Source: an uncultured Poribacteria bacterium (lineage in GTDB: Bacteria > Poribacteria > WGA-4E > WGA-3G). Taken from it: a DNA stretch of 64,000 nucleotides. A program made the translations under genes and the position numbers. The notes beneath the pieces were generated by a model. It had not been told where the DNA came from, did no database searches, and saw only the letters and a list, made by a program, of their open reading frames with translations. Shown in pieces: positions 1-64,000 of the stretch (position 1 is its first letter; each line of letters begins with the position of its first letter). The stretch covers positions 1,064,506 through 1,128,505 of the forward strand of contig OX638316.1 in assembly GCA_951812525.1 (NCBI GenBank), read 5' to 3'.

Positions 1-960
1 ACCGAACCCACCCTCGGTCTGTACAAAGCCTGTTACCTCAACGTTGTTTCCATCGTCATCTGTTACGGTGATATCCAATCCGCTGGTTTCAAGCGTATTC
101 CCGCGCTGTTCATCGGTGACTGTATCTGGATAGTACACCCATACTATCCACCCAGTTGCCTTCGTCGAATCCTCTGGATGAACGTGGTGTGTCTCTATAG
201 CACCAGGAGTGAATATAGGTAATGGTGTGGGATCTTCTGGTGGATTGGTAGTATCCGGCGTTTCGGTAGTGCCACCATTGCCGCTGTTACCACCATTGCC
301 GCCGCCATTACCGCCATTGCCACCGTTACCACCATTGCCGCCGTTGCCACCATTACCGCCGTTGCCACCGTTGCCTGGTGGATTATTATTGTTCGGTGGA
401 TTATTATTCGATGGATTATTATTCGATGGATTACCACTACTTGGCGGATTCCCGGTGTTGCCACCACCGCCGGTATTTCCATTGTTACCACCACCATTGT
501 TACCGCCACCGTTATTGCCACCACTACCAGTATTACCGCCAGTATTGCCTTGTGGAGGGTTATTTACATTGGCACCGCTTGATCTCGGTTGAACTCTTCC
601 TGTATCCCTCAATTGCTGCGCAATTATGGTGGTGTCCACTGCTCTCTCTGCACGCAGGATAGGTCTACCTTCGTAATAGAACACATAAATGAGTTTTTGC
701 GGATGGATGTGAATGACGGGTGCATTGATTGTTGCACCGCCACTTCCTCCGTACACAAGTTCCATACAAGATGAATTAACCCCGTTTTCAATGCAGATTA
801 ATCCTCCACCGTTCGAGATAGTATACTTGTCTATATCGTCGGGCGTTAACATTGAACCGAGAGGAGTATCGGAACACCCGGTTATGCCAAGCAGTATAAA
901 CAGAATGCTACCGATTAAGCATAACGATAAAAGTCTAATTTTTAACACAGTTTTAGCCAT
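1..960 (-). CDS. Partial lipoprotein, N-terminus at 960, paralog of the next gene. Contains a long Gly/Asn/Pro-rich low-complexity linker (GGNGGN...).
   Basis: I translated the minus strand from the ATG at 958-960. It gives MAKTVLKIRLLSLCLIGSILFILLGITGCSD (signal peptide plus lipobox ITGC). Motifs shared with the 986..1738 protein are VIHIHPQKLIYVFYYEGRPILRAERA and IAQQLRDTGRVQPRS. The ORF runs off the window start. Confidence 0.6.
   Translation of the reverse strand, partial: MAKTVLKIRLLSLCLIGSILFILLGITGCSDTPLGSMLTPDDIDKYTISNGGGLICIENGVNSSCMELVYGGSGGATINAPVIHIHPQKLIYVFYYEGRPILRAERAVDTTIIAQQLRDTGRVQPRSSGANVNNPPQGNTGGNTGSGGNNGGGNNGGGNNGNTGGGGNTGNPPSSGNPSNNNPSNNNPPNNNNPPGNGGNGGNGGNGGNGGNGGNGGNGGGNGGNSGNGGTTETPDTTNPPEDPTPLPIFTPGAIETHHVHPEDSTKATGWIVWVYYPDTVTDEQRGNTLETSGLDITVTDDDGNNVEVTGFVQTEGGFG
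240..560. repeat. Imperfect GGN/CCN-periodic low-complexity nucleotide tract (for example ccattgccgccgccattaccgccattgccacc...). It encodes the poly(Gly-Asn) linker of the lipoprotein.
   Basis: Direct reading shows 9-12-nt units repeated many times. Both listed ORFs 195..524(-) and 209..592(+) are artefacts of this periodicity. Confidence 0.8.
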
Positions 961-985
961 GACGTTACTCCTTCCCAGAAGCCTA

Positions 986-1738
986 TTATAGTGGTCGCAA
1001 TTGGAGGATGTTAGTATCTGTATTAGAGTCGACGCCATTCGCGCTGATATGGAATTCCGCGGTATTGCCCGGGACTAATCCACCGACTTGAACAGTTATG
1101 TTCGGAGCCTCAGTATCAACAGAGAATTGAACGCCGCGGCTGCCATTGAGTCCGTCGGTCTCTCCAAAGTTCCTTATCCGAAGGTCTCTTCGGGTGTTAG
1201 GTACCATCTTTTGACCTTCTACAACTCTGATGTCAAGCCCGCTGTTTCCAAGTGTTAGCCTACGATTTATTTGGGGACCTGAATTCAGGTAGTATACCTG
1301 GATAATCCAGCCTTCAGGCTCATTTGGAGCACCAGTCCCCCCGATATTGTTGATATCTGACGGCAGCTGAACTCTTCCGACCTCCGCCAACTCCTGTATA
1401 AGCTCGGATGTGTCCATCCCTCTCTTCGCATACAAAATAGGCTTACCTTCATAATAGAATACATAACTGAGACTTGTTGGATGAACATGGACGACGGGTG
1501 TATAGTCAACGCCTGTCCCGCCAACCTCTACCTCATCCAGCATAAGTTTTACACAAACCGAATCGAATCCATCCTGAAGGCAGAGGGTATCTTGTTCCAT
1601 TGAGTCAAGATACTGGTCTACATGTTGAACTGTAATTACCTGACCTGTATAAGGAACATCGGAACAACCGGTTATACCGAGAAGCATAATTAAGATGCCG
1701 CCGATCAAACTTAACGCTAAAGGTTCGCTTTTTTTCAT
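986..1738 (-). CDS. Lipoprotein, paralog of the upstream gene but lacking the GGN-repeat linker.
   Basis: The likely start is the internal Met of the 362-aa ORF: MKKSEPLALSLIGGILIMLLGITGCSD (signal peptide plus lipobox), ATG at 1736-1738. Shared motifs are VHVHPTSLSYVFYYEGKPILYAKRG and IQELAEVGRVQLPS. No family was recognised. Confidence 0.55.
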   Translation of the reverse strand: MKKSEPLALSLIGGILIMLLGITGCSDVPYTGQVITVQHVDQYLDSMEQDTLCLQDGFDSVCVKLMLDEVEVGGTGVDYTPVVHVHPTSLSYVFYYEGKPILYAKRGMDTSELIQELAEVGRVQLPSDINNIGGTGAPNEPEGWIIQVYYLNSGPQINRRLTLGNSGLDIRVVEGQKMVPNTRRDLRIRNFGETDGLNGSRGVQFSVDTEAPNITVQVGGLVPGNTAEFHISANGVDSNTDTNILQLRPL

Positions 1739-2320
1739 TATTTCAAAACCTACTTTCATTATTGCCTCCGTGAAGTTAGCACCAGTGATGCCCGAATTAT
1801 TAAAATTTACAATTTTCTTGTCTTTGTGCTGATTCATCTTCACACACTGAATATCCCCAACAACCATCGATCCTTTAGTCAGTATCTCGACGCGGCAGTA
1901 TTGAGCAGATACATCACTAATTTTTAATTTTATGTTCTTCATGATATTATTCCCCAGCTGGAAAACCATAGCCGCATGGGTGGCACATCTGTTCCTGCAT
2001 AACCGAAATAGTATATCAACGTGTGTTTGATTTAAACGCGTCAGTCGAATTACATAGAATACGAAAGATCTCAAATATTGAGATTGTTTGGGTTTCCTTT
2101 TTACTTCAAGACTTCCAAATCCGAGTGAAGTTCAAACGGTATAATAAACGAAAGGTATTAATATTGGGTTTCACCATACCGACGCAATTTCCGCACCACG
2201 TACTTAAATAACCATGTTAGCGTATACAATTTTTGTGTGCTATATCACAATTTTTGTGTTCTATATTACGATATTAGCACTTTTACAACAGAAAAAGATT
2301 GTGAATAGATACTGTGTAGC

Positions 2321-2372
2321 CAAAAAGAGAGCGGACCATACCATAAAGTGCATTGTCCGCTCTTTGTTCAGC
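2321..2372 (-). terminator. Rho-independent terminator for the lamin-tail gene.
   Basis: The minus strand reads AGAGCGGAC-N19-GTCCGCTCT followed by CTTTTT. It lies immediately 3' of the stop at 2398. Confidence 0.6.
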
Positions 2373-2397
2373 AGAACGTAATTAAAATATCCCTTGG

Positions 2398-4305
2398 TTA
2401 ATCTCGTAAGTGTTTCAACTCGCCCCACTGTGTGGTCAGTTTACCTTTAGCGGAAATTAGTCCTCTCAGATGACTCGTGGCTAACGTTTGACGCTCGCCG
2501 GCAAAAGAGACATCTTCAATTCGGTAGTAATAGACAACGTTGGGTTTCGCCGTGGTGTCTGTCCATGTATACGTATTTCGCTCACTTGTAGTGCCAGCAC
2601 CTTGAATCAGGGACGTGTTGATAGTCTTGAATTCACCCGCTTTTGTTTGGCTTCGCAATATATTAAATCCTGCGTTGTCCACCTCGGATTCGGTAGTCCA
2701 CCTGATGACAACTATGCCGGTTTCGGTGCGTTCTGGTCTGAAGTGGGAGAGTTGCACAGGAAGTGCCTGTCCTGCGCGAAGTCCAGGGGTGCCGTAGTCG
2801 AAACTATTGCCATACCAAGTTTCAACGTTTTTTCTTGCGACATACGAAAAACCAGTATCTGCTGCAGGAATCCAACCTTCCCGTTGTGTGCCATCGTGCG
2901 CTATGCCTTTCTTAGTGTACACCCCAGTTCGCTGGTTATAATTGCGATATCTACGAATGATCGAGGTTCGGTCTCCACTTCCAGTTCTGCCATCAGGTAG
3001 TTGCCATGTGGGTTGATCGAAAGTTCTGATTTTTCCGTCTAGATTCCCAACTTCGTCAGCGAGCTCATTTCTTCCATCAACAAGTTTGATATGGAAACCT
3101 CTGGTCGGGTGCAAGAACGGATCCCGTGTGCTGCGCATCCCAAATTCTGCTGCGAGTTCTGAGTAGACCTTGAAAACACGGGTGGGTACAAAGTGAGCAC
3201 TATTTGAATTTCTGCCCCCTGATGAGACAATCAGCACAGCCTGATTCGGAGGGATAGTTTTAACGTCGCCGTCATCCTTAAAATTAATTCTTCCGAATCG
3301 GGCCGCTTCTGTTCGATTCGGATCGTCGTAGTTTTCGATGATTAAGCTCCATCCACTGTCAGCATCTAAGGCAACGGCTTCGGTATTAGAGCTATTGAAA
3401 AGCTCAATCCACTGGATCTCACTTGTGCTTCTGTTCGTAGCAAACATGATTTCACTGATAGTCACCGTCCCTGTGAGAGTTCTGACACTTCCCCGACGAG
3501 TTACTGGCAGCCCAACGGTAAATGTACCCGTAGGGAAAATATAAGAACCGGCAGGCGTCGGCTCAACTGTTATCTTTTTCACACCTACACCAGGAACAAT
3601 AGTCACTGTCCAGACTTTTTCTGTGGCGTCAGCTGAAAGACCATCAGATGGGATAAACCCACCGGTGACATCAATATCTGTGCGCACCAGCGTAATTGCT
3701 CGCGTTGAGGTAAATGTCACAGTAAATGGCGCATTGCCGCTAATAGGCATATCATCTGACAAGGTTAGCGGTGGTGATGCGCTCCGAATTACATGGATTA
3801 CTTTTCGATCAGACTCTTGCGTAGGATCGTCATCGACCACATCAAGATTCACTATCCTACCAGGGAGGTTCGCAGCACCTCTAGGCACACGTATAATGAC
3901 CTGATCAACATTCCCCTCGACGGTGATTGTCGTTGTGTATACGCTACGATCAGTGTTAGGTTGAACAGATGTAGCTACTGCACCACGCTGCACAACGTTC
4001 CCGTTGCTATCTGCAGCGATCAAATCAATGTCATTAACATCAAAACCAGTTACCTCGGTATTAACACCCGCAGCGTTCTGAAACGTGACTGTCAACGCAA
4101 AGGTAACGGATTCAGACGTGATCCCGTACACCTGTATATCTGGTGTTGTATCATCCACATCTGTTACTGTCAGTATCGGTGTCACATTTGCGGTTGCCAG
4201 TGTTGTAAAGAAAGCAAGCCCAGCAACGAGTAATATGGCAAAAATTAAGGGAAGTGCCAATTTCTTAGACAACATGCGTAATTTTCCTCCTCCAAACAAA
4301 ATCAA
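2398..4305 (-). CDS. Secreted protein with N-terminal Ig-like domains and a lamin-tail domain (LTD). It ends with the conserved 'GKLTTQWGELK' tail.
   Basis: Signal peptide MLSKKLALPLIFAILLVAGLAFF. The LTD-type motif SEIQWIELFNSSNTEAVALD...WSLII matches the EWIELYN signature of PF00932. The C-terminus is ...ISAKGKLTTQWGELKHLRD. Confidence 0.7.
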   Translation of the reverse strand: MILFGGGKLRMLSKKLALPLIFAILLVAGLAFFTTLATANVTPILTVTDVDDTTPDIQVYGITSESVTFALTVTFQNAAGVNTEVTGFDVNDIDLIAADSNGNVVQRGAVATSVQPNTDRSVYTTTITVEGNVDQVIIRVPRGAANLPGRIVNLDVVDDDPTQESDRKVIHVIRSASPPLTLSDDMPISGNAPFTVTFTSTRAITLVRTDIDVTGGFIPSDGLSADATEKVWTVTIVPGVGVKKITVEPTPAGSYIFPTGTFTVGLPVTRRGSVRTLTGTVTISEIMFATNRSTSEIQWIELFNSSNTEAVALDADSGWSLIIENYDDPNRTEAARFGRINFKDDGDVKTIPPNQAVLIVSSGGRNSNSAHFVPTRVFKVYSELAAEFGMRSTRDPFLHPTRGFHIKLVDGRNELADEVGNLDGKIRTFDQPTWQLPDGRTGSGDRTSIIRRYRNYNQRTGVYTKKGIAHDGTQREGWIPAADTGFSYVARKNVETWYGNSFDYGTPGLRAGQALPVQLSHFRPERTETGIVVIRWTTESEVDNAGFNILRSQTKAGEFKTINTSLIQGAGTTSERNTYTWTDTTAKPNVVYYYRIEDVSFAGERQTLATSHLRGLISAKGKLTTQWGELKHLRD

Positions 4306-4537
4306 ATTTAGAAACCTACTTTGGGCTTTGGCTTGATTTCTTTTCTTGTTAGGTGAGATCTCAAGCGGGAGCGAATTTGTTAAGGTTTTCTCTTGAAGGA
4401 AATAACGCTATTTACCTTAAGCGCGTTACGAAAACACTATAAACATTACGCCTTTACAGGGGTCAGGAAAAGAGAGATGCGGTGTTTTATATAATCTAAC
4501 GTGACGGGATAATAGGCGCGGAATGTAATCTAAGACA

Positions 4538-4618
4538 AATTATGCTTGCGTAGCATAATTTGGAAACCGCGCCTACCGATTTTAAGGAGGTATCGGGATT
4601 TGGAAATCCCTCCTACAG
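4538..4618. other. Conserved intergenic element, copy 1. A 9-bp perfect palindrome (AATTATGCT-TGCGT-AGCATAATT) is followed by TGGAAACCGCGCCTACC and then a second GGAAATCCCTCCTACAG box.
   Basis: The same architecture recurs at 7867..7955. The core GAAACCGCGCCTAC also occurs at 14999. Confidence 0.5.
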
Positions 4619-4658
4619 AAGTGGTTAGCAAGACGGTAGGAAGCTCGTTAGTGGGGAA

Positions 4659-5189
4659 TTAGAATTGGGCGGGAAAGTTGCCGCGTGCGGCATCCATGAC
4701 TTCGCCTGTAATTTCATCATGTCCGTTGTCTTTGGCGAAACTTTCAATGCCCATCTTTGCCATGGGACGGACGAAACTGGGGATCCGCTCCAAGCGCTCT
4801 AACGCTTCTGGCGTCCAGACTGGACCGGTCGGTTCGTCAGGTACGGACTCTTCCTGGAATGTATCTGAGATGACCGAGGTAAAGGGACATTTGCCCCCTT
4901 CGGTAGTCTCGTCAGAACTTGTTTCTGAGGAAAACATGCTCGACATAGGTTCACTTTTGGCAGTCTCTAACTGTGAACGCACCATTTGCATCGGCTGCGC
5001 TGCTTCGTTGTTACCACCGAGTTTGAGATCCAAGGATTTCAGCATTTGGGTCTCTGACGGATTGAGGTACATGGCGATCTCGGTAAAGCAATCAGGACAC
5101 TCAAAAAGTGCTGTCACGGAGCCTTGTTCAGGGCGGGTTACATCTTTAAACTTCATCGCTGTGTCGCAGTCTGTACATAGGAATTTCAT
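4659..5189 (-). CDS. Zinc-ribbon plus PCP_red (protochlorophyllide-reductase 57-kDa subunit C-terminal-like, PF08369) domain protein.
   Basis: N-terminal CTDCDT...CPDC zinc ribbon. C-terminal VWTPEALERLERIPSFVRPMAKMGIESFAKDNGHDEITGEVMDAA matches the PCP_red consensus. Confidence 0.65.
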   Translation of the reverse strand: MKFLCTDCDTAMKFKDVTRPEQGSVTALFECPDCFTEIAMYLNPSETQMLKSLDLKLGGNNEAAQPMQMVRSQLETAKSEPMSSMFSSETSSDETTEGGKCPFTSVISDTFQEESVPDEPTGPVWTPEALERLERIPSFVRPMAKMGIESFAKDNGHDEITGEVMDAARGNFPAQF

Positions 5190-5201
5190 TTTCTGTCTCC
5201 T

Positions 5202-6083
5202 TTAATTTTCAAAAAACGCTTGAATCTTTTCAGCCATCTGCATGAGTACTTTACTTGCCGGAGCATCTGGATATTCACCAAGATAAGAAGTTCCGTTGTC
5301 ACTGGCGCGGGCGAGTTTCGGATCAAAGGGAATGCTACCGAGAATTGCCTGTTGGAATGCACTGTCCAAGGGTTCCTCAGCGGAAAAGAGCGGTTCCTCC
5401 TCTCCACAATGTTGACAGACATAGAAAGCCATATTTTCAACGACGCCGATGATCGGAACATTCAGAATATCTTTCGCCATTGTTACCGACTTCTTGACAA
5501 TCAGTTGCGAGACTTCTGAAGGGATCGTCACGACGACGACACCGCCGAGGTTGGGGATGAGTTCTGCCACATTTGGAAGCCGATCAGTACCGGGAGGTAG
5601 ATCAAGCAGGAGGTAATCCAACTCGCCCCATTCGGTGTCGGAAATGAATTCTCGTAAGGCACCGACCTCCATTGAGCTACGCCATGTAAATGCGTCCTTC
5701 TGTGTGTGCGCATTCCAGATAACGGGGGCGTCGTCTTCCGCCAAGAGCAGATCCATGGAGATAAGCTTGGTACCGAGTGCGGTGATCGCCGGCTTGACAC
5801 CTATAGAGGTGTATTCCAGTGTAGCACTGCGGACCCCCATCATCTTGGCGAGTGTCGGTCCGTTGATGTCAGCATCGACGACACCGACAGTGTTGCCTTT
5901 TAACGTAAGTGCGGTGGCGAGGTTGGCGGTGAGTGAACTTTTGCCGACACCACCCTTTCCACTCATAATTGCGACTGTGTGCTTGACTGAGGCAAGACGT
6001 TTCTGGAGGCGGTTTACCTGCGCTGTGACTTGCCCGATAATATTGGAACCGGCATCACTCGGCAAATCCTTATATGTTTTCAT
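5202..6083 (-). CDS. apbC: Mrp/NBP35/ApbC-family Fe-S cluster carrier ATPase.
   Basis: The Walker A motif SGKGGVGKSS sits in a ParA/Mrp fold, and a conserved CxxC (CQHC) is present. Full-length similarity to the ApbC/Mrp family. Confidence 0.85.
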   Translation of the reverse strand: MKTYKDLPSDAGSNIIGQVTAQVNRLQKRLASVKHTVAIMSGKGGVGKSSLTANLATALTLKGNTVGVVDADINGPTLAKMMGVRSATLEYTSIGVKPAITALGTKLISMDLLLAEDDAPVIWNAHTQKDAFTWRSSMEVGALREFISDTEWGELDYLLLDLPPGTDRLPNVAELIPNLGGVVVVTIPSEVSQLIVKKSVTMAKDILNVPIIGVVENMAFYVCQHCGEEEPLFSAEEPLDSAFQQAILGSIPFDPKLARASDNGTSYLGEYPDAPASKVLMQMAEKIQAFFEN

Positions 6084-7366
6084 TCTCCGCCACCGATTGC
6101 ATAGAGTGCGTTATAGCTGCGCAAGTAGAGTGCCTGGTTAGTGATAACGGGAGATGCGGCGATGGTTTCGTTTATGGAATTGCTGGCGACTATTTCAAAC
6201 TCACGTCCCGCTTTCACAACGGTGATAACACCGTCTCGAGATGTAAGGTAGATATATCCATTTGCATAGACAGGCGAGGCGCGATGTCGATGCCGATGCG
6301 TCCGCTCACGGTAGAGTTGTTGTCCGGTTTCGGCATCAAGACATATTAGGTCCCCATTTTCCCGACAGAGATAGACCAATCCGTCGTGAATAAGAGGCGA
6401 AGGGACATCGGGTGTGCCTTGTCGAAGCTTCCAGCGTTGCCATTTGCCGTTAGTGACATCGCCTTGTGCGGCGGGATCGATGCCGACAACGGGTCCATTT
6501 TTCGCCGAAGGGACGACGATAAGACCTTCTGTCACGACAGGTGAGGCGACGAACCGAAGGGTGTAGTTGTAATTTCCCTTGGGATTCAAGTCACCGCATC
6601 GCCAGATTTCGCTGCCATCTTCAAGGCTGTGTGCAGTCACATAATCGGCACCATGTACGACGAGGTATTCATGTTCTGCATCGCGGTAGAGAATGGGGGA
6701 GGTGTAGGCGTGTTCACATTCCTCGGTTGCGTCGCTATCACGTTTATGTTTCCAGATTTCCTCGCCCGTCATTTTGTCGAGCGCAAGGACAAGCCACGCG
6801 CCGCTGTGGATGAGATGCATGTAAAGCCGATCTTGGTCAAGGAGCGGGGTTGTTGCCATGACAAAGTAAAGGTTGAATCTACCGTACCGCTCGGCAAGAT
6901 TGGTGTGCCATACCTCATTTCCATCGAAATCATAACAGACGAGATCCCCTGTGCCAAAGAACGCCCAGACGTGTTCACCATTCGTTACAGGAGAGGGTGC
7001 CGCAAAATTGCCTTCACCCCTACGAACAACTCGGTTCCCGCGTGCTATAGTGCGTTTCCAGAGTTCTTTGCCTTCGGTGCTGATACACATCAAAACAAGT
7101 GCGTCATCTTCAGCGGAGGTGAGGAAAATTTTATCCTCCCAAACGATAGGCGTGGAGGCGGCTTCTCCAGGGAGAGGGAAACGCCATTGGATATTTTCAG
7201 TTTGGCTCCATTGGATAGGCGCATTGGTGGCTTGGCTGACACCGTCGTTATTTGGTCCGCGCCACCGGTGCCAATTGTCAGCAGACAAAGACCCTACAAG
7301 GATAAAAACTGTGAGTAAAAGGGTTAGCGTGTTTCTTAACATAAGTTTTTGCATAATGAACACCAT
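6080..7366 (-). CDS. Secreted PQQ-like beta-propeller repeat protein (BamB/PQQ enzyme-repeat family).
   Basis: Signal peptide, then repeated A..G.V(Y/F)..(S/T).DG.L.A.D..TG...W motifs across the length. Confidence 0.7.
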   Translation of the reverse strand: MVFIMQKLMLRNTLTLLLTVFILVGSLSADNWHRWRGPNNDGVSQATNAPIQWSQTENIQWRFPLPGEAASTPIVWEDKIFLTSAEDDALVLMCISTEGKELWKRTIARGNRVVRRGEGNFAAPSPVTNGEHVWAFFGTGDLVCYDFDGNEVWHTNLAERYGRFNLYFVMATTPLLDQDRLYMHLIHSGAWLVLALDKMTGEEIWKHKRDSDATEECEHAYTSPILYRDAEHEYLVVHGADYVTAHSLEDGSEIWRCGDLNPKGNYNYTLRFVASPVVTEGLIVVPSAKNGPVVGIDPAAQGDVTNGKWQRWKLRQGTPDVPSPLIHDGLVYLCRENGDLICLDAETGQQLYRERTHRHRHRASPVYANGYIYLTSRDGVITVVKAGREFEIVASNSINETIAASPVITNQALYLRSYNALYAIGGGE

Positions 7367-7408
7367 CCTTCAGTGGACCCTATTGTGGTACACTGTCTCT
7401 GCCAAGTT

Positions 7409-7837
7409 TTAATGCTTCTCGTCCGTCCACAAGCCGCGATCAGGTCCCTTCCACTGATACGGGACTATTTTTGATAAGGTTCCCAATCTGTATTCCAGAA
7501 ACTCATATCCTGCTTCTATCACATAGCCTTCGTTTGTGAAAATAGGGAACTCCAATTTGGAGAGCGTATCAAAAGGTTCAATTTCCATCCATATATCCAG
7601 TTTACCTTCCACTGTCCTATAGAAAAGATCGGCGGAATGGCTTTCATGTTTCAGAACCATGACAACGCCAGATTGTATAACTTCTCCACTAGACGAGCAG
7701 ACCTTTAAGCCGACGACAAGATCGTTTGTTGGTGGGGGATCTGACTGGACTTTAAACCATAAACCGTGGTGTGACCCCTCCGCAATGCCCTCATTTGGAC
7801 CGATGATTTGGAATGTGACAGTTGGGGTATCGTTCAT
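7409..7837 (-). CDS. Hypothetical protein.
   Basis: A 142-aa ORF in operon context. No motif was recognised. Confidence 0.4.
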   Translation of the reverse strand: MNDTPTVTFQIIGPNEGIAEGSHHGLWFKVQSDPPPTNDLVVGLKVCSSSGEVIQSGVVMVLKHESHSADLFYRTVEGKLDIWMEIEPFDTLSKLEFPIFTNEGYVIEAGYEFLEYRLGTLSKIVPYQWKGPDRGLWTDEKH

Positions 7838-7866
7838 TATTTGTTTTCTCTATTTTCCAGTCTATT

Positions 7867-7955
7867 AACGATACACTATGTATCGTTGAGGTTGGAAACC
7901 TCGCCTACCAAAGAAAGACTACTTTGTATATCGTCGAGGTGGAAATCTCCCTATA
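7867..7955. other. Conserved intergenic element, copy 2. It has the palindrome AACGATACA-CTA-TGTATCGTT, then GAGGTTGGAAACCTCGCCTACC and GAGGTGGAAATCTCCCTATAG.
   Basis: Same composite architecture as 4538..4618. Confidence 0.5.
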
Positions 7956-7973
7956 GTCAATCCCAATTGTTAC

Positions 7974-9881
7974 TTATTCCTGATTTGGCGGTTGATAATA
8001 TTGCCCGAGGACTTCATTGGCAAGGCTTCTGCCATCCTCAATGACGCGTGCGGCGAAATCGAGAGTAATTTCGGTAATATTGTTTTCTTGTGCGCGTTGT
8101 TCAATCCTCGTTTGTGTGATATTCCGCATGAACCCAGCAGGCACGAGATTCAGGCGTTCGATTGCCTCCTCAGTCCACTGCAATGGACTTTCAAAATTTT
8201 GTCCGACTTCAGCAGCGTTTTGGGGGTCTGTAGCCTGTGCTTGTAGAGTCCTGAGTTCGGGCGCATCTTCACGGACTGCTGCGGCTTCACCCATACTGTC
8301 GTTAATGATCTCGGTTGCGAAGGCGTTGGTGATAGTCCCAATCTTTTGGGCGCGTGCGGATTTTTCGATCCGCGCTTTGACGTTACGACGCATATAGCCG
8401 CGTGGCACACGACGGAGTGCTTTTTTCGATTGCTCTGACCACTGGAGCCGCACGCCATCAAATGTCTCTTCCGCTGCAGCACCACCTTCGTCCACGGCGA
8501 TGTGTTCCAAGGAACCCTTATCAACCATTTGGAACTGTTCGGGTGAGGCACTACAGACAGGACACTGTACGGGCTGTTGATTGTGCGCAGCGTAGCCACA
8601 TTCGCCGCAAATGTAGGTTTGCACGGCATCCGATGCGAGCACCTGCTGTTCAGCAATCTCTTTGGCAACGCGCGTCAGTCTTTCAGAGGCGCGTTCTGGC
8701 ATAATCGCTTCCATGGCTTTATCAATGACGCTTTCGGTGATAACGGAATGACCGCGTTCTATGGCAAACCGATGAACAGCTGTCTTAGCGATGCCCCGGA
8801 TCAAAGGTGGGGCTTTCTCCATTCTATCTAACGCCTCCTGCGTCCAGACGAGGATTTCTTCGGCTTTTACATCAATCTGTGGAAAATAGCGTTGACTCAC
8901 CAAAAGGACATTGCAAGGTGCGAGGCGTAACAGGTTCTCGGCGGTGCTGCCGATGTCCGTATCCTGTTCACTGTGGACGCCGATCCTACCTAAAACAAGG
9001 AGCCAAGGATTTGTTTTGCGTGTGTATTGTAAAACCTTTTCGTAGGCTTTTCCATCAAGGAGGGTAATTTTCAGAGCGTAGTTGTGCTCCTCTTTTGCGA
9101 TAGAGCGGGCGACTTCAAGGTGGGATTGATAAATCTTCGCCAATCCGGTATCAATCACTTCTTCGTGCAGTTGCTCTTGCTCCTTAAATCTGAAAGTTCG
9201 CGCTGCGCGTTCCGTAAGTACGTTGACAACGGAATTGAAGACGATATAGTGGAGATAGGGATCGTAAACACCGACTGCTTCGACCTGTTTGTTGAACATT
9301 TTTCCAAGTTGTATCGCTGTTTTCAAGCCTGAAAAAGATTCAGGACTTCCATCAATACCGACGAGGATATTTCCGTCATGTTCTTCAACGGGGTCGAGGT
9401 CACGGACGACGAGTGTATCGGTATTAATACGGCGGACGACGCGTTCACAGACACCACCGATGAGACTATCCTTAACAGCCCCCATGCCGAGTGCACCCAT
9501 AATGACGAGATCGTAGTCGCTTGCCTGAATGTCTTCAACGAGTTTTATGTAGTGTTTGCCTTCGGGCATTTTCGGCTCAAAGGGGATGTCAAGTTCAGCG
9601 CACTTCTGTTTCATTACCTCCAGATAGGAGTCAGAGATAAGTTGTAGCCCCATGGTAATGAGTGTATCGTGAATCCGACGTTGTTTTTCGAGTTCGACCT
9701 CGTCTTGGTACTCCTCTGGCAGGGTATATTCCATCTGTTTAAAGCGGACATCGTGCATCTTTGCGGCGTAAACGTGCGAACCCACCAATTGCGAGCCGAA
9801 CTTCTTGGCGAACGCAACCGCTAAAGCGATGCTTGCATCTGAATAGTCCGAATTGTCAACAGGCACATATATTTTTTTCAT
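7974..9881 (-). CDS. Multidomain protein: 2x universal stress protein (UspA) domains, then PCP_red, a rubredoxin-like zinc ribbon, and two more PCP_red domains.
   Basis: N-terminal MKKIYVPVDNSDYSD...VGSHV and a second USP unit GNILVGIDGSPES. Three W(T/S)xEAxxRLxxxPxFxR segments match PCP_red: VWTQEALDRMEKAPPLIRG, LQWSEQSKKALRRVPRGYMRR and LQWTEEAIERLNLVPAGFMRN. Zinc ribbon CGECG...CPVC. Confidence 0.65.
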   Translation of the reverse strand: MKKIYVPVDNSDYSDASIALAVAFAKKFGSQLVGSHVYAAKMHDVRFKQMEYTLPEEYQDEVELEKQRRIHDTLITMGLQLISDSYLEVMKQKCAELDIPFEPKMPEGKHYIKLVEDIQASDYDLVIMGALGMGAVKDSLIGGVCERVVRRINTDTLVVRDLDPVEEHDGNILVGIDGSPESFSGLKTAIQLGKMFNKQVEAVGVYDPYLHYIVFNSVVNVLTERAARTFRFKEQEQLHEEVIDTGLAKIYQSHLEVARSIAKEEHNYALKITLLDGKAYEKVLQYTRKTNPWLLVLGRIGVHSEQDTDIGSTAENLLRLAPCNVLLVSQRYFPQIDVKAEEILVWTQEALDRMEKAPPLIRGIAKTAVHRFAIERGHSVITESVIDKAMEAIMPERASERLTRVAKEIAEQQVLASDAVQTYICGECGYAAHNQQPVQCPVCSASPEQFQMVDKGSLEHIAVDEGGAAAEETFDGVRLQWSEQSKKALRRVPRGYMRRNVKARIEKSARAQKIGTITNAFATEIINDSMGEAAAVREDAPELRTLQAQATDPQNAAEVGQNFESPLQWTEEAIERLNLVPAGFMRNITQTRIEQRAQENNITEITLDFAARVIEDGRSLANEVLGQYYQPPNQE

Positions 9882-9918
9882 TATCTTTTCCCCAGTTGTT
9901 ATTTACAGAGAAAGGCAC

Positions 9919-10179
9919 TCACTCTGTCTCCGCATCATCAGCCTTGTAGCGAGTCCCCAAGAAACCACCGAGCAGATGCGCGATGAGTGTTGGGATCCAT
10001 AAGTAAACCATCGCTGTCTGCCACTCCCAATCGAGAACAAAACGCCGCACAACAATGTTAATCACGATCGGAATGTAGAGACATCTACTCCAAGGACGGC
10101 TTAATTTTTTAAAGCGGACCCGGAAGAACCCAAACGGGAAGTGAATCACAAAGGCAGCGATCGAAATGAGGAGGTTCAA
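9919..10179 (-). CDS. Small two-TM membrane protein in the cox cluster.
   Basis: 86 aa with two hydrophobic helices. Positioned between SCO1 and the USP/PCP_red gene. Confidence 0.4.
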   Translation of the reverse strand: MNLLISIAAFVIHFPFGFFRVRFKKLSRPWSRCLYIPIVINIVVRRFVLDWEWQTAMVYLWIPTLIAHLLGGFLGTRYKADDAETE

Positions 10180-10184
10180 ATCCT

Positions 10185-10832
10185 TTATTTTCCGAGCAGC
10201 GTGCTAAGATCGCGCCGTAGACGTAACATCGCCGGCTTACTCCGACTGTCATAGCGTCCATAGATACGTCCGTCTGACGCTACGAGAACAAACCGTGTGC
10301 TATGAAGAAGTTCGGTTCCGTTGTGTCCGGCGGCTAAACTAAAGCCGTCTTTCGCCAATTCGTAAATACTATCCTTTTCACCAGTGAGAAAGTGCCAACG
10401 TCTGTTATCAGCCCCGTATTCCGCCGCATAGCGGGAGAGTACCTCCGAGGTATCGCGTTCTGGATCCACGGAGAAGGAGACGAAATAGACTGGGTCAGCA
10501 ACGAACTCGGATTGGAGACGCGCCATCTCTTGTGTCATCGCTGGACAAATTGTTGGGCAATTGGTGAAGATAAAATCTGCGACCCAGACTTTACCCGCCA
10601 TATCCGATAATGCTAACAATTCTCCCTGCTGATCTGTCAGGCGAAAGTCGGGGACGCTGACAGATACCTCTTGTGCCGCTGTTACCTCCGGTTTAGTGTC
10701 AAACACCGACCATAAAGTGGCACCCGCAATACCAAGAATAATAACACCCAGCACCACCCATATCAGCGTGCTTTTGTCAAGTCGCCTCTCAACTTTACTG
10801 GTATTACTGGTTTGCGTTTTCATATCCAGCAC
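10185..10832 (-). CDS. SCO1/SenC copper chaperone for CuA assembly.
   Basis: N-terminal TM, then a thioredoxin-like domain with the CxxxC motif (FIFTNCPTICPAMT) and a downstream His. Located in the cox operon. Confidence 0.85.
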   Translation of the reverse strand: MLDMKTQTSNTSKVERRLDKSTLIWVVLGVIILGIAGATLWSVFDTKPEVTAAQEVSVSVPDFRLTDQQGELLALSDMAGKVWVADFIFTNCPTICPAMTQEMARLQSEFVADPVYFVSFSVDPERDTSEVLSRYAAEYGADNRRWHFLTGEKDSIYELAKDGFSLAAGHNGTELLHSTRFVLVASDGRIYGRYDSRSKPAMLRLRRDLSTLLGK

Positions 10833-10843
10833 CGAGCCGGTAG

Positions 10844-11179
10844 TTAGTGCGCCGATGTATCAGCGACTTCTGCCGGTTTCTCTATCCCTTCGTGCCGTGT
10901 ATCTGATGTAAGATCAGGCATCAACGCAAAGACGAGAAGAACACAGATAAGGAAAGGCGTTATCACAATAACCGCCAACGTTTTCCTTTCAAACTTTAGA
11001 TGCATAAAATAGTTAGCAACTAAAATCGCCTTAGAACATGCCAGCCCGATGAGTAGTATGCCCTTGAGTAGGGTAGCATAATCAGGGATTGCGACAGCAA
11101 CCTCAATAATAGTAAGAGCAAGGAGCCACCAAAAAATATTCATGTATTTCGGGTGCTCTTTGTGTCCGTCCTGTGCCAT
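10844..11179 (-). CDS. ctaF: Cytochrome c oxidase subunit IV, prokaryotic caa3-type (COX4_pro).
   Basis: HKEHPKYMNIFWWLLALTIIEVAVA...KAILVANYFMHLKFE matches the PF03626 pattern. Confidence 0.75.
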   Translation of the reverse strand: MAQDGHKEHPKYMNIFWWLLALTIIEVAVAIPDYATLLKGILLIGLACSKAILVANYFMHLKFERKTLAVIVITPFLICVLLVFALMPDLTSDTRHEGIEKPAEVADTSAH

Positions 11180-11191
11180 TTTTATCTCCTT

Positions 11192-11842
11192 CTACAGTAG
11201 ATAGATGAAGGTGAAAACCATAATCCAAATAAGGTCGACGAAGTGCCAATAGAGACCAACGATTTCTACCTCATGGTTAAACTCAGCCGTATACCTACCA
11301 CGCAAGCCGTGTATCAAGATAACAATGAGATAAATGACACCCCCCGTTACGTGCATTCCGTGGAAACCCGTGATGGCGTAGAAAGTCGGACCAAATAGCG
11401 TTGAACCGCTAATCGCTGCACCCGACAGCCCGTGATCAGGGATACCGGTGAGTGTCAATCCGTGATTAATCAAATGTGTCCACTCATACGCTTGTAGCCC
11501 GAGAAAGATTACTCCCCCGGCGATTGTTAGTCCAAGGAACGTACACATGCGTGAAACATTGCCGTTCTGAATAGACTCCAGTGCTTTCACCATAGTGACA
11601 CTACTGCATATCAACAGGAATGTCATAAAAGCGGTTAGGTTAATGCCGAGGATCTCACTTGGCGGCACCCAACCGACTACACCCGCGCCTGCCCGGAGGG
11701 CTGCATAAGCTGCCAGCAAAGCCCCAAACGACATGGTATCCCCAACGAGGAAAATCCACATGCCAAGCTTGCCCATGCTGTCCGGCGTAAGCGAAGGTTC
11801 ATATACATCTTCAGTATGATCTAAAGTGGTAGCGTGTTCCAC
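11192..11842 (-). CDS. ctaE: Cytochrome c oxidase subunit III.
   Basis: Multi-TM protein with a CoxIII-like helix pattern (HGMHVTGGVIYL). GTG start preceded by AAGGAG. Confidence 0.8.
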   Translation of the reverse strand: MEHATTLDHTEDVYEPSLTPDSMGKLGMWIFLVGDTMSFGALLAAYAALRAGAGVVGWVPPSEILGINLTAFMTFLLICSSVTMVKALESIQNGNVSRMCTFLGLTIAGGVIFLGLQAYEWTHLINHGLTLTGIPDHGLSGAAISGSTLFGPTFYAITGFHGMHVTGGVIYLIVILIHGLRGRYTAEFNHEVEIVGLYWHFVDLIWIMVFTFIYLL

Positions 11843-11860
11843 TATATTTAACTCCTTTAT

Positions 11861-11953
11861 TAGTTATCAGTTGTGAATTGTCAGTTAAGACGATTTCTGA
11901 TACGTAGAAAACGCTCCTTTAACCGACTACCGATAACTGATAATCGATAACCG
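11861..11953. repeat. Inverted-repeat (MITE/REP-like) element, copy A.
   Basis: Left arm TAGTTATCAGTTGTGAATTGTCAGTT and right arm AACCGACTACCGATAACTGATAATCGATAACCG, related to copies at 20210, 26386 and 38936. Confidence 0.55.
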
Positions 11954-12150
11954 TTCCAATGTAAGAAAATCGTGCCACCGACGAGACCAAAAACCGTAAA
12001 TGGCATTGCCATCAGAAAAAGGATACTCCAATTAAAACCTTTACCGATAGGATCGTCAAGATCTTTGCAGCCAGGACAAGCCTCAAGATATATTGGTGCT
12101 ACGAGCATGACGAGTATCAAGACGGAAACCCATACGAAAAGTCTGTACAT
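11881..12150 (-). CDS. Small two-TM membrane protein with a CPGC motif. The C-terminal tail overlaps the IR element.
   Basis: The ORF has two TM helices and LEACPGCKD. Coding status is uncertain because the 3' end is built from the repeat element. Confidence 0.35.
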   Translation of the reverse strand: MYRLFVWVSVLILVMLVAPIYLEACPGCKDLDDPIGKGFNWSILFLMAMPFTVFGLVGGTIFLHWNGYRLSVIGSRLKERFLRIRNRLN

Positions 12151-12172
12151 TTCAACGGTTCCTTTCCCGGTG

Positions 12173-12766
12173 TTACAAGAGATACACTAAAACATAAAGA
12201 ATTGGCCAGAGTGCGACAACATAAATCCAGTAGATTGTACAGGTATCAACGCCGACGTAACCGTCGGCAGAGAAACGACCTGCAATCGCCATGCCGAAGA
12301 CTATGAATAGCCATATAACAGCCGTCAGCACATGAACAGCATGGCATCCGATAAGCACATAAAAGATACCACCATACACACCTGATTGGAGCGTGAGTCC
12401 GTTGTGAATGAGTTGTACCCATTCACTTCCTTGTACACCGAGGAAGAGGAGCCCAAGCATCCCTGTGATCAATAGCCAACTGCGGAGCTGCTTCACATGG
12501 TCCTTCTGAATTGCACGGCGTGCTTGAAACATTGTGTAGCTGCTCAGTAGGAGCAACGCCGTATTGATGCCGGTTACCAAGCGCGGCAGCTCAAGCCCGA
12601 TATGTGACGGTGGGGGCCATGTGACATTTCCGACCCGAAATACGAGAAACGTTCCGATGAGACCTGAGAACAGCATCGTTTCTGCACCGAGCAGGATTAA
12701 TACACCTAATCGTGCGTTGCTCAAAGGTGGACGTTCATGTATTCCAGCGTTATTACGTGCCATCAT
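12173..12766 (-). CDS. Second cytochrome c oxidase subunit III-family protein (paralog).
   Basis: CoxIII-like helices (GCHAVHVLTAVIWLFIVF). Confidence 0.7.
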   Translation of the reverse strand: MMARNNAGIHERPPLSNARLGVLILLGAETMLFSGLIGTFLVFRVGNVTWPPPSHIGLELPRLVTGINTALLLLSSYTMFQARRAIQKDHVKQLRSWLLITGMLGLLFLGVQGSEWVQLIHNGLTLQSGVYGGIFYVLIGCHAVHVLTAVIWLFIVFGMAIAGRFSADGYVGVDTCTIYWIYVVALWPILYVLVYLL

Positions 12767-12798
12767 TGTTCATTCTCGTAATCAAGATGCTTCTTATT

Positions 12799-13062
12799 TC
12801 AAGTATTTCGGACAACCCGAAGAACGATCTCAACTACCGCCGCGATAATCAGTAGCAGCCCGATGATTCCCAAAACCGGTGTGCTAATACCCGCGAGAAC
12901 TTTTTCAACGAGCGGATGCGCCTTGCTGCCTGTAATAATTGCCGTTGTTGCGATGATAAACAGCCCTACAAACAGCAGACATAAGATAATACCGAGGCGA
13001 CGATTTCGCTTGCGATGCTCAGGTGCGTTCATACCTGTTCCAAAAGATACAGTAGAAGCCAC
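12799..13062 (-). CDS. Small two-TM membrane protein in the cox operon.
   Basis: 87 aa with two TM helices, tightly packed between ctaB and coxIII. Confidence 0.4.
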   Translation of the reverse strand: MASTVSFGTGMNAPEHRKRNRRLGIILCLLFVGLFIIATTAIITGSKAHPLVEKVLAGISTPVLGIIGLLLIIAAVVEIVLRVVRNT

Positions 13063-13088
13063 TTTGCCCCTACTTTAATTATAAAAAC

Positions 13089-14012
13089 CTAAATCTTGTC
13101 CAACGCCATCGTGATAAATACCACTGGCAGATAAAGCAACGATGCGTATAACAGATAGCGTGCGGCTTTCACTGAACGTGTGCGCGCCAAGTAGATACCA
13201 GCTGCCAAGAATGCCACACCCGCTATCAGTGCTGTAAAGAAATAGATGCTACCCGCAATGTTGCACAACGTCGGTAACAAACCTATTCCGAGGAGTGCGA
13301 CGCAATTAACCACAATTTGACGGCATGTACTCGCCCCATCTGGATGAATGACCGGCAACAAACGGAATCCCGCTTTTGCATAGTCCTCACGATAAATGTA
13401 GGCGATTGCGAGAGAGTGCGGAAGCTGCCATAAAAAGAGTATCGCAAATAGCACCCACGCCTCGCCAGTCAGTGAACCTCGTGCTGCAACCCATCCGACG
13501 ACCGGAGGGAGTGCTCCTGGCACTGCACCGATAAGCGTACACAAGGAAGTCTTCTGCTTGAGTGGCGTATAGAGAAGCAGGTAACTGACGACTATCAGCG
13601 AGATAACGAAACCACTCAACACATTGACGACAAACGTCAGATAGAGCATTCCACTACCTGTGAGGGCAGCACCAACAAAGAGTGCCACCAATGGACTCAT
13701 CCTGCCATCAGGAAGCGGTCTCCCTTGCGTCCGTTTCATCTGTGCATCCGCATCGCGTTCGAGGTATTGGTTAAGCCCTAATACACCCGCCGCTGTCAAT
13801 CCTGCGCCGATAAGGGTATGCAGGCATAGAAGCCAATTCATGGTCCGCGCGCCGAGATAGAAACCGGCAGCGGTCGTAATGAGTATCATTACTACCAATC
13901 GCGGTTTGACGAGTTCGATCAGGTCAGCCACGCGAAGCGCAAAAGCCGTTTGTTTCGACGGTGAATTTGGTGTGTCCCCATTATCTGGTAATGTCGTTGT
14001 TGTTGAACGCAT
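13089..14012 (-). CDS. ctaB: Protoheme IX farnesyltransferase (heme O synthase), UbiA family.
   Basis: LVKPRLVVMILITTAAGFYLG and multiple TM helices, typical of CyoE/CtaB. Confidence 0.85.
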   Translation of the reverse strand: MRSTTTTLPDNGDTPNSPSKQTAFALRVADLIELVKPRLVVMILITTAAGFYLGARTMNWLLCLHTLIGAGLTAAGVLGLNQYLERDADAQMKRTQGRPLPDGRMSPLVALFVGAALTGSGMLYLTFVVNVLSGFVISLIVVSYLLLYTPLKQKTSLCTLIGAVPGALPPVVGWVAARGSLTGEAWVLFAILFLWQLPHSLAIAYIYREDYAKAGFRLLPVIHPDGASTCRQIVVNCVALLGIGLLPTLCNIAGSIYFFTALIAGVAFLAAGIYLARTRSVKAARYLLYASLLYLPVVFITMALDKI

Positions 14013-14030
14013 TATTCTTTACCTCATACC

Positions 14031-14966
14031 TCATTCTGTAACTAACGCACCACTAGTAGGCGTATCAGCGGGAACCGAGGCATCGGTGAATCTGTAAATT
14101 TTCAGTGTTAACACGAAACTACTAACTAACATAAGCGCACCGACCGCGACGTGTGCGGTTGTAATTGTTACCGTGAGTGCGGCTGCGAACGTTTCCCCAA
14201 GAGCGGTTAGTTTCGCGAAAAACGCGCCTGTACCGAGTATCAACTGCACAGCAAGGAGTCCCAGCAACAAAAGTGCCCCGGACGGAGCGATTCGCTGTGT
14301 GGCATCACTTGCCCCAAGGATACGTCTCGCCAGTAAGAAAATGTGCAGTGCGACCAAAAAAGCAAAAAGAAGATGCGCATCAAGCCTGCTACCAGTATGC
14401 CGCAAAACCGCTCCGAAGATAAGCTGCACATAAATCAGCCCTGTTGTAATCAGGCTTAACCGCCGCAGCTTTTGCGATTCGGCGACCATGGATTCATTCT
14501 TTTCCTCCCACCAATCGCGAGAGGAGAACCAAGCGATCCCACAGAGGAGTGCGAAAAACGCTTGTGCGAGACATGCGTGTACTATCGCAAAGTTGCGATT
14601 AACCTGCGTGACCCGAAGTCCACCGAGAACACCTTGTACAATGACAGCGATGAGTGCAGCGAGCCCGAGCCATTTTAGCCACTTGCGGGAATCTTTCGCC
14701 AATATGAAGACGAAAAGTCCGACTGTCAAGAGCCCAACGAGGGAACCCATGAGCCGATGACTATGCTCATATAGGATACCACCGACCATTTCGGACAGTG
14801 GATAGAGAAACATGTTATATCCGAAAGTTGTTGGCCAATCAGGGACAGCCAATCCAGAGTCAGTGCCTGTAACGATTCCGCCGATGACAATCAACAAGAA
14901 AGTCGCGCCTGCAGTGAGGCGTGCCAGTCTGTGTAACCACGGGCTATACTTGGTGTCGTTCTGCAT
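14031..14966 (-). CDS. ctaA: Heme A synthase (COX15/CtaA).
   Basis: Eight-TM protein with conserved His-containing helices (LYEHSHRLMGS, VLRHTG). Confidence 0.8.
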   Translation of the reverse strand: MQNDTKYSPWLHRLARLTAGATFLLIVIGGIVTGTDSGLAVPDWPTTFGYNMFLYPLSEMVGGILYEHSHRLMGSLVGLLTVGLFVFILAKDSRKWLKWLGLAALIAVIVQGVLGGLRVTQVNRNFAIVHACLAQAFFALLCGIAWFSSRDWWEEKNESMVAESQKLRRLSLITTGLIYVQLIFGAVLRHTGSRLDAHLLFAFLVALHIFLLARRILGASDATQRIAPSGALLLLGLLAVQLILGTGAFFAKLTALGETFAAALTVTITTAHVAVGALMLVSSFVLTLKIYRFTDASVPADTPTSGALVTE

Positions 14967-14991
14967 GCTGCATTTCCACAGGTGTTTAGAA

Positions 14992-15013
14992 AGGCGCGGC
15001 TGAAACCGCGCCT
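14992..15013 (-). terminator. Stem-loop between ctaD and ctaA that contains the GAAACCGCGCCTAC box. It may be an attenuator or an RNA-stability hairpin.
   Basis: AGGCGCGG-CTGAAA-CCGCGCCT. Only a weak T-tract follows on the minus strand. Confidence 0.35.
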
Positions 15014-15020
15014 ACGGTCG

Positions 15021-16877
15021 TTAGTCGCCGCTTGTCGCCGGTGCATGTTCAGGTTGTGCCTGCGGAACCCAATCCTCCTCTTCGCCAGGGACACTATATT
15101 CATACGGACCCCGGTAGACGGTCGGAATTTGACCGAAGTTGCCGTGCGGTACCGGTGTAGGTGCTTCCCACTCCAGCGTATTTACCTGCCACGGATTCTG
15201 TTCGGCGACTTTTCCACGGTACATGCTCCAGAAGAAGTTAAAGACGAGTATCAGTTGTGCAAAACCGAGTGTGAACGCACTCATCGTGATAAAGATGTTC
15301 ATGCCTTCAAACCCCTGTAGGAACTCGTACTGCATCGGGTTGGAGATGCGTCGCATGTGTCCACCTACACCGAGAATATGCATCGGGAAGAAGGTGCAAT
15401 TGAACGCAATAAAAGTCAACCAGAAATGAATCTTGGACAGCGTATCGTTCATGTAGCGTCCATACATTTTCGGAAACCAGAAGACGATACCACCGAAAAT
15501 AGCGAACAGACTTCCACCGAACACAACATAGTGAATATGCGCCACAATGTAGTAGGTATCGTGGATGAAGATGTCAACCGGCGTGTTAGCCATGTAAATG
15601 CCGCTCAACCCACCAATCACGAACATCGAAACAAAAGCGATACCGTGGAGCATTGGAGTTGTGAATCGGATTGAACCGCGAAACATTGTGCCGAGCCAGT
15701 TAAATGTTTTGATGGCTGATGGCACTGCGATGAGCATCGTTGTTGTCATAAACACAGAACCGAGTCCTGGTCGCATGCCGCTCTGGAACATGTGGTGTCC
15801 CCAGACAATCCATCCCAAAAACGCGATGGCAATCATTGCGTAGACCATGGAACGATATCCGAAGATCGGTTTCCGTGAAAAGACAGCAATCAACTCAGAA
15901 GCGATACCCATGCCGGGCAAAATAAGGATATAGACCTCTGGGTGTCCGAAGAACCAGAAGAGGTGCTGCCACAAGAGCGGGTCGCCGCCGCCTTCCGCTG
16001 TTGCTGAAAAAAACGTCGTTCCGGCAAGCCTATCAAAGATGAGCAGGGCAAGTGCAGATGTCAGTACAGGGAAAGCAAGCAACAGGAGAATAGCGACGAT
16101 GAAAAGCGACCAGATAACCAAAGGTAACCGGAAGAACGTCATCCCGGGTGCTCGCATATTGATAACCGTCGTGATATAGTTAATAGATCCGACGAGTGAG
16201 GAAAATCCTTGAATAAGGAGACTAATTGCCCAGAGATTTTGTCCCCAATCCACTCCTGTCCATTGTGGATCAGAAGAGAGGGGGGCATAACCCGTCCATC
16301 CGGCTGCTGCGTGTCCGCCGGGCACAAAGAACCCGATTGCCATGACAATCGCTGCAAGGACTGCGAGCCAAAAAGAGAGCATGTTGAGGATAGGGAACGC
16401 CATATCCCGTGTGCCAATCATCAAGGGAATCAGGAAATTTCCGAAGGTACCTACTAAGATTGGTACAATGACGAAAAATACCATAATAGTGGCATGCATC
16501 GTAAACAGCATGTTGTAAAATGCAGGTTCGATGACACCGTTGGGCATATTGACTTCAAGCCATTCCTCTTTTTCGGATTCATAGATGCGCTCCCACATCC
16601 TATCAGCACCTGTGGCGACCTCGCCTTCATCCATATATTGTTGTGAAGCACCAATGATAGGCAAAGGTCTTTCGGGATAAGCAAGTTGCCATCTAAAGAG
16701 GAGCGCGAGTCCGCCGCCGACGAAGAACATGATCAGCCCATAGATAAGGAACTGCTTGCCGATCGTCTTGTGGTCAAGCGAAAAGATATATTTGCTAATA
16801 AAACTTTCTTCGTGATGATGTGACGTATGTTCGTTATCGTGCATATTTATTGTCCTCCTTGAGCCTATTGAGGCCAT
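15021..16877 (-). CDS. ctaD: Cytochrome c oxidase subunit I (heme-copper oxidase).
   Basis: WFFGHPEVYILILPGMG, and the HxxxY/His-ligand helix pattern across 12 or more TM helices. Confidence 0.95.
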   Translation of the reverse strand: MASIGSRRTINMHDNEHTSHHHEESFISKYIFSLDHKTIGKQFLIYGLIMFFVGGGLALLFRWQLAYPERPLPIIGASQQYMDEGEVATGADRMWERIYESEKEEWLEVNMPNGVIEPAFYNMLFTMHATIMVFFVIVPILVGTFGNFLIPLMIGTRDMAFPILNMLSFWLAVLAAIVMAIGFFVPGGHAAAGWTGYAPLSSDPQWTGVDWGQNLWAISLLIQGFSSLVGSINYITTVINMRAPGMTFFRLPLVIWSLFIVAILLLLAFPVLTSALALLIFDRLAGTTFFSATAEGGGDPLLWQHLFWFFGHPEVYILILPGMGIASELIAVFSRKPIFGYRSMVYAMIAIAFLGWIVWGHHMFQSGMRPGLGSVFMTTTMLIAVPSAIKTFNWLGTMFRGSIRFTTPMLHGIAFVSMFVIGGLSGIYMANTPVDIFIHDTYYIVAHIHYVVFGGSLFAIFGGIVFWFPKMYGRYMNDTLSKIHFWLTFIAFNCTFFPMHILGVGGHMRRISNPMQYEFLQGFEGMNIFITMSAFTLGFAQLILVFNFFWSMYRGKVAEQNPWQVNTLEWEAPTPVPHGNFGQIPTVYRGPYEYSVPGEEEDWVPQAQPEHAPATSGD

Positions 16878-17530
16878 CTTTCTTGCAGCCAGGCATCGTA
16901 GTCCGCTTGCGTATGCACATTGAGGTATCCAAGCATTCCAGAGTGTCCGAATCCACAGAGTTCAGCACACGGTATTTCATACCGTCCTGCCTTTGTCGCC
17001 TCAAACCAGACGTTGATGGATCTACCGGGCAATGCGTCCTGTTTGAGCCTTAATTGCGGCACAAAAAAACTGTGAATGACATCGGTAGCGGTTAACCGGA
17101 TATGCACGACGGCGTTGACCGGTACATGGAGTTCATTTTCCAATGTTAGGTCGTCGTCTGTCCCGAGTTCGTTATCGGGTCCAGGATAGATCATATCCCA
17201 GTTAAATTGTTTTCCGCTGACCTGAACAACAACGTCTGGATTATCAGGGAACTCTGTAGGAGATTTAATGTTATTCCACTGTGGGTAACTGAACATCGCG
17301 AGTCCAAAGACAATCACGGTGGTAGCGGCAGTCCAGACAATTTCAAGGGTCGTGCTTCCCTCAATGTAGTGTGCCCTCTGACCTTCCTGATGGCGATACT
17401 TAAACAGGAAAACGATAAGGGTCCCCATCACAAGGATGAACACAACGAGCGTAATATAATAAATAGCGTAAAAGAGGTTATCAACGCCTTGCCCGAACGT
17501 TGATACGTTCTCAGGGAGCCATTGAAGCAT
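16865..17530 (-). CDS. ctaC: Cytochrome c oxidase subunit II with a CuA centre.
   Basis: CuA motif HSFFVPQ...CAELCGFGHSGM. Two N-terminal TM helices. Likely start MLQWLPEN (ATG at 17528-17530). Confidence 0.9.
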   Translation of the reverse strand: MLQWLPENVSTFGQGVDNLFYAIYYITLVVFILVMGTLIVFLFKYRHQEGQRAHYIEGSTTLEIVWTAATTVIVFGLAMFSYPQWNNIKSPTEFPDNPDVVVQVSGKQFNWDMIYPGPDNELGTDDDLTLENELHVPVNAVVHIRLTATDVIHSFFVPQLRLKQDALPGRSINVWFEATKAGRYEIPCAELCGFGHSGMLGYLNVHTQADYDAWLQERWPQ

Positions 17531-17601
17531 CAAGTCCTCCTTAGAAGCGCATCTCACTTATTGATAAAGCGAAAGCGCCTAATATTTTGTTCTTAACAAG
17601 T

Positions 17602-18387
17602 CTAATTCGTTTGTGCAGACGCGGTGAGCGTTGCTCCCACGTAGGTCAATACACAAAACAGACCGGTAATCAGCATAGAGAGTGCCCATGGTGGTCCCTC
17701 CCCAAATGCTTTTACGGTGGTGTCAAGGTAGAGGCTGTGGCGAAAAGCTGCGAGCCCATACGTTAAGGGATTGAATTTCATTGTCCATGCTAACCAACCG
17801 GGGGCACCAGTACTCGGAAAAAACGCACCAGAAAGGAGCCAAATCGGAATTAGCAGGAGATTCATAATTGCATGAAACCCTTGCGTCGATTCCATCCGCC
17901 ACGCGATGAGCAGTCCGAGGTTTGTCAAGCCAAACGCCAAAAGTGTCATCACACTGAGCGTGAAAAGGAGCGATGCTACGCCGAACTGAATGCCAGCCAT
18001 GGGTGCGAGTATTAGAAGCAGCACACCCTGTAAGAGTGCTAACGTCGTCCCACCTAATGCTTGCGCGAATACAATCCGCCACCTTGGTACAGGAGCGACG
18101 AGTACACCTTGCAAGAAGCCTTCGCGTCGATCATTCACGACAGAGATTGTAGCGAAAATGGATGTAAAAAGCAAGACTAAAACGACGATACCGGGATAAA
18201 AGTATTCAATGTAACTCTGTCCATTCACCGACCCTACGGGCCGAAAAGAGGCATTTAAACCGCTGCCGATGAGAATCCAAAAAACCAAAGGTTGCGCAAT
18301 AGCACTGAAGAGCCGACTCCGTTGTCGATAAAATCTGATAATTTCACGCCACCATATCGTTGTAATCGGTAGCAGAATTTTCTGCAC
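17602..18387 (-). CDS. ABC-2 type exporter permease.
   Basis: Six-TM protein adjacent to the ABC ATPase. ABC-2 family pattern. Confidence 0.7.
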   Translation of the reverse strand: MQKILLPITTIWWREIIRFYRQRSRLFSAIAQPLVFWILIGSGLNASFRPVGSVNGQSYIEYFYPGIVVLVLLFTSIFATISVVNDRREGFLQGVLVAPVPRWRIVFAQALGGTTLALLQGVLLLILAPMAGIQFGVASLLFTLSVMTLLAFGLTNLGLLIAWRMESTQGFHAIMNLLLIPIWLLSGAFFPSTGAPGWLAWTMKFNPLTYGLAAFRHSLYLDTTVKAFGEGPPWALSMLITGLFCVLTYVGATLTASAQTN

Positions 18388-18420
18388 GAGATTCTTCCTT
18401 TAATGGCTATCGGCTGCCAA

Positions 18421-19341
18421 CTATCTTACGAATGGATTTCCCGTCAATTTTATAAACACATCCTCCAATGTAGGTCTTCCGAATCGAACTGTCTGAATCT
18501 GATTTGGAAATGCGGCGACAACATCTCGAACGAATTCGTGCCCCCGTTCACATTCAACCCGGAGCTGACCATCAGTCAACACCGGTGAAACACCGAACTT
18601 CTCGGCAATTGCGGTGGAGAGCGTTTCCTTAGATTTACCTTCTATGAGCACAACATCACCACCGACTTGCGCTTTGAGTTCATCAGGTGCTCCGAGTGCG
18701 ACTAAACTACCATTATCCAAGATACCGACCCGATTGCAAGCCTCGGCATCATCCAGCAGGTGCGTCGTAAGCAGCACAAGGATGTTTTCTGTATCTGCGA
18801 GCACACGGAGATAATCGTTGAGTTGCCTGCGCGCGGTTACATCCAATCCACTGGTCGGTTCATCAAGAAGCAAAACACGGGGTGAATGGAGTATGGCTTT
18901 TGCGATTTCAACTCGCCTTTGCAAACCACCGGATAGGACTTCAACGCGATCTGATGCTCTGTCTGAGACACCAACATATTCAAGGAGTTCTGAGATTCGA
19001 CGGTGCAAGGTCTTGCCGGAGAGCCCATAGAGATGTCCGTGATGCCGTAAATTCTCGGTAACAGTAAGCTTGACATCCAGCCCCGGATGCTGAAAAACAA
19101 CACCCAAGAGGTTACGAATTGCCTTCACCTCGCTGGTCAAGTCATATCCAAGGATACGAACGGTGCCGGACGTTACTGGAATTAGCGTGGAGAGGATCCT
19201 AAAAAGGGTTGTTTTCCCACTCCCGTTCGGTCCGAGGAGTCCAAAAATCTCGCCGCACGACACGCTAAAACTGACGCCATTAAGTGCGCGTCGGGTCTGA
19301 TAACTATGCGAAAGATTTTCTACCTCAAGTTTGTTTTCCAC
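18421..19341 (-). CDS. ABC transporter ATP-binding protein.
   Basis: Walker A GPNGSGKTT, signature LSGGLQRRV, Walker B LLLDEPT. Confidence 0.9.
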   Translation of the reverse strand: MENKLEVENLSHSYQTRRALNGVSFSVSCGEIFGLLGPNGSGKTTLFRILSTLIPVTSGTVRILGYDLTSEVKAIRNLLGVVFQHPGLDVKLTVTENLRHHGHLYGLSGKTLHRRISELLEYVGVSDRASDRVEVLSGGLQRRVEIAKAILHSPRVLLLDEPTSGLDVTARRQLNDYLRVLADTENILVLLTTHLLDDAEACNRVGILDNGSLVALGAPDELKAQVGGDVVLIEGKSKETLSTAIAEKFGVSPVLTDGQLRVECERGHEFVRDVVAAFPNQIQTVRFGRPTLEDVFIKLTGNPFVR

Positions 19342-19351
19342 ATCCGAAGTT

Positions 19352-19373
19352 GGCGCGCCTTTTAAGCGCGCCT
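19352..19373. repeat. Palindromic hairpin GGCGCGCC-TTTTA-AGCGCGCC. A near-identical copy sits at 48734..48755.
   Basis: Read directly from sequence. Both copies lie at gene boundaries. Confidence 0.5.
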
Positions 19374-19407
19374 AAGCATAATCCACAATAGCCTGATGTG
19401 TGCAAGT

Positions 19408-20184
19408 TTATTTAAGTTTCAGCGCGAAATCTTGCGTCACTGTGCCACCAGCCTCTACTGTAACGGAGGCGGGGGATGCGCTATTGCTGCCACAGGCTTC
19501 ATGCCAATAACCGAGTTTATAGGTGCCCGCGGGAACATCTTCAAGCGTGAACTCACCCTTTTCGTTCGTCACGGCGAAATACGGATGCGGTACATAGGCA
19601 ATCCAAGCGGACATCCAACCGTGAATGTCGCATTTCACGGACACGGGACCTTCAGCTTTCTTTACACCAGCAAGCGGCATTTTCCGACGGTTCTTTGTCT
19701 GCTGTTTGTTAACCGGCTTGTTGACGCTGCTGAAAATATGGACATTGTGATTAACCTTATCGGTATTGAGCATTGTCAGTCGAGCACCGACTGGAACAAT
19801 CTGGACATGCGGACTGAATTGGCAGCCCTTCTGGTCCATTTCCAGTTTTGTAGCTTTGTCAAAATCTTTGCCTTGCGAAATATCGATAAGATAGACAATT
19901 GTATTTTTTAGAACGTTGCCTTCACCGACGACGACAGATTCATCATATTTCTCGGCAGCACCACAAACCGCTTGGTCCTTGGTGATTTCGAGCATTTTCA
20001 TTTCAGGCACGTCCCCTTCAAACTTCACTACACCGCTAATTGTGCCGCCATTGCTAACGCCTCCAGCAGAATAGGATTCAGGAAACACCAAACTTTCTGT
20101 TTCCGCACTGTCAGCTGCAAAGGCACCACCAACATAGCAACATGCTAAAAGCAGGGCGAGCCCTGCAAACAGATAGATTTTCAT
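19408..20184 (-). CDS. Secreted cupredoxin (type-1 copper protein with amicyanin-like C-x2-H-x2-M spacing) with a C-terminal carboxypeptidase-regulatory-like beta-sandwich. Paralog of 26496..27245.
   Basis: Signal peptide. The ...HNVH... and KCDIHGWM motif gives the Cu ligands His, Cys-x2-His-x2-Met. C-terminal FTLEDVPAGTYKL. About 35% identical by eye to the second copy (MDQKGC, CDIH.WM, DVPAG). Confidence 0.6.
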   Translation of the reverse strand: MKIYLFAGLALLLACCYVGGAFAADSAETESLVFPESYSAGGVSNGGTISGVVKFEGDVPEMKMLEITKDQAVCGAAEKYDESVVVGEGNVLKNTIVYLIDISQGKDFDKATKLEMDQKGCQFSPHVQIVPVGARLTMLNTDKVNHNVHIFSSVNKPVNKQQTKNRRKMPLAGVKKAEGPVSVKCDIHGWMSAWIAYVPHPYFAVTNEKGEFTLEDVPAGTYKLGYWHEACGSNSASPASVTVEAGGTVTQDFALKLK

Positions 20185-20209
20185 TTTTACTCCTTTTTTA
20201 ATAGTATTA

Positions 20210-20308
20210 GTTATCGGTTTTCAGTTATCAGTTTTCTAATGATTATGAGTTGTCAATTTGCAGTTCAAGCAGCCAGTTGCCTCGAAGCACTGAAAACCGA
20301 CAACTATT
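20210..20308. repeat. Inverted-repeat (MITE/REP-like) element, copy B.
   Basis: Arms GTTATCGGTTTTCAGTTATCAGTT and ACTGAAAACCGACAACTATT (reverse complements with one mismatch) flank a ~55-nt core. Confidence 0.6.
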
Positions 20309-20309
20309 C

Positions 20310-22025
20310 TTACGAATTTCTTCGCTGCACGACTGCCCGTAAACCGACGAGCAAGCCGAGAGAAAGAATGGCGATCAAAGGCGGATAAACGAACCGCCTC
20401 GAAGACGGCATCGGTTCAAGGACAAAAGTATACCAACTCGTCATGACCCGTTTTGTGCCAATATCGCCGTTTGAACCGTCCCATGCGGAGAAAGCAATAG
20501 GCACGAAAACACCGGGGTCAAGTTGTAAGTCCTTTTTGTCATTGGTCTTCAAGACACGTTTCACCCATAATTTATATCGTCCGTCCGTATAAGTGCCAGT
20601 TACCTGCAAATCGCCTTGCACTTCTTGGACTTGAACATTATCAACACCCTTAGCAGTAAGCTCTGTCACCTGCTCAGGTGCAGAGGCTTTCCAGTGCCAG
20701 AGATAGACCGGAAGTCTCCCACCATATAAGAAATAGGGCTTCGGAGCAGTCGGACCTTGTGGCACCTTTACAGGAAATTGAATCGCTAAAGCGTCTTCAA
20801 GGGTCTCGCCTGTTTCCTCATCCGTCTCATCAACGGTGTGAGTGCGGTCATCCCATGTAAAGAGGAAAGCGACCTCTGTGTCGTTGTAAAACGATTTGAC
20901 GTTCACGGCATCAATCGTTGGGTTAAACTGTCGCGGCTCAATGACCACCTGCCCGACGAGAGGGAAGTATCTGGCTTCAAATGTTTCCCATGCAGTGTCA
21001 TCAATAGTAGGCAAGGCACCTTGAACGTATTGTGAACGGAGCACGCTATTTCCGATAGCCGGCTCCGGGCGTTCTTCAGGCATAAGAGATTTCACATAGT
21101 TTGCCAGATGCCAGCTCTTTTCATAGACGACCTTCATCGCATCATCATAAGTCTGTTGCTCATCTGTGCTCAACTCCATACCTTCCGTCCGATTGAGGGC
21201 AACATCAACAGCGGCATCCATTTTTTCGTAAAACAGTCCGGATTCCTCTTCCTCCGCCTCCGTCATTTCGTCTTTGTTCTCTAATTCAGTGAGGCGTTTG
21301 GACTCCTCGGATGTCAATCCGAAATGCAGGAAACTATCACCTTCAAATGCAGGCATAGGTGAACCTGCGATGCCACCGATGAATCGCTTGAAGATGTCTT
21401 CGGTGTCAAATCCACCTCGGTAATTCCAACCTTGGGTCAGATTTGCGGGCCATGTTTGGAAACCCCATTCATCAGTTAGCGTAGGGGCAGATGTGCCATC
21501 GCCTCGTCCAATGTTACCGTGGCATTCGATACAACCGAGATCCGTATAAAGACCTTTTCCGATCTCAACACTTTCTTCAGAATAGGAGATTTTGTCTGCT
21601 AAAGTAATTTCCCTCGGCGAAGCCTCACGTTCTTTGAAACCTTCATGGAACGTTTTGATATAGGCGACCAGTTCCCAGCGATCGTCAGCATTTAGGGAAG
21701 TTTCCCATCCGGGCATCGACGAACCGGGCATCCCTTCGGTAATAATGTCGTAGAGGTCCTGATCCGTTGGCAGTTCCCCGGCTTCTGTAGAACGAATCTT
21801 ATACAAACCACGCGTGAAATCTCTGGGTCTTGGAAGTAGGTTCTCAGCAGCCGATCCGTCACCCCTGCCTTCTGTCCCGTGGCAGTGTGCGCAGCTTTCC
21901 TCATAAACCTCTTTTCCTCTCTCGGAAGCCTCTGGAGCATCCTGTGCGTCTGTTACGACAGAGGGAAGTGAGCCTACTACTATTCCGATAATCAGCATCA
22001 AAAAGGCAATGTTTCTGTTTTTCAT
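20310..22025 (-). CDS. Membrane-anchored dihaem cytochrome c fused to a ~300-aa C-terminal domain (possibly an EB_dh/DOMON-like haem-binding domain) and a C-terminal TM helix.
   Basis: Two CxxCH motifs (CAHCHG, CIECHG). The C-terminal half has FLFTWDD...KPYFLYGG...WHWKA...AFSAWDGS. The C-terminal hydrophobic stretch is LIAILSLGLLVGL. Confidence 0.6.
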   Translation of the reverse strand: MKNRNIAFLMLIIGIVVGSLPSVVTDAQDAPEASERGKEVYEESCAHCHGTEGRGDGSAAENLLPRPRDFTRGLYKIRSTEAGELPTDQDLYDIITEGMPGSSMPGWETSLNADDRWELVAYIKTFHEGFKEREASPREITLADKISYSEESVEIGKGLYTDLGCIECHGNIGRGDGTSAPTLTDEWGFQTWPANLTQGWNYRGGFDTEDIFKRFIGGIAGSPMPAFEGDSFLHFGLTSEESKRLTELENKDEMTEAEEEESGLFYEKMDAAVDVALNRTEGMELSTDEQQTYDDAMKVVYEKSWHLANYVKSLMPEERPEPAIGNSVLRSQYVQGALPTIDDTAWETFEARYFPLVGQVVIEPRQFNPTIDAVNVKSFYNDTEVAFLFTWDDRTHTVDETDEETGETLEDALAIQFPVKVPQGPTAPKPYFLYGGRLPVYLWHWKASAPEQVTELTAKGVDNVQVQEVQGDLQVTGTYTDGRYKLWVKRVLKTNDKKDLQLDPGVFVPIAFSAWDGSNGDIGTKRVMTSWYTFVLEPMPSSRRFVYPPLIAILSLGLLVGLRAVVQRRNS

Positions 22026-22027
22026 TT

Positions 22028-22804
22028 TTAGTGTGCCTCCCCGAAGGTCCGCGGCTGATAACCGGTGTAATCAGATAAAAAGAGAATAACGTCCCAAATT
22101 TCGTCTTGCGTCAAGTAGTCTTCCCAGATGGGCATCGCGGAATCCCATGGCGCACCAGCAGCGGGTAACCCGGGTCCACCCTTGCTAATTCGCCAAAAGA
22201 AGAAAGATTCTTGGAAGTTCGGGATAATCCCTGGATCTTGGAAGTTCGCTGGAAGCGGTTGGAGATAGGGCGCGAAATGCCCTTGACCATCAAGATGATC
22301 TCCGTGGCAGTAAAAACAATTCTGATAATAGACCCGTCTTCCGTTCTCCACATGTGCCTTGAATGCCTCTGGATCATCCTTTTCATAATGTCGGAAGGGG
22401 TTCACGACATCTTGCATTGTGCCGATAACCTCATCCTTATAGGTCAATTCAAGTGGTGGCGATGGGTGTGCGTCCCGTGGGCTTCCCGGTGGACTCGCTC
22501 GTTGTGCGATGATCGAGTAGGTATAACCCAATAGAAACAGTGGGATTAACACAGCGATAACGCGACGGCGAATACGACGCCTGTCATCCACGAGCGTTTC
22601 ACGGATGGGCCGCAGGAACTCCTGAAAGAGTGAGTCCTCGACGGAGATATGCACCAAGATGGCGATTATAATCAACCCCATATACATTGCAATCACGCTT
22701 GCTGGTATCGGTACTGACACAACGCCTCCAATGCCGAAGCGCAGCACGAGCCAAGAACCGACTAGGATTATAAGACATATTGTGAAGAGCGACAGCCTTT
22801 TCAT
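22028..22804 (-). CDS. Membrane-anchored monohaem cytochrome c.
   Basis: Two N-terminal TM helices. One CxxCH (CFYCHG) in the C-terminal soluble domain. Confidence 0.7.
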   Translation of the reverse strand: MKRLSLFTICLIILVGSWLVLRFGIGGVVSVPIPASVIAMYMGLIIIAILVHISVEDSLFQEFLRPIRETLVDDRRRIRRRVIAVLIPLFLLGYTYSIIAQRASPPGSPRDAHPSPPLELTYKDEVIGTMQDVVNPFRHYEKDDPEAFKAHVENGRRVYYQNCFYCHGDHLDGQGHFAPYLQPLPANFQDPGIIPNFQESFFFWRISKGGPGLPAAGAPWDSAMPIWEDYLTQDEIWDVILFLSDYTGYQPRTFGEAH

Positions 22805-22880
22805 GGTGTATTTTCCTCCTCTACACAGATGTCGCCCCTACGGGGCTGAAGTAAAGAATTTGTTTTTTCACAGTTGTTTG

Positions 22881-24389
22881 TTATTCGGCGGAAGCGTCAT
22901 CTGTCTCTGCTGGTACTGCTTCCGCTGTCGCACCAGTGAGTGTGCTTAAGAAAGAGAGCAAATTAGCCATATCCGACACGGATAGGAGTAACGGGAAGTT
23001 CTCAGGCATCGGTGAAGTAACCAGTAATTTTTTACCAGAGGCGCGAGTAAAAGTAGCCTCGTTTAAATCAAACGGATCAAATATCTCTTCGCTCCCGTCA
23101 ACGATTAAGACGATTTCGTCGTCGTCCATCGTTCCTGAAACATACTCGCCAACAATTTCCTCGTCATCAAAATCGATAAGGGTCATCTGGCTTTTGACAT
23201 CCGTCTTAGAGAACGTCTTATCTTCACCGTTAACTTTAAGGGTAACCGTCTCGTCGGTTTCTGAAACGATTTCCCCAGTAACCGGTGCGTCCGCATCTGT
23301 GGGCGTTAGCGTCAAAGTAAAGTAACCTTTCGCTTGCAGATCGGTGAGTTCCTCAATCGGTTCCTCGTCAAGTTCACTCAGCAAGATCGTGTGCTCCTCT
23401 TCGACACCATCCGCAGTTTTGGTTCGGACGACAATCTGTTCTGTATCTTGTGAGACAAGCGTTCCTTGGTAAGTTGTTCCGTTGGCACTAACGGTAACAG
23501 CACCGTAACCACTTACAATTTGCGCACTCGGCATCAAGACCGATTCCTCAAGATACCGCAGGTCGTTAAAGGCAGCAATTTCAGAGAGGTCTGGCGCAGT
23601 GACGACTTCAAAGTCTGTAGTAGTTGCACCCGCTGCTGGACTTTCTATTCCCTGTACTGCGTGACAAGAGATACACGCAGCACTCACAAAAACTTTCTTA
23701 CCCTGTTCTGCGTCGCCAGTGAGTAAGGGTGGAAGGGCTGCAGCGGCTACTGCGCTGTCTGCTCTATCTATAGGCTCATCATACGGTGTCGGATCAATCT
23801 CGCCGCCTTGGCTCTGGAGGTAAGCGATAACAGCCTCAATCTCTAATTTAGAGAGAGCGATAGGTGCCTTCCAAATCTCCGGCATAATTTTGCCGTATCC
23901 GGGAACAAGATATTTATCGGGTTCATAAAGCGATTCAATAAGATACGTCTTTCCATCCATACCGGGTACGCGGCTCGCTGCATTAATGCCGATGTCTGTT
24001 AGATCCGGACATCTCCCTTTCGGTGCGGAGGTATCAACGGTATGACACGCGCTACACTGCCCCTTGCCATTAAACACCAATGCCCCTTGCTCAGCGACTG
24101 CATCCGGGTCGCTCCAATCGAGGGAGGTTAAATTCACCGCTGTGGAACTTTCGGGAACAAGGCTTGCGACAAAGGCGTAAAACCATATCACGGCAAGTGA
24201 GAACGTCAACAATTTCATGACGTTGGACCACAAGACGATGTTTATGATCACCGAGATGAGAAACCAAACCGACCAAGGCAGTAGGTTCTCTGAAGCAATC
24301 GGAAATGCAGATGCTCCAGCAATATAGGCGATGAAACTCACCACCATTAAGATTAGACTCGCAATTTTTATGAGCGTATTTTTCGACAT
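22881..24389 (-). CDS. Membrane-bound dihaem cytochrome c, with four N-terminal TM helices and a long periplasmic region.
   Basis: Likely start MSKNTLIK (ATG at 24387-24389). CxxCH x2 (CSACHT, CISCHA). Confidence 0.65.
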   Translation of the reverse strand: MSKNTLIKIASLILMVVSFIAYIAGASAFPIASENLLPWSVWFLISVIINIVLWSNVMKLLTFSLAVIWFYAFVASLVPESSTAVNLTSLDWSDPDAVAEQGALVFNGKGQCSACHTVDTSAPKGRCPDLTDIGINAASRVPGMDGKTYLIESLYEPDKYLVPGYGKIMPEIWKAPIALSKLEIEAVIAYLQSQGGEIDPTPYDEPIDRADSAVAAAALPPLLTGDAEQGKKVFVSAACISCHAVQGIESPAAGATTTDFEVVTAPDLSEIAAFNDLRYLEESVLMPSAQIVSGYGAVTVSANGTTYQGTLVSQDTEQIVVRTKTADGVEEEHTILLSELDEEPIEELTDLQAKGYFTLTLTPTDADAPVTGEIVSETDETVTLKVNGEDKTFSKTDVKSQMTLIDFDDEEIVGEYVSGTMDDDEIVLIVDGSEEIFDPFDLNEATFTRASGKKLLVTSPMPENFPLLLSVSDMANLLSFLSTLTGATAEAVPAETDDASAE

Positions 24390-24476
24390 TTTCGCCTCTT
24401 TCAAAAATTGTAGTGCTCTAAGTTCATTATGCAGAATCAGTCCAGCGTGCATACCTTTGGTATGCGTGCGTCGATA

Positions 24477-26378
24477 TTAGTCATCACCCTCAGCAGTAAC
24501 GGCGGTTTCGGCGGTAGCTGCTGCGTCCTGCTTTTTCTTTTCACCCCACAAACCGAGCCAGAAGATGAATCCAACGAGCGCAAAGAAAACCACCATGATA
24601 ATCGCCACAATGTTCACTGCTTCGCTGAGGAGCGGTGTAAACGCGTCAGCGGATGTGTCCTGCATGACCCCGAAGATATGCCACGCCTCTCTAAGCCCTG
24701 AACGCGCATAACCCATCAACCCCATAAGGGACGTAAACGTAATCGCAATGAGAATTAAGACGTATTGTGACCGATCCGTCATTTCTCCCCAATTAATAGT
24801 GCCAGAGGTCGTCGCTCTGCGGTACATGAATATGTCAACGACAGTAACGACTGCCATAACCGCGAGGGCAACCAGGACCTGATAAGGCGTAAGGATATTG
24901 ACCCGCAAATCTGTTGGGACAGTAAATCCGACGATACCGATAACCACAATTGAAACAACCGCGAGGAAAAAGATCGAGGAGATAGCGATGTTACCGACTT
25001 TTCCCCAGCTCGCCGTTGGTGTTTTCCCTGAACGCCGATAAAATAGGAAACTCAAGAAAGTGGTGAGAATAACGATGTTAACAGCCGTATTCTTGGCGGT
25101 CATTAAGCCAAACAACCCAAGATGTGGGTGGTTTGCACCGCCCATCGCGCTCAGTTCACTGGCACTTGAGATCTTAGAGAGTGTCCGTGGGGTCATCCAA
25201 ATTGCAACACAGATAACGATAACGGTAATCATGTAGGGACGATAACGCGCATAGATCTCGGCACCTTCAATTCGTCCCATGCCTGACCAGAGGTAGTAGT
25301 TCGCACCAATAAAAAGCACGCCGATCATGACTGCCTGAATGATAAATAGCCAAGAAAATAGACTACCCATCATGTTAATGCCCATGGTGTTGTTGAACAT
25401 GTAGATTTCCCGACCAAGCCAATAGCCGAGGAAAGGCAGCGGTATCAGTCCACAGAGTGCGATGAAGTTGCCGGTATAGCCCATCCAATCGTAATGTGCT
25501 TTGTCCTCTTTGGTCTTGGCGACGAGGAATCGGAAGGCAGCGTACGCTGCTACAATTGAACCTCCGAAGGCGATGTTTCCAACAAGGCGGTGGATATTAA
25601 CTGGCATCCACGTAAAATTGTTGACGGCATCCCAAACGGTACCCATGAACTCACCTGTTGTCTCGTTGTGGAGCGGCACCATTGTATGGCTTGTAACGCC
25701 TTCCATAGCGGTGTCAGGTGTTAGCGATGGATCAGCGGCTAATTTCTCCTCTATCCAAGACTTCCGCCTTCCTTCAGATAGTACGCCGTATTGGGTTGCA
25801 GGGCTTGTTTGGTAACTGAGCCATGCGTTAGAGACAAACATAATCGCAGTACCGAACACATTCAGAAGCACGCCGAGGAAGAGATGCCATCCCTTATGGC
25901 GTCCCTGCATTTTATCCCACCCGTAAGAGTAGAGGTAGAGCGTAAAGGTTTCCCCAAAGAACAGAACGACGTAAAAAATCATCGTCGGTCCGAATATCCC
26001 ACTGAGTTTTGTCATTACTTTGGGATAGCACCAGATGAGAATGAAGACGAGAACACCACCAAGTAAGGCTGTTGTGGAAAACGCGCCCATACAGAGTTTA
26101 ATAAACTCCTGCGCCATCCGATCATATCGCATGTCCTTTGTCTTCCAGCCGATAAATTCAATGATAACAGCGAACATCGGGACACCGAGAATAAAGGATC
26201 CGAATAAGAGGTGAAGCTGCGCAGCGATCCACGCTGCATTCCGGCTGCCGATCTTCGGGAAGGGACGATATTCTGCCTCGGTCGCGTCTTGGGCAAACAC
26301 CGGGGCAATCGCTAAGAAGGCATAAGCGACCAGTACGCAAGCAAATATGAGATAGAGTCTCTTTTTAGATATTTTCAT
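24477..26378 (-). CDS. Cytochrome bd-like protein: a CydA (cytochrome bd quinol oxidase subunit I) family homolog of 633 aa with an N-terminal signal/anchor. No cydB is adjacent.
   Basis: By-eye alignment to E. coli CydA helices. [22 protein letters not shown] aligns with [51 protein letters not shown] aligns with [59 protein letters not shown] aligns with [29 protein letters not shown]. Confidence 0.65.
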   Translation of the reverse strand: [633 protein letters not shown]

Positions 26379-26385
26379 CTTTTAT

Positions 26386-26479
26386 GGTTGTCGGTTGTCA
26401 GTTGTCAGTAAAAGTGCGATTTGTGGAATTCACGTAGTACACAACTGCCACAAGCCTTAACCGATAACCGACAACTATT
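26386..26479. repeat. Inverted-repeat (MITE/REP-like) element, copy C.
   Basis: Arms GGTTGTCGGTTGTCAGTTGTCAGT and AACCGATAACCGACAACTATT. Confidence 0.6.
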
Positions 26480-26495
26480 AAAATCGTTTAAAAAA

Positions 26496-27245
26496 CTATT
26501 TAGCGCGTTTCTTGAAATCAGCACTCGTAAAGTTTACAGCAACATCACCACTCGCTGACACTTCAACAGTTTTGTTGGCTGAACCGAGTTCTTCATGCCA
26601 TGCAACAACCCGGACTTTACCGGCTGGAACATCAGCAATCGAATAGCTGCCAGCATCTGCGGATTTCTCGTATGCATCCGAACTAATCCATGCGCCATCA
26701 GCATCTTTGTAACCTGTGACGGTGAAGAAGTTGCTGTTGACAGCGACAATGTAGCCGGTCATCCAAGCGTGAATATCACATGTGAACTTAATCTCCTCAG
26801 CTTTGGCGATTTTGTGAGGGATGATTTTGCCGGGCTGCGGAATTTGATAGTTTATAGCGTCATTCTTTTTGGCGTGCGAATGGACATTGTGGGCGATCGG
26901 GTCGCTGGAGGTAATATCAACGGTAGAACCGGCAACAACCGCTAGGACGTGCGGGTAGTAAGCGCATCCCTTTTGGTCCATAACTGGATTCTTATCTGGG
27001 ACGGTAACTTTAGCACCACGGACGCGAGCGTAAAGGACAACGTTCTTGATGCCTTTGCCTTTTGAGACAACGAGTGCTTCGGATTTTGTGCCGGCTACAG
27101 CGTCAATACAATGTTGGTCTTTGGTAGCCGTTAAGGCGGGACGCGCCGGTGCATCACCATCATACATTACGGTACCGGTGATGGTGCCTGCGAAGGCAGT
27201 ACTTGCGAGCATTGCGCAAAGAAGCAATGTGACTAAAATCTTCAT
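26496..27245 (-). CDS. Secreted cupredoxin, paralog 2 (C-x2-H-x2-M type-1 Cu site) with a carboxypeptidase-regulatory-like C-terminus.
   Basis: Likely start MKILVTLLLC (ATG at 27243-27245). HNVH...CDIHAWM. C-terminal DVPAGKVRVVAWHE. Confidence 0.6.
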   Translation of the reverse strand: MKILVTLLLCAMLASTAFAGTITGTVMYDGDAPARPALTATKDQHCIDAVAGTKSEALVVSKGKGIKNVVLYARVRGAKVTVPDKNPVMDQKGCAYYPHVLAVVAGSTVDITSSDPIAHNVHSHAKKNDAINYQIPQPGKIIPHKIAKAEEIKFTCDIHAWMTGYIVAVNSNFFTVTGYKDADGAWISSDAYEKSADAGSYSIADVPAGKVRVVAWHEELGSANKTVEVSASGDVAVNFTSADFKKRAK

Positions 27246-27391
27246 AATTTGACTTCTCCTTATATATTTAAATTTATCCTGCAATATATTAACACCACAG
27301 AATTTCAGAATGCAAATAAATAGACCTAAACTTTTTTATTGTTATGTATCTAACTTGCGAGCGTTTCGGGAGATACATATTTGCAAGTTAA

Positions 27392-27820
27392 TTAAGGACG
27401 AAACGTCTCTTTAATATAGTCGAGAATCTCCCGTTGTTCCTCATCGCTGAGGTAATAATAGAACGCTGGCATATCGTCCTTCCCTGTGTCGATGCTATCC
27501 AACAGTTGTTCATCGTCATGCATTTCCCACAAACTATTATCCGTTAGGTCTGCTGGATCCAACTTCTTGAAACGACCAATACGTCCGTTGCCTTGTCCGT
27601 TATTCCCATGGCAGCCAGCGCAGTACCGAGCGTACTTGTATTCAACGTCCGACTGATACTTCGTGCTCGGATCAACCTGCTTGCCCAACCATATTAGTCC
27701 GTTGAGCCAAACAATAATCATAACGATAACAACGGCAAGGTGTCTCATAGTCCTATACCTTAGCCCAACGGTGTGGTTGTAGGTGTTAGGGTTTCGAGAC
27801 GCGTCCGCTGCTTGCGGCAC
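27392..27820 (-). CDS. Membrane-anchored monohaem cytochrome c.
   Basis: N-terminal TM helix, then CAGCHG. Confidence 0.75.
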   Translation of the reverse strand: MPQAADASRNPNTYNHTVGLRYRTMRHLAVVIVMIIVWLNGLIWLGKQVDPSTKYQSDVEYKYARYCAGCHGNNGQGNGRIGRFKKLDPADLTDNSLWEMHDDEQLLDSIDTGKDDMPAFYYYLSDEEQREILDYIKETFRP

Positions 27821-27853
27821 GCCTGTTATATGGAAGCACGCCCAAGCCTCAGA

Positions 27854-30800
27854 CTAACGTCCCAAGGATATGAGGTAATCACGCACCAGTCGAATCTGTT
27901 TCTCAGCGTCATCGTCAGCATAGCCATCAAGGGGCATGTGCTGTCCACCAACGAGTGGCCATGCCTGAGGCATTGCTGTTCCCGGTTGGAAGGATTGTGG
28001 ATCTTTCATCCAATCAATAAGCCAATCCGCTTTGAGTCGTTCCTTTGCCAAAGCAAGATCTGGTCTTCCCGCTTTGTCGCTCCCTTCAGGAATAACTTCG
28101 CCCTGCGATGGGTGACAAGAGATACACTGTAGCACGTCAAAAATTTGTTTACCGACCTGTAATTCAGAGCGCGTCGGGGTCGGCGTTTCAAGCGTCTCGT
28201 ATGGGAACGGTTCATCATCAAGCGCGGAGAAATATTTGACAAGCGTTGTTGCTTCGTCATCCGACAGTTCAAATGTCGGCATCCGCACCTTGAGTCCATA
28301 GCGAATATCTGACGGTTCTTTGAGGAACGCAAATAACCAGTCTGGATAGACTCTTGCACCTTCCGCTTTCAAGGGTGGTGGTGCAAACTGCTTGGCGTTC
28401 GTCTCATTTAACCCTTCATGTGCGACGATGACATCAATATAATCGCCACCTGCACCTTCAATTTCATGGCAGCCCGTACAGTTATATTTTTTCACCAGTC
28501 GCCTGCCAGCATCAATCCGGTTTAACTTTTCGGATCGGTTATGGATATAACTAAGCGGGTACTGCTCGGGTTGGAAACCCTTCAAAAGGACAGCAAGTGC
28601 TCTCGCGTCTTCGTCGTTGATATTGAAGACAGGCATACGAGAGACAATACGGCGGGTTTGGTAACGCCGCGGATTGGTCACTTTACCAAGCGTCCACCCG
28701 GTCCAACTGTGTTCGATGCCTACCGTGTCCCCGAAGTCAAGCTCATCAGGCATTTTCGCGCCGAATTCTCCGAGATCTGCTCCGACTTTCGACTCACTTT
28801 CAAACCCGGGAATTGTGTGGCAGCCGAAACATCCGTAGGTCCTGACGAGTGCCTCACCCTCGGCTGGATCAACTTCGCCGATAGATTCGCCGGATGCATT
28901 GGGTGTTGCTTGCTGCAAACTCATCAAGTAGGCAACGGTGTTGTCAATTTCGCTATCAGTAAGCCTTAAACTCGGCATACTTGTATCTGGATCGTAGGCT
29001 TTCGGGTCGCGAATCCACTGACGGAGGTAGGTTGGTGTAACCTTTGTGCCGACGCTGTCAAGTGCGGGGGCAAAATCGCTTCCCAAGTCACCAACAGCAT
29101 GACATGTGAGACAGCCAACAGCTTTAACGGTCTCTTCACCGGCTGCAATAGCGCGTTGAGATTCAGAATAGGTTGCACTGGATTCATCAAGATCCGCATC
29201 ACTCATCTGTGCGAGGTAAGCCGCTATAGATTTCACCTCATCAACGATCCGAAGCACATAACTATCGGGATAGGGATACTCTGTACCCTCATCTGTTTTA
29301 ATGATGATACCATTCGCGGTTTTGGTGACAACACCCGTACGTTGTCCACCATTCTTGAGGTAGACAACTTGCGTCATACCATCGGCAGGGAAGAAGTTAG
29401 GCATCGTCGCGTTCGGCAGATACGCGTCGGGTTTCTTAATCCAACTTTCAAGCCAAGTGGTATCTTTTATCTTGCTACCGACTTTCGCGAGCGATGGACC
29501 GACTTTCGCGATGTCTTCAATGGCACTATAACCCTCTACAGCGTGGCAGCCGTGGCAGCCCAAATCTTCAAAGAGTGCCAAACCCTTTGTGAGATGAGGG
29601 GCATAGTCTTGGGGTTCATCTGTTTCAGGATTTACGCCGTAATCTAACATCATCACACCATCGTGGCAGCGGCGGCAATTAGATTCCATATATCCCGCTG
29701 TCTCTTCGGAGGTTCTACCGGTATGCTCATCCATCCCGAGTACAGGGGTAAGCCAATATTCGGCATGGGTCAAAGCGTGTGCGGATTTCGCTGTAAGTGC
29801 CTGTCCTTGTCCACCGTGGCAGAGCGTACATCCGAATTTATCAACAGGGTGTTTTGCGAGGAGAACATCGCGATGCGGGTGTGTCTGGAGTACCGAACGA
29901 TAGCCGGTCTCATAAGAGATCTCTACTTCGCCGAAAACATCTACGTCAGTGAAAGTGAGGGTGCCGTTTTCTTCTAATGTATATTCATCAGGTTCAGCAT
30001 CAAATCCATCAATTATGATCGACTCACTACCTACTTTAACACTTGAGTGTTTGAGACGATGAACAACAGGATTTTCGCCGTCACCTTCTACTTCAAACAT
30101 CTCTTGCGCCGATTGTTCGTAGCCGCTGCTATCGGCAGAAAAGTGACACGTAGCGCATCTGTCTGCAGTATGACTAAAGTCTTCAAGATAGTATTGAACG
30201 ATGGTTCGCGTTTCACGGAACGGATTTTCCAAGAGACTTCCAAGAAAGGTTCTTTTAATACCGCCGACCGAATGCAACTTTTCCTCAAGGCGTGTGACCT
30301 CGTCATATTTTGATTTGTCGGCTTGCAGCGATTGAAGGGCATCTTGCGCAGTGGCAATACCTTCAGCTATTTCTGTATCGGTAGCGTTATATTTCAGTGC
30401 AATGAGGTAGGTACTGAGTGCACGCTGCGGGTCGTCACTATTTTGATAGAACTGTGCCAACGCCTTGTTTTCGTTTGCGAAGGTTGCTTCTGCTGCTAAA
30501 ACGGCTTCGGTCAGTTCACCTTCAATCCGAGATTCATAATCAGCTAACTTTTTCTGCCACTTGTCAACAGTCTCATTGTGTCTACCCTTCGCTTCGTGGA
30601 GGCTATGCTGATATTTATAGTTAACCGCATCTGATTCGCTCTGCCGGAATTTGCGTGCTTGCAGTGCTTCCTCAAGTGCAACCTGTGCGTTCTCCACATT
30701 CTTCGTCAATCTTCGTAATTCTTTCGAATCAGGCTCTTGAGGTGTGGGGAGTTCGGGCAAATTCGACATTGCATTTGCTAATTCTAATTGTGTCTTCTCA

Positions 30801-30982
30801 TACTCGTATTGATAAAACTGCTGTTGAATCTGCTTCCACGGACGGCGGGTGATCATCTCACTCCAGAATCCCCAAATAGTTACCAGTCCTAACAGTGCGG
30901 ACAAAATAAAGAACAAAGCAGAATATGATTTATTCTCAGCAGGAATTTCTTTATTGCTCCTCACGAAATTTTCTACCTCCAT
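27854..30982 (-). CDS. 1042-aa membrane-anchored octahaem c-type cytochrome with an N-terminal coiled-coil-like region.
   Basis: Eight CxxCH motifs: CATCH, CTLCH, CRRCH, CHGCH, CLTCH, CFGCH, CTGCH, CISCH. TM anchor YSALFFILSALLGLVTIWGFW. Located in the Rieske/cyt b operon. Confidence 0.8.
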   Translation of the reverse strand: MEVENFVRSNKEIPAENKSYSALFFILSALLGLVTIWGFWSEMITRRPWKQIQQQFYQYEYEKTQLELANAMSNLPELPTPQEPDSKELRRLTKNVENAQVALEEALQARKFRQSESDAVNYKYQHSLHEAKGRHNETVDKWQKKLADYESRIEGELTEAVLAAEATFANENKALAQFYQNSDDPQRALSTYLIALKYNATDTEIAEGIATAQDALQSLQADKSKYDEVTRLEEKLHSVGGIKRTFLGSLLENPFRETRTIVQYYLEDFSHTADRCATCHFSADSSGYEQSAQEMFEVEGDGENPVVHRLKHSSVKVGSESIIIDGFDAEPDEYTLEENGTLTFTDVDVFGEVEISYETGYRSVLQTHPHRDVLLAKHPVDKFGCTLCHGGQGQALTAKSAHALTHAEYWLTPVLGMDEHTGRTSEETAGYMESNCRRCHDGVMMLDYGVNPETDEPQDYAPHLTKGLALFEDLGCHGCHAVEGYSAIEDIAKVGPSLAKVGSKIKDTTWLESWIKKPDAYLPNATMPNFFPADGMTQVVYLKNGGQRTGVVTKTANGIIIKTDEGTEYPYPDSYVLRIVDEVKSIAAYLAQMSDADLDESSATYSESQRAIAAGEETVKAVGCLTCHAVGDLGSDFAPALDSVGTKVTPTYLRQWIRDPKAYDPDTSMPSLRLTDSEIDNTVAYLMSLQQATPNASGESIGEVDPAEGEALVRTYGCFGCHTIPGFESESKVGADLGEFGAKMPDELDFGDTVGIEHSWTGWTLGKVTNPRRYQTRRIVSRMPVFNINDEDARALAVLLKGFQPEQYPLSYIHNRSEKLNRIDAGRRLVKKYNCTGCHEIEGAGGDYIDVIVAHEGLNETNAKQFAPPPLKAEGARVYPDWLFAFLKEPSDIRYGLKVRMPTFELSDDEATTLVKYFSALDDEPFPYETLETPTPTRSELQVGKQIFDVLQCISCHPSQGEVIPEGSDKAGRPDLALAKERLKADWLIDWMKDPQSFQPGTAMPQAWPLVGGQHMPLDGYADDDAEKQIRLVRDYLISLGR

Positions 30983-31046
30983 GTCAATTAATGCATCAGG
31001 ATGTCCTTAGTTAAGGTCTGCAGATGTTAGTACAAATCCTTCTCCC

Positions 31047-31913
31047 CTATATGTTGAACCACGGGGATACCCAGATATATTTCACATTGAAGAATATGCG
31101 CAAGATCATTTTTATTGGCAGTGCGAGCATGGTTAAGAACAGAAATGAGACGATGACGTATCGAACGAGACCGAGTTCCTGCAAGAAACGGCTACTATTC
31201 CGCTTCCATAAGTAGAAAATCGGGCCGACCGAGAAATAACCTGCCACGACGATGAATCCAAAGAAGTTTGCGGTATTTTCACCTCGGATGCCGAAAAGAT
31301 AGGACAGATTCACGTTCGTTAGCGGCACGACAAGGTGTGGGTCCCACGCTTCCCACGGCGCGAAGAAGTTCCATCCAGGTCCCCTGAGGAATGTACCGAC
31401 GACCATCAGGACGATCCATAAAATGATGAATCCGAAAGAGAACACTCCGAGTGCGAACGGACGTTCCTTAATTGTATAATAACCCTTGCCCTTGGGATTA
31501 ATGTCAATGTAGGGAATAGCAATCAACCCGGCAATAATCAACCCTGGTAACACCACGCCTGCGATCCAAGGGTCGAAGTAGACGAGCATTTCCTGTAGTG
31601 CGAGGAAATACCAAGGTGCTTTAGAAGGGTTCGGCGTTTTTGTTGGATCGCTCGGTTCTTCAAGCGGCGCGTCAATCATAATCGACCAAACACCTAAGAC
31701 CAACATAGTAATAATTGCGCAGATAAACTCATTTCGGCACAGATAGGGCCAGACGTAGACTTTATCATTAAGGGCTGCATCTGAGGGAACACCTGTCTTG
31801 TCAGTCTGGCGTGCCTGCCGGTACGAAAGCCAGATGAAATAAGGTATCAAAAAGAGAATAGCAACAATGGGGACATTATCCGGCTTCGTCACCAGTGCTA
31901 AAAAATGCTCCAT
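31047..31913 (-). CDS. Cytochrome b C-terminal-domain protein (PetD/subunit-IV-like half of a split cytochrome b), extended.
   Basis: PNPSKAPWYFLALQEML carries the PEWY-type motif of the cyt b C-terminal domain. Multiple TM helices. Confidence 0.7.
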   Translation of the reverse strand: MEHFLALVTKPDNVPIVAILFLIPYFIWLSYRQARQTDKTGVPSDAALNDKVYVWPYLCRNEFICAIITMLVLGVWSIMIDAPLEEPSDPTKTPNPSKAPWYFLALQEMLVYFDPWIAGVVLPGLIIAGLIAIPYIDINPKGKGYYTIKERPFALGVFSFGFIILWIVLMVVGTFLRGPGWNFFAPWEAWDPHLVVPLTNVNLSYLFGIRGENTANFFGFIVVAGYFSVGPIFYLWKRNSSRFLQELGLVRYVIVSFLFLTMLALPIKMILRIFFNVKYIWVSPWFNI

Positions 31914-32001
31914 ATTCTGCTCCTTTGAAGATTGGATTCCTTGCCCGTGCTAACAGAAACTGCGTTCCGCCGCCACAAAAGACGTATTTTTAGAACTCCT
32001 T

Positions 32002-32772
32002 TTATAGTGGTCCGGAGATGCCGCCATCTTTACGCACACGCCAGAAATGCAAAGCCATCAGGACGCTCGCCAAAAGTGGCACAGCGACGCAGTGTAAAAT
32101 ATAGAACCTTAACAGCGTTGAGGGTCCTACGATTGTACCCGCGAGCAGCGCAAATCGGACATCGTTTGATTGTGTAATGTCTTGTGGTGCAAACGGACCT
32201 TCGTGTCCCAAAACCGGTGTTGCGCGTGCCATATTCGTACCGACAGTGACCGCCCAAAATGCCAACTGATCCCACGGCAAGAGATAGCCGGTGAAACTGA
32301 GGAAAAACGTCACGAGTAACAAGATGACCCCGACTGCCCAGTTGAATTCTCGTGGTTTCTTATACGAACCGGTCAAGAAGACTCTGAACATGTGTAGCAT
32401 GACCGAAATAACCATTCCGTGTGCTGCCCAGCGATGCATGTTGCGGAGTAGCATTCCGAAAGGTATATCAAATTCGAGGTACTGTACATCGTGGAAGGCA
32501 TATTCAGCCGTAGGACGATAGTAGAACATGAGGAGTACGCCCGTGACGGCAGTCACAAGAAACATGAGAAAGGTGATGCCGCCCATACACCATGTAAAGC
32601 GGAAGTTCAACGCATGGCGAGAAACGCGAGGAGGATGGAGATGCAACCAGACGTTTTGGAGGATTTGTAGGGTGTAACGGCGCCCCGTGTCTTCATATCC
32701 GTGGCGGAATATAGAGCGCCAAATATCAGAATTGGTAATCTTTTCTTTCAGCCCTTTACGTTCTTCGTTCAT
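32002..32772 (-). CDS. Cytochrome b6-like N-terminal half of split cytochrome b, carrying the haem b His ligands.
   Basis: RNMHRWAAHGMVISVMLHMFRVFLTGSY and TFFLSFTGYLLPWDQLAFWAVTV are typical of cyt b/b6. Confidence 0.85.
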   Translation of the reverse strand: MNEERKGLKEKITNSDIWRSIFRHGYEDTGRRYTLQILQNVWLHLHPPRVSRHALNFRFTWCMGGITFLMFLVTAVTGVLLMFYYRPTAEYAFHDVQYLEFDIPFGMLLRNMHRWAAHGMVISVMLHMFRVFLTGSYKKPREFNWAVGVILLLVTFFLSFTGYLLPWDQLAFWAVTVGTNMARATPVLGHEGPFAPQDITQSNDVRFALLAGTIVGPSTLLRFYILHCVAVPLLASVLMALHFWRVRKDGGISGPL

Positions 32773-32857
32773 ACTGTCTATCGCAGGCTTCGACGTATAG
32801 ATGCGCCGAAACGCCTTTTCTACCTAACCGAAGCTAGGCGCGAATGCTCTCCTTTCT

Positions 32858-33346
32858 TCAGACCTTCAAAAAGGAGCCTGGGTCGGTCCACTGCCCCTTC
32901 TCACCTAAAAACTTCACAGACTTATCAATCTCGATCTGACCATCTTCTGCCAATGTAATTTTAACACGCTCAAGGGGACGTGGGGCGGGACCTTCGTAGT
33001 TAATGCCCTCTCGGTCGAAACCGCTACCGTGACATGGACACTTGAATTTGTTTTCAGACCCGAGCCATCGCGGTGTACACCCGAGGTGTGTACAAATCGT
33101 TAAGAGTGCATAGAATTCACCGTCCTGTTTCCGAACAATCCAGACACCGAACGGCTCTTTTTTATACTTTTCGCTAACACTACCGGGCGGATATTCTGCC
33201 GGGAGTCCTGCTTTAAAGATAGAGGAAGGTTCAAACAATACGCGTGGATACAGGTACCGGACCAACCCCGGTCCGAAAGTCAGACCTAATGCTGCAACGA
33301 AATTCCCCCAACCGAGAAATTTAAAAAATTTACGACGAGATACCAC
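32858..33346 (-). CDS. Rieske [2Fe-2S] iron-sulfur protein with a Tat signal.
   Basis: Twin-arginine SRRKFFKF. Rieske boxes CTHLGC and CPCHGS. Confidence 0.9.
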   Translation of the reverse strand: MVSRRKFFKFLGWGNFVAALGLTFGPGLVRYLYPRVLFEPSSIFKAGLPAEYPPGSVSEKYKKEPFGVWIVRKQDGEFYALLTICTHLGCTPRWLGSENKFKCPCHGSGFDREGINYEGPAPRPLERVKITLAEDGQIEIDKSVKFLGEKGQWTDPGSFLKV

Positions 33347-33714
33347 TTATACCCCCGATTTTGTAGGTGGACGCTTAGGCGTCGGCACTACGAATTAAAG
33401 GTAAACTGTCTACATTATAACCTAAGCCGAGATAAATGTCATCAAAATCCTTTTACTTGAAAGCCTGCCGTCCACAGACAAGACACACTCACCGATTTCA
33501 AGGTGATTCCATTAAAAAACACAAAGTTCGTTCCAAGCAATTTTGCATTTTGAGCGTTAATTATTATAACATGTCTTCACAAGTTTGTCAACCGTTTTTT
33601 GAATTTTTCTATGAGTATATGTTTTTCGGTTTTTGGCTTCCAATTTTCGGTTGTTAACAGCCAATAAGAACGGCAGTCGGCAACCAGCAACCAGCAATTG
33701 GTAATCAACAAATT

Positions 33715-33746
33715 TTGTTCAATTCCCCGATGATTTGTGCTACAAT
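33715..33746 (+). promoter_or_regulatory. Sigma70-like promoter with an extended -10 (TGcTACAAT) upstream of the LamG gene.
   Basis: TACAAT at 33741-33746 preceded by TG. A weak -35 (TTCAAT/TTGTTC) lies 17-20 nt upstream. The RBS AAGGAG is at 33792-33797. Confidence 0.4.
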
Positions 33747-33798
33747 CTACCCTGAAGATTTCTGGTTCCACAAAATCAATGCTGATAGACAAAGGAGA

Positions 33799-34593
33799 AT
33801 GAAGATGGCTCGCTTTATAATCAGTTTAATCGTCATAGGTTTCATGTTCGCACAACTCGGCAATGCTGAAGTCGATCCCGGATCTATTGTCGGAGCGTGG
33901 TTGTTTGATGAAACAGGTGGAAAAGTCGCCAAAGATTCATCCGATAATGGTAATGACGGCGACCTCGTCGGTGGTGCCAAATGGGTGAAGGGCAAAATTG
34001 GCAACGCTATTGAGCTTAATGGTAAGGACGCTTGGGTAACTGTTCCAGAGATTGGACCGCTTGAAGACTTCACGCTCATGAAATGGTTTAATTCGACCGG
34101 ACGCGTCGGACTGTGGAGATGTTTCTTTAACCGTGACGGTTGGTCTCCTGGATTCGTCCATTACCAATTTCGACCCGACAACAAAATGGAAATGGCGATC
34201 CACTCCAACAATCCCGTGCGACATCCGGGTTGGCCCAATTCGGAGTTCACGGCGGATAAGGATATTTTGAACGAGTGGTTCCATCTCGCCGTTGCTTATA
34301 GCAGCAACGATGAATCGGTTCAGGTCTATTTTGATGGCGAACTTGATGCAGAGGGAAAATGGGGACCCTTGCCTGGGGAATTTGGACCCGGACGTATCGG
34401 TTCCTGGGATGGTGGTGGAAGAGAGTGGGAGGGTATGTTTGATGAAATGATACTCTTCGATGTCGCACTTGAGGAAGACGATATTCAGATGCTCATGGAG
34501 AATGGATTAGAAGCCACACTCGCTGTCGAAGCGGCGGGTAAACTTGGAACAGTTTGGGGAGACATTAAGTCGGGACGGATGCAAGATAGATAG
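33799..34593 (+). CDS. Secreted LamG-like (Laminin_G_3, concanavalin-A-like jellyroll) protein with the conserved C-terminal tail.
   Basis: Start MKMARFIISLIVIGFMFAQLGNA (signal peptide). IVGAWLFDETGGKVAKDSSDNGNDGDLVGGAKWVKGKIGNAIELNG is the classic Laminin_G_3 signature. The C-terminus is ...ATLAVEAAGKLGTVWGDIKSGRMQDR. Confidence 0.8.
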   Translation: MKMARFIISLIVIGFMFAQLGNAEVDPGSIVGAWLFDETGGKVAKDSSDNGNDGDLVGGAKWVKGKIGNAIELNGKDAWVTVPEIGPLEDFTLMKWFNSTGRVGLWRCFFNRDGWSPGFVHYQFRPDNKMEMAIHSNNPVRHPGWPNSEFTADKDILNEWFHLAVAYSSNDESVQVYFDGELDAEGKWGPLPGEFGPGRIGSWDGGGREWEGMFDEMILFDVALEEDDIQMLMENGLEATLAVEAAGKLGTVWGDIKSGRMQDR

Positions 34594-34722
34594 TCGCGAA
34601 CGATGAATCGGTGAGTTTTTGTTTTCTCTAAAAAAGAGGTGTTTAACAGGATACGGACGGATTTAGAAATCCGTCCGTATATTATTTCAGATACTACGAT
34701 CAAGACCAAAGCCCACGGAAAA

Positions 34723-37311
34723 TTAATGGATAATCTTCACATTAAGAATAGGACTATCCTGTATAAAGGCTTTGTTGTTAATCGTCGCAGAACCCCGGAA
34801 CTTGAACTGGTAGGTATCCGCTTTCAAAGAACTGAGCACCTGTAGCGGAACTTTGACTTCCGTTTCATCCGCTGGGATAGTTGCACCTTCCGTAGTGAAA
34901 CCTTCCGGTACATCAATCGGTGTCAGCGTGAGTTCGTCCGTAAAGCCGCCCTGCCGGACTATCGCTAACGTCAATATCGCCTCTTTTGTAAGCGGCATTT
35001 CACCTTCGGTTGCTTCGACATCTGCCGTCAGGTTTGCTGCGATGGCTACGGTCCCGCTATCTTGCACCGTGACGGTATCATCTTTTGCCTTTGCTGGGAA
35101 GACAATGCTAAAACGCAAAGGTTCAACCGTTACAATGAACGGTGCCTCCATGACAGTCAAAGGAATAGCAGGCGTCGAGTGTTTAACTACCTCGCTATTG
35201 ACAGTCGCTGTTCCGGTAACCGAAATGTAGCTTGTGCCGGGGGTCGGCAAAACAGAAAACTCTTCTCTCCTCTCGAAACTCCCAGCTTTAACCGAAAGCG
35301 TTGCCTCCGTTTCACCTTCAGCAATAGTAACAGGTTTTTTGGTAACCGGATCAGGCAGCACGGAAACGCGATTCGGGAGTCCTGATACCGATAATTGGAT
35401 CGGACCGACGAAGTCACCGTGTCGTTTCGCTGTCACATGGAGATCGACAGATTTGTTGTGTACAGCACTTAATCCGATTTCTGCGACTGTGAGTGTGAAT
35501 TCGGGTGCATCCATCACGGTCAGCAGGATCGGTGAAGGGGTGGCGATGCGTTCTATCTGGCGACCACCAACAGCACAAACCCCAACGATAGAGAGTGGCA
35601 TCAGTCCGAGTGGTGCATCCCAAGGAGCCGTTATCGTGAGCATTGCCCGGTCTTGTTCTGCGGCAACAATAGTAGAACTCACATCAAACGTATTCGGGAG
35701 AGCTGGACAGAGCAGGCGAATTGGACCGTCGAATTCGTCGAAACGGGTAACATTAACTTGTAGTGTGACACTACTGCCCCTGCTGACGCGCGGGTTATCG
35801 AAAGGAGATGGCACATTTCGATTATCAAGTGCAATTACTCTGAGTTCGCAGTCTGGTTCCAACGGACGGATGTTTAGCCGGTAGGCGTAGGATTCACCAC
35901 CCTGGTTGTTCAGATCGCGAATGGTGATAGAATACTTTCCAGCTTCCTCAAAATTCCAGTCAATACGCGCATCGGCAAGCGTATTGGCATCAATAGGATC
36001 GTCATTCACTATCAAGACCTGTTCTTTTTCATCACCCCACACCATCTCTTCCGAGGCTTCTCCCATCGGTTTTCCGGGACCGTATAGCGTGAGGAGGGCA
36101 TCAAGTTTCGATGACAACTTCAGTGCTTCTACCTCGAAAACGAGGAGTTGTGGCTCTTTAATCTCAAACGAAAACCGATCCACATCGCCAGATTTGTCGA
36201 TTTTCCCGTTGAGCGTTATCGGGGTCGTCACAGCATTTGCGTTTCCAGCTGTATTATTCGGTTCAGTCTCTACCATTTCCTCTAAATTTCCGATAGCGAA
36301 GGGGCGGACATTGGTTGCCAATCCGGAGGATGTCTGTACCCGCAGAGACTGTTCACCTGCCGGTGTTTCGGCACCGATTGAGACCTGTATAGACTCCACC
36401 GTTTCAAGGTTCGCGCCAGTGACGGCGATTGTATTTTCAGTGCCACGGCGTCCACCAAGAGGAAAAATTGTTTCAAGATACGGTAACTCACCGATGCTCA
36501 ATCGATAGCCATACCCATCTCCACCTTTGTAACGAATATCGCGAATGTGAAGCGTGTACTTCCCAGTCCCAAGCACTGTGTAATCCAGCACGGAATCTAA
36601 GCCGTCTCCAAGTCCGCTGTTGGCGACCTTCATTCCGTTAGCATCCTTGAGAACGAGGTAGGAATCCAAGAGTGAACCTATCCGTTGCGCGTTCACTTCG
36701 CAGATAAGCCGTGCGTCCTTTTTCAGTTCAAAGGTGAAACTATCTTCATCGTCAATTGAGTCAATTTTGCCGTTAACAGTGACAGGGACTGCAAGCCAAT
36801 CGTTTCCCATTTTAGGCGTTTCAGCCATCTCCGCTTCCACGACTTCTCGCAGGTTTCCAATGACGAAACTGCCTGCGTTGGAAGCACCATAAGGTGTAAC
36901 GACGCGTATCTGTTGAACACCGAGTGGAGCACTGGAGGAAATCGTCAGAAATGCGACCAACTGTCCATCGGTAGGGATATGCCCAGAAACGCCAGCACCG
37001 TTAAAGAGGACAGCAGCTTGTCCGGTTTTCTCCCTAATTTCAGCAGTGATACCGCTGCCACTGAACCAGACTGCGGTTGCTGTGCCGAGATTTGTGCCTG
37101 TGATCGTGACTTCTACGCTCCGTCCCTGTTGACCGCCTTGTGGAAAGACCGTTGTCAAGGTCGGTACAGTAGACAAGGTCGGTTGTACTTGGGCGGACGT
37201 GAAACTAACCGCCAAGAAAAAGATCCATAGGACAAGAAAGGACTGTTTTGTTAAGAGATGAGAAAGCGGCGAATTAACCCGTCTCCTCTGCCGAAATAAC
37301 ATGTTAGGCAT
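34723..37311 (-). CDS. Large secreted protein with Ig-like/IPT repeats and two pre-peptidase C-terminal (PPC) domains.
   Basis: Signal peptide. Two PPC signatures: NDWLAVPVTVNGKIDSIDDEDSFTFELKKDARLICEVNAQRIGSLLDSYLVLKDANGMKVANSGLG..GKYTLHIRD and EPNNTAGNANAVTTPITLNGKIDKSGDVDRFSFEI...LDALLTLYG...NDDPIDANTLADARID..GKYSITIRD. Confidence 0.7.
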   Translation of the reverse strand: MPNMLFRQRRRVNSPLSHLLTKQSFLVLWIFFLAVSFTSAQVQPTLSTVPTLTTVFPQGGQQGRSVEVTITGTNLGTATAVWFSGSGITAEIREKTGQAAVLFNGAGVSGHIPTDGQLVAFLTISSSAPLGVQQIRVVTPYGASNAGSFVIGNLREVVEAEMAETPKMGNDWLAVPVTVNGKIDSIDDEDSFTFELKKDARLICEVNAQRIGSLLDSYLVLKDANGMKVANSGLGDGLDSVLDYTVLGTGKYTLHIRDIRYKGGDGYGYRLSIGELPYLETIFPLGGRRGTENTIAVTGANLETVESIQVSIGAETPAGEQSLRVQTSSGLATNVRPFAIGNLEEMVETEPNNTAGNANAVTTPITLNGKIDKSGDVDRFSFEIKEPQLLVFEVEALKLSSKLDALLTLYGPGKPMGEASEEMVWGDEKEQVLIVNDDPIDANTLADARIDWNFEEAGKYSITIRDLNNQGGESYAYRLNIRPLEPDCELRVIALDNRNVPSPFDNPRVSRGSSVTLQVNVTRFDEFDGPIRLLCPALPNTFDVSSTIVAAEQDRAMLTITAPWDAPLGLMPLSIVGVCAVGGRQIERIATPSPILLTVMDAPEFTLTVAEIGLSAVHNKSVDLHVTAKRHGDFVGPIQLSVSGLPNRVSVLPDPVTKKPVTIAEGETEATLSVKAGSFERREEFSVLPTPGTSYISVTGTATVNSEVVKHSTPAIPLTVMEAPFIVTVEPLRFSIVFPAKAKDDTVTVQDSGTVAIAANLTADVEATEGEMPLTKEAILTLAIVRQGGFTDELTLTPIDVPEGFTTEGATIPADETEVKVPLQVLSSLKADTYQFKFRGSATINNKAFIQDSPILNVKIIH

Positions 37312-37468
37312 TGTCGATCACCTTATGTTTTCAGTAGTGAAAAGCCTGCTCATCAGCAAGCATTTATCAATCCGACCGAGTCGATCGAATCTTCTTTGCT
37401 TTACACTGAGCAGGCTTAACAAAAATCGGTGTTGATTACGCTATATCAGCGAACCACTGTAAAACCGT

Positions 37469-38914
37469 TTAGAAAATCCCTGCAATCGGTTCGCCTTTCA
37501 CCAACTCGCGTGGCTGATCCAAATGGTTGTACACGATGGTGTGTGGATCGATACCGAGTGTATGATAGACCGTCGCGAGGATGTCGCGTGGGTGTACGGG
37601 GTTCTCAAGCGGTGTTGAACCGGTCGCATCGGACTTCCCGTAAACCTGTCCACCTTTTACACCTGCGCCAGCAATTAAGCCCGTATAGCAATAGGGCCAG
37701 TGGTCGCGTCCATCAGGTGCATTGCTGTTACCGGAGGTGCTAATACCCATCCGCGGGGAACGTCCGAATTCACCGACCGCCAAGACGAGGGTGTCTTCCA
37801 ACATGCCGCGCTGATCCAAGTCTTCCAGCAGCGAAGAGACTGCACTGTCTAATTTCGGGCAGTGAAGATTCTTCAGCGGACCGAAGTTGGTTGCGTGTGT
37901 ATCCCATGCTGTGGTATTCGGATCACCGTTAGCAACAGAAGGCCAGTTCACCTGTACGAAACGGGTGCCTGCTTCCACCAAACGACGAGCGAGAAGTGCA
38001 CTCTGTCCGAACGTGTGTCTACCGTAACGATCCCGGACTTCGTCTGGTTCCTGAGACAAATCGAAAGCATTTCGTGCGCGTTGCGACAAAATGAGATTGT
38101 ATGCCTTCTCATAATACTCGTTCAAGGCGTAAGAGTCAGCAACCTTATCAATTTCGGGCATGCCAGCATTAATCGTCTCAAGAAGCGTTTTCCGGCGTTT
38201 CAGACGGACTGGTGTCACCTCTGGCCGTAGACTCAAATCGTCGAGATTAATTTCCTCATTCGGGTCTTGGAAGAGGAAATACGGATCGTACGCCCTACCG
38301 AGGAACCCTGCATTTCCACCTTTACCGATGGTATTACTCTCTTGCATTGGGCGAGGCAGCTGCACAGCCGAGAGCATCGGTTCATCGGGTGGACGGTAAT
38401 TGGAGACATGCGCTGCTACATTCGGATGGTCGGCTGGTGACGGCGGATCCAGCTGCCCAGAAGGCGAGACCTTGTCCGGTGTTTCACCGGTCACCATCTG
38501 ATACATCGCAGCGGTGTGATTGAAAAGACCTGCCGGTGTGTAACTTATGGAACGGATAAGGCAAGCTTTATCCATCTGCTGTGCCAAACGTGGCATTGTT
38601 TCAGACAACTGAATTCCCGGTACATTAGTTGGGATCGGACTAAATTCACCGCGGATGTTCGAGGGTGCTGCCGGTTTCGGATCCCAGATGTCAAGGTGGC
38701 TAGGACCGCCTTGCAAAAAGAGCAGAATGACCGAGTTGGCTTTTCCCCATCCGTTGAGCGGCTTGGAGGGATCAACTGCCGTATTGGCGTTGGCTTGGAG
38801 TGACAATACCTGTGGCAAACTAATGCCGAGCATCGCCGCACCACCGACACGCAGAAATTCACGCCGCGAGAACCCGTCACATAAGCGTCCGGGTAGTTGT
38901 GGTAACGATAACAT
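37469..38914 (-). CDS. DUF1501 family protein (sulfatase/alkaline-phosphatase-like fold) with a Tat signal.
   Basis: RREFLRVGGAAMLGISLP twin-arginine. DUF1501-type core. A classic partner of the adjacent DUF1549/DUF1553 gene. Confidence 0.8.
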   Translation of the reverse strand: MLSLPQLPGRLCDGFSRREFLRVGGAAMLGISLPQVLSLQANANTAVDPSKPLNGWGKANSVILLFLQGGPSHLDIWDPKPAAPSNIRGEFSPIPTNVPGIQLSETMPRLAQQMDKACLIRSISYTPAGLFNHTAAMYQMVTGETPDKVSPSGQLDPPSPADHPNVAAHVSNYRPPDEPMLSAVQLPRPMQESNTIGKGGNAGFLGRAYDPYFLFQDPNEEINLDDLSLRPEVTPVRLKRRKTLLETINAGMPEIDKVADSYALNEYYEKAYNLILSQRARNAFDLSQEPDEVRDRYGRHTFGQSALLARRLVEAGTRFVQVNWPSVANGDPNTTAWDTHATNFGPLKNLHCPKLDSAVSSLLEDLDQRGMLEDTLVLAVGEFGRSPRMGISTSGNSNAPDGRDHWPYCYTGLIAGAGVKGGQVYGKSDATGSTPLENPVHPRDILATVYHTLGIDPHTIVYNHLDQPRELVKGEPIAGIF

Positions 38915-38935
38915 CTATTGTTTCCTCCGTTTAAT

Positions 38936-39045
38936 GGTTGTCGGTTGTCAGTGCCGATTGTCGGTCAACTGCGTGTAGCAGGGAAGAACGTTTGTAACCG
39001 CCACATCGGATTACTGACAACCGATAGCCAAGAACTGATAACTTT
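38936..39045. repeat. Inverted-repeat (MITE/REP-like) element, copy D.
   Basis: Arms GGTTGTCGGTTGTCAGT and ACTGACAACCGATAGCC (one mismatch). It sits between the PSD1 stop and the DUF1501 RBS. Confidence 0.6.
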
Positions 39046-39046
39046 C

Positions 39047-41548
39047 TTAGCGATTGAATAAGAAAGAGGGACTGTTAATTAGCGCCCATAATAAGTCTTG
39101 CGCACCCACTTCCTTCGACTCAGCATTTGCGATATACTCAATCGCTACTGCATATTCGTTCTTATCCGGTAACCGAGAAAGCGTTGCGAGATATAGTTCC
39201 TCAACGAGAACCCGATCATCTTGATTCGCTTTAATGAGTTGTGCGATACGTCCTTCTGGATCGATGAGTGCCTCCGCAACCGTCGGTCCATTAATGAGAT
39301 TCATTGCGTGTGCGAGGCTGACCTCTGTGGTGCGTTCACATTCACACGAACTTTCGCGTTCAGGTCTACCAAATAACTTCAAAAATCCGTCATCTTTGAC
39401 CTTACTGTCCGGCAATTGCACGGCTCGGAATTTTTTCGGTACCTCTTCAAATCGCGGTCGGCTGTCTGTCGCAACACCGATCGCATCCAACAGCTGCTCA
39501 GCCGTCAAGCGTCTAGCGGTTGCATGCGAAAAGTTAATCGTATCAGCCTTGTTCCACTTGTTGGTTTTGATGCTCTGCTGATAGGTTCGAGAACGGGTGA
39601 TTGTCTTCATGACATGCTTCATGTCAAAACCACTGTCCACGAAGTCCTTTGTCAACGCATCAAGCAATTCAGGGTTGCTGGGTGGATTACTTGTGCGGAT
39701 ATCGTCTACAGGTTCGATAATCCCACGTCCCATGAAGTAACTCCAGATGCGGTTCACACCTGCCGTAGCAAACATCGGATTTTCTTCAGAGGTGAGCCAT
39801 TCCGCGAGCATCTCACGCTTATCGCCATGCGCTGCAACTTCTCCGAACGGGACTGAGGGTTCAACAACCGCCAAGGTTCGCGGATGTTTCACAGGCTCTG
39901 GGGTGTAATTGGCGTAGACAATTTCATCGCCGGGAAGTTGTCCTGGCTTGATTTTGACATCCGCGAAGAACGCACCAAACTCGTAGTATTGATTCTGCGT
40001 CCATTTTTCAAATGGGTGATCGTGACATTTATTACACGAGAATCGGACACCTAAGAAGAGCTGCGTCGTATTCTCCACAGCGGCAGTGTATTCACGGGAG
40101 ACACGAAAATAACTCGCTGCAGGGTTCGTGTAGGTACTACCATTAGCGGTAATCAGATCTCGCACAAATTCGTTATACGGACGATTCTCGGCGATGGCTT
40201 GATGTATCCACTGCTGGAAGAGCCAGACCCCACGTTCACCGAGGAATTTACGGTTGGACTGCAACAGATCTCCCCATTTGTGTGTCCAATGATCGACAAA
40301 CTCCGGTGTCTCAACGAGGGCATCAATGAGTTGCTCCCGTTTTGTTTTCGATGCGGTTTTGTCGCTCAGAAAACTCCGAACTTGCTTGGGGGTCGGTGGA
40401 ATACCGGTTAAATCGAAATAGATACGCCGCACAAACTCCTCATCTGTACAGAGTTCAGAAGGCAGCACCTTCATCCGTTTTAGCTTATTGTGAACGTGCG
40501 TATCAATGTAGTTGTATTCCGCTGTCTTAACCCACTTGTAGCCACTCCTGTCGCCCATCACAAACATGTTGTTTGTGCTATAGGCACCTTCATAGCGGGT
40601 GAGGATAGAGGTTTCACCGCGGCGTTCTGCGGTTACGACACCTTCGTCTGTGACATTTGCCACTTCATTGCTGCTACTTGTGAATTTCGCCTCACGGGTG
40701 ACATCCCGCGTTGTCCCATCTGAATAGTGTGCGATGACTATAAGTTGTTGTTTCATACCGGGCATCGCGAGTTCAGCGGAATCGGGGACAACTTCTAATC
40801 TTTGCACGCGTTGCGTCGTCGCAACATCAGGGATAGCACCTTCGGCAATCCACTGATGCATGACACTATAGTCTCGATCTCCTGGGACAAATACCTGCCC
40901 GCCTTTGTGTGGCACTTCCGATGTCGGTTTTAGCAACATCAGACTCTGTTCGGGGAATGCTCTGTTGAAGCGGCGTCCAGATATATCTTCAATTAAGAGC
41001 TCATAATCAAAATCAGGATCGTAGCCACGAAGTGAGAGTTTGAATCCATTTTTGCCTTTCGCTGCACCGTGGCACGTTCCGTTATTACATCCAGCATGGC
41101 TCAGAACAGGCATGACATCTCGTACGAAACTAACGGGCGGTGCCTCCATGCTTTTGACATTCACGGGTAATTCGGTACGCATGCCTTTGACGCTAACGCC
41201 AATTTTCGTTGTGCCAACTGTCATCGGGAAGATATAGCCATCTTCATGTACCTTCACACCGGCGGTGGCTGGCGTCAACACAGCCCACGGTGTTACATCT
41301 ACCCATGTGCCATCTTTTGTCTTACCTGACACGAGCACACGTCTACCATCGCGTGCGTGCTCCAATGTCAACGACTCCGGATGAACCCTCAACTCCGTTA
41401 AAGCGACGCTTGCAAGCCAATCTTGCTCCGTCGGAACCTCTGCACTTGCGGTTTGCTCCACCCGATCCCATCCCGTCAATTGGAATGCGAAGCAGACAAA
41501 ACATACAACAAGGAGTGTTGTTACAAAGTTAAACCTGGGTTTCATCAA
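39047..41548 (-). CDS. PSCyt2/DUF1549-DUF1553 (Planctomycete PSD1-type) protein with an N-terminal Big_2-like domain.
   Basis: CNNGTCHGAAKGKNGFKLSLRGYDPDFDYELL is the PSCyt2 signature, with a second box FSCNKCHDHPFEKWTQNQYYEFGAFF. The C-terminal region is DUF1553-like. Signal peptide present. Confidence 0.8.
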   Translation of the reverse strand: MMKPRFNFVTTLLVVCFVCFAFQLTGWDRVEQTASAEVPTEQDWLASVALTELRVHPESLTLEHARDGRRVLVSGKTKDGTWVDVTPWAVLTPATAGVKVHEDGYIFPMTVGTTKIGVSVKGMRTELPVNVKSMEAPPVSFVRDVMPVLSHAGCNNGTCHGAAKGKNGFKLSLRGYDPDFDYELLIEDISGRRFNRAFPEQSLMLLKPTSEVPHKGGQVFVPGDRDYSVMHQWIAEGAIPDVATTQRVQRLEVVPDSAELAMPGMKQQLIVIAHYSDGTTRDVTREAKFTSSSNEVANVTDEGVVTAERRGETSILTRYEGAYSTNNMFVMGDRSGYKWVKTAEYNYIDTHVHNKLKRMKVLPSELCTDEEFVRRIYFDLTGIPPTPKQVRSFLSDKTASKTKREQLIDALVETPEFVDHWTHKWGDLLQSNRKFLGERGVWLFQQWIHQAIAENRPYNEFVRDLITANGSTYTNPAASYFRVSREYTAAVENTTQLFLGVRFSCNKCHDHPFEKWTQNQYYEFGAFFADVKIKPGQLPGDEIVYANYTPEPVKHPRTLAVVEPSVPFGEVAAHGDKREMLAEWLTSEENPMFATAGVNRIWSYFMGRGIIEPVDDIRTSNPPSNPELLDALTKDFVDSGFDMKHVMKTITRSRTYQQSIKTNKWNKADTINFSHATARRLTAEQLLDAIGVATDSRPRFEEVPKKFRAVQLPDSKVKDDGFLKLFGRPERESSCECERTTEVSLAHAMNLINGPTVAEALIDPEGRIAQLIKANQDDRVLVEELYLATLSRLPDKNEYAVAIEYIANAESKEVGAQDLLWALINSPSFLFNR

Positions 41549-41775
41549 AAACTCGGCGTGAGACCTCCGACTGTAGCAACAGAGGAAACGCCGTCCTCCT
41601 TAAATCTGATTTTTTAGCGATTGGGTTTTCGCTAAGTTATTCTCCATTGTTGAAAAACGCGTTCTACCTATATTCATAGCAAAGTGAGAAAATCTGACCA
41701 TGGTAATGAAATCTCTAATTGTCGTTAGTATCCAGTAACTTATCATATTATCTGCAATGATTCTGTATTAAGAGC

Positions 41776-42696
41776 TTACGCGAGATCCCAGAGCAGTACA
41801 ATGTCATCATCGCCCCCACTGGCGAGGACACGCCCGTCAGAAGCATAGGCGACATGTCTGACACTGCTCGTATGCCCTGTAAGTACACCTTTAGGTTCTC
41901 CTGTCTCAGCATCCCATAAACGGATGGTATTGTCGTTCCCACCACTCGCGATGGTTTTACCGTCATGCGAGTAAGCGACGCTCCAGACATAACCCGCATG
42001 TCCTGTAAGCGTCGTTATTAAACTTCTTTTGTCCGTACTCCACAACCGAATTGTGCCGTCAACACTGCCACTCACAAGGGTCTCTCCATCAGGCGAATAG
42101 GCAACCGAATTGACAATGTGTGTATGTCCCTCAAGTGTTGCTCTGTGTTTTCCGGTAGCAGCGTCCCATAATAACAGAGTGTCGTCCCCAGTTCCAGCGG
42201 CGAGAGTGTTCCCATTGGGCGAGAATTTAACACATCTGATAGAGTCTGCGTGCCCTTTGAGTGTGTCTTTAGCCTCTCCGGTGGCGGCATCCCACAACCA
42301 CACCGTTCCATCAGTACTCCCACTGGCGACGGTGGCACCGTCTGGGGCATACGTAACACTCCTAACAGCGTCTGTATGTCCTGTAAGCGTCGCTGTCGGA
42401 GATCCACCGATTGCGTCCCATAGAACAACCGTATTGTCTATACTTCCGCTGGCGATCGCACTGCCGTCAGGCGAAAAGGCGACACATCTAACGTACTCCT
42501 TGTGTTCAACAAGGAGGTTAAGTCCAAGTCCGGTGTCTACATCGTAGATCCAGACCCCGATGTCACACGCGACCGCGAGTTGCGTTCCATCGGACGAGAA
42601 TGCTATATCTCCAGTTAGGTTTCCCTGATCAAGACGTGCTTTGACGCCTTCAGGTAGATTCGATTGTGTGTCTGTTTGTGTGTTCATAATTTCCAA
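41776..42696 (-). CDS. WD40-repeat protein, seven repeats.
   Basis: Seven H..V/..SPDG......S.D.T..LWD units, for example GHTDAVRSVTYAPDGATVASGSTDGTVWLWD. Confidence 0.85.
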   Translation of the reverse strand: MEIMNTQTDTQSNLPEGVKARLDQGNLTGDIAFSSDGTQLAVACDIGVWIYDVDTGLGLNLLVEHKEYVRCVAFSPDGSAIASGSIDNTVVLWDAIGGSPTATLTGHTDAVRSVTYAPDGATVASGSTDGTVWLWDAATGEAKDTLKGHADSIRCVKFSPNGNTLAAGTGDDTLLLWDAATGKHRATLEGHTHIVNSVAYSPDGETLVSGSVDGTIRLWSTDKRSLITTLTGHAGYVWSVAYSHDGKTIASGGNDNTIRLWDAETGEPKGVLTGHTSSVRHVAYASDGRVLASGGDDDIVLLWDLA

Positions 42697-42791
42697 TAAT
42701 TTCCAATAAATAATTTAATAATTTTTTAAAATGTCCGTTTTAGCATAACTGCAAACTAAAACTTGCTATTACTAATGTTCGATATCTTCGT

Positions 42792-42882
42792 GTAATTATG
42801 ACGGTTTATCGGAGTATTTCACAGGTATAATTGTAACGGTTTATCGGGGCATTTCATAGGTATAATTATGACGGTTTAAACG
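42792..42882. repeat. Tandem direct repeat, about 35 nt x 2.6 (GTATAATTATGACGGTTTATCGGrGyATTTCAyAG).
   Basis: Direct reading. Each unit contains a TATAAT-like hexamer. Located in the intergenic region upstream of the WD40 gene. Confidence 0.7.
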
Positions 42883-42982
42883 TCACAGTGACGTAGAAAA
42901 ATCAAGTAAGACGTGAGAATGTGCCGTTTTTTGCATTTTTCATCGGTGTCAAGTTGTCAGATTCGCGGGAAAACACCTCACG

Positions 42983-43840
42983 CTATTTCTGATTCTTTAA
43001 CTCCCCCCATATTATCGGCAATTTACTACTGGCGGAGACATCTGCGAATTCCGATTCACTTGCCAACCAATTGATAACGTTTTCGGTAAGCTGCTCCAAT
43101 TGGTCAATATCTTTGTTGTTCTTATGATAATTTGGGAGTCTCCAGTTCATGTTGAAGACTTTCCCTTTACCAGCCTCCCAATAGCCGAACGCTGCAATCC
43201 GATCGCCCCAATCGTTAGCAGGTGGTCCCCAAGCATTAGCAAGTGTAATAAAATCTTTCCAAATCTTGTCGTAATAGTCGCCGCTCTTTGGATAGCCTGT
43301 GGAATTAACTTGAATTCTATCGTCTTCCTGAGGGTCTTTCTTGTCAACACTCTTGAGTCCTTCTGTTAATCCTAACGCAATCGTCTCTTTTAGGACAGTA
43401 ATACCGACCGCAATACCGTCTTCTGCGACGGGACCGAATTGGCGTGCCTCCGCTTTTTCAAGTCCGAAGTTAGTTGCGTGACGGATCGCCCACCCCGTTA
43501 AGAGAACAGCTCCTCCGCTTTCGGCGTAGTCTAAAAAAGCATTAATTTCCGGGTCGGACAATTCACCCGGATCGGTATCACCTTCATGCCACCAAATAAC
43601 CCCGAACTGTTTGAATTTGTCGCTCTTCAAATCTGCTTTCGCGAGTAACTCTGTATTGAATGCCTCTTCAGCAAATTCCAACGCCGGTGCCGTGAACGGA
43701 CCATTATCGCCGAGATAGATGAACCCAAGTTCTACCGCAGCATTGCTTATATTTATACCAAAAATGAAAAGAAATGTCAAACAAAATACGATTGGGCGAA
43801 ACTTGTAAGCCAAATCTTGCGATTTAAAAGTCCGTTCCAT
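42983..43840 (-). CDS. Secreted hypothetical protein ending in the conserved tail motif.
   Basis: N-terminal signal/anchor. The C-terminus is ...SEFADVSASSKLPIIWGELKNQK. No other domain was recognised. Confidence 0.5.
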   Translation of the reverse strand: MERTFKSQDLAYKFRPIVFCLTFLFIFGINISNAAVELGFIYLGDNGPFTAPALEFAEEAFNTELLAKADLKSDKFKQFGVIWWHEGDTDPGELSDPEINAFLDYAESGGAVLLTGWAIRHATNFGLEKAEARQFGPVAEDGIAVGITVLKETIALGLTEGLKSVDKKDPQEDDRIQVNSTGYPKSGDYYDKIWKDFITLANAWGPPANDWGDRIAAFGYWEAGKGKVFNMNWRLPNYHKNNKDIDQLEQLTENVINWLASESEFADVSASSKLPIIWGELKNQK

Positions 43841-43901
43841 GCTCTTCTCCTATCTGTTGATGCAACGTGGCGTGCGAACGCTTGCATACCGACTTCGATT
43901 G

Positions 43902-44699
43902 TTACTCAGATGGCAGAGAATTCGAGTCGTTGCGGTATTCGAGAAGGCGTTCATTTGCGGCTTTCACAAAACTCGGTTCAACCTCAAATCCGATGAAATC
44001 TCGTTCATGCCGCTTACAGATCACTGGACAGGTGCCTACGCCTGCAAAGGGATCCAGAACCAGATCGCCCGGTGATGAACTCGCCAAAACAATCCGCTCG
44101 ATTAACCTTTCGGGCTTCTGGATTGTGTTGAGTGCCTTTCTGCTGACCAATTCCTTTGATTTGTAGGTTAGTTGTTTTATATCTCCCCAAACATCGCCCG
44201 GATTTTTGCCTTTTGGATTGTACTTAGTCTTGCCAAACTTACCGTTGGTTACAGACGGCACATTCTCACACCGATTCCGATGTGCCAACTCAACAAGTTG
44301 GGCAACTCTAATAGCATCTAAGTTATAACACTGCGGTCTTTTGCCCTTAATGAAATAGCAGATAATGTCATAATTGTTGGTGTAATTGATGCGTCCCTGC
44401 GCGAGCCGACTCGGTTGATACCAGACAATCTTTGAACGGAGATTTAAAAACCGCCGGTAGTCTATAAAGTCGATGCAGTCCGGCTTACCAAAGAGATAAA
44501 GTGCGCCACCGTCCTTGAGTTTCGGTGCAAAACTTTCGATAAGTGTAAGATTAAATTCCTGAATTGACGGAATCCCGTCCCACGATTTTCCTGTCACACC
44601 ATACGGTCCATCACACACAACCAAATCTACAGAGGTGTCTTCTATCTCTTTGAGTAGATTAAAGGTGTCGCCACAATGGATGGTGTTGCGTTCAAGCAT
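43902..44699 (-). CDS. DNA methyltransferase (N4/N6 beta-class, PF01555-like), orphan.
   Basis: Motif IV DLVVCDGPYGV (DPPY-like). Motif I LVLDPFAGVGT near the C-terminus, the order typical of beta-class enzymes. No restriction endonuclease is adjacent. Confidence 0.7.
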   Translation of the reverse strand: MLERNTIHCGDTFNLLKEIEDTSVDLVVCDGPYGVTGKSWDGIPSIQEFNLTLIESFAPKLKDGGALYLFGKPDCIDFIDYRRFLNLRSKIVWYQPSRLAQGRINYTNNYDIICYFIKGKRPQCYNLDAIRVAQLVELAHRNRCENVPSVTNGKFGKTKYNPKGKNPGDVWGDIKQLTYKSKELVSRKALNTIQKPERLIERIVLASSSPGDLVLDPFAGVGTCPVICKRHERDFIGFEVEPSFVKAANERLLEYRNDSNSLPSE

Positions 44700-44724
44700 A
44701 ATATCGTGAACTGTCCTTGTACGT

Positions 44725-46173
44725 TTACATCGGTCCCACCCGACGTGGTCCTATGTCCATAGCAAACATAGATGCATCAAAATTGCGTTTTAGCAATTCT
44801 GTTTTGATGTCTTGCTTCGCAGGTGTATGCCAGAGATTGTTAAACTCGTCCGGGTCATCAACGAGGTCGTAGAGTTCACCTTCATCGTGCCCGTGATATA
44901 CTGCCAATTTGTAACGCTCATCTCGGTACATCGTTGCGAAAGAGTGATCCGGCAGATCAACTGCATCGTAGTATTCGCATCGGACAAAGTCACGGTGATA
45001 GTCTGCATCCGCCTCGCCTCGGAGAATGGGTAGCAGCGATCGCCCGTGCATTCCGTCGGGGACCGGGACCCCTGCTAATTCTAAAAGGGTCGGTGCTTTA
45101 TCAACGAGTTCAACAAGGGCGTTGCTCTTCAAACCGCTCACAAATTGCCCGGGCCATGCGAAAATCAGTGGCACTCTGACTAAACCTTCATAAAACCGAC
45201 AGCCTTTTTGTATTAATCCGTGATCGCCGAGTGTCTCACCGTGGTCGCTTGTAAAGATGATAACCGTGTTTTCTCGTTGTCCTGTCTCTTCCAACGTTTC
45301 GAGGATCCTGCCCAACTGCTCATCAATAAGCTGAATCATGGCATAGTAGGCGGCTTTAAGCGTTTTGGCATCCCTTGCCCCGATAGCCTCCGTTTCCTGA
45401 CGCGGTGTCTGCGGTAAGATCGGGCTACGGATGTCTAATTCATCTGGTGTACGTACCTTGGACTGAAAGTCGACGGCTTGTAATCGGGTCTGTTGTTCAA
45501 GATCGCTATCTCGGAAAAGCGGTTCCGGCATTTCCGCTGGATCAAATTGTTCTCGATGTGTCTGCGGCGGATTGAAGGGTGGATGCGGATCGTAAATGTT
45601 AACGCTTGCGAGCCACGGACCATCGCGTTCCTCACGGATAAACGCAATCGTTTTCTCGGCACACCAAGTTGTCTGATGTAATTCTGCAGGTACGCCTTCG
45701 GGATTCCGATTCAGCTCGCCGAGTATATATCCTTTTGAACGGACCCAATCTGCGTAGTCATGTCCGTGTTCCCAGTCATCACGTGGAGCATGGCTGTATT
45801 GCCAGTAGCGATATCCATCGTCCGCGCGCGGTTCCACGCGACGGTAAGCACTTGCGAGATGGAGTTTGCCAATTAGCCCACAATCATAACCGATGTTGGC
45901 GAGGGTGCGTGTCACAAGCGGATACGCTGCTGGAAAAAAATCGTTTCCATTACGAAGCGTATGCGTTGCGCCGGGATACATACCCGTAAGAAAACTCGCT
46001 CGGCTCGGTGTACAGATAGGGCTTTGACAATAGGCATGTGTGAACGCTACGCCTTCCGCGACTAAATCATCAATGTGCGGTGTCGATACATACGGATTGC
46101 CTAATGCACCGATTGTATCGTAACGTTGCTGATCTGTGCAAACCCAGAGTATATTGGGTGCCTTAGCAGCCAT
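44725..46173 (-). CDS. Formylglycine-dependent sulfatase (arylsulfatase family). No signal peptide is evident.
   Basis: NILWVCTDQQRYD...CQSPICTPSRASFLTGMYP contains the C-x-P-x-R FGly motif. Confidence 0.85.
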   Translation of the reverse strand: MAAKAPNILWVCTDQQRYDTIGALGNPYVSTPHIDDLVAEGVAFTHAYCQSPICTPSRASFLTGMYPGATHTLRNGNDFFPAAYPLVTRTLANIGYDCGLIGKLHLASAYRRVEPRADDGYRYWQYSHAPRDDWEHGHDYADWVRSKGYILGELNRNPEGVPAELHQTTWCAEKTIAFIREERDGPWLASVNIYDPHPPFNPPQTHREQFDPAEMPEPLFRDSDLEQQTRLQAVDFQSKVRTPDELDIRSPILPQTPRQETEAIGARDAKTLKAAYYAMIQLIDEQLGRILETLEETGQRENTVIIFTSDHGETLGDHGLIQKGCRFYEGLVRVPLIFAWPGQFVSGLKSNALVELVDKAPTLLELAGVPVPDGMHGRSLLPILRGEADADYHRDFVRCEYYDAVDLPDHSFATMYRDERYKLAVYHGHDEGELYDLVDDPDEFNNLWHTPAKQDIKTELLKRNFDASMFAMDIGPRRVGPM

Positions 46174-46194
46174 CCATTAGCCTCTTTGTGCGTG

Positions 46195-47793
46195 CTATTT
46201 AGTCGTCGCGCTAAACCCGGCCTCTTTAACGATGTTGGCGAGGTCAGCGGCAGTGGCGGTATTCTTGCGGACTTTAATGATTGCCTGATTAGGGAGAGAA
46301 ACTTCAACGCTGATAACGCTTTCGTGTTGTGTAAGTGCACCCTGCACTTTTGCGACACAAGCACCTCACGTCATGCCTGTCACAACCAAAGCGACATCCT
46401 CGCTGCCCGCCGGCTCAATCGGTACAGACATAAAGGCGTTCAGTAGTTTTCCGGAAGCGGTGTCAAATATCCGAATCTTCCCGTCGAAACCGCCCGTAGC
46501 GAGTTGTTTGCCATCAGGATGGAACGAGACTGCGAAGACCCCAACCGCATCGCCCTGCATTGATGCCAAGCGCTTCCCGTCTTCTACGTTGTAGACACGC
46601 GCTTCGCCACCTGTGCAGCCGGTAGCAAAATGACTGCCGTCTGCTGAAAATGCGTAACCTTCAATTGAACCCGATTGCGCTTCATAGGCTTGGATGAGGT
46701 TAAAGTCAGTGTTGCCGACATCCCTTCGGATCTCGCGAAAAATTTTGTAAAGCCGTGGTATCCGATCTTCACCACCACTTAGCACCTGGTCTTTAGTCGG
46801 GTGTCGTGCGATGGTATTGATTTCGCCGTAACCTTTGTTACTGGAGTTGATGTCGTCAACAAAAGAGCCTGTGTTTACTTCAACTAATTTGAGAGCGGTA
46901 TCCCGTCCGGCACTCACGAAATGCGACCCATCAGTGGAGAAAATTGTCCCGAAGACCCAATCGCTGTGGTTATCGAATTTAATGAGTTCCTTTTCATCTG
47001 CAACGGAGAGCACACGCACAGTTTGATCTGAACATCCGAAAGCGATGCGGCTGGCATCTGGTGAGAAAGAGAGTCCGTACACGGTGTCATAACTGGAACG
47101 CATCGTTTTGATTAGGGTATTCGTTGCGGTATCCCAGAGTTGTATTTCGCCAAACTGCGCTGGTGAGCCACCTGCTACCCCTAATATCTTTCCATCCGTC
47201 GTATAAGTGAGCGATTCTATACGATGCGCTTTGCCGACCAAGCGCGCTTTGAGTTCAAAATTCGTTGTATCATACAATAAAACTTCGCGGAATCCTGAAA
47301 CTGCAAGCGTGCTGCCGTCGGGTGAATATGCGATAGCTGAGATCACAGGGGGTACTGTGTAGGTTGGATAGTTTCCTTCACCCATGTCATCGACTTCATC
47401 GGGTGTGTCATCGTTCGCGCCTTCAAGGATCCAACGTCGGAAAAGTTCTACTTCCTCAAGCGTGAGCGGTTCTTGATTCTGCGGCATTGCCGGTTCATCA
47501 CCAGAGATGAGTTTAATGATGAGACTTTCATCGGGTTTTCTTGTGATGATTGCCTCTCCCGCCATACCGCCCCGTTTTAGGTCGGCGTAGGTTGTCACAA
47601 TCAGGTCGCCATTCGGATCACCAGGGTGATGGCATCCTTGACAACTCCGTTTGAGAATGGGGACAATTTGTGCGTGGTAACTGACTGCTGAACCTGAAGC
47701 ATGATTGTCCGCAGTTACAAACGGGCTCCATACTACAAAACAGAACAGGGACACTGCTAAATGAATTATAAACCTCGATCGCGATTTATTCAT
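46195..47793 (-). CDS. Signal peptide / PSCyt1 (CxxCH) / WD40 beta-propeller / C-terminal HMA domain protein. The ORF is interrupted by an in-frame UGA (46366..46368) exactly at the first Cys of the HMA motif, so it is either a candidate selenoprotein (M-T-U-G-A-C) or a pseudogene.
   Basis: Start MNKSRSRF (ATG at 47791-47793). CQGCHHPGDPNG matches PSCyt1. WD-like repeats throughout. Through the UGA the frame continues as GMT-U-GACVAKVQGALTQHESVISVEVSLPNQAIIKVRKNTATAADLANIVKEAGFSATTK to a stop at 46195, a canonical HMA fold if the UGA is Cys or Sec. Confidence 0.5.
46327..46360 (-). promoter_or_regulatory. SECIS-like stem-loop starting 6 nt 3' of the in-frame UGA.
   Basis: RNA: UUGUGU-CGCAAAA-GUGCA-GGG-UGCAC-UU-ACACAA. 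This gives 6+5 bp of stem with an internal bulge and a G-rich apical loop, and the apical G lies about 25 nt from the UGA. Confidence 0.4.
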
Positions 47794-48024
47794 ATTGTCG
47801 AAAACCTCCCACCCGTTACGGTGCGGTTCTATAATAAGCTGCGCCAAGAATGTCGTGGTTAACATATTTTTGCAATAATTATATCACATTTTCACAATGA
47901 AATTCAAGAAAAAAATCGTGTCAAATATTTCCGGTTGACATCTGTTGAAATATAGGATATACTTCTTTTGGCTAGTATGAAGGCAATATACTCTTAGGAA
48001 ATATAATTTAAGGAGATTTTTTTC

Positions 48025-48642
48025 ATGAAAACAGATTTAGGACGTAAACCACAGATTTCCTACATTGGAGGTCTCGTCTTAGCGTTACTCATCATCGGTT
48101 TCACTCACAGCGGACAGCTCGCAGACGCGGCGAACGCGTATGAAATTGACACTGCCCATTCAATGATAATCTTTCGCGCAAAACACAAAGGTATCACTTA
48201 TAACTACGGCAGGTTTAATGAGTTCACCGGCGGGATCACGATGGATGAAACCGATATATCCAAAAGCACCGTGGAATTTGAAGTAAAAACGGCAAGTGTT
48301 GATACTGCCAACAACAAACGCGATCAGCACCTCAGAAGCCCCGACTTTTTCAGCGCGAAGCAGTTTCCGGTCATTACCTTCAAAAGCACATCGGTAAGCA
48401 TGAAGGAAGGAAAAGAAGATGTGCTGGCGGTTACGGGTGATCTTGAACTACTCGGCGTTAAGAAATCTATCACAGTAGATGTTGCAATTACAGGAAAAGG
48501 CACAGGACAACAGGGAGAATCTGTGATCGGATTCGAGAGCGTCTTTACGATTAAGCGGAGCGAATTCGGCATGACTTACGGGGCAGCAGCAGTCAGCGAC
48601 GATATCCGCCTTACCGTTACCATTGAAGCGAAGCAGAAATAG
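48025..48642 (+). CDS. YceI-like (polyisoprenoid-binding) periplasmic protein.
   Basis: Signal peptide. YEIDTAHSMIIFRAKHKGITYNYGRFNEFTG is the YceI family signature. RBS AAGGAG. Confidence 0.8.
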   Translation: MKTDLGRKPQISYIGGLVLALLIIGFTHSGQLADAANAYEIDTAHSMIIFRAKHKGITYNYGRFNEFTGGITMDETDISKSTVEFEVKTASVDTANNKRDQHLRSPDFFSAKQFPVITFKSTSVSMKEGKEDVLAVTGDLELLGVKKSITVDVAITGKGTGQQGESVIGFESVFTIKRSEFGMTYGAAAVSDDIRLTVTIEAKQK

Positions 48643-48786
48643 AAATACCTACGGGTCACCAAACTGGGTAAACAGCTTTTGAGGTAGTATTAGAGTGACG
48701 TATGAATAGACTTTATACGTCCCGATTTACTGTTGGCGTGCTTTTTAAGCGCGCCATCCCATAAAGCACATAGTAGGATAGCAGCA

Positions 48787-49704
48787 ATGTTACCGTCACC
48801 GATTGACCTTAAACAACTTTTTTTCGGCTTACTCCTACCAACCATTATCGGCGGTGGGATCCTTATATTAGCGAGATCCTTTTCTCCCAAAGAATATGCA
48901 ACTGATAGATACGAAAGAGGACAAGATGGATTTACGGGATGGCTGATCGCTGTCGCACTGGGTGCTGGCTATATAGTTGGCTATCTCGGTCTGGAAGGGT
49001 TACCAGCATTTCCGCCCCAACTCGGAACACATTGGCTCTGTTATCTGGCTATTATCGGGTTGATTGTTGGGGGTTTTTGGCATTTGCCGGTGTGGGGACC
49101 GATAGCACAGGTATTACTTTCTATTATTATACCGCGCCTCCTCCTAACTACAACATTTAAGTACACATGGGGACCCATTGTAGGAATTATCTGGTGGGTG
49201 CTCCTCGCTGTTGCTATTTTTATTTTTTGGCATCTCGTAGAACAGAGCTTTAGTGCACTCCCGTCTGGTGCGTCCAGTCCGTTTGTTTACTTTGGACTTT
49301 GTGGTGGAACTGCCTTAATTCTCGCACTTTCAGGAAGTTTGCGGTTGGCACAACACTGTGGGATTTTAGTGGCACTTTTCGCAGCGAGTTGGATTATTAC
49401 ACTCGTTCTACAGCGGGACAGGAAACGGTTCGTTTTTCCACGCGGCACCTCGCCGGTTATGACACTCCTACTCATTGGCATCTGGATGAACGGTTATTTC
49501 TTTGCAGAGGTACCAGCGGCGAGTGCTATTTTGTTGGCGATCTCACCCCTTTTAGCACAGGTCGGACGGATAGAGGCAGTTCAGGGATTCGGTGCACGGC
49601 GTTCTGCACTTGTTCAGATAGCAGCCATCGCGCTCCCAGTCATTATAGCCATAGGTGTTGCTGTTGCACGTTCTGGTTTCTTCGGTGACAACAGCGGTTA
49701 CTAA
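48787..49704 (+). CDS. Polytopic membrane protein, hypothetical.
   Basis: 8-9 hydrophobic helices. The start was chosen at MLPSPIDL because the earlier ATG at 48733 overlaps the palindromic hairpin. Confidence 0.5.
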   Translation: MLPSPIDLKQLFFGLLLPTIIGGGILILARSFSPKEYATDRYERGQDGFTGWLIAVALGAGYIVGYLGLEGLPAFPPQLGTHWLCYLAIIGLIVGGFWHLPVWGPIAQVLLSIIIPRLLLTTTFKYTWGPIVGIIWWVLLAVAIFIFWHLVEQSFSALPSGASSPFVYFGLCGGTALILALSGSLRLAQHCGILVALFAASWIITLVLQRDRKRFVFPRGTSPVMTLLLIGIWMNGYFFAEVPAASAILLAISPLLAQVGRIEAVQGFGARRSALVQIAAIALPVIIAIGVAVARSGFFGDNSGY

Positions 49705-49852
49705 TAGACCGAACAAACAATAGAAGAGTTTGTCTAATATACCTAAGGGTAATTTTGGAAAGAGCAGTACCTGGGGAGAAATGGCTTGTTTGGACGAAAA
49801 CAGATTTAATTTGTCTTCTCGGTTGTGGTAAAAGAAAAAATCGGAGGTAAAC

Positions 49853-52800
49853 ATGGGTTCGGCACGGAATATAAATTTTCTTATCATAGCGTTTCTGTTT
49901 GGTATCTCGATCTTGCTTAACGGCTGTGTGAAGATGGAAGCGACCCGGAAGGCGGATTGGGAGACGCATTTCACAGACCTGCACTTCGTCGATCAAAAAC
50001 GAGGATGGATTGTCGGGGAACAGGGATTAATCATCCACACGGCAGATGGCGGAAAAACGTGGAAGCAACAGGAAGTTGACACAACAGGAGTTGGATATCG
50101 GATGCCCGATGCTTCCTTAGATTTCAAAGCCGTCTATTTTACGAACACGAACTACGGATGGGCAGTTGGCGATGAAGGATTAGTTGCGACAACTGACGAC
50201 GGTGGTAAACATTGGACGCTACAACGGAGCGGCACCTCCGCCATGCTCCTTGATGTGTATTTTGCCAATTCAAAAGAGGGCTGGATTGTTGGAGAAGATT
50301 CCGATGTGCTCTATACTAAGAATGGCGGAAAAGAGTGGAAACGTTACGAGTACGTCAGCGAGTTTATGCTCAACGGGGTCTGGTTCGTTGATAATTCAAG
50401 AGGGTGGGTCGTTGGAACCCACGATAGGATCCTCCATACCCAAACAGGTGGTGAGTCGTGGCGAGAGCAAAGCAACCGCTTTGAAGGTGAACGCGATCGG
50501 ATGATTAATGACAATAAACAAATCTTCTTCGTTAGCGATAATGAAGGTTGGATTGTTGGCAGTGACGGTTCTATTTTTCATACAACCACAGGTGGTATAA
50601 ACTGGGAACGTCAAGATAGCCGTATTCCTCTGATTAATGGACACGTCCGAGATACCATTAATAGTATACATTTCACGGATGAAAACTACGGAGTCGCTGT
50701 GGCAGATGTCGGTTTTATCACCCGTACCCAAAATGGTGGCGACAACTGGCAATTAATGGAGAGCGGTACTGAAAACAATTTGACCGGCGTTCAGTTTACC
50801 ACACCGCAAGAGGCATGGGCGGTTGGATGGTACGGTACGATCCTGCACACAACAGACGCTGGCGCGACATGGGAAATGACAAGCGGTACGACTGCAAACG
50901 ACTTACAGAATGTCCAGTTTACTAATGCGAATCGCGCAATCGCAGTCGGTAGGCGCGGCACTATGGCAATGAGTAACGATGGAGGTCAGACCTGGAACGA
51001 AATTGAGACGGATATCTGGGACGGCATCTGGAACATCTATTTTGCTACCGACAAACATGGCTGGGCAGTCGGTGAACGCGGACTCATTGTCCATACCAAC
51101 GATGGTGGTTTAAATTGGGAACGTCAGCGTAGCAATTCGGCATTTACGCTCCGTTCCGTTCACTTTATTAGCCCTCAAGTCGGTTGGGCTGTCGGGGACA
51201 TGGGAAGCATTCTACACACAATTGATGGCGGACAAACGTGGCTTCCGCAAACCGCTGTTGGGGACTTCCTTTCTCTCATGCTACACGGGGTATTTTTCCT
51301 CGATGACAAGAAGGGCTGGGCTATCGGATGGCCCGGTGTTTGCCTTGCGACTGAAGATGGTGGTTTGAGTTGGACCCAGCAGACAACAGGGACTTTTAAT
51401 GAACTCTACGCCGTTTACTTCACTGACGAAAACACAGGATGGATTGTCGGACAGTTTGGCGAAATTTTACATACAAAGAACGGCGGCGAAAGATGGAGCT
51501 TCCAGCGTAGCGGCACACAAGCAAATCTCAATAAACTCTATTTCGCTGGTGCTCAGCACGGATTAATCGTCGGTGATAGCGGTGTGATGCTCACGACCGT
51601 TAACGGCGGGACAAAATGGGAACTCCAAGAGAGCGGTACCGACAACGATCTGTACGGGTTAGCACTCTCCCCCGACGGCGTTGTAGCAGTGGGTAAGGGT
51701 GGCATTGCAATGCGGTACTCTGTTGAAGAAGCGGAATTGCCAGCGAAATTACCACCAGTCGCCGAAGAGGTGGAGATTGTCACTGCTGAAGAGGACATTG
51801 AAGTTGAACCTATTGTTTACCACTGGGACATTCTCCGCCAAGCAACTTGGAGAACTAACTTTGCCGATACTCATTTTATAGATGCGCAAAACGGATGGGC
51901 GGTCGGTTCCGGTGGTGCGATTGCCCATACCACAGATGGTGGGAAAACGTGGCACCCACAACATAGTGGTGTCAGTGAAGATCTGCGAGACGTGGAATTC
52001 GTTGACGAAAAACATGGGCGAATCCTTGGTGCCAGTATCTTACTTCAGACCGAAGACAGCGGTGAAACGTGGCAGCCAATTCTTCAAGCAACTAAGCAGA
52101 ACCTCCCGCGCGTTAGCACAATGCACTTCCTAAACGCGGAAGAAGGATGGCTCGGTGCTACGATTGGGCAAATCTTACACACCACTGACGGTGGGAAAAC
52201 GTGGAAGATCCAGAAAACTGGAACCACCATGGCAAATATCACCGATATTCACTTTATCAATAGTCAGGTCGGATGGGCGGTCACACCCCAACGTCGAGAT
52301 GGTGGATTTATTCTCCACACCGTTGATGGTGGTGATTATTGGAAAATTCAGGCAAAGACAAACCAAGCCGGTGTTGCTGTTCACTTTGCTGACGAAAACC
52401 GCGGTTGGGTAATTCTCGGTAACGGTAGCTCCTTACTAAGTGAAGATGGCGGCGAAACGTGGAGATTGCAAACTACAAGCCAAAGCACAAGCCGTTTACG
52501 AAATATCACCTTCCACTCTCATACAGCGGCATGGGCACTCGGTGGCGGCGGCACTTATGTCACCAATGATCAGGGGCTAACTTGGAAGTCGGTTCCGGTC
52601 GATACGGGAGATGAGGGCGGCGATAATATGCTCGCCATGGGAGAATTTAATCCGTTTTTACCCGAAGGATTTGAATTGGAATCCGAAGAATCCGAAGAGC
52701 CAGAAGAAGAGGTTTCGGACGGACCGACGCTAACATACGACGAAACGCCGGAGGAAATTCAAAATAGACTTCGGGCAGAGTGGCAGCGTCCAGGACGCCT

Positions 52801-53929
52801 TGCACCTGAGGGTGAACTCCCACCTAACGCCGAACGTGCCACATCACCTGAATCAACACAGCAACAAGCACCGCCACCTGAACCTGAACGAGGGTTCAGA
52901 CGACGCGGCGGTCGCCGCATCGCCAGTGTATACTTCCTCGATACAGAACTCGCATGGGCAGTTGGCAGTGGAGGTAGTATCTACCACACTACAGATGGTG
53001 GAGAAACATGGGAACGTCAACTCGGTGAAGCGCAACGCAACGATTTCCGAGAAGTCCTTTTTTACGATGACAAAATCGGTTGGATAGCTGGGGATAGCGG
53101 TGTCTTATTAGAAACCCAAGACGGTGGACAGACATGGGAATCGCTCTCAAGCCAAACGCGTCAACGTCTTATCGGTATACACTTTGCCAGCCTCGAACCG
53201 AAATGGGGTTGGACAATGCAACGCGATGGCACCGTTCTCTATACCACAGACGGCGCAATCTGGACAGCGGGCGACACTCCCGAACAACCGCCATTCATGG
53301 AAGGCGATTCTCCCGGAACATTCTCGCTGAACGATGTTGATTTTGGAAAGTTCTCTGAAGGCTGGGCTGTCGGTAGAATGGGATACATCATCCATAACAA
53401 AGATGGTGGTCCGACGTGGACACCACAACGAACCACTGCAAACGACACACTCACGGATGTGGATATGTCATTCGCTCCCCTCGGTTGGGCTGTCGGACAG
53501 GCTGGCGTGACGCAACGAACCATCAACGGCGGTGAGTATTGGCGAATGCACGAGACTAAGTCTAATTACGATCTTAATGCTGTTTCATTTATCGCCAAAC
53601 GGACAGGATGGGCGGCTGGTGAAGCCGGTATTATCCTAAAGAGTACCGACGGCGGCTTTAACTGGGAACCTAAGTTGACCGGCGTTAACAAAACGCTCCA
53701 CGGTATCATCGCACTCTCTGAAAAGGAGATTTATGCGGTCGGCGAAGAGGGCATCATTATTCGCTCAACCGACGGCGGTGAAACGTGGGAACAGGAACAC
53801 ACCGATATTGATAACAATCTCTATGTTATTACGCGTTCCAAGGACGGTAAAGCGTTATGGGTTGTTGGGCAGTGGGGTGTCGTCCTCCGCCGGAAATTAG
53901 AGACGCAAGAACGGATGTCAATGCGCTAA
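49853..53929 (+). CDS. Giant (1358 aa) lipoprotein built from about 27 BNR/Asp-box (Ycf48-like) beta-propeller blades in three blocks. The blocks are separated by acidic/Pro-rich linkers.
   Basis: Lipobox LLNGC. Repeated (T/S)xDGGxTW motifs about every 44 aa: GGKTWKQQ, GGKHWTLQ, GGESWREQ, GGINWERQ, GGQTWNEI, GGLNWERQ, GGERWSFQ, GGTKWELQ, GGKTWHPQ, GGETWRLQ, GGETWERQ, GGPTWTPQ, GGFNWEPK, GGETWEQE and others. Linker EESEEPEEEVSDGP...PPPEPERGFRRRGGRR. Confidence 0.8.
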   Translation: MGSARNINFLIIAFLFGISILLNGCVKMEATRKADWETHFTDLHFVDQKRGWIVGEQGLIIHTADGGKTWKQQEVDTTGVGYRMPDASLDFKAVYFTNTNYGWAVGDEGLVATTDDGGKHWTLQRSGTSAMLLDVYFANSKEGWIVGEDSDVLYTKNGGKEWKRYEYVSEFMLNGVWFVDNSRGWVVGTHDRILHTQTGGESWREQSNRFEGERDRMINDNKQIFFVSDNEGWIVGSDGSIFHTTTGGINWERQDSRIPLINGHVRDTINSIHFTDENYGVAVADVGFITRTQNGGDNWQLMESGTENNLTGVQFTTPQEAWAVGWYGTILHTTDAGATWEMTSGTTANDLQNVQFTNANRAIAVGRRGTMAMSNDGGQTWNEIETDIWDGIWNIYFATDKHGWAVGERGLIVHTNDGGLNWERQRSNSAFTLRSVHFISPQVGWAVGDMGSILHTIDGGQTWLPQTAVGDFLSLMLHGVFFLDDKKGWAIGWPGVCLATEDGGLSWTQQTTGTFNELYAVYFTDENTGWIVGQFGEILHTKNGGERWSFQRSGTQANLNKLYFAGAQHGLIVGDSGVMLTTVNGGTKWELQESGTDNDLYGLALSPDGVVAVGKGGIAMRYSVEEAELPAKLPPVAEEVEIVTAEEDIEVEPIVYHWDILRQATWRTNFADTHFIDAQNGWAVGSGGAIAHTTDGGKTWHPQHSGVSEDLRDVEFVDEKHGRILGASILLQTEDSGETWQPILQATKQNLPRVSTMHFLNAEEGWLGATIGQILHTTDGGKTWKIQKTGTTMANITDIHFINSQVGWAVTPQRRDGGFILHTVDGGDYWKIQAKTNQAGVAVHFADENRGWVILGNGSSLLSEDGGETWRLQTTSQSTSRLRNITFHSHTAAWALGGGGTYVTNDQGLTWKSVPVDTGDEGGDNMLAMGEFNPFLPEGFELESEESEEPEEEVSDGPTLTYDETPEEIQNRLRAEWQRPGRLAPEGELPPNAERATSPESTQQQAPPPEPERGFRRRGGRRIASVYFLDTELAWAVGSGGSIYHTTDGGETWERQLGEAQRNDFREVLFYDDKIGWIAGDSGVLLETQDGGQTWESLSSQTRQRLIGIHFASLEPKWGWTMQRDGTVLYTTDGAIWTAGDTPEQPPFMEGDSPGTFSLNDVDFGKFSEGWAVGRMGYIIHNKDGGPTWTPQRTTANDTLTDVDMSFAPLGWAVGQAGVTQRTINGGEYWRMHETKSNYDLNAVSFIAKRTGWAAGEAGIILKSTDGGFNWEPKLTGVNKTLHGIIALSEKEIYAVGEEGIIIRSTDGGETWEQEHTDIDNNLYVITRSKDGKALWVVGQWGVVLRRKLETQERMSMR

Positions 53930-54091
53930 GTTGCGCGATTTGAACATGTATGGACAGGCACCGTGTCTATTCGCCGTCACGGTGCCGTGGTTCCAAAAAA
54001 TTTGACCTCTTGAATCTGACTTGTTAAACTCTACACTAAAGTTTACACGCGTTACAGGTCGAAGCCCGTTAATAAGGAATCAGACCGAAAA

Positions 54092-55072
54092 ATGAAATCA
54101 AAATCCAGCAAAGCACTGCTTATTTCGGTTCTACTGCACGCCGGTGTTGGTGTGCTCGGACTCTTCTACTGGTTCGGTACGAACCCACAACGAAATACTG
54201 ACAGTATTAATGCCCTGCTCATCACGGAAGAAAAACCGAAAGTCAGGCGCGTCCCACGTCGCAAACGCGTACAGGTCATGCAGAAAAGGACCCGCGATAC
54301 CAACCAACCGCGTTTGAAAATCCTCACAAGCAATCAGCCTGCTACCAACCGTGGGGTCGTCTCCGCATCGGAACCGGCACCCTTCCAAGCATTCGACAGT
54401 AACGACTTAAGCGAACCCGTCGGACCGACTTCAACAACTGTCGAATTTGACGACACACCACGTGTGCAAAGGGTTATCGAACGCCCTTTCAAAAAACAAC
54501 CGAAAAACAGAGAACGTCCCAAGAGTAGACTAGTAAAGTTCATTGAAGCACAAGACGGACCGCAGCGTATTGTCTACTGCGTCGATCTCTCTACGAGCAT
54601 GCAAAATCTCCCACCGCACAAACTCAAACGGGTCATAGACCTTATGCGAGATTCACTCACCTTCCTTGAAACACACGATAGTTTCAATATCGTGGCGTTC
54701 AGCACGGAGTTAATCGTTTACCAAGAAGGTTTTGTCCCTGTAACTGAGCAGACAGTTGCTGCATCATCAAATTACCTCCGCAATATCAAATCCCAAATCC
54801 ACACAAAAGGGACCGACCACGATATGCTAAGTGCCTTGACAGAGACTGCGAAGATAGCACCTACCATTGTTGTACTTTTTAGCGATGGCATTCCTACCAC
54901 GATTGCCGGAACAGATCTTAACCTCGTCGGCGAACATGCTACAGGCAACGGACGTATTTTCGCTATGGGGACCGGAATGGCACCTAATTTCCCCGGGGCA
55001 GTGATGCTGAAGCAACTCGCCACCGTCAGCAAAGGCGACCTTTGGCTTGTTGATAGAGTACGCAGAAGATAA
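54092..55072 (+). CDS. Membrane-anchored von Willebrand factor A (VWA) domain protein.
   Basis: N-terminal TM helix, basic/Pro-rich linker, then a VWA domain with the MIDAS motif DLSTS (IVYCVDLSTSM). Confidence 0.7.
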   Translation: MKSKSSKALLISVLLHAGVGVLGLFYWFGTNPQRNTDSINALLITEEKPKVRRVPRRKRVQVMQKRTRDTNQPRLKILTSNQPATNRGVVSASEPAPFQAFDSNDLSEPVGPTSTTVEFDDTPRVQRVIERPFKKQPKNRERPKSRLVKFIEAQDGPQRIVYCVDLSTSMQNLPPHKLKRVIDLMRDSLTFLETHDSFNIVAFSTELIVYQEGFVPVTEQTVAASSNYLRNIKSQIHTKGTDHDMLSALTETAKIAPTIVVLFSDGIPTTIAGTDLNLVGEHATGNGRIFAMGTGMAPNFPGAVMLKQLATVSKGDLWLVDRVRRR

Positions 55073-55084
55073 GAGGTAAATTGC

Positions 55085-56869
55085 ATGCAGCAAGCCGTGC
55101 TCACACGTGCGGAAGAGATTGCCAAAGGTCTCTATCCACATCAGATAGAAGGGATAGCCTTTCTGCTGGGTCGGCGGCGTGCACTCCTCGCTGACGATAT
55201 GGGGCTCGGTAAAACCCGACAATCCGTTATTGCAATGGTTGAAGCAGAAGCGGAAGGTCCCTATCTCGTGATTTGCCCTGCTTCTGTCAAACGGAACTGG
55301 GCGCGTGAAATCCAACTCGTTCTCCCCGCAGCTGAACCTGCTGTCGTAGGACCCGCACCTCTCCCCGCAATCGAATTCCAAGACTGGATTATCATTAACT
55401 ATGAGATTCTTGGTAAACACTTGGAAGGACTCCTGGCGTTTGACTGGAAAGGTATTGTGTTTGACGAAGCACACTACTTGAAAAATCACCAGAGCCAACG
55501 CAGTCGGAATGCCGCCAAACTTGTGAAGTCAATCCAGCATGAACCGATAGTCCACGCGCTAACGGGTACACCGATGACCAACCGTCCCCGCGACCTTTTC
55601 CCGCTCTTGCGACTCATGAACCACCCGCTCGGTAAAAGTTTCCTCAGTTTCGCCAAACGCTATTGTGATGCCTATCAAGGTGAATACGGATTAGTGGCAG
55701 ACGGGGCAAGCAATATTGAGGAATTAACCGTTCAACTTCACGGTGTGATGTTGCGGCGCACAAAAAATGAGGTGTTAGACCTCCCACCTAAAGTGCGAAC
55801 ATGGTTGGATGTAGAACTTCATCCCGTGGCGATCCAGCATTTTAATAATGCCGTCCGAGAGTTCCTAACTAAATTTGATGCCCCTGAATCTATTGATATG
55901 ATCCAAGATAGCCCGGAAAACCCGGAGCGACGGCAAGCGGTGGGGAGGCTTACCACCGCGCGGCGAAAACTCGCTTTCGCTAAGTGCCGCCACACCATCA
56001 AATTTGTCGAAAATGCTCTGGAACAGGGTGAAAAGGTTATTCTCTTCACGACCTTCCTCAATACATTGGAGCGTTTTCACAAACATTTCGGCGATCAGGC
56101 TGTCGTTGTCTCCGGCGAGGTGCCAGTAGAAGAACGGCAAAACCGCGTTGATAGGTTTCAAAATGACGAAAACGTAAAACTTTTTATTGCTAATATGCAC
56201 GTCGCCGGGGTCGGAATCAATTTAACCGCCGGGCGACAGATCGTTTTCAACGATCTGGATTGGGTGCCAGCGAATCACTGGCAAGCCGAGGATCGTGCCT
56301 ACCGTATCGGACAGACAGGAACTGTTAATGTCACCTATATGATAGCGCGCGGGACAGTAGACGAATTCGTCAAGACTGTATTGGAAACGAAAGCTGCACT
56401 GATGGACGCTCTCGTTGAAGGCACCGTCTTAATAGCGGGTGAAGACGGCGAGGTACAAGCCGACGTTCTTAGCGAACTCAAGCGGATGATGAATGCGCTC
56501 TCTGTGCATACCGACGAAGTGGAAACATCGCAGCTGCTTGACGTGCTCCAAAAAGCAAGCAATACTTATCTGGATGAAAACGCTGCACACCTCCGCGAAG
56601 CCACTCGTGCGCAGCTACGTCCATATTCCGAAGAAGCCATCCGCACGCTCGCGCAAGTCCTCGCCGGACCAGAGCGGAGCATTTACCAGATGGAGAGTTC
56701 ATCACAAAAAGGCAAGTTTTATACGCTGGAGGTTGTCGGTGTCGATGTAACGTGCGATTGTCCGGGCTTCACACATCGCGGTAGCTGCCGACACGTCCGT
56801 CCATTGAAATCTGCGCTTGTCGCAGAGAAACCTTTGCCAAAAGGCTATAAAAAAGTTTCAGCCGATTAA
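55085..56869 (+). CDS. SNF2-family helicase with a C-terminal SWIM zinc finger.
   Basis: Motif I DDMGLGKT, motif II DEAH (VFDEAHYLKN), helicase-C motifs (LTAGRQIVFNDLDWVPANHWQAEDRAYRIGQ). SWIM CDCPGF...CRHV. Starts 12 nt after the VWA gene, consistent with one operon. Confidence 0.85.
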   Translation: MQQAVLTRAEEIAKGLYPHQIEGIAFLLGRRRALLADDMGLGKTRQSVIAMVEAEAEGPYLVICPASVKRNWAREIQLVLPAAEPAVVGPAPLPAIEFQDWIIINYEILGKHLEGLLAFDWKGIVFDEAHYLKNHQSQRSRNAAKLVKSIQHEPIVHALTGTPMTNRPRDLFPLLRLMNHPLGKSFLSFAKRYCDAYQGEYGLVADGASNIEELTVQLHGVMLRRTKNEVLDLPPKVRTWLDVELHPVAIQHFNNAVREFLTKFDAPESIDMIQDSPENPERRQAVGRLTTARRKLAFAKCRHTIKFVENALEQGEKVILFTTFLNTLERFHKHFGDQAVVVSGEVPVEERQNRVDRFQNDENVKLFIANMHVAGVGINLTAGRQIVFNDLDWVPANHWQAEDRAYRIGQTGTVNVTYMIARGTVDEFVKTVLETKAALMDALVEGTVLIAGEDGEVQADVLSELKRMMNALSVHTDEVETSQLLDVLQKASNTYLDENAAHLREATRAQLRPYSEEAIRTLAQVLAGPERSIYQMESSSQKGKFYTLEVVGVDVTCDCPGFTHRGSCRHVRPLKSALVAEKPLPKGYKKVSAD

Positions 56870-56905
56870 GGGGTTTGTGTCCCTCACTAGCACATACGAA
56901 CGCGC

Positions 56906-59900
56906 CTACTCCTCTGATGGGAGGGCATACACACCCCACCGGACTCTCACAATTTCACCTGCGTCTACAAGGCGAGAAAGTTCATTTTTTATCGCTTTTG
57001 GATGTCCATCAATCACTTCAACCAATTCCCTTGTTTTCTTCTTACCATCGGAAGCCAGCATAGAGAGGATTTGCTCGCGGAAAGGGACTCGTAAGGGTTT
57101 TCCACCCCTGAGCTTCTTTAACATGCGGTTTGCCTGCCTTGAGGAACATCCCAAGATACGCTCCACTTCTTCTCTGCTGGATTCAGCGGTTAGATTGGCA
57201 CGTTCTTCCTCAAAACGCTCGCGTGTGGCTATCGCCTCAGGAAGGTTGTCCAAACTACCAGCAACCTCAAAATCTTCCCAGTCAAACAAGAATGTTTCAG
57301 GTCTGTCAGTAATGTCGGGCAGTGTCAAACCGGAGATTAAAACAATTCTTTTGTTCGTCCAGCGGTTTAACCCAGCACGTAAGACCGTTCGTGTAAGTGC
57401 GCGAACGATCCCGTGTTCATAAATTCCCTGAATTCGCTGGTCCTTATAGCACTGGGTCTCTACATCCTCCTCATAAGAGAGAGGCTTTTTGTCATTTCCA
57501 AACAAAATCTGTGCTTGTCTCCAAACGAGGGTTGGTGACCGCTGCGGCGTGCCAACTATCCAAATGACTTCTGCTTCTTTAAGAGCAGGACGTCGTCCCC
57601 CGATATTGCTGAAATTGGTCACGAAACAGACGTTCTGTTTTTGCGCGATATCGTCTAACCGTGCAGCAACTGACCTATAGGTGATAATCGCATGCTTAAC
57701 ATCCGGATCCCTCTCAATCTCTGCACGAATACTGGCAAAAAAGCGTTGTCCTATCTTAGACATGCCGATAACATCCCAGTTGTCGTTGTAGCCCATAATT
57801 GTTCGTCGGGGATAGATCCCAGTACGAATCTGAAAGACCTGGTTCCCTATGCCCCACGCACTTGGTTCGGTACGGCTCACCTGAATTTCTTCATTTGGAA
57901 ATGCCCTACGGAGATGCTGCTCAGAGAGGGTCGCCGACATTAGCAAAAGGCGTTTGACACTCGAATGCAGAACGGGCGGCACCCAGAACCTCAGGACCTT
58001 ACCACTCCACCGTATTGGTGCGTCGGCATCTCGCGTGTAATGTTCAAAGAAACGCTTGATTTGATGCCAAAACGTCCAGTTTGGATCCTGACAGACCGTC
58101 GGGAATGCCTGAATGCTCTCTACGGTCCCTGTATCCAAGATGCCCAATTCGATAGCTTGTGTCATTGGCATCAGGATTTTCAGGTCCTCGTTAGGCGCAA
58201 AGGAATAGAACGGAAAGATAGGAAGTCCCTTTGCTGCGAGCGCATTTGCAGCATCTTTGTCTAAAGGAATGTAAGCGGAGATATTACCTTCAAATTCAAT
58301 GGTAAAACGTGCTAATTTCTCTCCGGTATCAGAATCAGTATAGCCTCGTTCTACCACCTTACCTTGTACGTTGATGTGACTCATCTGCTTGACGATTTCT
58401 TCTTCTCGCCATTCAAAGACCCGTACCACCGTGCGGATGCGTTTGACAGCATCGGCATGGGGTTTGTCCTCGACTTCTACCGCATGCAACAAGGCTTTGG
58501 CAAAATTTCCTAAGGCACACCCTTGCCAGTTCATACTCCATTCTTCTAATAATTTTTTTGATAGTTTACATTCAAGAAACAACTTATTAAGTTGTGCTCT
58601 GATGATGATGCAAAGCCTGTCTGGCTCATCCACCTCTTTGAGGATTTTTTCTACCAATCCTACGTACTGCGGATTGAAAAACATATTGGGGAATGCCAAT
58701 ATCTGCGCCTTAGCATGTTGTAACGCCTCGGTTTGTGATAGATACCCTCGCTCCTGGCACTCCATATAGACAGGGCATTGCGGACAGATGCTTTCGCTTG
58801 GATTTCCACCCTTTTTCTCGAGTGCATCGCATCGCTCTGGATCCTCACAGACATTGCCGCGTTGAAAAGGGGTTGCCATGCGCACAGCAATCGGTATTTC
58901 CTTCGCCTCTTCCCATCGATACATCCGAGGTTTCCAACGCGCAAACGACGGTACGTTTTGTTTTTCATAGGACGCCTCCGCTTCTTCGGCTAACCTGATA
59001 ACTGGGACATTTAAGCAGACCGCGCCGCCGGTATGGAGATATGATACAGTTTCACGCCTGCCAGCGTCCGTCTTGGTAGTAAGTCCGAGAATACGAGCAG
59101 CCCCATCGAAAATGCTTTGTGTCTGAATAGTGCTCTCTTCGGGTGTTTCATAATCCCCTTCCGTGTATTCCGGTTTGTGGAGTACGGAGGGCGGACGCTT
59201 TATCGCCAATGGACTCAGCTTCCCTTCCCGCACTGCGAGCACTTTATCAGATCCAGACAGCTCAACAGCGGTAGTCAGTGAGACAATACCGGTATCGTCC
59301 CAGATCTCTGTTATTGGTGTGTCTCTCGTAGGCAGCCCAGCGTCAGAGGTAGATGCACGGACCCATACAGTGCCATCACTCTCCCAGAACGATACATGTT
59401 CATCGCTAATAGCACCATCAGGGGGCATCCAATAGTGTAAATCGTTCTCTTGTCGGACATAAGAAAAGCCGCGTTGTACAAACGCAGCCTTTGCGAGATC
59501 GAGATTATTTGAACCGAGGGTGGAAGGTGTAACAGGGATAACTTGTGGAAGGTCTCCTAATTCCTGTTCGTCAGGAGGGGCAGGTTCGTGAAGTTCTGCA
59601 CGGAGGGCATCAATAGGGGCAAAGAGCACCTCTTTAGCAACCACAGGCGGATCTAACAAACTCCCAAGCAGAATCTCGTAGCGCGCATCCCACCGACTGT
59701 ATCCTTCTTCCGCCAAGATTTCGAGATACACGTCTCGTTGATCCGGGTTTTCTGGAGTCGGTGCGTGCTTATAGATATACAGTCTTGCATCCTCAGTATT
59801 TGGATGGAGGTAATCTGGAACTCTGCAAGAGAATCGCAGTCCACCGGACTTTGATAGCGTTAGCAGCGGATTATCTATGGCGTTGACAAGTGCGTCAATA

Positions 59901-60310
59901 CAGGCATAAACAGCATCAGGAGCGGTAGAAATGGCTTCGTATGTAAAATCAATATCATGCCACCGTGCACCGTCGCATTCGGAAGGAATACCGGTATACA
60001 CCTGAATTCCCCACGACCCATGCCATCGTCTCATTCCCCAATCCTGTACCCCTTGACGGTTTAAGAACCGTTCGCCTCCAAAATCCCTCGGACCATGGTC
60101 ATTTTCAGGCGCGTGTCCTATCGGCATAAAGGAGATATCTGCCTGCTCCAAGTCAGCAAGCAGCACTGGGCATCTCTGTGCGCAATAGACTGTGAGATGA
60201 TAAGGATAACCTTTATTATAGAGTGCAGGTGTTACAACTGTCTTCCGCTGTCGAAGCGGGTTTTCGTGCCGTTCGTGGCAGCGTTCAATAATATCTTTTA
60301 AGGGATCCAT
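56906..60310 (-). CDS. 1134-aa protein with an N-terminal Prim-Pol (bifunctional primase/polymerase)-like domain, a Cys-rich zinc-binding region and a C-terminal winged-HTH. Putative replication-initiation protein of a mobile element or replicon.
   Basis: Prim-Pol-like motifs HDIDF (catalytic DxD-like) and LSKSGGLRFSCRV (the sGGxHxyF motif). Cys cluster CEDPERCD...CPQCPVYMEC. C-terminal wHTH LVEVIDGHPKAIKNELSRLVDAGEIVRV. No Walker A was found. Confidence 0.5.
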   Translation of the reverse strand: MDPLKDIIERCHERHENPLRQRKTVVTPALYNKGYPYHLTVYCAQRCPVLLADLEQADISFMPIGHAPENDHGPRDFGGERFLNRQGVQDWGMRRWHGSWGIQVYTGIPSECDGARWHDIDFTYEAISTAPDAVYACIDALVNAIDNPLLTLSKSGGLRFSCRVPDYLHPNTEDARLYIYKHAPTPENPDQRDVYLEILAEEGYSRWDARYEILLGSLLDPPVVAKEVLFAPIDALRAELHEPAPPDEQELGDLPQVIPVTPSTLGSNNLDLAKAAFVQRGFSYVRQENDLHYWMPPDGAISDEHVSFWESDGTVWVRASTSDAGLPTRDTPITEIWDDTGIVSLTTAVELSGSDKVLAVREGKLSPLAIKRPPSVLHKPEYTEGDYETPEESTIQTQSIFDGAARILGLTTKTDAGRRETVSYLHTGGAVCLNVPVIRLAEEAEASYEKQNVPSFARWKPRMYRWEEAKEIPIAVRMATPFQRGNVCEDPERCDALEKKGGNPSESICPQCPVYMECQERGYLSQTEALQHAKAQILAFPNMFFNPQYVGLVEKILKEVDEPDRLCIIIRAQLNKLFLECKLSKKLLEEWSMNWQGCALGNFAKALLHAVEVEDKPHADAVKRIRTVVRVFEWREEEIVKQMSHINVQGKVVERGYTDSDTGEKLARFTIEFEGNISAYIPLDKDAANALAAKGLPIFPFYSFAPNEDLKILMPMTQAIELGILDTGTVESIQAFPTVCQDPNWTFWHQIKRFFEHYTRDADAPIRWSGKVLRFWVPPVLHSSVKRLLLMSATLSEQHLRRAFPNEEIQVSRTEPSAWGIGNQVFQIRTGIYPRRTIMGYNDNWDVIGMSKIGQRFFASIRAEIERDPDVKHAIITYRSVAARLDDIAQKQNVCFVTNFSNIGGRRPALKEAEVIWIVGTPQRSPTLVWRQAQILFGNDKKPLSYEEDVETQCYKDQRIQGIYEHGIVRALTRTVLRAGLNRWTNKRIVLISGLTLPDITDRPETFLFDWEDFEVAGSLDNLPEAIATRERFEEERANLTAESSREEVERILGCSSRQANRMLKKLRGGKPLRVPFREQILSMLASDGKKKTRELVEVIDGHPKAIKNELSRLVDAGEIVRVRWGVYALPSEE

Positions 60311-60979
60311 ATCTATAAAAAGCGAATATAAAATCTCGGTTCTGTCAAATCAGATTTCCGGATTAATATAACATATTAGAATAAAATCAATAGTAAATAC
60401 TATCACAAATCTAAATTCAAATCAAATTCTTAATTTCCATAAAGTCAAGAATCGCAAGACTTGAGAGCATCAACCGTATCAAGACGTTATTATTATATTA
60501 TTAAAATCAAAAAATAATTGACCCGATATGACTTTATGAAAATTTAACCGTAAGTTATCTCATAAATAATGTGAACATAATGTAGAGATTACCTAAATTC
60601 ACTACAATGTAACGACACTTGCGATATTCAGATACACACTAACTATACAATTATTGCACATTATCATACAATTTTTGCATTGTCAATTCAATTTTTTTAG
60701 ATATTTATACAAATTTTGCATATTATCATACAATTTTTGCGAATCTTTCAGGACGCAATTGCGTTGATTCTGCCACTTTTATGGATAGAGTTAGTACGAC
60801 TATTCTTTTTTCTGATACCCGGCTGCTGCGCAGTTAGGACAGAAATTTTTCTTTGACTTCCATTTCTCAAAACATAGCACAATTACGTGTTCAACATGCC
60901 ACGCATCCGGATTTTCTGCTTGACAGCCATCAAAAAATTTGCTAAAATCGACATAATTTAATACAAGGAGGCGTGACAA
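60311..60979. other. 670-bp AT-rich intergenic region with direct repeats and divergent promoters.
   Basis: By eye it is far more AT-rich than the ~50% GC window. ATTATCATACAATTTTTGC occurs twice, at about 60663 and about 60725. Confidence 0.6.
60920..60948 (+). promoter_or_regulatory. Near-consensus sigma70 promoter for the second LamG gene.
   Basis: TTGACA (60920-60925), 17-nt spacer, TAAAAT (60943-60948). The RBS GGAGG sits before the ATG at 60980. Confidence 0.6.
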
Positions 60980-61756
60980 ATGAGATTACCGATTATCCTA
61001 ATCGTTTTGCTCTGTTGCCTCCTACCGTTAGCAACACGGGCAGAACTACCACTTGACGACCTTGCCCTTTATATGTCCTTTGACGACATCCAAGGCGACA
61101 AAGTTATGGACGGTTCGGAACACGGAAATAACGGAACAATTATGAAGGCATCCGTCGCAAAAGGTAAAGGCAAATACGGCAACGCAATGGAATTCAAAGG
61201 CGGAGATAATCACGTCCTAATCAAGAGTTCTAAGTCTCTCTCAATTGCGGACGAGGTCACGATTTCTGCTTGGGTCAACTGGAACGACGCACCTGGAGAC
61301 GGTTGGTTGACCGTGCTGGCAAATGGGACACAAGGTGGACCGTGGGAGAACTACGGACTCTTTGTCAACCGTGGCAATCGCTACTTTTATTTTACACTCT
61401 CTGTAGGTGCCGTTGCGGTAATGAATTCTGGCAACGGCACAACCGAGCCTGAAACGTGGATGCACTGTGTATGTACCTATGACGGCAAAGATGCCAAAAT
61501 CTATATTGATGGCGATCTGATAAATCAGGCACCGCATGGACTCAAATTGGCTGCTGGAAAGCAGGATCTGCGACTCGGTCATCGAGGTGGAAGTGGCCAC
61601 TGGTACAACGGTTTGCTCGACGAGGTTGCAGTGTTCTCAGTTGCTTTAGATGAAGATCAGGTTAAAGAAGCAAGCTTCAACATTGAGGAGGCACTTGATG
61701 TTCAGGCGCGTGGAAAACTAACAACCACCTGGGGCAAAATGAAGACTGACCGATAG
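60980..61756 (+). CDS. Secreted LamG-like (Laminin_G_3) protein with the conserved C-terminal tail.
   Basis: Signal peptide MRLPIILIVLLCCLLPLATRA. LALYMSFDDIQGDKVMDGSEHGNNGTIMKASVAKGKGKYGNAMEFKG. The C-terminus is ...EEALDVQARGKLTTTWGKMKTDR. Confidence 0.8.
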   Translation: MRLPIILIVLLCCLLPLATRAELPLDDLALYMSFDDIQGDKVMDGSEHGNNGTIMKASVAKGKGKYGNAMEFKGGDNHVLIKSSKSLSIADEVTISAWVNWNDAPGDGWLTVLANGTQGGPWENYGLFVNRGNRYFYFTLSVGAVAVMNSGNGTTEPETWMHCVCTYDGKDAKIYIDGDLINQAPHGLKLAAGKQDLRLGHRGGSGHWYNGLLDEVAVFSVALDEDQVKEASFNIEEALDVQARGKLTTTWGKMKTDR

Positions 61757-61855
61757 TCCAATATCTCAGGTGTGCCTTGTGTTTCTTGTATGATTGCAGT
61801 AAGAAGTGTTTCTCATGCAGAAAAAGGGTGGGATGGATCTCAGCAGAGATTTCCA

Positions 61856-62707
61856 ATGTGGTTTTTGCTCCACCTCGCCCTTGTTTTCCTATGCTTTGCC
61901 TGTTCCGATTCCGAGGAGGAAGCGTCAGAACCGCCCGAAGGCATGGTGCTGATCCCCGCAGGCACCTTCCAGATGGGAAGTACTACTGGAGACGTGGATG
62001 AAGCACCTGTCCACACGGTAGAACTCGATGCATTTTACATGGATCAACACGAAGTGACGAATGCTGAATATCAGACGTTCGTCACCGCTACAGGACACGA
62101 CGCGCCACGTGGAATTGGCTATACCGCTGTCTACGAACTTCTCAAAAACGATTATGAACCGTGGCAAGACCCAAGTTTCAATCACCCAGACCAACCTGTC
62201 ACAACGGTGTCATGGTTCGATGCTGCTGCCTACTGTGAATGGGCAGGAAAACGGTTACCGACAGAAGCAGAATGGGAAAAGGCATCGCGTGGTGGATTGG
62301 AAAGCACACGTTACCCTTGGGGCAACGCTGAACCCAATAACACAACTGCTAACTTCGCTGACAGTCAGACGGAATTTGAATGGCGGAGCACTGATGTAAA
62401 TGACGGATACCTTTTCACCGCACCTGTTGGAACATATCCACCTAACGGTTACGGCTTGTTTGATATGGCAGGAAATGTCTGGGAATGGTGCGCCGATTGG
62501 TACAGTTCAACCTACTATAGTGACACGCAAGATGAGGAGAGTCCACTTCGAAATCCGAAGGGACCCGATACGGGTGAACGGCGTGTTTTGCGAGGTGGCA
62601 CATGGTATCGTGCTGCACATACCATCCGCAACGCCGAACGCATTAGTGATTACCCGAAAAACAGTCTGAATGTCGTCGGTTTTCGATGCGCGATGGACGT
62701 GCCTTAG
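61856..62707 (+). CDS. Formylglycine-generating enzyme (FGE/SUMF1 family) lipoprotein.
   Basis: Start MWFLLHLALVFLCFACS (lipobox). FGE motifs FQMGS, PVHTVELDAFYMDQHEVTNAEYQ, VSWFDAAAYCEWAGKRLPTEAEWEKA, GNVWEWCADWY, RVLRGGTWY. Confidence 0.85.
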   Translation: MWFLLHLALVFLCFACSDSEEEASEPPEGMVLIPAGTFQMGSTTGDVDEAPVHTVELDAFYMDQHEVTNAEYQTFVTATGHDAPRGIGYTAVYELLKNDYEPWQDPSFNHPDQPVTTVSWFDAAAYCEWAGKRLPTEAEWEKASRGGLESTRYPWGNAEPNNTTANFADSQTEFEWRSTDVNDGYLFTAPVGTYPPNGYGLFDMAGNVWEWCADWYSSTYYSDTQDEESPLRNPKGPDTGERRVLRGGTWYRAAHTIRNAERISDYPKNSLNVVGFRCAMDVP

Positions 62708-62812
62708 AAGCAGACAGCACGAAAACCGCGACGATTTCAAATAGTGCCAATCTAACGAATCAGAAATCTAATTGCCTGTAAATCAACCGAAACGGAGGCA
62801 AACATACAGAAA

Positions 62813-64000
62813 ATGCCACAAACTGATGCAAACCAACCCAATGTTATCGTTTTTTTCACCGATCAGCAGCGCTGGGACACTTCAGGGTTGCACGGCAACC
62901 CACTCGACCTAACACCCAACTTTGACCGGATGGCACAGCGTGGTACGCACGTTCACCGCTCGTTCACGTGTCAACCTGTCTGCGGTCCGGCACGCTCATG
63001 TCTCCAAACGGGATTATACGCAACTCGCACCGGATGTTTTCGCAACGGTATCCCGCTGTCCCCCAACCTAAAAACGCTCGCACACCACTTCGGTGAGGCA
63101 GGCTATGCCACCGGATACATCGGTAAGTGGCACCTCTATAGCGGCGGCACTGGACCGGGACCTGTGCCAGCTGAGCATCGCGGCGGATACGACTATTGGT
63201 TAGCATCCAACACCCTTGAGTTCACCTCCGATGCATATCAGACAACGCTTTACGATAACGACAATAAACCCGTTGATCTCCCCGGCTACCGTGTGGACGC
63301 TCTCACCGATGCGGTGATTCGTTACGTTGACGGGCATAAAAATGAGCCTTTTTACCTCTTTACGTCATACATTGAACCGCACCACCAAAACCATCTGGAC
63401 GACTATCCGCCCCCAGACGGGTATCGGGAACGGTACACAGGAAAATGGATACCACCAGATCTTGCGGCACTCGGTGGCTCGACGCACCAGCACTTAGGTG
63501 GTTACTACGGCATGGTGAAAAGATTGGATGAAGCACTCGGCAGGCTTCTGGATGCCCTCAAAAGTCTCCATCTACTTGATAACACCATCATACTCTTTAC
63601 CTCAGACCACGGGTGCCATTTCAAGACCCGGAACGGCGAGTATAAACGCTCATGCCACGAGAGTTCGATTCGCGTGCCGACTGCGTTCCATGGACCCGGT
63701 TTCACTGGCGGTGGGCAGCTTCAAGAACTGGTAAGTCTCGTCGATCTTCCACCGACGCTTCTTGATGCAGCAGGCTTGGCAGTACCAGGTGAGATGCAAG
63801 GTCGTTCGATCATGCCACTCCTCACCGGAGAACGGGACGACTGGCCAGAGGAAGCCTTCGTCCAAATTAGCGAGGCACAGGTCGGTCGCGCTGTTCGGAC
63901 CCAACGTTGGAAATACGGTGTAGATGCCCCACATAAGAACGGAGGTAGCGATGCCGGATCAGATCGATACGTCGAGCAATACCTTTATGACCTCCAAGCA
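62813..64000 (+). CDS. Sulfatase (FGly-dependent), 3'-partial, running off the window end. It is not in the ORF track because it has no stop in the window.
   Basis: I translated from the ATG at 62813 (RBS GGAGGCA): MPQTDANQPNVIVFFTDQQRWDTSG...FTCQPVCGPARSCLQTGLYATRTG (C-x-P-x-R motif)...GYIGKWHL. Confidence 0.8.
   Translation, partial: MPQTDANQPNVIVFFTDQQRWDTSGLHGNPLDLTPNFDRMAQRGTHVHRSFTCQPVCGPARSCLQTGLYATRTGCFRNGIPLSPNLKTLAHHFGEAGYATGYIGKWHLYSGGTGPGPVPAEHRGGYDYWLASNTLEFTSDAYQTTLYDNDNKPVDLPGYRVDALTDAVIRYVDGHKNEPFYLFTSYIEPHHQNHLDDYPPPDGYRERYTGKWIPPDLAALGGSTHQHLGGYYGMVKRLDEALGRLLDALKSLHLLDNTIILFTSDHGCHFKTRNGEYKRSCHESSIRVPTAFHGPGFTGGGQLQELVSLVDLPPTLLDAAGLAVPGEMQGRSIMPLLTGERDDWPEEAFVQISEAQVGRAVRTQRWKYGVDAPHKNGGSDAGSDRYVEQYLYDLQA

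What the first reader, a model, noticed from the sequence alone, without database searches (positions are those of the whole stretch)
19408..33346. 24-kb single-strand respiratory supercluster: Rieske/split cyt b, octahaem c, cupredoxins, cyt bd-like module, then aa3 oxidase
Gene order on the minus strand is: Rieske, cyt b6-like, cyt b C-domain, octahaem c, monohaem c, cupredoxin-2, CydA-like, membrane dihaem c, monohaem c, dihaem c-EB_dh-like, cupredoxin-1, ABC exporter, ctaC-ctaD-ctaA-ctaB-(small TM)-coxIII-(small TM)-coxIII-coxIV-SCO1. The CydA-like gene (24477..26378) has an N-terminal signal/anchor and no cydB partner, and it is embedded among c-type cytochromes. This resembles the poorly characterised cyt bd-like putative terminal oxidases I recall from Nitrospira and anammox genomes (unverified). 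Its function, electron donor and partner subunits are unknown.
Basis: partly seen in the sequence, partly recalled or inferred. Interest (0 to 1): 0.7.

Follow-up and report, generated by a model that had tools for sequence, protein, structure and literature searches.

The report
Poribacterial respiratory cluster with bd-like oxidase
A sponge- or coral-associated Poribacteria genome carries one long gene train for a whole oxygen-respiration chain. It includes a well-conserved member of the already described but never biochemically tested "cytochrome bd-like" (OR-N2) oxidase family, so it is a new member of a known kind.

Summary

The window is from Candidatus Poribacteria, a phylum already listed as OR-N-positive.

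Comparison of 80 loci from at least 7 phyla defines the likely partner subunits:
- two membrane-anchored c cytochromes;
- a dihaem-c/EbdC-like subunit, fused to one of those cytochromes in some lineages;
- a type-1 copper cupredoxin.

In several phyla this module runs straight into aa3 oxidase genes. It is often accompanied by a cytoplasmic Usp/PCP_red/Mrp gene trio, which is also present here at 4659-9881.

The most likely function is a cytochrome c/cupredoxin-fed O2 reductase working in parallel with aa3. This is inferred, not shown.

Verdict: new member of a known but uncharacterised kind; moderate interest.

The parts
33563..33591 (-). Promoter-like site upstream of the Rieske gene (TTGACA-17-TATAAT, 12 of 12, with TG extension)
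   Evidence: This is a consensus match only. No terminator-like site falls in any intergenic gap of the cluster.
32858..33346 (-). Rieske 2Fe-2S subunit with a twin-arginine signal (SRRKFF) and the CTHLGC...CPCHGS motifs
   Evidence: PF00355 E=7e-12. Best NCBIfam match is b6f PetC. Motifs.
32002..32772 (-). Cytochrome b6-type subunit (split cytochrome b, N-terminal part). Cys62 aligns with Cys35 of b6, the haem ci attachment site.
   Evidence: PF00033 E=4.5e-45. Spinach b6 6rqf E=9e-51, with the alignment ending at the b6 C-terminus.
31047..31913 (-). Subunit IV-like / cytochrome b C-terminal part, extended (288 aa, about 6 TM)
   Evidence: PF00032 E=8.5e-7. NCBIfam ExtQ 3e-16 and cytb6_f_IV 1.6e-7.
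27854..30982 (-). Membrane-anchored octahaem cytochrome c (1042 aa; 8 CxxCH; four multihaem-type motifs plus class I domains). Probably takes the place of cytochrome c1/f.
   Evidence: It is linked to Rieske/cyt b only in Poribacteria loci.
27392..27820 (-). Membrane-anchored monohaem cytochrome c (142 aa)
   Evidence: PF13442 E=5e-12; 1 CxxCH; 1 TM.
26496..27284 (-). Cupredoxin-2: signal peptide, N-terminal beta domain, type-1 Cu domain (HNVH...CDIHAWM), C-terminal CarboxypepD_reg-like domain. The true start is probably the internal ATG (MKILV...) 13 codons downstream.
24477..26378 (-). CydA-like OR-N2 'bd-like oxidase' subunit (633 aa; signal peptide plus about 13 helices). Key residues: His56 (=His19 of E. 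coli CydA), Tyr136 (=Glu99), Glu143 (=Glu107), His165 (=His126), His263 (=His186). Family-specific invariant residues: Glu324, Glu408, His417, Lys429, Trp566-His567.
22881..24452 (-). Membrane (3 TM) dihaem cytochrome c with a C-terminal extension; inferred subunit of the bd-like complex
   Evidence: 2 CxxCH. PF00034. It immediately follows the CydA-like gene in 39 of 66 non-Poribacteria loci.
22028..22804 (-). Membrane (3-4 TM) monohaem cytochrome c; the most constant partner of the CydA-like gene
   Evidence: Present in 55 of 66 non-Poribacteria loci. Fused to the EbdC-like subunit in L028, L030, L032, L034 and L041. Only a 2-bp gap to the next gene here.
20310..22025 (-). Periplasmic dihaem c plus EbdC/NxrC-like (EB_dh) subunit with a C-terminal TM anchor ('alternative NxrC' type)
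   Evidence: The N-terminal domain matches Kuenenia 6h5l_B at E=1.5e-77. The EB_dh part matches NxrC 7b04_C at 6e-23 and EbdC 2ivf_C at 4e-17. The Met108 (EbdC) position is Tyr434 here and variable in the family; the Lys201 position is Lys525.
19408..20184 (-). Cupredoxin-1 (type-1 Cu ligands His146, Cys185, His188, Met191). Likely carries electrons between the cytochromes c and CuA of aa3.
   Evidence: A downstream cupredoxin occurs in 21 of 21 loci with COX1 downstream and in 6 of 25 without.
17602..19341 (-). ABC ATPase (18421-19341) plus ABC-2 permease (17602-18387). This pair is inserted between the cupredoxin and COX2 only in Poribacteria.
10185..17557 (-). A-type haem-copper (aa3) oxidase genes and assembly genes: COX2 with an intact CuA motif (16865-17557), COX1 (15021-16877), CtaA (14031-14966), CtaB (13089-14012), small TM protein (12799-13062), COX3 (12173-12766), small TM protein (11881-12150), COX3 (11192-11842), COX4_pro (10844-11179), SCO1 (10185-10832).
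4659..10179 (-). Co-oriented companion genes: 2-TM ORF (9919-10179); Usp x2 + PCP_red x3 + rubredoxin-like protein (7974-9881); PQQ_2/BamB-like beta-propeller (6080-7366); Mrp/ApbC-type Fe-S carrier NTPase (5202-6083); small PCP_red protein (4659-5189).
   Evidence: Homologs of the Usp/PCP_red, Mrp and small PCP_red genes lie within 10 kb of the CydA-like gene in about 24-32 of 66 non-Poribacteria loci.

Best explanation
The window comes from a Candidatus Poribacteria genome. Positions 4659-33346 on the minus strand form one co-oriented respiratory gene train.

Proposed electron path:
1. Quinol is oxidised by a b6f-type Rieske / split cytochrome b complex. Its c1/f role is taken by a membrane-anchored octahaem cytochrome c.
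2. Electrons pass to high-potential periplasmic carriers: membrane-anchored monohaem c and two type-1 copper cupredoxins.
3. From there they reach two terminal enzymes.

The first terminal enzyme is a canonical CuA-containing aa3 haem-copper oxidase.

The second is an OR-N2 'bd-like' complex. It is built from the 14-helix CydA-like subunit, two membrane-anchored c cytochromes (523 and 258 aa) and a TM-anchored dihaem-c/EbdC-like subunit. The CydA-like subunit has no Q-loop, so it takes electrons from the periplasmic c haems rather than from quinol. The electrons enter through the His263-ligated haem (b558 position). The complex then reduces O2 at the His56-ligated haem next to invariant Tyr136. 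Protons arrive from the cytoplasm along Glu143 and His165.

Shown here: family membership, fold, residue conservation, purifying selection, conserved neighbours and a subunit fusion.
Inferred, not shown: haem occupancy, cytochrome c as donor, O2 as acceptor, and physical association of the subunits.
For: Organism: the closest homologs (74-95% identity) are all named Ca. Poribacteria.

Superfamily and fold:
- PF01654 above its cut-off.
- AF2 model with pLDDT 81.9 and pTM 0.82.

OR-N2 signature and ligands: sequence and profile alignments to solved CydA chains, compared with Supplementary Table 6 of Murali et al.. These residues are invariant in 66 homologs from at least 7 phyla.

Selection: dN/dS is 0.026-0.035 against the closest orthologs.

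Partner subunits:
- The order CydA-like, c523, c258, EbdC-like, cupredoxin recurs with gaps of 0-30 bp or 4-bp overlaps in Latescibacterota, Methylomirabilota/Rokubacteria, Gemmatimonadota, Chloroflexi, Myxococcota and Nitrospinae.
- c258 and the EbdC-like subunit are one ORF in five loci.

Proton-path residues that lead from the cytoplasm to the His19 haem in true bd oxidases (E107, H126) are invariant. An O2 or other oxidant reductase needs these; a pure electron relay does not (inference).

Literature: the same module is highly transcribed in Nitrospira. OR-N enzymes are regarded as putative cytochrome c-oxidising O2 reductases (PMC6606698, PMC10839748, PMC12342949).

In 19 of 46 loci with enough downstream sequence the module stands without adjacent aa3 or cupredoxin genes. 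This fits an autonomous enzyme.
Against: - No OR-N enzyme has been purified. The papers read state that subunit composition and function are unconfirmed.
- Glu99 is replaced by Tyr. The Glu445 ligand of the third haem is not recognisably kept (Ser/Ala in Murali's table). A three-haem bd-type active site is therefore not assured.
- Strictly anaerobic anammox bacteria carry the module, so O2 cannot be the acceptor everywhere.
- The EB_dh domain lacks a conserved Met at the EbdC Met108 position (Tyr434 here; Gly in Gemmatimonadota). Its haem b is therefore doubtful.
- Tight operonic linkage to aa3 through a cupredoxin in several phyla would also fit a donor-side role.
The spatial relation of His417 and His567 to the haem pockets is untested.
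Confidence: 0.5

Rival explanations
1. Donor-side module. The bd-like complex is not an oxidase. It is a membrane electron-transfer complex of the alternative-complex-III kind. It exchanges electrons between the quinone pool (at a new quinol site) and periplasmic c haems and cupredoxin. It thereby feeds the adjacent aa3 oxidase, possibly as a supercomplex.
For: - In Methylomirabilota/Rokubacteria, Gemmatimonadota and Chloroflexi the module is followed directly, on the same strand and with gaps of 0-114 bp, by cupredoxin-COX2-COX1-CtaA/B-COX3.
- 21 of 46 loci with at least 8 kb downstream have COX1 downstream, and all 21 have the cupredoxin between.
- This mirrors ACIII-plus-oxidase gene clusters and the Chloroflexus ACIII to auracyanin to oxidase chain (my own knowledge).
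- The COX2 genes here are aa3-type without a cytochrome c domain, so they need an external donor.
- Lucker et al. 2013 and Mundinger et al. 2019 considered a quinone-interacting role for the Nitrospina and Nitrospira modules.
- Invariant periplasmic-side Glu324, Glu408 and Lys429 could form a new quinol site. This is speculation.
Against: - The Q-loop and the known quinol-binding residues are absent (PMC3578206). The profile alignment to solved CydA covers only TM1-6 by sequence.
- Poribacteria already encode a Rieske/cyt b6-type quinol oxidase in the same train, which would make a second quinol:cytochrome c module redundant.
- The cytoplasm-facing proton-path residues Glu143 and His165 are invariant. 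A periplasmic quinol oxidation site has no obvious use for them.
- Many loci (Acidobacteriota) have the module without adjacent aa3 genes.
Confidence: 0.22
2. Docking and anchor complex for a periplasmic type II DMSO-reductase-family enzyme such as nitrite oxidoreductase. The EbdC/NxrC-like subunit would receive electrons from the soluble catalytic dimer. The bd-like protein would pass them into the membrane, including reverse electron flow to quinone.
For: - The subunit is homologous to Kuenenia NxrC (7b04_C, E=6e-23) and EbdC (E=4e-17).
- In Nitrospira, Nitrospina and Kuenenia the module lies in or near NXR clusters and has been proposed as an NXR anchor.
Against: - No NxrA/B or other molybdopterin subunit was found among the scanned ORFs of the 64-kb window.
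- None of the window-derived queries picked one up in the 80 loci; note that this is not a direct test for molybdoenzymes.
- The module is widespread in phyla not known as nitrite oxidisers, and there it is tied to aa3 genes.
- The Met ligand of the EbdC/NxrC haem b is not conserved.
Confidence: 0.07
3. Degenerate or non-functional cydA paralog left over next to working respiratory genes.
For: Only the N-terminal half matches the Pfam CydA model (profile positions 3-238 of 418). No cydB is nearby. Poribacteria are also listed as having canonical qOR2-type cydA.
Against: - dN/dS is about 0.03.
- Identity is 74-95% within Poribacteria and 49-54% across phyla, with more than 150 invariant columns in 66 sequences.
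- The operon partners are conserved.
Confidence: 0.01

Closest known systems
OR-N2 subfamily of the cytochrome bd superfamily (Murali, Gennis & Hemp 2021); NIDE0901-like and bd-like_3-like 'cytochrome bd-like oxidases' of Nitrospira, Nitrospina and Kuenenia; TO_1 of Ca. Manganitrophus
   Same: - About 14 helices, no Q-loop.
- His19, His186, Glu107 and His126 equivalents kept, with Tyr at the Glu99 position.
- Operon with two membrane c cytochromes and an EbdC/NxrC-like subunit carrying two haem c motifs and a TM helix, plus two cupredoxin-like proteins.
- 38% identity to Nitrospira / Manganitrophaceae proteins.
   Different: - No NXR genes nearby.
- Here the module sits between a b6f-type Rieske/cyt b-octahaem complex and an aa3 haem-copper oxidase. 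Nitrospira lacks haem-copper oxidases.
- There is a 41-residue periplasmic insertion between TM4 and TM5 relative to the Nitrospira reference spacing.
- Placement inside the OR-N2 clade by phylogeny was not done.
Canonical cytochrome bd quinol oxidase CydAB (E. coli bd-I 6rko; Geobacillus 5doq/5ir6)
   Different: - No CydB or CydX partner in the window.
- No Q-loop or quinol residues.
- Five extra helices and an N-terminal signal peptide.
- Glu99 is replaced by Tyr, and the Glu445 and Met393 equivalents are not recognisable.
- The neighbouring genes encode c-type cytochromes.
Alternative complex III plus caa3/aa3 oxidase gene clusters (Rhodothermus, Flavobacterium, Chloroflexus with auracyanin)
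   Different: There is no homology of the catalytic parts beyond general fold similarity: no ActB Fe-S/molybdopterin-like subunit and no pentahaem ActA. Quinol oxidation by the bd-like protein is unproven.
Cytochrome b6f-type Rieske/cyt b complexes with multihaem c subunits (Planctomycetes/anammox, Nitrospira, Firmicutes-type bc)
   Same: Split cytochrome b; the haem ci cysteine; a Tat-exported Rieske protein; a multihaem cytochrome c instead of c1/f.
   Different: The octahaem protein is 1042 aa and combines multihaem-type and class I domains. In the sampled loci its linkage to the bd-like module is seen only in Poribacteria.

Membership tests
Cytochrome bd superfamily (CydA) | Significant match to the CydA family model | tested here: met
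   PF01654 E=3.4e-17, 62.6 bits against a gathering cut-off of 26.2. Only profile positions 3-238 of 418 match.
Cytochrome bd superfamily (CydA) | CydA fold (two four-helix bundles plus an extra helix) | tested here: met
   [not shown]
Cytochrome bd superfamily (CydA) | His19 ligand of the active-site haem in TM1. Murali et al. describe it as conserved in all cydA paralogs, and name the di-haem site in TM1-4 as the defining characteristic of the superfamily. | tested here: met
   His56 aligns with His21 of Geobacillus (His19 of E. coli). Present in 63 of 66 homologs.
Quinol-oxidising bd oxidases (qOR1-4a) | Q-loop with Lys252 and Glu257; cydB or cydA' partner gene | tested here: not met
   No sequence alignment to solved CydA beyond TM6. 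No PF02322 gene among the scanned ORFs. The literature states that the quinol residues are lacking in this type.
OR-N2 subfamily | About 14 TM helices | tested here: met
   Signal helix 5-29 plus about 13 long helices in the AF2 model. The hydropathy profile agrees.
OR-N2 subfamily | Signature residues: Tyr at E99, Glu at E107, Tyr/Tyr at F114/F116, His at H126, His at H186 | tested here: met
   Tyr136, Glu143, Tyr150, Tyr152, His165 and His263, all invariant in 66 homologs. OR-N1 has Gly at the E107 position, so OR-N1 is excluded.
OR-N2 subfamily | Operon with several cytochromes c and an EbdC homolog | tested here: met
OR-N2 subfamily | Phylogenetic placement within the OR-N2 clade | not tested
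   The reference sequences (TKS59798.1, NIDE0901) were not retrievable. The only evidence is 38% identity to Nitrospira / Manganitrophaceae-named proteins.
OR-C subfamily | CxxCH haem c motifs within the CydA-like polypeptide | tested here: not met
   No CxxCH in the 633-aa protein.
Haem-copper-like CuB site proposed for Nitrospira bd-like_2 (per Mundinger et al. 2019, citing Lucker et al. 2010) | Cluster of conserved His residues placed to bind Cu next to the active-site haem | not testable with these tools
   There are five invariant His residues. His417 and His567 are family-specific and lie in predicted periplasmic loops.
Type-1 copper cupredoxins (amicyanin-like) | His...Cys-x2-His-x2-Met ligand set and cupredoxin domain | tested here: met
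   His146, Cys185, His188 and Met191 are invariant in 26 sequences. The profile hits 5fc9 at 9e-7 and amicyanin at 1.2e-6. Single-sequence Pfam and NCBIfam searches were below threshold.
EbdC/NxrC haem b subunits of type II DMSO reductases | EB_dh domain | tested here: met
   PF09459 E=1.9e-17. TIGR03477 6e-25, below its cut-off. 7b04_C 6e-23 and 2ivf_C 4e-17.
EbdC/NxrC haem b subunits of type II DMSO reductases | Met and Lys axial ligands of haem b (Met108 and Lys201 of EbdC, from my own knowledge of the EbdC structure) | tested here: inconclusive
   The Met position is Tyr434 here and varies across 19 homologs (M, Y, W, F, G, H, L). The Lys position is Lys525 here and is K or R in the family.
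Cytochrome b6f-type Rieske/cyt b complex | Split cytochrome b, haem ci cysteine, Rieske cluster motifs | tested here: met
A-type haem-copper oxidase (aa3) | COX1, COX2 with a CuA motif, COX3 and COX4, plus haem A synthesis genes | tested here: met
   PF00115 503 bits. CuA motif H-x34-C-x-E-x-C-x3-H-x2-M at residues 162-208 of COX2. CtaA, CtaB and SCO1 are present. Proton-channel residues were not examined.

The most novel reading that the evidence does not exclude
The OR-N2 module, the cupredoxin and the aa3 oxidase form one obligate functional unit, a supercomplex. In it the bd-like complex is a previously unrecognised type of quinol- or cytochrome c-oxidising entry module for a haem-copper oxidase. 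It would be matured by a dedicated cytoplasmic Usp/PCP_red/Mrp system. Because PCP_red is the C-terminal domain of the protochlorophyllide reductase subunit BchB, and Mrp is a NifH-related Fe-S NTPase, that system might deliver or modify a tetrapyrrole cofactor, for example a chlorin-type haem.
Probability: 0.12. Interest if true: 0.85.

Novelty: new member of a known kind. Interest (0 to 1): 0.45.

Why it matters
OR-N 'bd-like oxidases' are thought to be the main terminal oxidases of Nitrospira, Nitrospina and Mn-oxidising Nitrospirota. No member has been characterised biochemically.

This locus and the cross-phylum comparison show three things:
- The same module is common in presumably heterotrophic aerobes (Poribacteria, Gemmatimonadota, Acidobacteriota, Rokubacteria, Latescibacterota) that have no nitrite oxidoreductase nearby.
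- The comparison defines a minimal conserved subunit set.
- The module is tied to aa3 oxidase genes and to a cytoplasmic accessory trio.

That widens the choice of organisms in which the family's function could be tested. It also argues that the 'alternative NxrC' subunit belongs to the bd-like complex itself rather than being specific to NXR.

For Poribacteria, the cluster describes a compact, possibly dual-oxidase respiratory chain. Such a chain could suit the fluctuating oxygen inside sponge or coral hosts; this last point is speculation.

Tried and rejected
- A genome-contig scan with the most diverse alignment (A1, down to 27% identity) failed because no stretch was conserved enough. I repeated it with A2.
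- The protein search with the window protein returned only Poribacteria in its top 120. A profile search was needed to get diverse sequences that the structure tool would accept.
- Single-sequence Pfam, NCBIfam and PDB searches did not identify the cupredoxins. A family profile did.
- I looked for NxrA/B, cydB or other oxidoreductases in the rest of the window and found none. The flanks carry sulfatase, DUF1501/PSCyt2/PSD1, WD40 and FGE-sulfatase genes.
- The Lucker et al. 2010 PNAS paper, which defines the proposed CuB residues, is not held. The CuB question therefore stays open.
- AF2 coordinates are not exposed, so distances between His417 or His567 and the haem pockets could not be measured.
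- Terminator scans found nothing in the intergenic gaps and fewer sites than in shuffled sequence. They neither support nor split the single-operon view.
- I considered the OR-C and OR-N1 subfamilies and rejected both: no CxxCH in the protein, and Glu rather than Gly at the E107 position.
- The degenerate-paralog idea is rejected by dN/dS of 0.03.

Full report
**1. The observation**

ORF listing and Pfam/NCBIfam scans confirm the gene order on the minus strand exactly as described. In order:
- Rieske (32858-33346)
- cytochrome b6-like (32002-32772)
- cytochrome b C-domain / subunit IV-like (31047-31913)
- a 1042-aa cytochrome with eight CxxCH (27854-30982)
- a monohaem c (27392-27820)
- a 262-aa protein (26496-27284)
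- the CydA-like gene (24477-26378)
- a 3-TM dihaem c (22881-24452)
- a 3-4-TM monohaem c (22028-22804)
- a dihaem c + EB_dh protein with a C-terminal anchor (20310-22025)
- a 258-aa protein (19408-20184)
- an ABC ATPase and ABC-2 permease
- COX2, COX1, CtaA, CtaB, small TM protein, COX3, small TM protein, COX3, COX4, SCO1 (10185-17557)

Intergenic gaps range from -13 to 125 bp.

A perfect sigma-70 consensus lies upstream of the Rieske gene (33563-33591). No terminator-like site falls between genes.

They are paralogs. In an alignment of 26 family members from several phyla, His146, Cys185, His188 and Met191 are invariant, forming an amicyanin-type C-x2-H-x2-M loop. The family profile matches blue copper proteins (5fc9 9e-7; amicyanin 1.2e-6).

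**2. Source organism**

The closest CydA-like homologs (74-95% identity) and the best genomic loci are all Candidatus Poribacteria MAGs. The flanking genes (sulfatases, FGE-sulfatase, DUF1501/PSCyt2/PSD1, WD40 proteins) fit that phylum. All 14 Poribacteria loci retrieved show the same gene order as far as their contigs reach.

**3. What the CydA-like gene is**

Alignment to solved CydA chains gives these equivalences:
- His56 = His19 (E. coli numbering)
- Tyr136 = Glu99
- Glu143 = Glu107
- His165 = His126
- His263 = His186

This matches the OR-N2 subfamily defined by Murali, Gennis and Hemp. That subfamily has 14 helices and no quinol site. Its signature is Tyr/Glu/Tyr/Tyr/His/His at the E99, E107, F114, F116, H126 and H186 positions. 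Its operons carry several cytochromes c and an EbdC homolog. OR-N1 (Gly at E107) and OR-C (CxxCH in CydA) are excluded.

Representatives at 38% identity are named Nitrospira sp. / Ca. Manganitrophaceae.

The whole gene set has been described before. A bd-like protein, two membrane c cytochromes, an 'alternative NxrC' with two haem c motifs and one TM helix, and two cupredoxin-like proteins were reported in the NXR regions of Kuenenia, Nitrospira and Nitrospina and in TO_1 of Ca. Manganitrophus. Poribacteria are already scored OR-N-positive in Murali's Supplementary Table 3. The papers read from 2024 and 2025 state that composition and function remain experimentally unconfirmed.

**4. It is not a decayed paralog**

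dN/dS against the nearest orthologs is 0.026-0.035. Sixty-six homologs from Poribacteria, Acidobacteriota, Gemmatimonadota, Methylomirabilota/Rokubacteria, Myxococcota and others share more than 150 invariant columns. These include all the residues above plus the family-specific Glu324, Glu408, His417, Lys429, Arg559, Arg563 and Trp566-His567. By the positive-inside rule applied to the model helices, His417 and His567 lie in periplasmic loops. That is the side where bd-type haems sit. They are candidates for replacing Met393 or Glu445 as ligands, or for binding Cu. This could not be tested here.

**5. Comparative genomics**

A scan of one genome per species found at least 589 relatives; 80 loci were examined. 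BLAST of the window's proteins against all ORFs of these loci gave five results.

(a) The core order CydA-like, c523-like, c258-like, EbdC-like, cupredoxin is conserved with tiny gaps or 4-bp overlaps in Latescibacterota, Methylomirabilota/Rokubacteria/NC10, Gemmatimonadota, Chloroflexi, Myxococcota and Nitrospinae. The 258-aa cytochrome is the most constant neighbour (55 of 66 non-Poribacteria loci).

(b) In five NC10/Rokubacteria-type loci the 258-aa cytochrome and the EbdC-like protein are one ORF of 727-839 aa. This fusion supports their being subunits of one complex.

(c) In 21 of 46 loci with enough downstream sequence, the module runs straight into cupredoxin-COX2-COX1-(CtaA/B)-COX3-COX4 on the same strand. 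A cupredoxin is present in 21 of 21 of these loci but in only 6 of 25 of the others.

(d) The Rieske/cyt b/octahaem genes are linked to the module only in Poribacteria.

(e) Three cytoplasmic genes at the far end of the window's train recur within 10 kb of the CydA-like gene in about 24-32 of 66 non-Poribacteria loci. They are Usp x2 + PCP_red x3 + rubredoxin-like (7974-9881), an Mrp/ApbC-type NTPase (5202-6083) and a small PCP_red protein (4659-5189). Where present they are often directly upstream of the CydA-like gene (L030, L038, L044).

**6. The other components**

The cytochrome b is b6-type. Its best PDB hit is spinach b6 (9e-51), the alignment ends at the b6 C-terminus, and Cys62 sits on the haem ci cysteine. 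The Rieske protein has a Tat motif and both cluster motifs. COX2 has an intact CuA motif and no cytochrome c domain.

The N-terminal dihaem domain of the EbdC-like subunit is very similar to chain B of the Kuenenia HAO-like complex 6H5L (1.5e-77). Its EB_dh part matches Kuenenia NxrC and EbdC. The residue aligned with the EbdC haem b ligand Met108 is Tyr434 here and varies across the family. The Lys201 position is Lys or Arg. Haem b binding by this domain is therefore uncertain.

**7. Mechanism**

The best-supported reading is a complete quinol-to-oxygen chain with two terminal branches. The b6f-like complex with its octahaem subunit reduces membrane-anchored c cytochromes and cupredoxins. These feed the aa3 oxidase (via CuA) and the OR-N2 complex.

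In the OR-N2 complex, electrons from periplasmic c haems would enter at the His263 haem. They would then reach the His56 haem next to Tyr136. Substrate protons would come from the cytoplasm past Glu143 and His165, giving charge separation as in true bd oxidases.

Support comes from the retention of exactly the active-site and proton-path half of CydA, together with the loss of the quinol half. Further support comes from the periplasmic c-haem partners and from loci where the module stands alone.

The main rival is a donor-side, ACIII-like role feeding aa3. Its support is the tight operonic coupling to cupredoxin and aa3 in four or more phyla. Against it stand the missing quinol site, the conserved cytoplasmic proton path, and the presence of a Rieske/cyt b complex in the same Poribacteria train. 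An NXR-anchor role is unlikely here, because no molybdoenzyme gene lies nearby. My probabilities are 0.5, 0.22, 0.07 and 0.01 (degenerate paralog), with the remainder unassigned.

**8. Novelty and verdict**

The gene family, its unusual architecture and its partner set are already in the literature, and Poribacteria are already tabulated as carriers. I did not find the following in the papers I could read:
- the Poribacteria arrangement (b6f-type complex + octahaem + OR-N2 module + ABC pair + aa3 in one train);
- the cross-phylum operonic link of OR-N2 modules to aa3 oxidases through a cupredoxin;
- the c258-EbdC fusion;
- the non-conserved haem b ligand;
- the recurring Usp/PCP_red/Mrp trio.

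These are comparative observations that sharpen hypotheses. They do not make this a new kind of system. I rate it a new member of a known kind, with interest 0.45.

Noticed in passing
window 4659-9881 (minus strand); also L012 1678-6846, L030 4730-9925, L038 4512-9993, L044 4180-9897, L021 14781-19204: Three cytoplasmic genes recur next to the OR-N2 CydA-like gene in many phyla: Usp x2 + PCP_red x3 + rubredoxin-like protein, an Mrp/ApbC-type Fe-S carrier NTPase, and a small PCP_red protein. PCP_red is the C-terminal domain of protochlorophyllide reductase subunit BchB. Their function is unknown. They might be a maturation or regulatory system for the bd-like complex.
   Followed up: partly
L028 12577-14847, L030 12566-14749, L032 6747-9266, L034 12583-14853, L041 8623-10902: In NC10, Methylomirabilota and Rokubacteria loci, the homologs of the 258-aa membrane cytochrome c and the dihaem-c/EbdC-like subunit are fused into one ORF of 727-839 aa.
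   Followed up: yes
window 20310-22025 (residues Tyr434 and Lys525 of the protein): The EB_dh domain does not conserve the Met that ligates haem b in EbdC and NxrC. The position is Tyr here and Gly in Gemmatimonadota homologs. The so-called periplasmic cytochrome b may therefore bind haem differently or not at all.
   Followed up: partly
window 17602-19341: An ABC ATPase plus ABC-2 permease pair sits between the cupredoxin and COX2 only in Poribacteria loci. By loose analogy with NosFY it might serve copper-centre maturation. This was not tested.
   Followed up: no
window 33563-33591 (minus strand): A 12-of-12 sigma-70 consensus with an extended -10 TG lies about 220 bp upstream of the Rieske start. 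A second site (11 of 12) is at 33414-33442.
   Followed up: no
L025 3403-15510 (Myxococcota MAG): Two complete copies of the module (CydA-like, c523, c258, EbdC-like, cupredoxin) are arranged divergently, back to back. The two CydA-like copies are 46% and 51% identical to the window protein.
   Followed up: no
alignment A3, column of His56: Three of 66 close homologs show Lys instead of the His19-equivalent ligand. This could be an alignment shift or a real ligand swap.
   Followed up: no
[not shown]
   Followed up: no
window 41776-42696, 46366-47865, 44725-46173, 61772-62707, 37469-41548: WD40 repeat proteins, a sulfatase, an FGE-sulfatase and a DUF1501 + PSCyt2/PSD1 pair. These are typical Poribacteria/PVC-like flank content and support the taxonomic assignment.
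   Followed up: no
window 56906-60310 (minus strand): A 1134-aa ORF with no family match apart from a faint C-terminal AbiEi-like hit.
   Followed up: no

What the first reader, a model, noticed from the sequence alone, without database searches (positions are those of the whole stretch)
46195..46400. In-frame UGA at the metal-binding Cys of an HMA domain, with a SECIS-like hairpin: candidate selenocysteine HMA protein
The PSCyt1/WD40 protein reads ...ALVVTGMT-UGA-GACVAKVQGAL..., an HMA fold with U at the first Cys of the MxCxxC motif, and a SECIS-like stem-loop starts 6 nt after the UGA with a GGG apical loop about 25 nt from it (details in the feature entries). No alternative start would let the HMA be made separately, so this is either Sec recoding or a recent nonsense mutation. 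I recall HMA-like selenoproteins being reported in metagenomic selenoproteome surveys but cannot verify that here. A Sec-containing HMA fused to a periplasmic haem c/WD40 protein would be unusual.
Basis: partly seen in the sequence, partly recalled or inferred. Interest (0 to 1): 0.8.

Follow-up and report, generated by a model that had tools for sequence, protein, structure and literature searches.

The report
Selenocysteine metal-binding domain on periplasmic cytochrome
The apparent stop codon inside this sponge-symbiont (Poribacteria) gene almost certainly encodes selenocysteine at the metal-binding site of a C-terminal heavy-metal-associated domain, so public gene calls cut the protein short and miss a conserved selenoprotein family.

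Summary
A minus-strand gene (47793..46195) encodes signal peptide, PSCyt1 haem-c domain, WD40 propeller and HMA domain. It is interrupted only by TGA at 46366-46368, at the first Cys of GMTCxxC.

Evidence for selenocysteine recoding:
- In 81 of 81 orthologous copies from 80 Poribacteria genomes the codon is TGA. The true terminator varies (TAG 60, TAA 20, TGA 1).
- The 56 codons after it stay open, with dN/dS about 0.13. Cys+3 and Val+4 are invariant but use synonymous codons.
- A 7-bp hairpin with a GGN loop, 23 nt after UGA, meets the published bacterial SECIS criteria.
- That hairpin sits in the gene's lowest-synonymous-diversity window (0.04 against a median of 0.48; dS 0.07 against 1.1-1.5 for the other segments of the gene).
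- Cys-type full-length orthologues exist in other Poribacteria.
- A second lineage carries two tandem HMA domains, each with its own TGA and hairpin.
- A published COG table reports SelA, SelB and SelD in Poribacteria WGA-3G, which carries the orthologue.

Sec-containing HMA domains are already known (P-type ATPases, MerP, UxxU proteins). This is therefore a new architecture of a known kind, and all 120 top database gene calls end at the TGA. The function, soft-metal binding or a selenosulfide redox role in the periplasm, is inferred and not shown.

The parts
46195..47793 (-). Complete selenoprotein ORF: 532 residues plus the TAG stop. The start is ATG at 47793 (MNKSRSRF...), preceded by GGGAGG. 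An in-frame ATG at 47865 is a less likely start.
   Evidence: Translation and upstream sequence. Orthologues start at the equivalent Met. tblastn covers residues 1-532 in most of the 80 loci.
47710..47793 (-). Predicted Sec-type signal peptide (MNKSRSRFIIHLAVSLFCFVVWSPFVTA|DNH), implying export to the periplasm.
   Evidence: Read from the sequence. Ala28 is nearly invariant in orthologues. This is an inference; no signal-peptide tool was available.
47482..47643 (-). PSCyt1 c-type cytochrome domain. The haem-binding CQGCH motif (C51, C54, H55) lies at 47629-47643.
   Evidence: Pfam PF07635, 34.3 bits against a cut-off of 22. C51, C54 and H55 are invariant in 25 sequences.
46429..47346 (-). WD40 beta-propeller region (about residues 150-455).
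   Evidence: Many WD40 and beta-propeller Pfam families; PF00400 scores 102.6 bits.
46366..46368 (-). In-frame UGA, codon 476: the proposed selenocysteine, at the first Cys position of the GMT-C-x-x-C metal-binding motif.
   Evidence: TGA in 81 of 81 orthologous copies, against TAG 60 / TAA 20 / TGA 1 at the true terminator. Cys-type orthologues have TGT at this codon.
46198..46398 (-). HMA (heavy-metal-associated, ferredoxin-like) domain, residues about 466-532, with motif U476-G-A-C479.
   Evidence: Pfam PF00403, 35.5 bits against a cut-off of 24.8. PDB sequence hits to ATP7A/B metal-binding domains, CopA and MerP. dN/dS 0.13 after the TGA. The AF2 model of the 57%-identical Cys-type homologue shows a b-a-b-b-a-b fold at pLDDT 87-94 and matches MerP, CopZ and ATP7B domains.
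46333..46349 (-). SECIS apical hairpin: 5' arm AAGUGCA (46349-46343), loop GGG (46342-46340), 3' arm UGCACUU (46339-46333).
   Evidence: Fold. 98.1% paired across 77 distinct sequences, with A-U to G-U (6) and to G-C (3) at the basal pair. Loop G36 and G37 are invariant. Lowest synonymous diversity in the gene; dS 0.066. Meets the bSECIS criteria quoted in PMC13188914.
46313..46374 (-). Whole recoding element including the outer helix: AUGACGU (46374-46368, ending on the U of UGA) pairs with GCGUUAU (46319-46313).
   Evidence: MFE structure. RNAalifold keeps this helix. 98.7% paired; pair 9:60 shows GC 57, GU 14, AU 3. Whether this helix matters for recoding is not known.

Best explanation
This is a genuine bacterial selenoprotein gene of Candidatus Poribacteria. 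UGA at 46366-46368 is decoded as selenocysteine. The hairpin 23 nt downstream (7-bp stem, GGN loop) would act as a bacterial SECIS element. It would recruit SelB.GTP.Sec-tRNA(Sec) to the ribosome so that translation continues for 56 more codons to TAG at 46195. The product is an exported protein of 532 residues made of a signal peptide, one haem-c (PSCyt1) domain, a WD40 propeller and a C-terminal HMA domain whose metal-binding loop reads G-M-T-U-G-A-C. What is shown: conservation of the TGA, protein-level selection on the downstream frame, RNA-level selection on the hairpin, the existence of Cys-type orthologues, and the HMA fold (modelled on the Cys-type homologue). What is inferred: the selenolate/thiolate pair binds a soft metal ion such as Cu(I) or Hg(II) in the periplasm, as the Cys pair does in MerP and CopZ, or cycles as a selenosulfide. 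The haem domain may supply or remove electrons. Failed recoding under selenium shortage would yield a 475-residue form without the HMA domain.
For: (1) TGA in 81 of 81 copies from 80 Poribacteria genomes at 71-95% identity, never TAA, TAG or TGY. The real terminator in the same genes varies: TAG 60, TAA 20, TGA 1. (2) All 120 best database gene calls end exactly at ...GMT, that is, in the middle of an HMA motif. (3) The frame after TGA is open in every copy. dN/dS is 0.134 (0.118 without the hairpin codons), against 0.054 upstream. Cys+3 is 81/81 with TGT 49 / TGC 32, and Val+4 is 81/81 with four different codons, so translation continues directly past the TGA. (4) The hairpin meets all four published bSECIS criteria (PMC13188914): a 3-nt loop, a 7-bp stem, G at loop positions 1 and 2 in 82 of 82 sequences, 23 nt spacing, and MFE -18.2 kcal/mol. 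(5) Codons +6 to +12 have the lowest synonymous codon diversity of 457 windows (0.040 against a median of 0.476; the nine lowest windows all overlap the hairpin). Their dS is 0.066, against 1.1-1.5 for the other segments of the gene. (6) Compensatory or wobble changes keep the stem: A-U to G-U to G-C at the basal pair, U-A to U-G and A-U to G-U elsewhere. (7) Cys/Sec pairing: full-length Cys-type orthologues with the same architecture, GM[TS]CxxC, occur in other Poribacteria (P0128-P0151, e.g. MCH8290814.1). (8) An independent replicate: a second lineage (L083/L084) has two tandem HMA domains, each with TGA at the same motif position, each followed by AAAGUGCAGGUYGCACUC. (9) Sec machinery: Table S4 of PMC5649159 records SelA, SelB and SelD COGs in Ca. 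Poribacteria WGA-3G. That genome is locus L044 and carries the TGA orthologue. Sec-type hydrogenases are reported from Poribacteria MAGs (PMC13582414). (10) The Sec/HMA combination has precedents.
Against: There is no direct evidence of selenium in the protein. No tRNA-Sec or selA/B/D was found in the window or in the 1.1 Mb of fetched loci (20 window ORFs scanned), so the machinery evidence is second-hand and comes from a sister genome. No Rfam SECIS family matched, even at E <= 10. Covariation is sparse because the stem is nearly invariant: 4 pairs change on both sides, no more than in shuffles. Three of four Cys-type homologues can fold a similar small hairpin at the same place (dG -6 to -7.3), so the hairpin on its own does not discriminate. 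The differences are the invariant GG loop and the frozen synonymous sites. The biochemical role of the domain is entirely inferred.
Confidence: 0.9

Rival explanations
1. UGA is recoded, but not to selenocysteine. One route is Cys insertion by a tRNA(ReC)-type tRNA (selC*) working with SelB and the same hairpin. Another is near-cognate read-through.
For: [quoted passage not shown] Sequence data cannot tell which amino acid is inserted.
Against: It would be odd to keep TGA plus a SECIS in 81 of 81 genomes just to insert Cys, when a single TGA-to-TGY change gives Cys directly and Cys-type orthologues exist. SelA and SelD, which are needed for Sec synthesis, are reported in WGA-3G. No other recoded TGA was seen in 64 kb, so the code has not been reassigned genome-wide.
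Confidence: 0.04
2. The TGA is a true terminator. The protein ends at Thr475, and the HMA-like sequence downstream is an untranslated relic or is made separately from an internal start (the GTG at codon +7).
For: Every public gene call stops here. HMA-less relatives that end just after the propeller exist (P0153, P0155-P0157, P0159). The ORF listing finds a 50-aa GTG ORF at 46195..46347.
Against: dN/dS is 0.13 over the 56 downstream codons. Residues +1 to +5, upstream of that GTG, are conserved as amino acids with synonymous codon changes. A product starting at +7 would lack strand 1 and the whole UxxC loop. The stop is never TAA or TAG, while the true terminator varies. Half of an HMA motif (strand 1 plus GMT) lies before the TGA and is invariant.
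Confidence: 0.02
3. A sequencing or assembly error, or a recent nonsense mutation, in an ordinary Cys-containing HMA fusion.
For: A single-base change, TGT or TGC to TGA, would produce it. Cys-type orthologues exist.
Against: The same TGA appears in 81 independent assemblies, both short-read and long-read MAGs and a single-cell genome. A second lineage has two such TGAs.
Confidence: 0.01

Closest known systems
[quoted passage not shown] ABB15669.1)
   Same: Sec replaces the first Cys of the HMA CxxC motif, giving UxxC (review table in PMC13188914; GOS table in PMC2398784). The best PDB sequence matches of the domain here are ATPase metal-binding domains.
   Different: In those proteins the HMA is a cytoplasmic N-terminal domain of a membrane pump. 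Here it is the C-terminal domain of an exported haem-c/WD40 protein with no ATPase part.
NF041115 'UxxU metal-binding (seleno)protein', NF045683 'MerT/CopZ fusion-like heavy metal transport selenoprotein', and the MerP selenoprotein of the GOS survey
   Same: These are small HMA-type domains with Sec in the metal-binding loop. [quoted passage not shown]
   Different: Scores fall far below the curated cut-offs (37.2 against 95; 18.9 against 375; MerP TIGR02052 33.9 against 92.55). The motif here is UxxC, not UxxU, and the domain is fused to a cytochrome-propeller scaffold.
Cys-type PSCyt1-WD40-HMA proteins of other Poribacteria (P0128-P0151; MCH8290814.1 'cation transporter', MFB3042078.1 'c-type cytochrome domain-containing protein')
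   Same: The same three-domain architecture at about 57-60% identity, with the same junction and motif (VVTGMT-C-G-A-C-VAKVQ).
   Different: The codon is TGT (Cys) instead of TGA. Loop nucleotides and synonymous sites of the downstream hairpin are not fixed: GTA/GTG, CAG/CAA and CTC/CTT/CTA among only four sequences.
Bacterial SECIS consensus model, and the E. coli fdhF SECIS
   Same: A hairpin inside the coding region just 3' of UGA, with a small apical loop carrying G then G/U, and spacing within 16-37 nt (PMC13188914). From my own memory, the apex UGCA-GGN-UGCA resembles fdhF's UGCAGGUCUGCA.
   Different: No bulged U was identified. The loop is a triloop in most copies. An additional conserved outer helix pairs the U of UGA and the two preceding codons with a segment 47 nt downstream. 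No Rfam model matches.
MerP and CopZ (Cys-type HMA metallochaperones)
   Same: The b-a-b-b-a-b fold with the metal-binding motif in the loop between strand 1 and helix 1. The AF2 model of the Cys-type homologue superposes on MerP 1osd (TM 0.93, rmsd 1.2 A) and CopZ 6ff2. MerP is also periplasmic (established knowledge).
   Different: Those are stand-alone proteins of about 70 residues with CxxC, encoded in mer or cop operons. No mer or cop genes are near this gene.

Membership tests
Bacterial selenoprotein gene (Sec-UGA with bSECIS) | The in-frame UGA is conserved among orthologues, and the downstream frame is conserved as protein. | tested here: met
   TGA in 81 of 81 copies. The 56 downstream codons are open in all, with dN/dS 0.13.
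Bacterial selenoprotein gene (Sec-UGA with bSECIS) | Cys-containing homologues align Cys with the UGA position. | tested here: met
   P0121/P0122 and P0128-P0151 read GM[TS]-C-x-x-C with TGT at the aligned codon. The HMA family consensus also has Cys there.
Bacterial selenoprotein gene (Sec-UGA with bSECIS) | bSECIS model: 3-9 nt loop, 4-16 bp upper stem, G in the first two loop positions, 16-37 nt from UGA, MFE <= -7.5 kcal/mol (PMC13188914). | tested here: met
   A 3-nt GGN loop, a 7-bp stem, loop Gs invariant in 82 of 82, 23 nt spacing, and -18.2 kcal/mol for the 63 nt from UGA. bSECISearch itself could not be run.
Bacterial selenoprotein gene (Sec-UGA with bSECIS) | selA, selB, selC (tRNA-Sec) and selD are present in the same genome. 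| tested here: inconclusive
   None were found in the 64-kb window or in the fetched loci. The literature table shows SelA, SelB and SelD COGs in Ca. Poribacteria WGA-3G, which is locus L044 and carries the orthologue.
Bacterial selenoprotein gene (Sec-UGA with bSECIS) | Selenium is demonstrated in the polypeptide (75Se labelling or mass spectrometry). | not testable with these tools
   This needs an experiment or metaproteome data.
HMA domain (Pfam PF00403) | Profile score above the gathering threshold. | tested here: met
   35.5 bits against 24.8 with Cys substituted for U.
HMA domain (Pfam PF00403) | Ferredoxin-like b-a-b-b-a-b fold, with the metal-binding motif in the loop between strand 1 and helix 1. 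| tested here: met
Secondary structure is E62-70, H75-86, E91-97, E102-108, H114-123, E127-130 at pLDDT 87-94. Foldseek top hits are the ATP7B metal-binding domain, MerP and CopZ.
NF041115 UxxU metal-binding (seleno)protein / NF045683 MerT-CopZ selenoprotein / TIGR02052 MerP | Score at or above the curated NCBIfam cut-off. | tested here: not met
   37.2 against 95; 18.9 against 375; 33.9 against 92.55. The domain resembles these families but is not a member of any of them.
P1B-type ATPase selenoprotein (TIGR01525 / 'Cation-transporting ATPase E1-E2') | ATPase core (transmembrane, actuator and P/N domains) attached to the HMA domain. | tested here: not met
   Only PSCyt1, WD40 and HMA were found. 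CopA and ZntA models match only over the HMA stretch, far below cut-off.
PSCyt1 (Pfam PF07635) c-type cytochrome domain | Profile score above threshold and a CxxCH haem-attachment motif. | tested here: met
   34.3 bits against 22. C51-Q-G-C54-H55 is invariant in 25 sequences. Haem attachment itself was not tested.

The most novel reading that the evidence does not exclude
The family may be a selenium-dependent periplasmic redox/metal module not yet described. A haem-c domain and a propeller scaffold would feed electrons to, or accept them from, a selenosulfide (U-x-x-C) on a flexibly tethered HMA domain. One possible use is to reduce and capture Cu(II)/Cu(I), Hg(II) or a metalloid in the sponge mesohyl. 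Selenium supply would switch the cell between an HMA-less 475-residue isoform and the full-length protein. The two-Sec tandem variant (L083/L084) would then be a dose-amplified version. The frequent pairing with a sulfatase gene (57 of 80 loci) or with PSCyt2/PSD1-DUF1501 genes might point to a role in the still-unexplained function of those Planctomycete-type gene pairs.
Probability: 0.15. Interest if true: 0.7.

Novelty: new variant of a known kind. Interest (0 to 1): 0.55.

Why it matters
The result adds a well-supported selenoprotein family to the bacterial selenoproteome. The family is conserved in all 80 best-matching Poribacteria genomes returned by the genome-collection scan (244 stretches in that collection encode relatives). 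It is absent from the family table of the 2026 review (PMC13188914). In public gene catalogues all 120 top-scoring calls end at the TGA, so domain-based annotation misses the metal-binding domain altogether.

The family has several features useful for further study:
- It offers natural Cys-type, Sec-type, double-Sec and HMA-less versions of one protein within a single phylum. That makes it a convenient system for asking why Sec replaces Cys at a metal-binding site rather than a classical redox site.
- It supplies a clean, sequence-defined SECIS for a candidate phylum with no cultured members.
- It fits the earlier report that SelA and SelB co-occur in most sponge-symbiont genome bins but are missing from most of their closely related reference genomes (PMC5649159), by naming one concrete conserved user of that machinery.

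Tried and rejected
- Rfam: no family matched at gathering thresholds over the whole window. At E <= 10 on 46150-46500, only chance hits to a SAM riboswitch and a snoRNA appeared, and no SECIS family.
- tRNA-Sec: ARAGORN found no tRNA in the window. Across all 87 loci it found only tRNA-Thr and tRNA-Phe, in L083/L084.
- Other selenoprotein genes in the window: 51 in-frame TGAs with open frames on both sides were inspected. None besides the target looked coding or had a Cys-motif context.
- Sec machinery among neighbours: Pfam scans of 20 window ORFs found none.
I rejected it as part of the conserved element.
- My interim claim that the hairpin is absent from Cys-type homologues was too strong. 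Three of four can form a similar small stem. I kept only the weaker statement about the loop GG and frozen synonymous sites.
I modelled the Cys-type fragment P0122 instead.
- One literature search returned nothing relevant. The supplement of PMC13582414 was not held.
- The core motif GTGC[AG]GGN[TC]GCAC occurs nowhere else in the 1.11 Mb held, so it gave no lead to further selenoprotein genes.
Full report
OBSERVATION

On the minus strand an ORF runs from ATG at 47793 (MNKSRSRF...), which is preceded by GGGAGG, to TAG at 46195-46197. It is interrupted only by TGA at 46366-46368. The translation reads ...SEDVALVVTGMT*GACVAKVQGALTQHESVISVEVSLPNQAIIKVRKNTATAADLANIVKEAGFSATTK*.

With Cys in place of the stop, the last 77 residues hit Pfam HMA at 35.5 bits (cut-off 24.8). 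The N-terminus hits PSCyt1 at 34.3 bits (cut-off 22) and contains CQGCH. The middle region is WD40.

Downstream, the RNA folds into AAGUGCA-GGG-UGCACUU (46349-46333), with lower pairings. On its own that fold is unremarkable (z = -1.7).

WHOSE GENE IT IS, AND WHAT ORTHOLOGUES SHOW

A protein search returned 120 top hits at 72-93% identity. Those that carry a source name are Candidatus Poribacteria. All are about 475 residues long and all end exactly at ...GMT. Every public gene caller has therefore stopped at the same codon.

A scan of the species-representative genome collection gave 80 Poribacteria loci, and in most of them tblastn aligned residues 1-532, straight through the stop. Reading the DNA gave these results:

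- The codon after GMT is TGA in 81 of 81 copies (80 loci plus a second copy in L049). It is never TAA, TAG, TGT or TGC.
- The frame stays open for 56-57 more codons and ends at a conserved position.
- The real terminator of the same genes varies freely: TAG 60, TAA 20, TGA 1.

This excludes a sequencing error or a recent nonsense mutation.

THE DOWNSTREAM SEGMENT IS TRANSLATED

Nei-Gojobori dN/dS is 0.134 for the 56 post-TGA codons, or 0.118 without the hairpin codons. The upstream part of the gene gives 0.054.

The codons directly after the TGA are conserved as amino acids while their synonymous sites vary. Cys+3 is 81/81 with TGT 49 and TGC 32. Val+4 is 81/81 with four different codons. This rules out re-initiation at the only candidate internal start, the GTG at codon +7. 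Such a product would in any case lack strand 1 and the metal-binding loop.

THE HAIRPIN IS UNDER RNA-LEVEL SELECTION

In an ungapped alignment of 82 sequences (A2) the core AAAGTGCAGGNTGCACTT is almost invariant.

- Third-position entropy falls to about 0 for codons +6 to +12 (AAA GTG CAG GAT GCA CTT ACA), while neighbouring codons vary.
- Among 457 seven-codon windows across the gene, this window has the lowest synonymous codon diversity (0.040 against a median of 0.476). The nine lowest windows all overlap it.
- dS there is 0.066, against 1.1-1.5 for the other segments of the gene.
- The 7-bp apical helix is paired in 98.1% of cells. The few changes preserve pairing: A-U to G-U six times and to G-C three times at the basal pair, plus single U-A to U-G and A-U to G-U changes.
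- An outer helix (AUGACGU, ending on the U of UGA, with RYGUUAU 47 nt downstream) is 98.7% paired. It shows GC/GU/AU variation at one pair and is kept by RNAalifold.

Covariation counts are not above the shuffles, because the element hardly varies. The argument therefore rests on frozen synonymous sites and not on covariation.

The element meets all four criteria of the published bacterial SECIS model (PMC13188914): a 3-nt loop, a 7-bp upper stem, G at loop positions 1 and 2 (invariant in 82 of 82), 23 nt between UGA and the loop, and MFE -18.2 kcal/mol for the 63 nt from UGA. Rfam has no matching family.

CYS/SEC PAIRING AND AN INTERNAL REPLICATE

A search with the last 119 residues found P0121 and P0122 (57-58% identical), which read ...VVTGMTCG[VA]CVAKVQNAL.... 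Their loci encode the same three-domain protein. In L082 the frame is broken only by a 100-N scaffold gap.

A search with that reconstructed Cys-type protein showed three forms of the family:

- A clade of full-length Cys-type proteins, P0128-P0151, of 532-579 residues with motif GM[TS]CxxC. NCBI names for cluster members include MCH8290814.1 'cation transporter [Candidatus Poribacteria bacterium]'.
- Truncated Sec-type gene calls.
- HMA-less forms that end just after the propeller.

One further Sec-type lineage (P0152; loci L083/L084 from a 6.96-Mb contig) has two tandem HMA domains. Each has TGA at the first-Cys position and each is followed by AAAGUGCAGGUYGCACUC. This is an independent repetition of the same arrangement.

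One caveat applies. Three of the four Cys-type sequences can also fold a small stem at this place, with dG -6 to -7.3 against a Sec-type mean of -7.4. The amino-acid sequence K-V-Q-x-A-L favours such a stem in any case. What sets the Sec type apart is the invariant GG loop and the absence of synonymous change. Only four Cys-type sequences already differ at GTA/GTG, CAG/CAA and CTC/CTT/CTA. PMC13582414 describes the same pattern for hydrogenases.

SEC MACHINERY

None of it is in the window or in the 1.1 Mb of fetched loci, and the rest of the genome was out of reach.

Published data fill part of the gap. Slaby et al. 2017 (PMC5649159) report that SelA and SelB co-occur in most sponge-symbiont bins. 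Their Table S4 lists SelA = 2, SelB = 1 and SelD = 1 for Ca. Poribacteria WGA-3G. WGA-3G is my locus L044 and carries the TGA orthologue. PMC13582414 also lists Poribacteria among the phyla with Sec-type [NiFeSe] hydrogenases.

In the window, TGA is a rare terminator: 4 of 45 called ORFs, and one of those four is the recoded codon itself. No other recoded TGA was found, so there is no sign of genome-wide reassignment of TGA.

WHAT THE PROTEIN IS LIKELY TO DO

The following points are shown:

- The N-terminus looks like a signal peptide, and a c-type haem motif implies periplasmic maturation (this step rests on established knowledge).
- The C-terminal domain is an HMA domain. The closest solved relatives by sequence are ATP7A/B and CopA metal-binding domains and MerP.
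- The nearest NCBIfam models are CopZ, the UxxU metal-binding selenoprotein and MerP, all below their cut-offs.
- An AF2 model of the Cys-type fragment gives a b-a-b-b-a-b fold at pLDDT 87-94. It superposes on ATP7B, MerP (TM 0.93, rmsd 1.2 A) and CopZ.

The following is inferred. U476 and C479 would form a selenolate/thiolate site for a soft metal ion, or a redox-active selenosulfide. The haem domain may be its redox partner. Incomplete recoding would give an HMA-less isoform, a form that exists naturally in some relatives.

Gene context gives little help. A cytoplasmic-type sulfatase follows within 200 nt in 57 of 80 loci. In the Cys-type and double-Sec loci the next genes are PSCyt2/PSD1 and, in L081 and L087, DUF1501. 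In the window those two genes lie 5-9 kb further on.

COMPARISON WITH WHAT IS KNOWN, AND NOVELTY

Sec in an HMA metal-binding loop is established in predicted selenoproteomes:

- NF041115 (UxxU) in the 2026 review table (PMC13188914).
- NF045683, a MerT/CopZ fusion-like selenoprotein, in NCBIfam.

The present protein is not a member of any of these. Its scores are far below their cut-offs and it has no ATPase or MerT part. No haem-c/WD40/HMA selenoprotein appears in that review. None is mentioned in the deep-Sep main text or supplements, or in the main text of the BSepDB paper.

I therefore rate it a new variant (new architecture, new phylum, with a two-Sec sub-variant) of a known kind. The mechanism of recoding is ordinary.

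VERDICT

Confidence that this is a UGA-recoded and almost certainly Sec-containing protein is about 0.9. The function is inferred.

Interest is moderate (0.55). The result is a solid, widely mis-annotated new selenoprotein family, and its natural Cys, Sec, double-Sec and HMA-less series makes it useful for further study. It is not a surprise in kind.

Noticed in passing
L083:4380-4900 and L084:4380-4900 (ENA ERZ25072076; P0152 cluster): A related lineage has two tandem HMA domains, each with an in-frame TGA at the first Cys (..AVSGMT*GACVNKVQVAL.. and ..SITGMT*GACVKKVQVAL..). Each TGA is followed by AAAGUGCAGGUYGCACUC. This would be a two-selenocysteine version of the protein. In L084 the gene caller annotated the second domain's tail as a separate 55-aa 'HMA (weak)' ORF.
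   Followed up: partly
window 46313-46374 (-): A conserved outer helix pairs AUGACGU, which is the two codons before the UGA plus its U, with RYGUUAU 47 nt downstream. It is 98.7% paired, with some GC/GU/AU variation. The recoded codon would thus be partly sequestered in a helix. Whether this matters for recoding is unknown.
   Followed up: partly
window 44725-46173 (-); 57 of 80 loci: A Cys-type sulfatase (CTPSR motif, no signal peptide) starts 21 nt after the selenoprotein's stop. A sulfatase-like ORF lies within 200 nt downstream in 57 of 80 Poribacteria loci. A functional link is not evident.
   Followed up: partly
window 37469-41548 (-); L081, L083, L087: A PSCyt2/PSD1 protein (39047-41548) and a DUF1501 protein (37469-38914) lie 5-9 kb downstream in the window. 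In L081 and L087 (Cys-type) both genes follow the HMA gene at close range; in L083/L084 (double-Sec) PSCyt2/PSD1 does, and the locus ends before any DUF1501 gene. In the window, a sulfatase, a DNA methylase (43902-44699), an ORF with no Pfam hit (42983-43840) and a WD40 protein (41776-42696) sit in between.
   Followed up: no
L049:5138-7600: This locus holds two copies of the 3' part of the gene, with TGA at 6469 and 7483 and slightly different sequences. It is either a tandem partial duplication or an assembly artefact.
   Followed up: no
whole window: Terminator usage among 45 called ORFs is TAA 27, TAG 14 and TGA 4. One of the four TGAs is the recoded codon, so TGA is a rare true stop in this genome.
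   Followed up: no
P0153, P0155, P0156, P0157, P0159: Some Poribacteria relatives (e.g. HN371_07935, O3A46_06935) end shortly after the WD40 propeller with no HMA domain at all. The family therefore exists in HMA-less, Cys-HMA, Sec-HMA and double-Sec-HMA forms.
   Followed up: partly
window 10185-17557 (-) and 22881-30982 (-): The first stretch holds a CtaA/COX15 haem-A synthase gene (14031-14966, Pfam) and, judging by eye from ORF sizes and N-termini and not by a family scan, neighbouring haem-copper oxidase subunit ORFs. The second stretch holds large cytochrome-c proteins (523 and 1042 aa), so the region is rich in respiratory and periplasmic haem proteins.
   Followed up: no
window 56906-60310 (-): An ORF of 1134 aa has no Pfam family at E <= 1e-5.
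   Followed up: no
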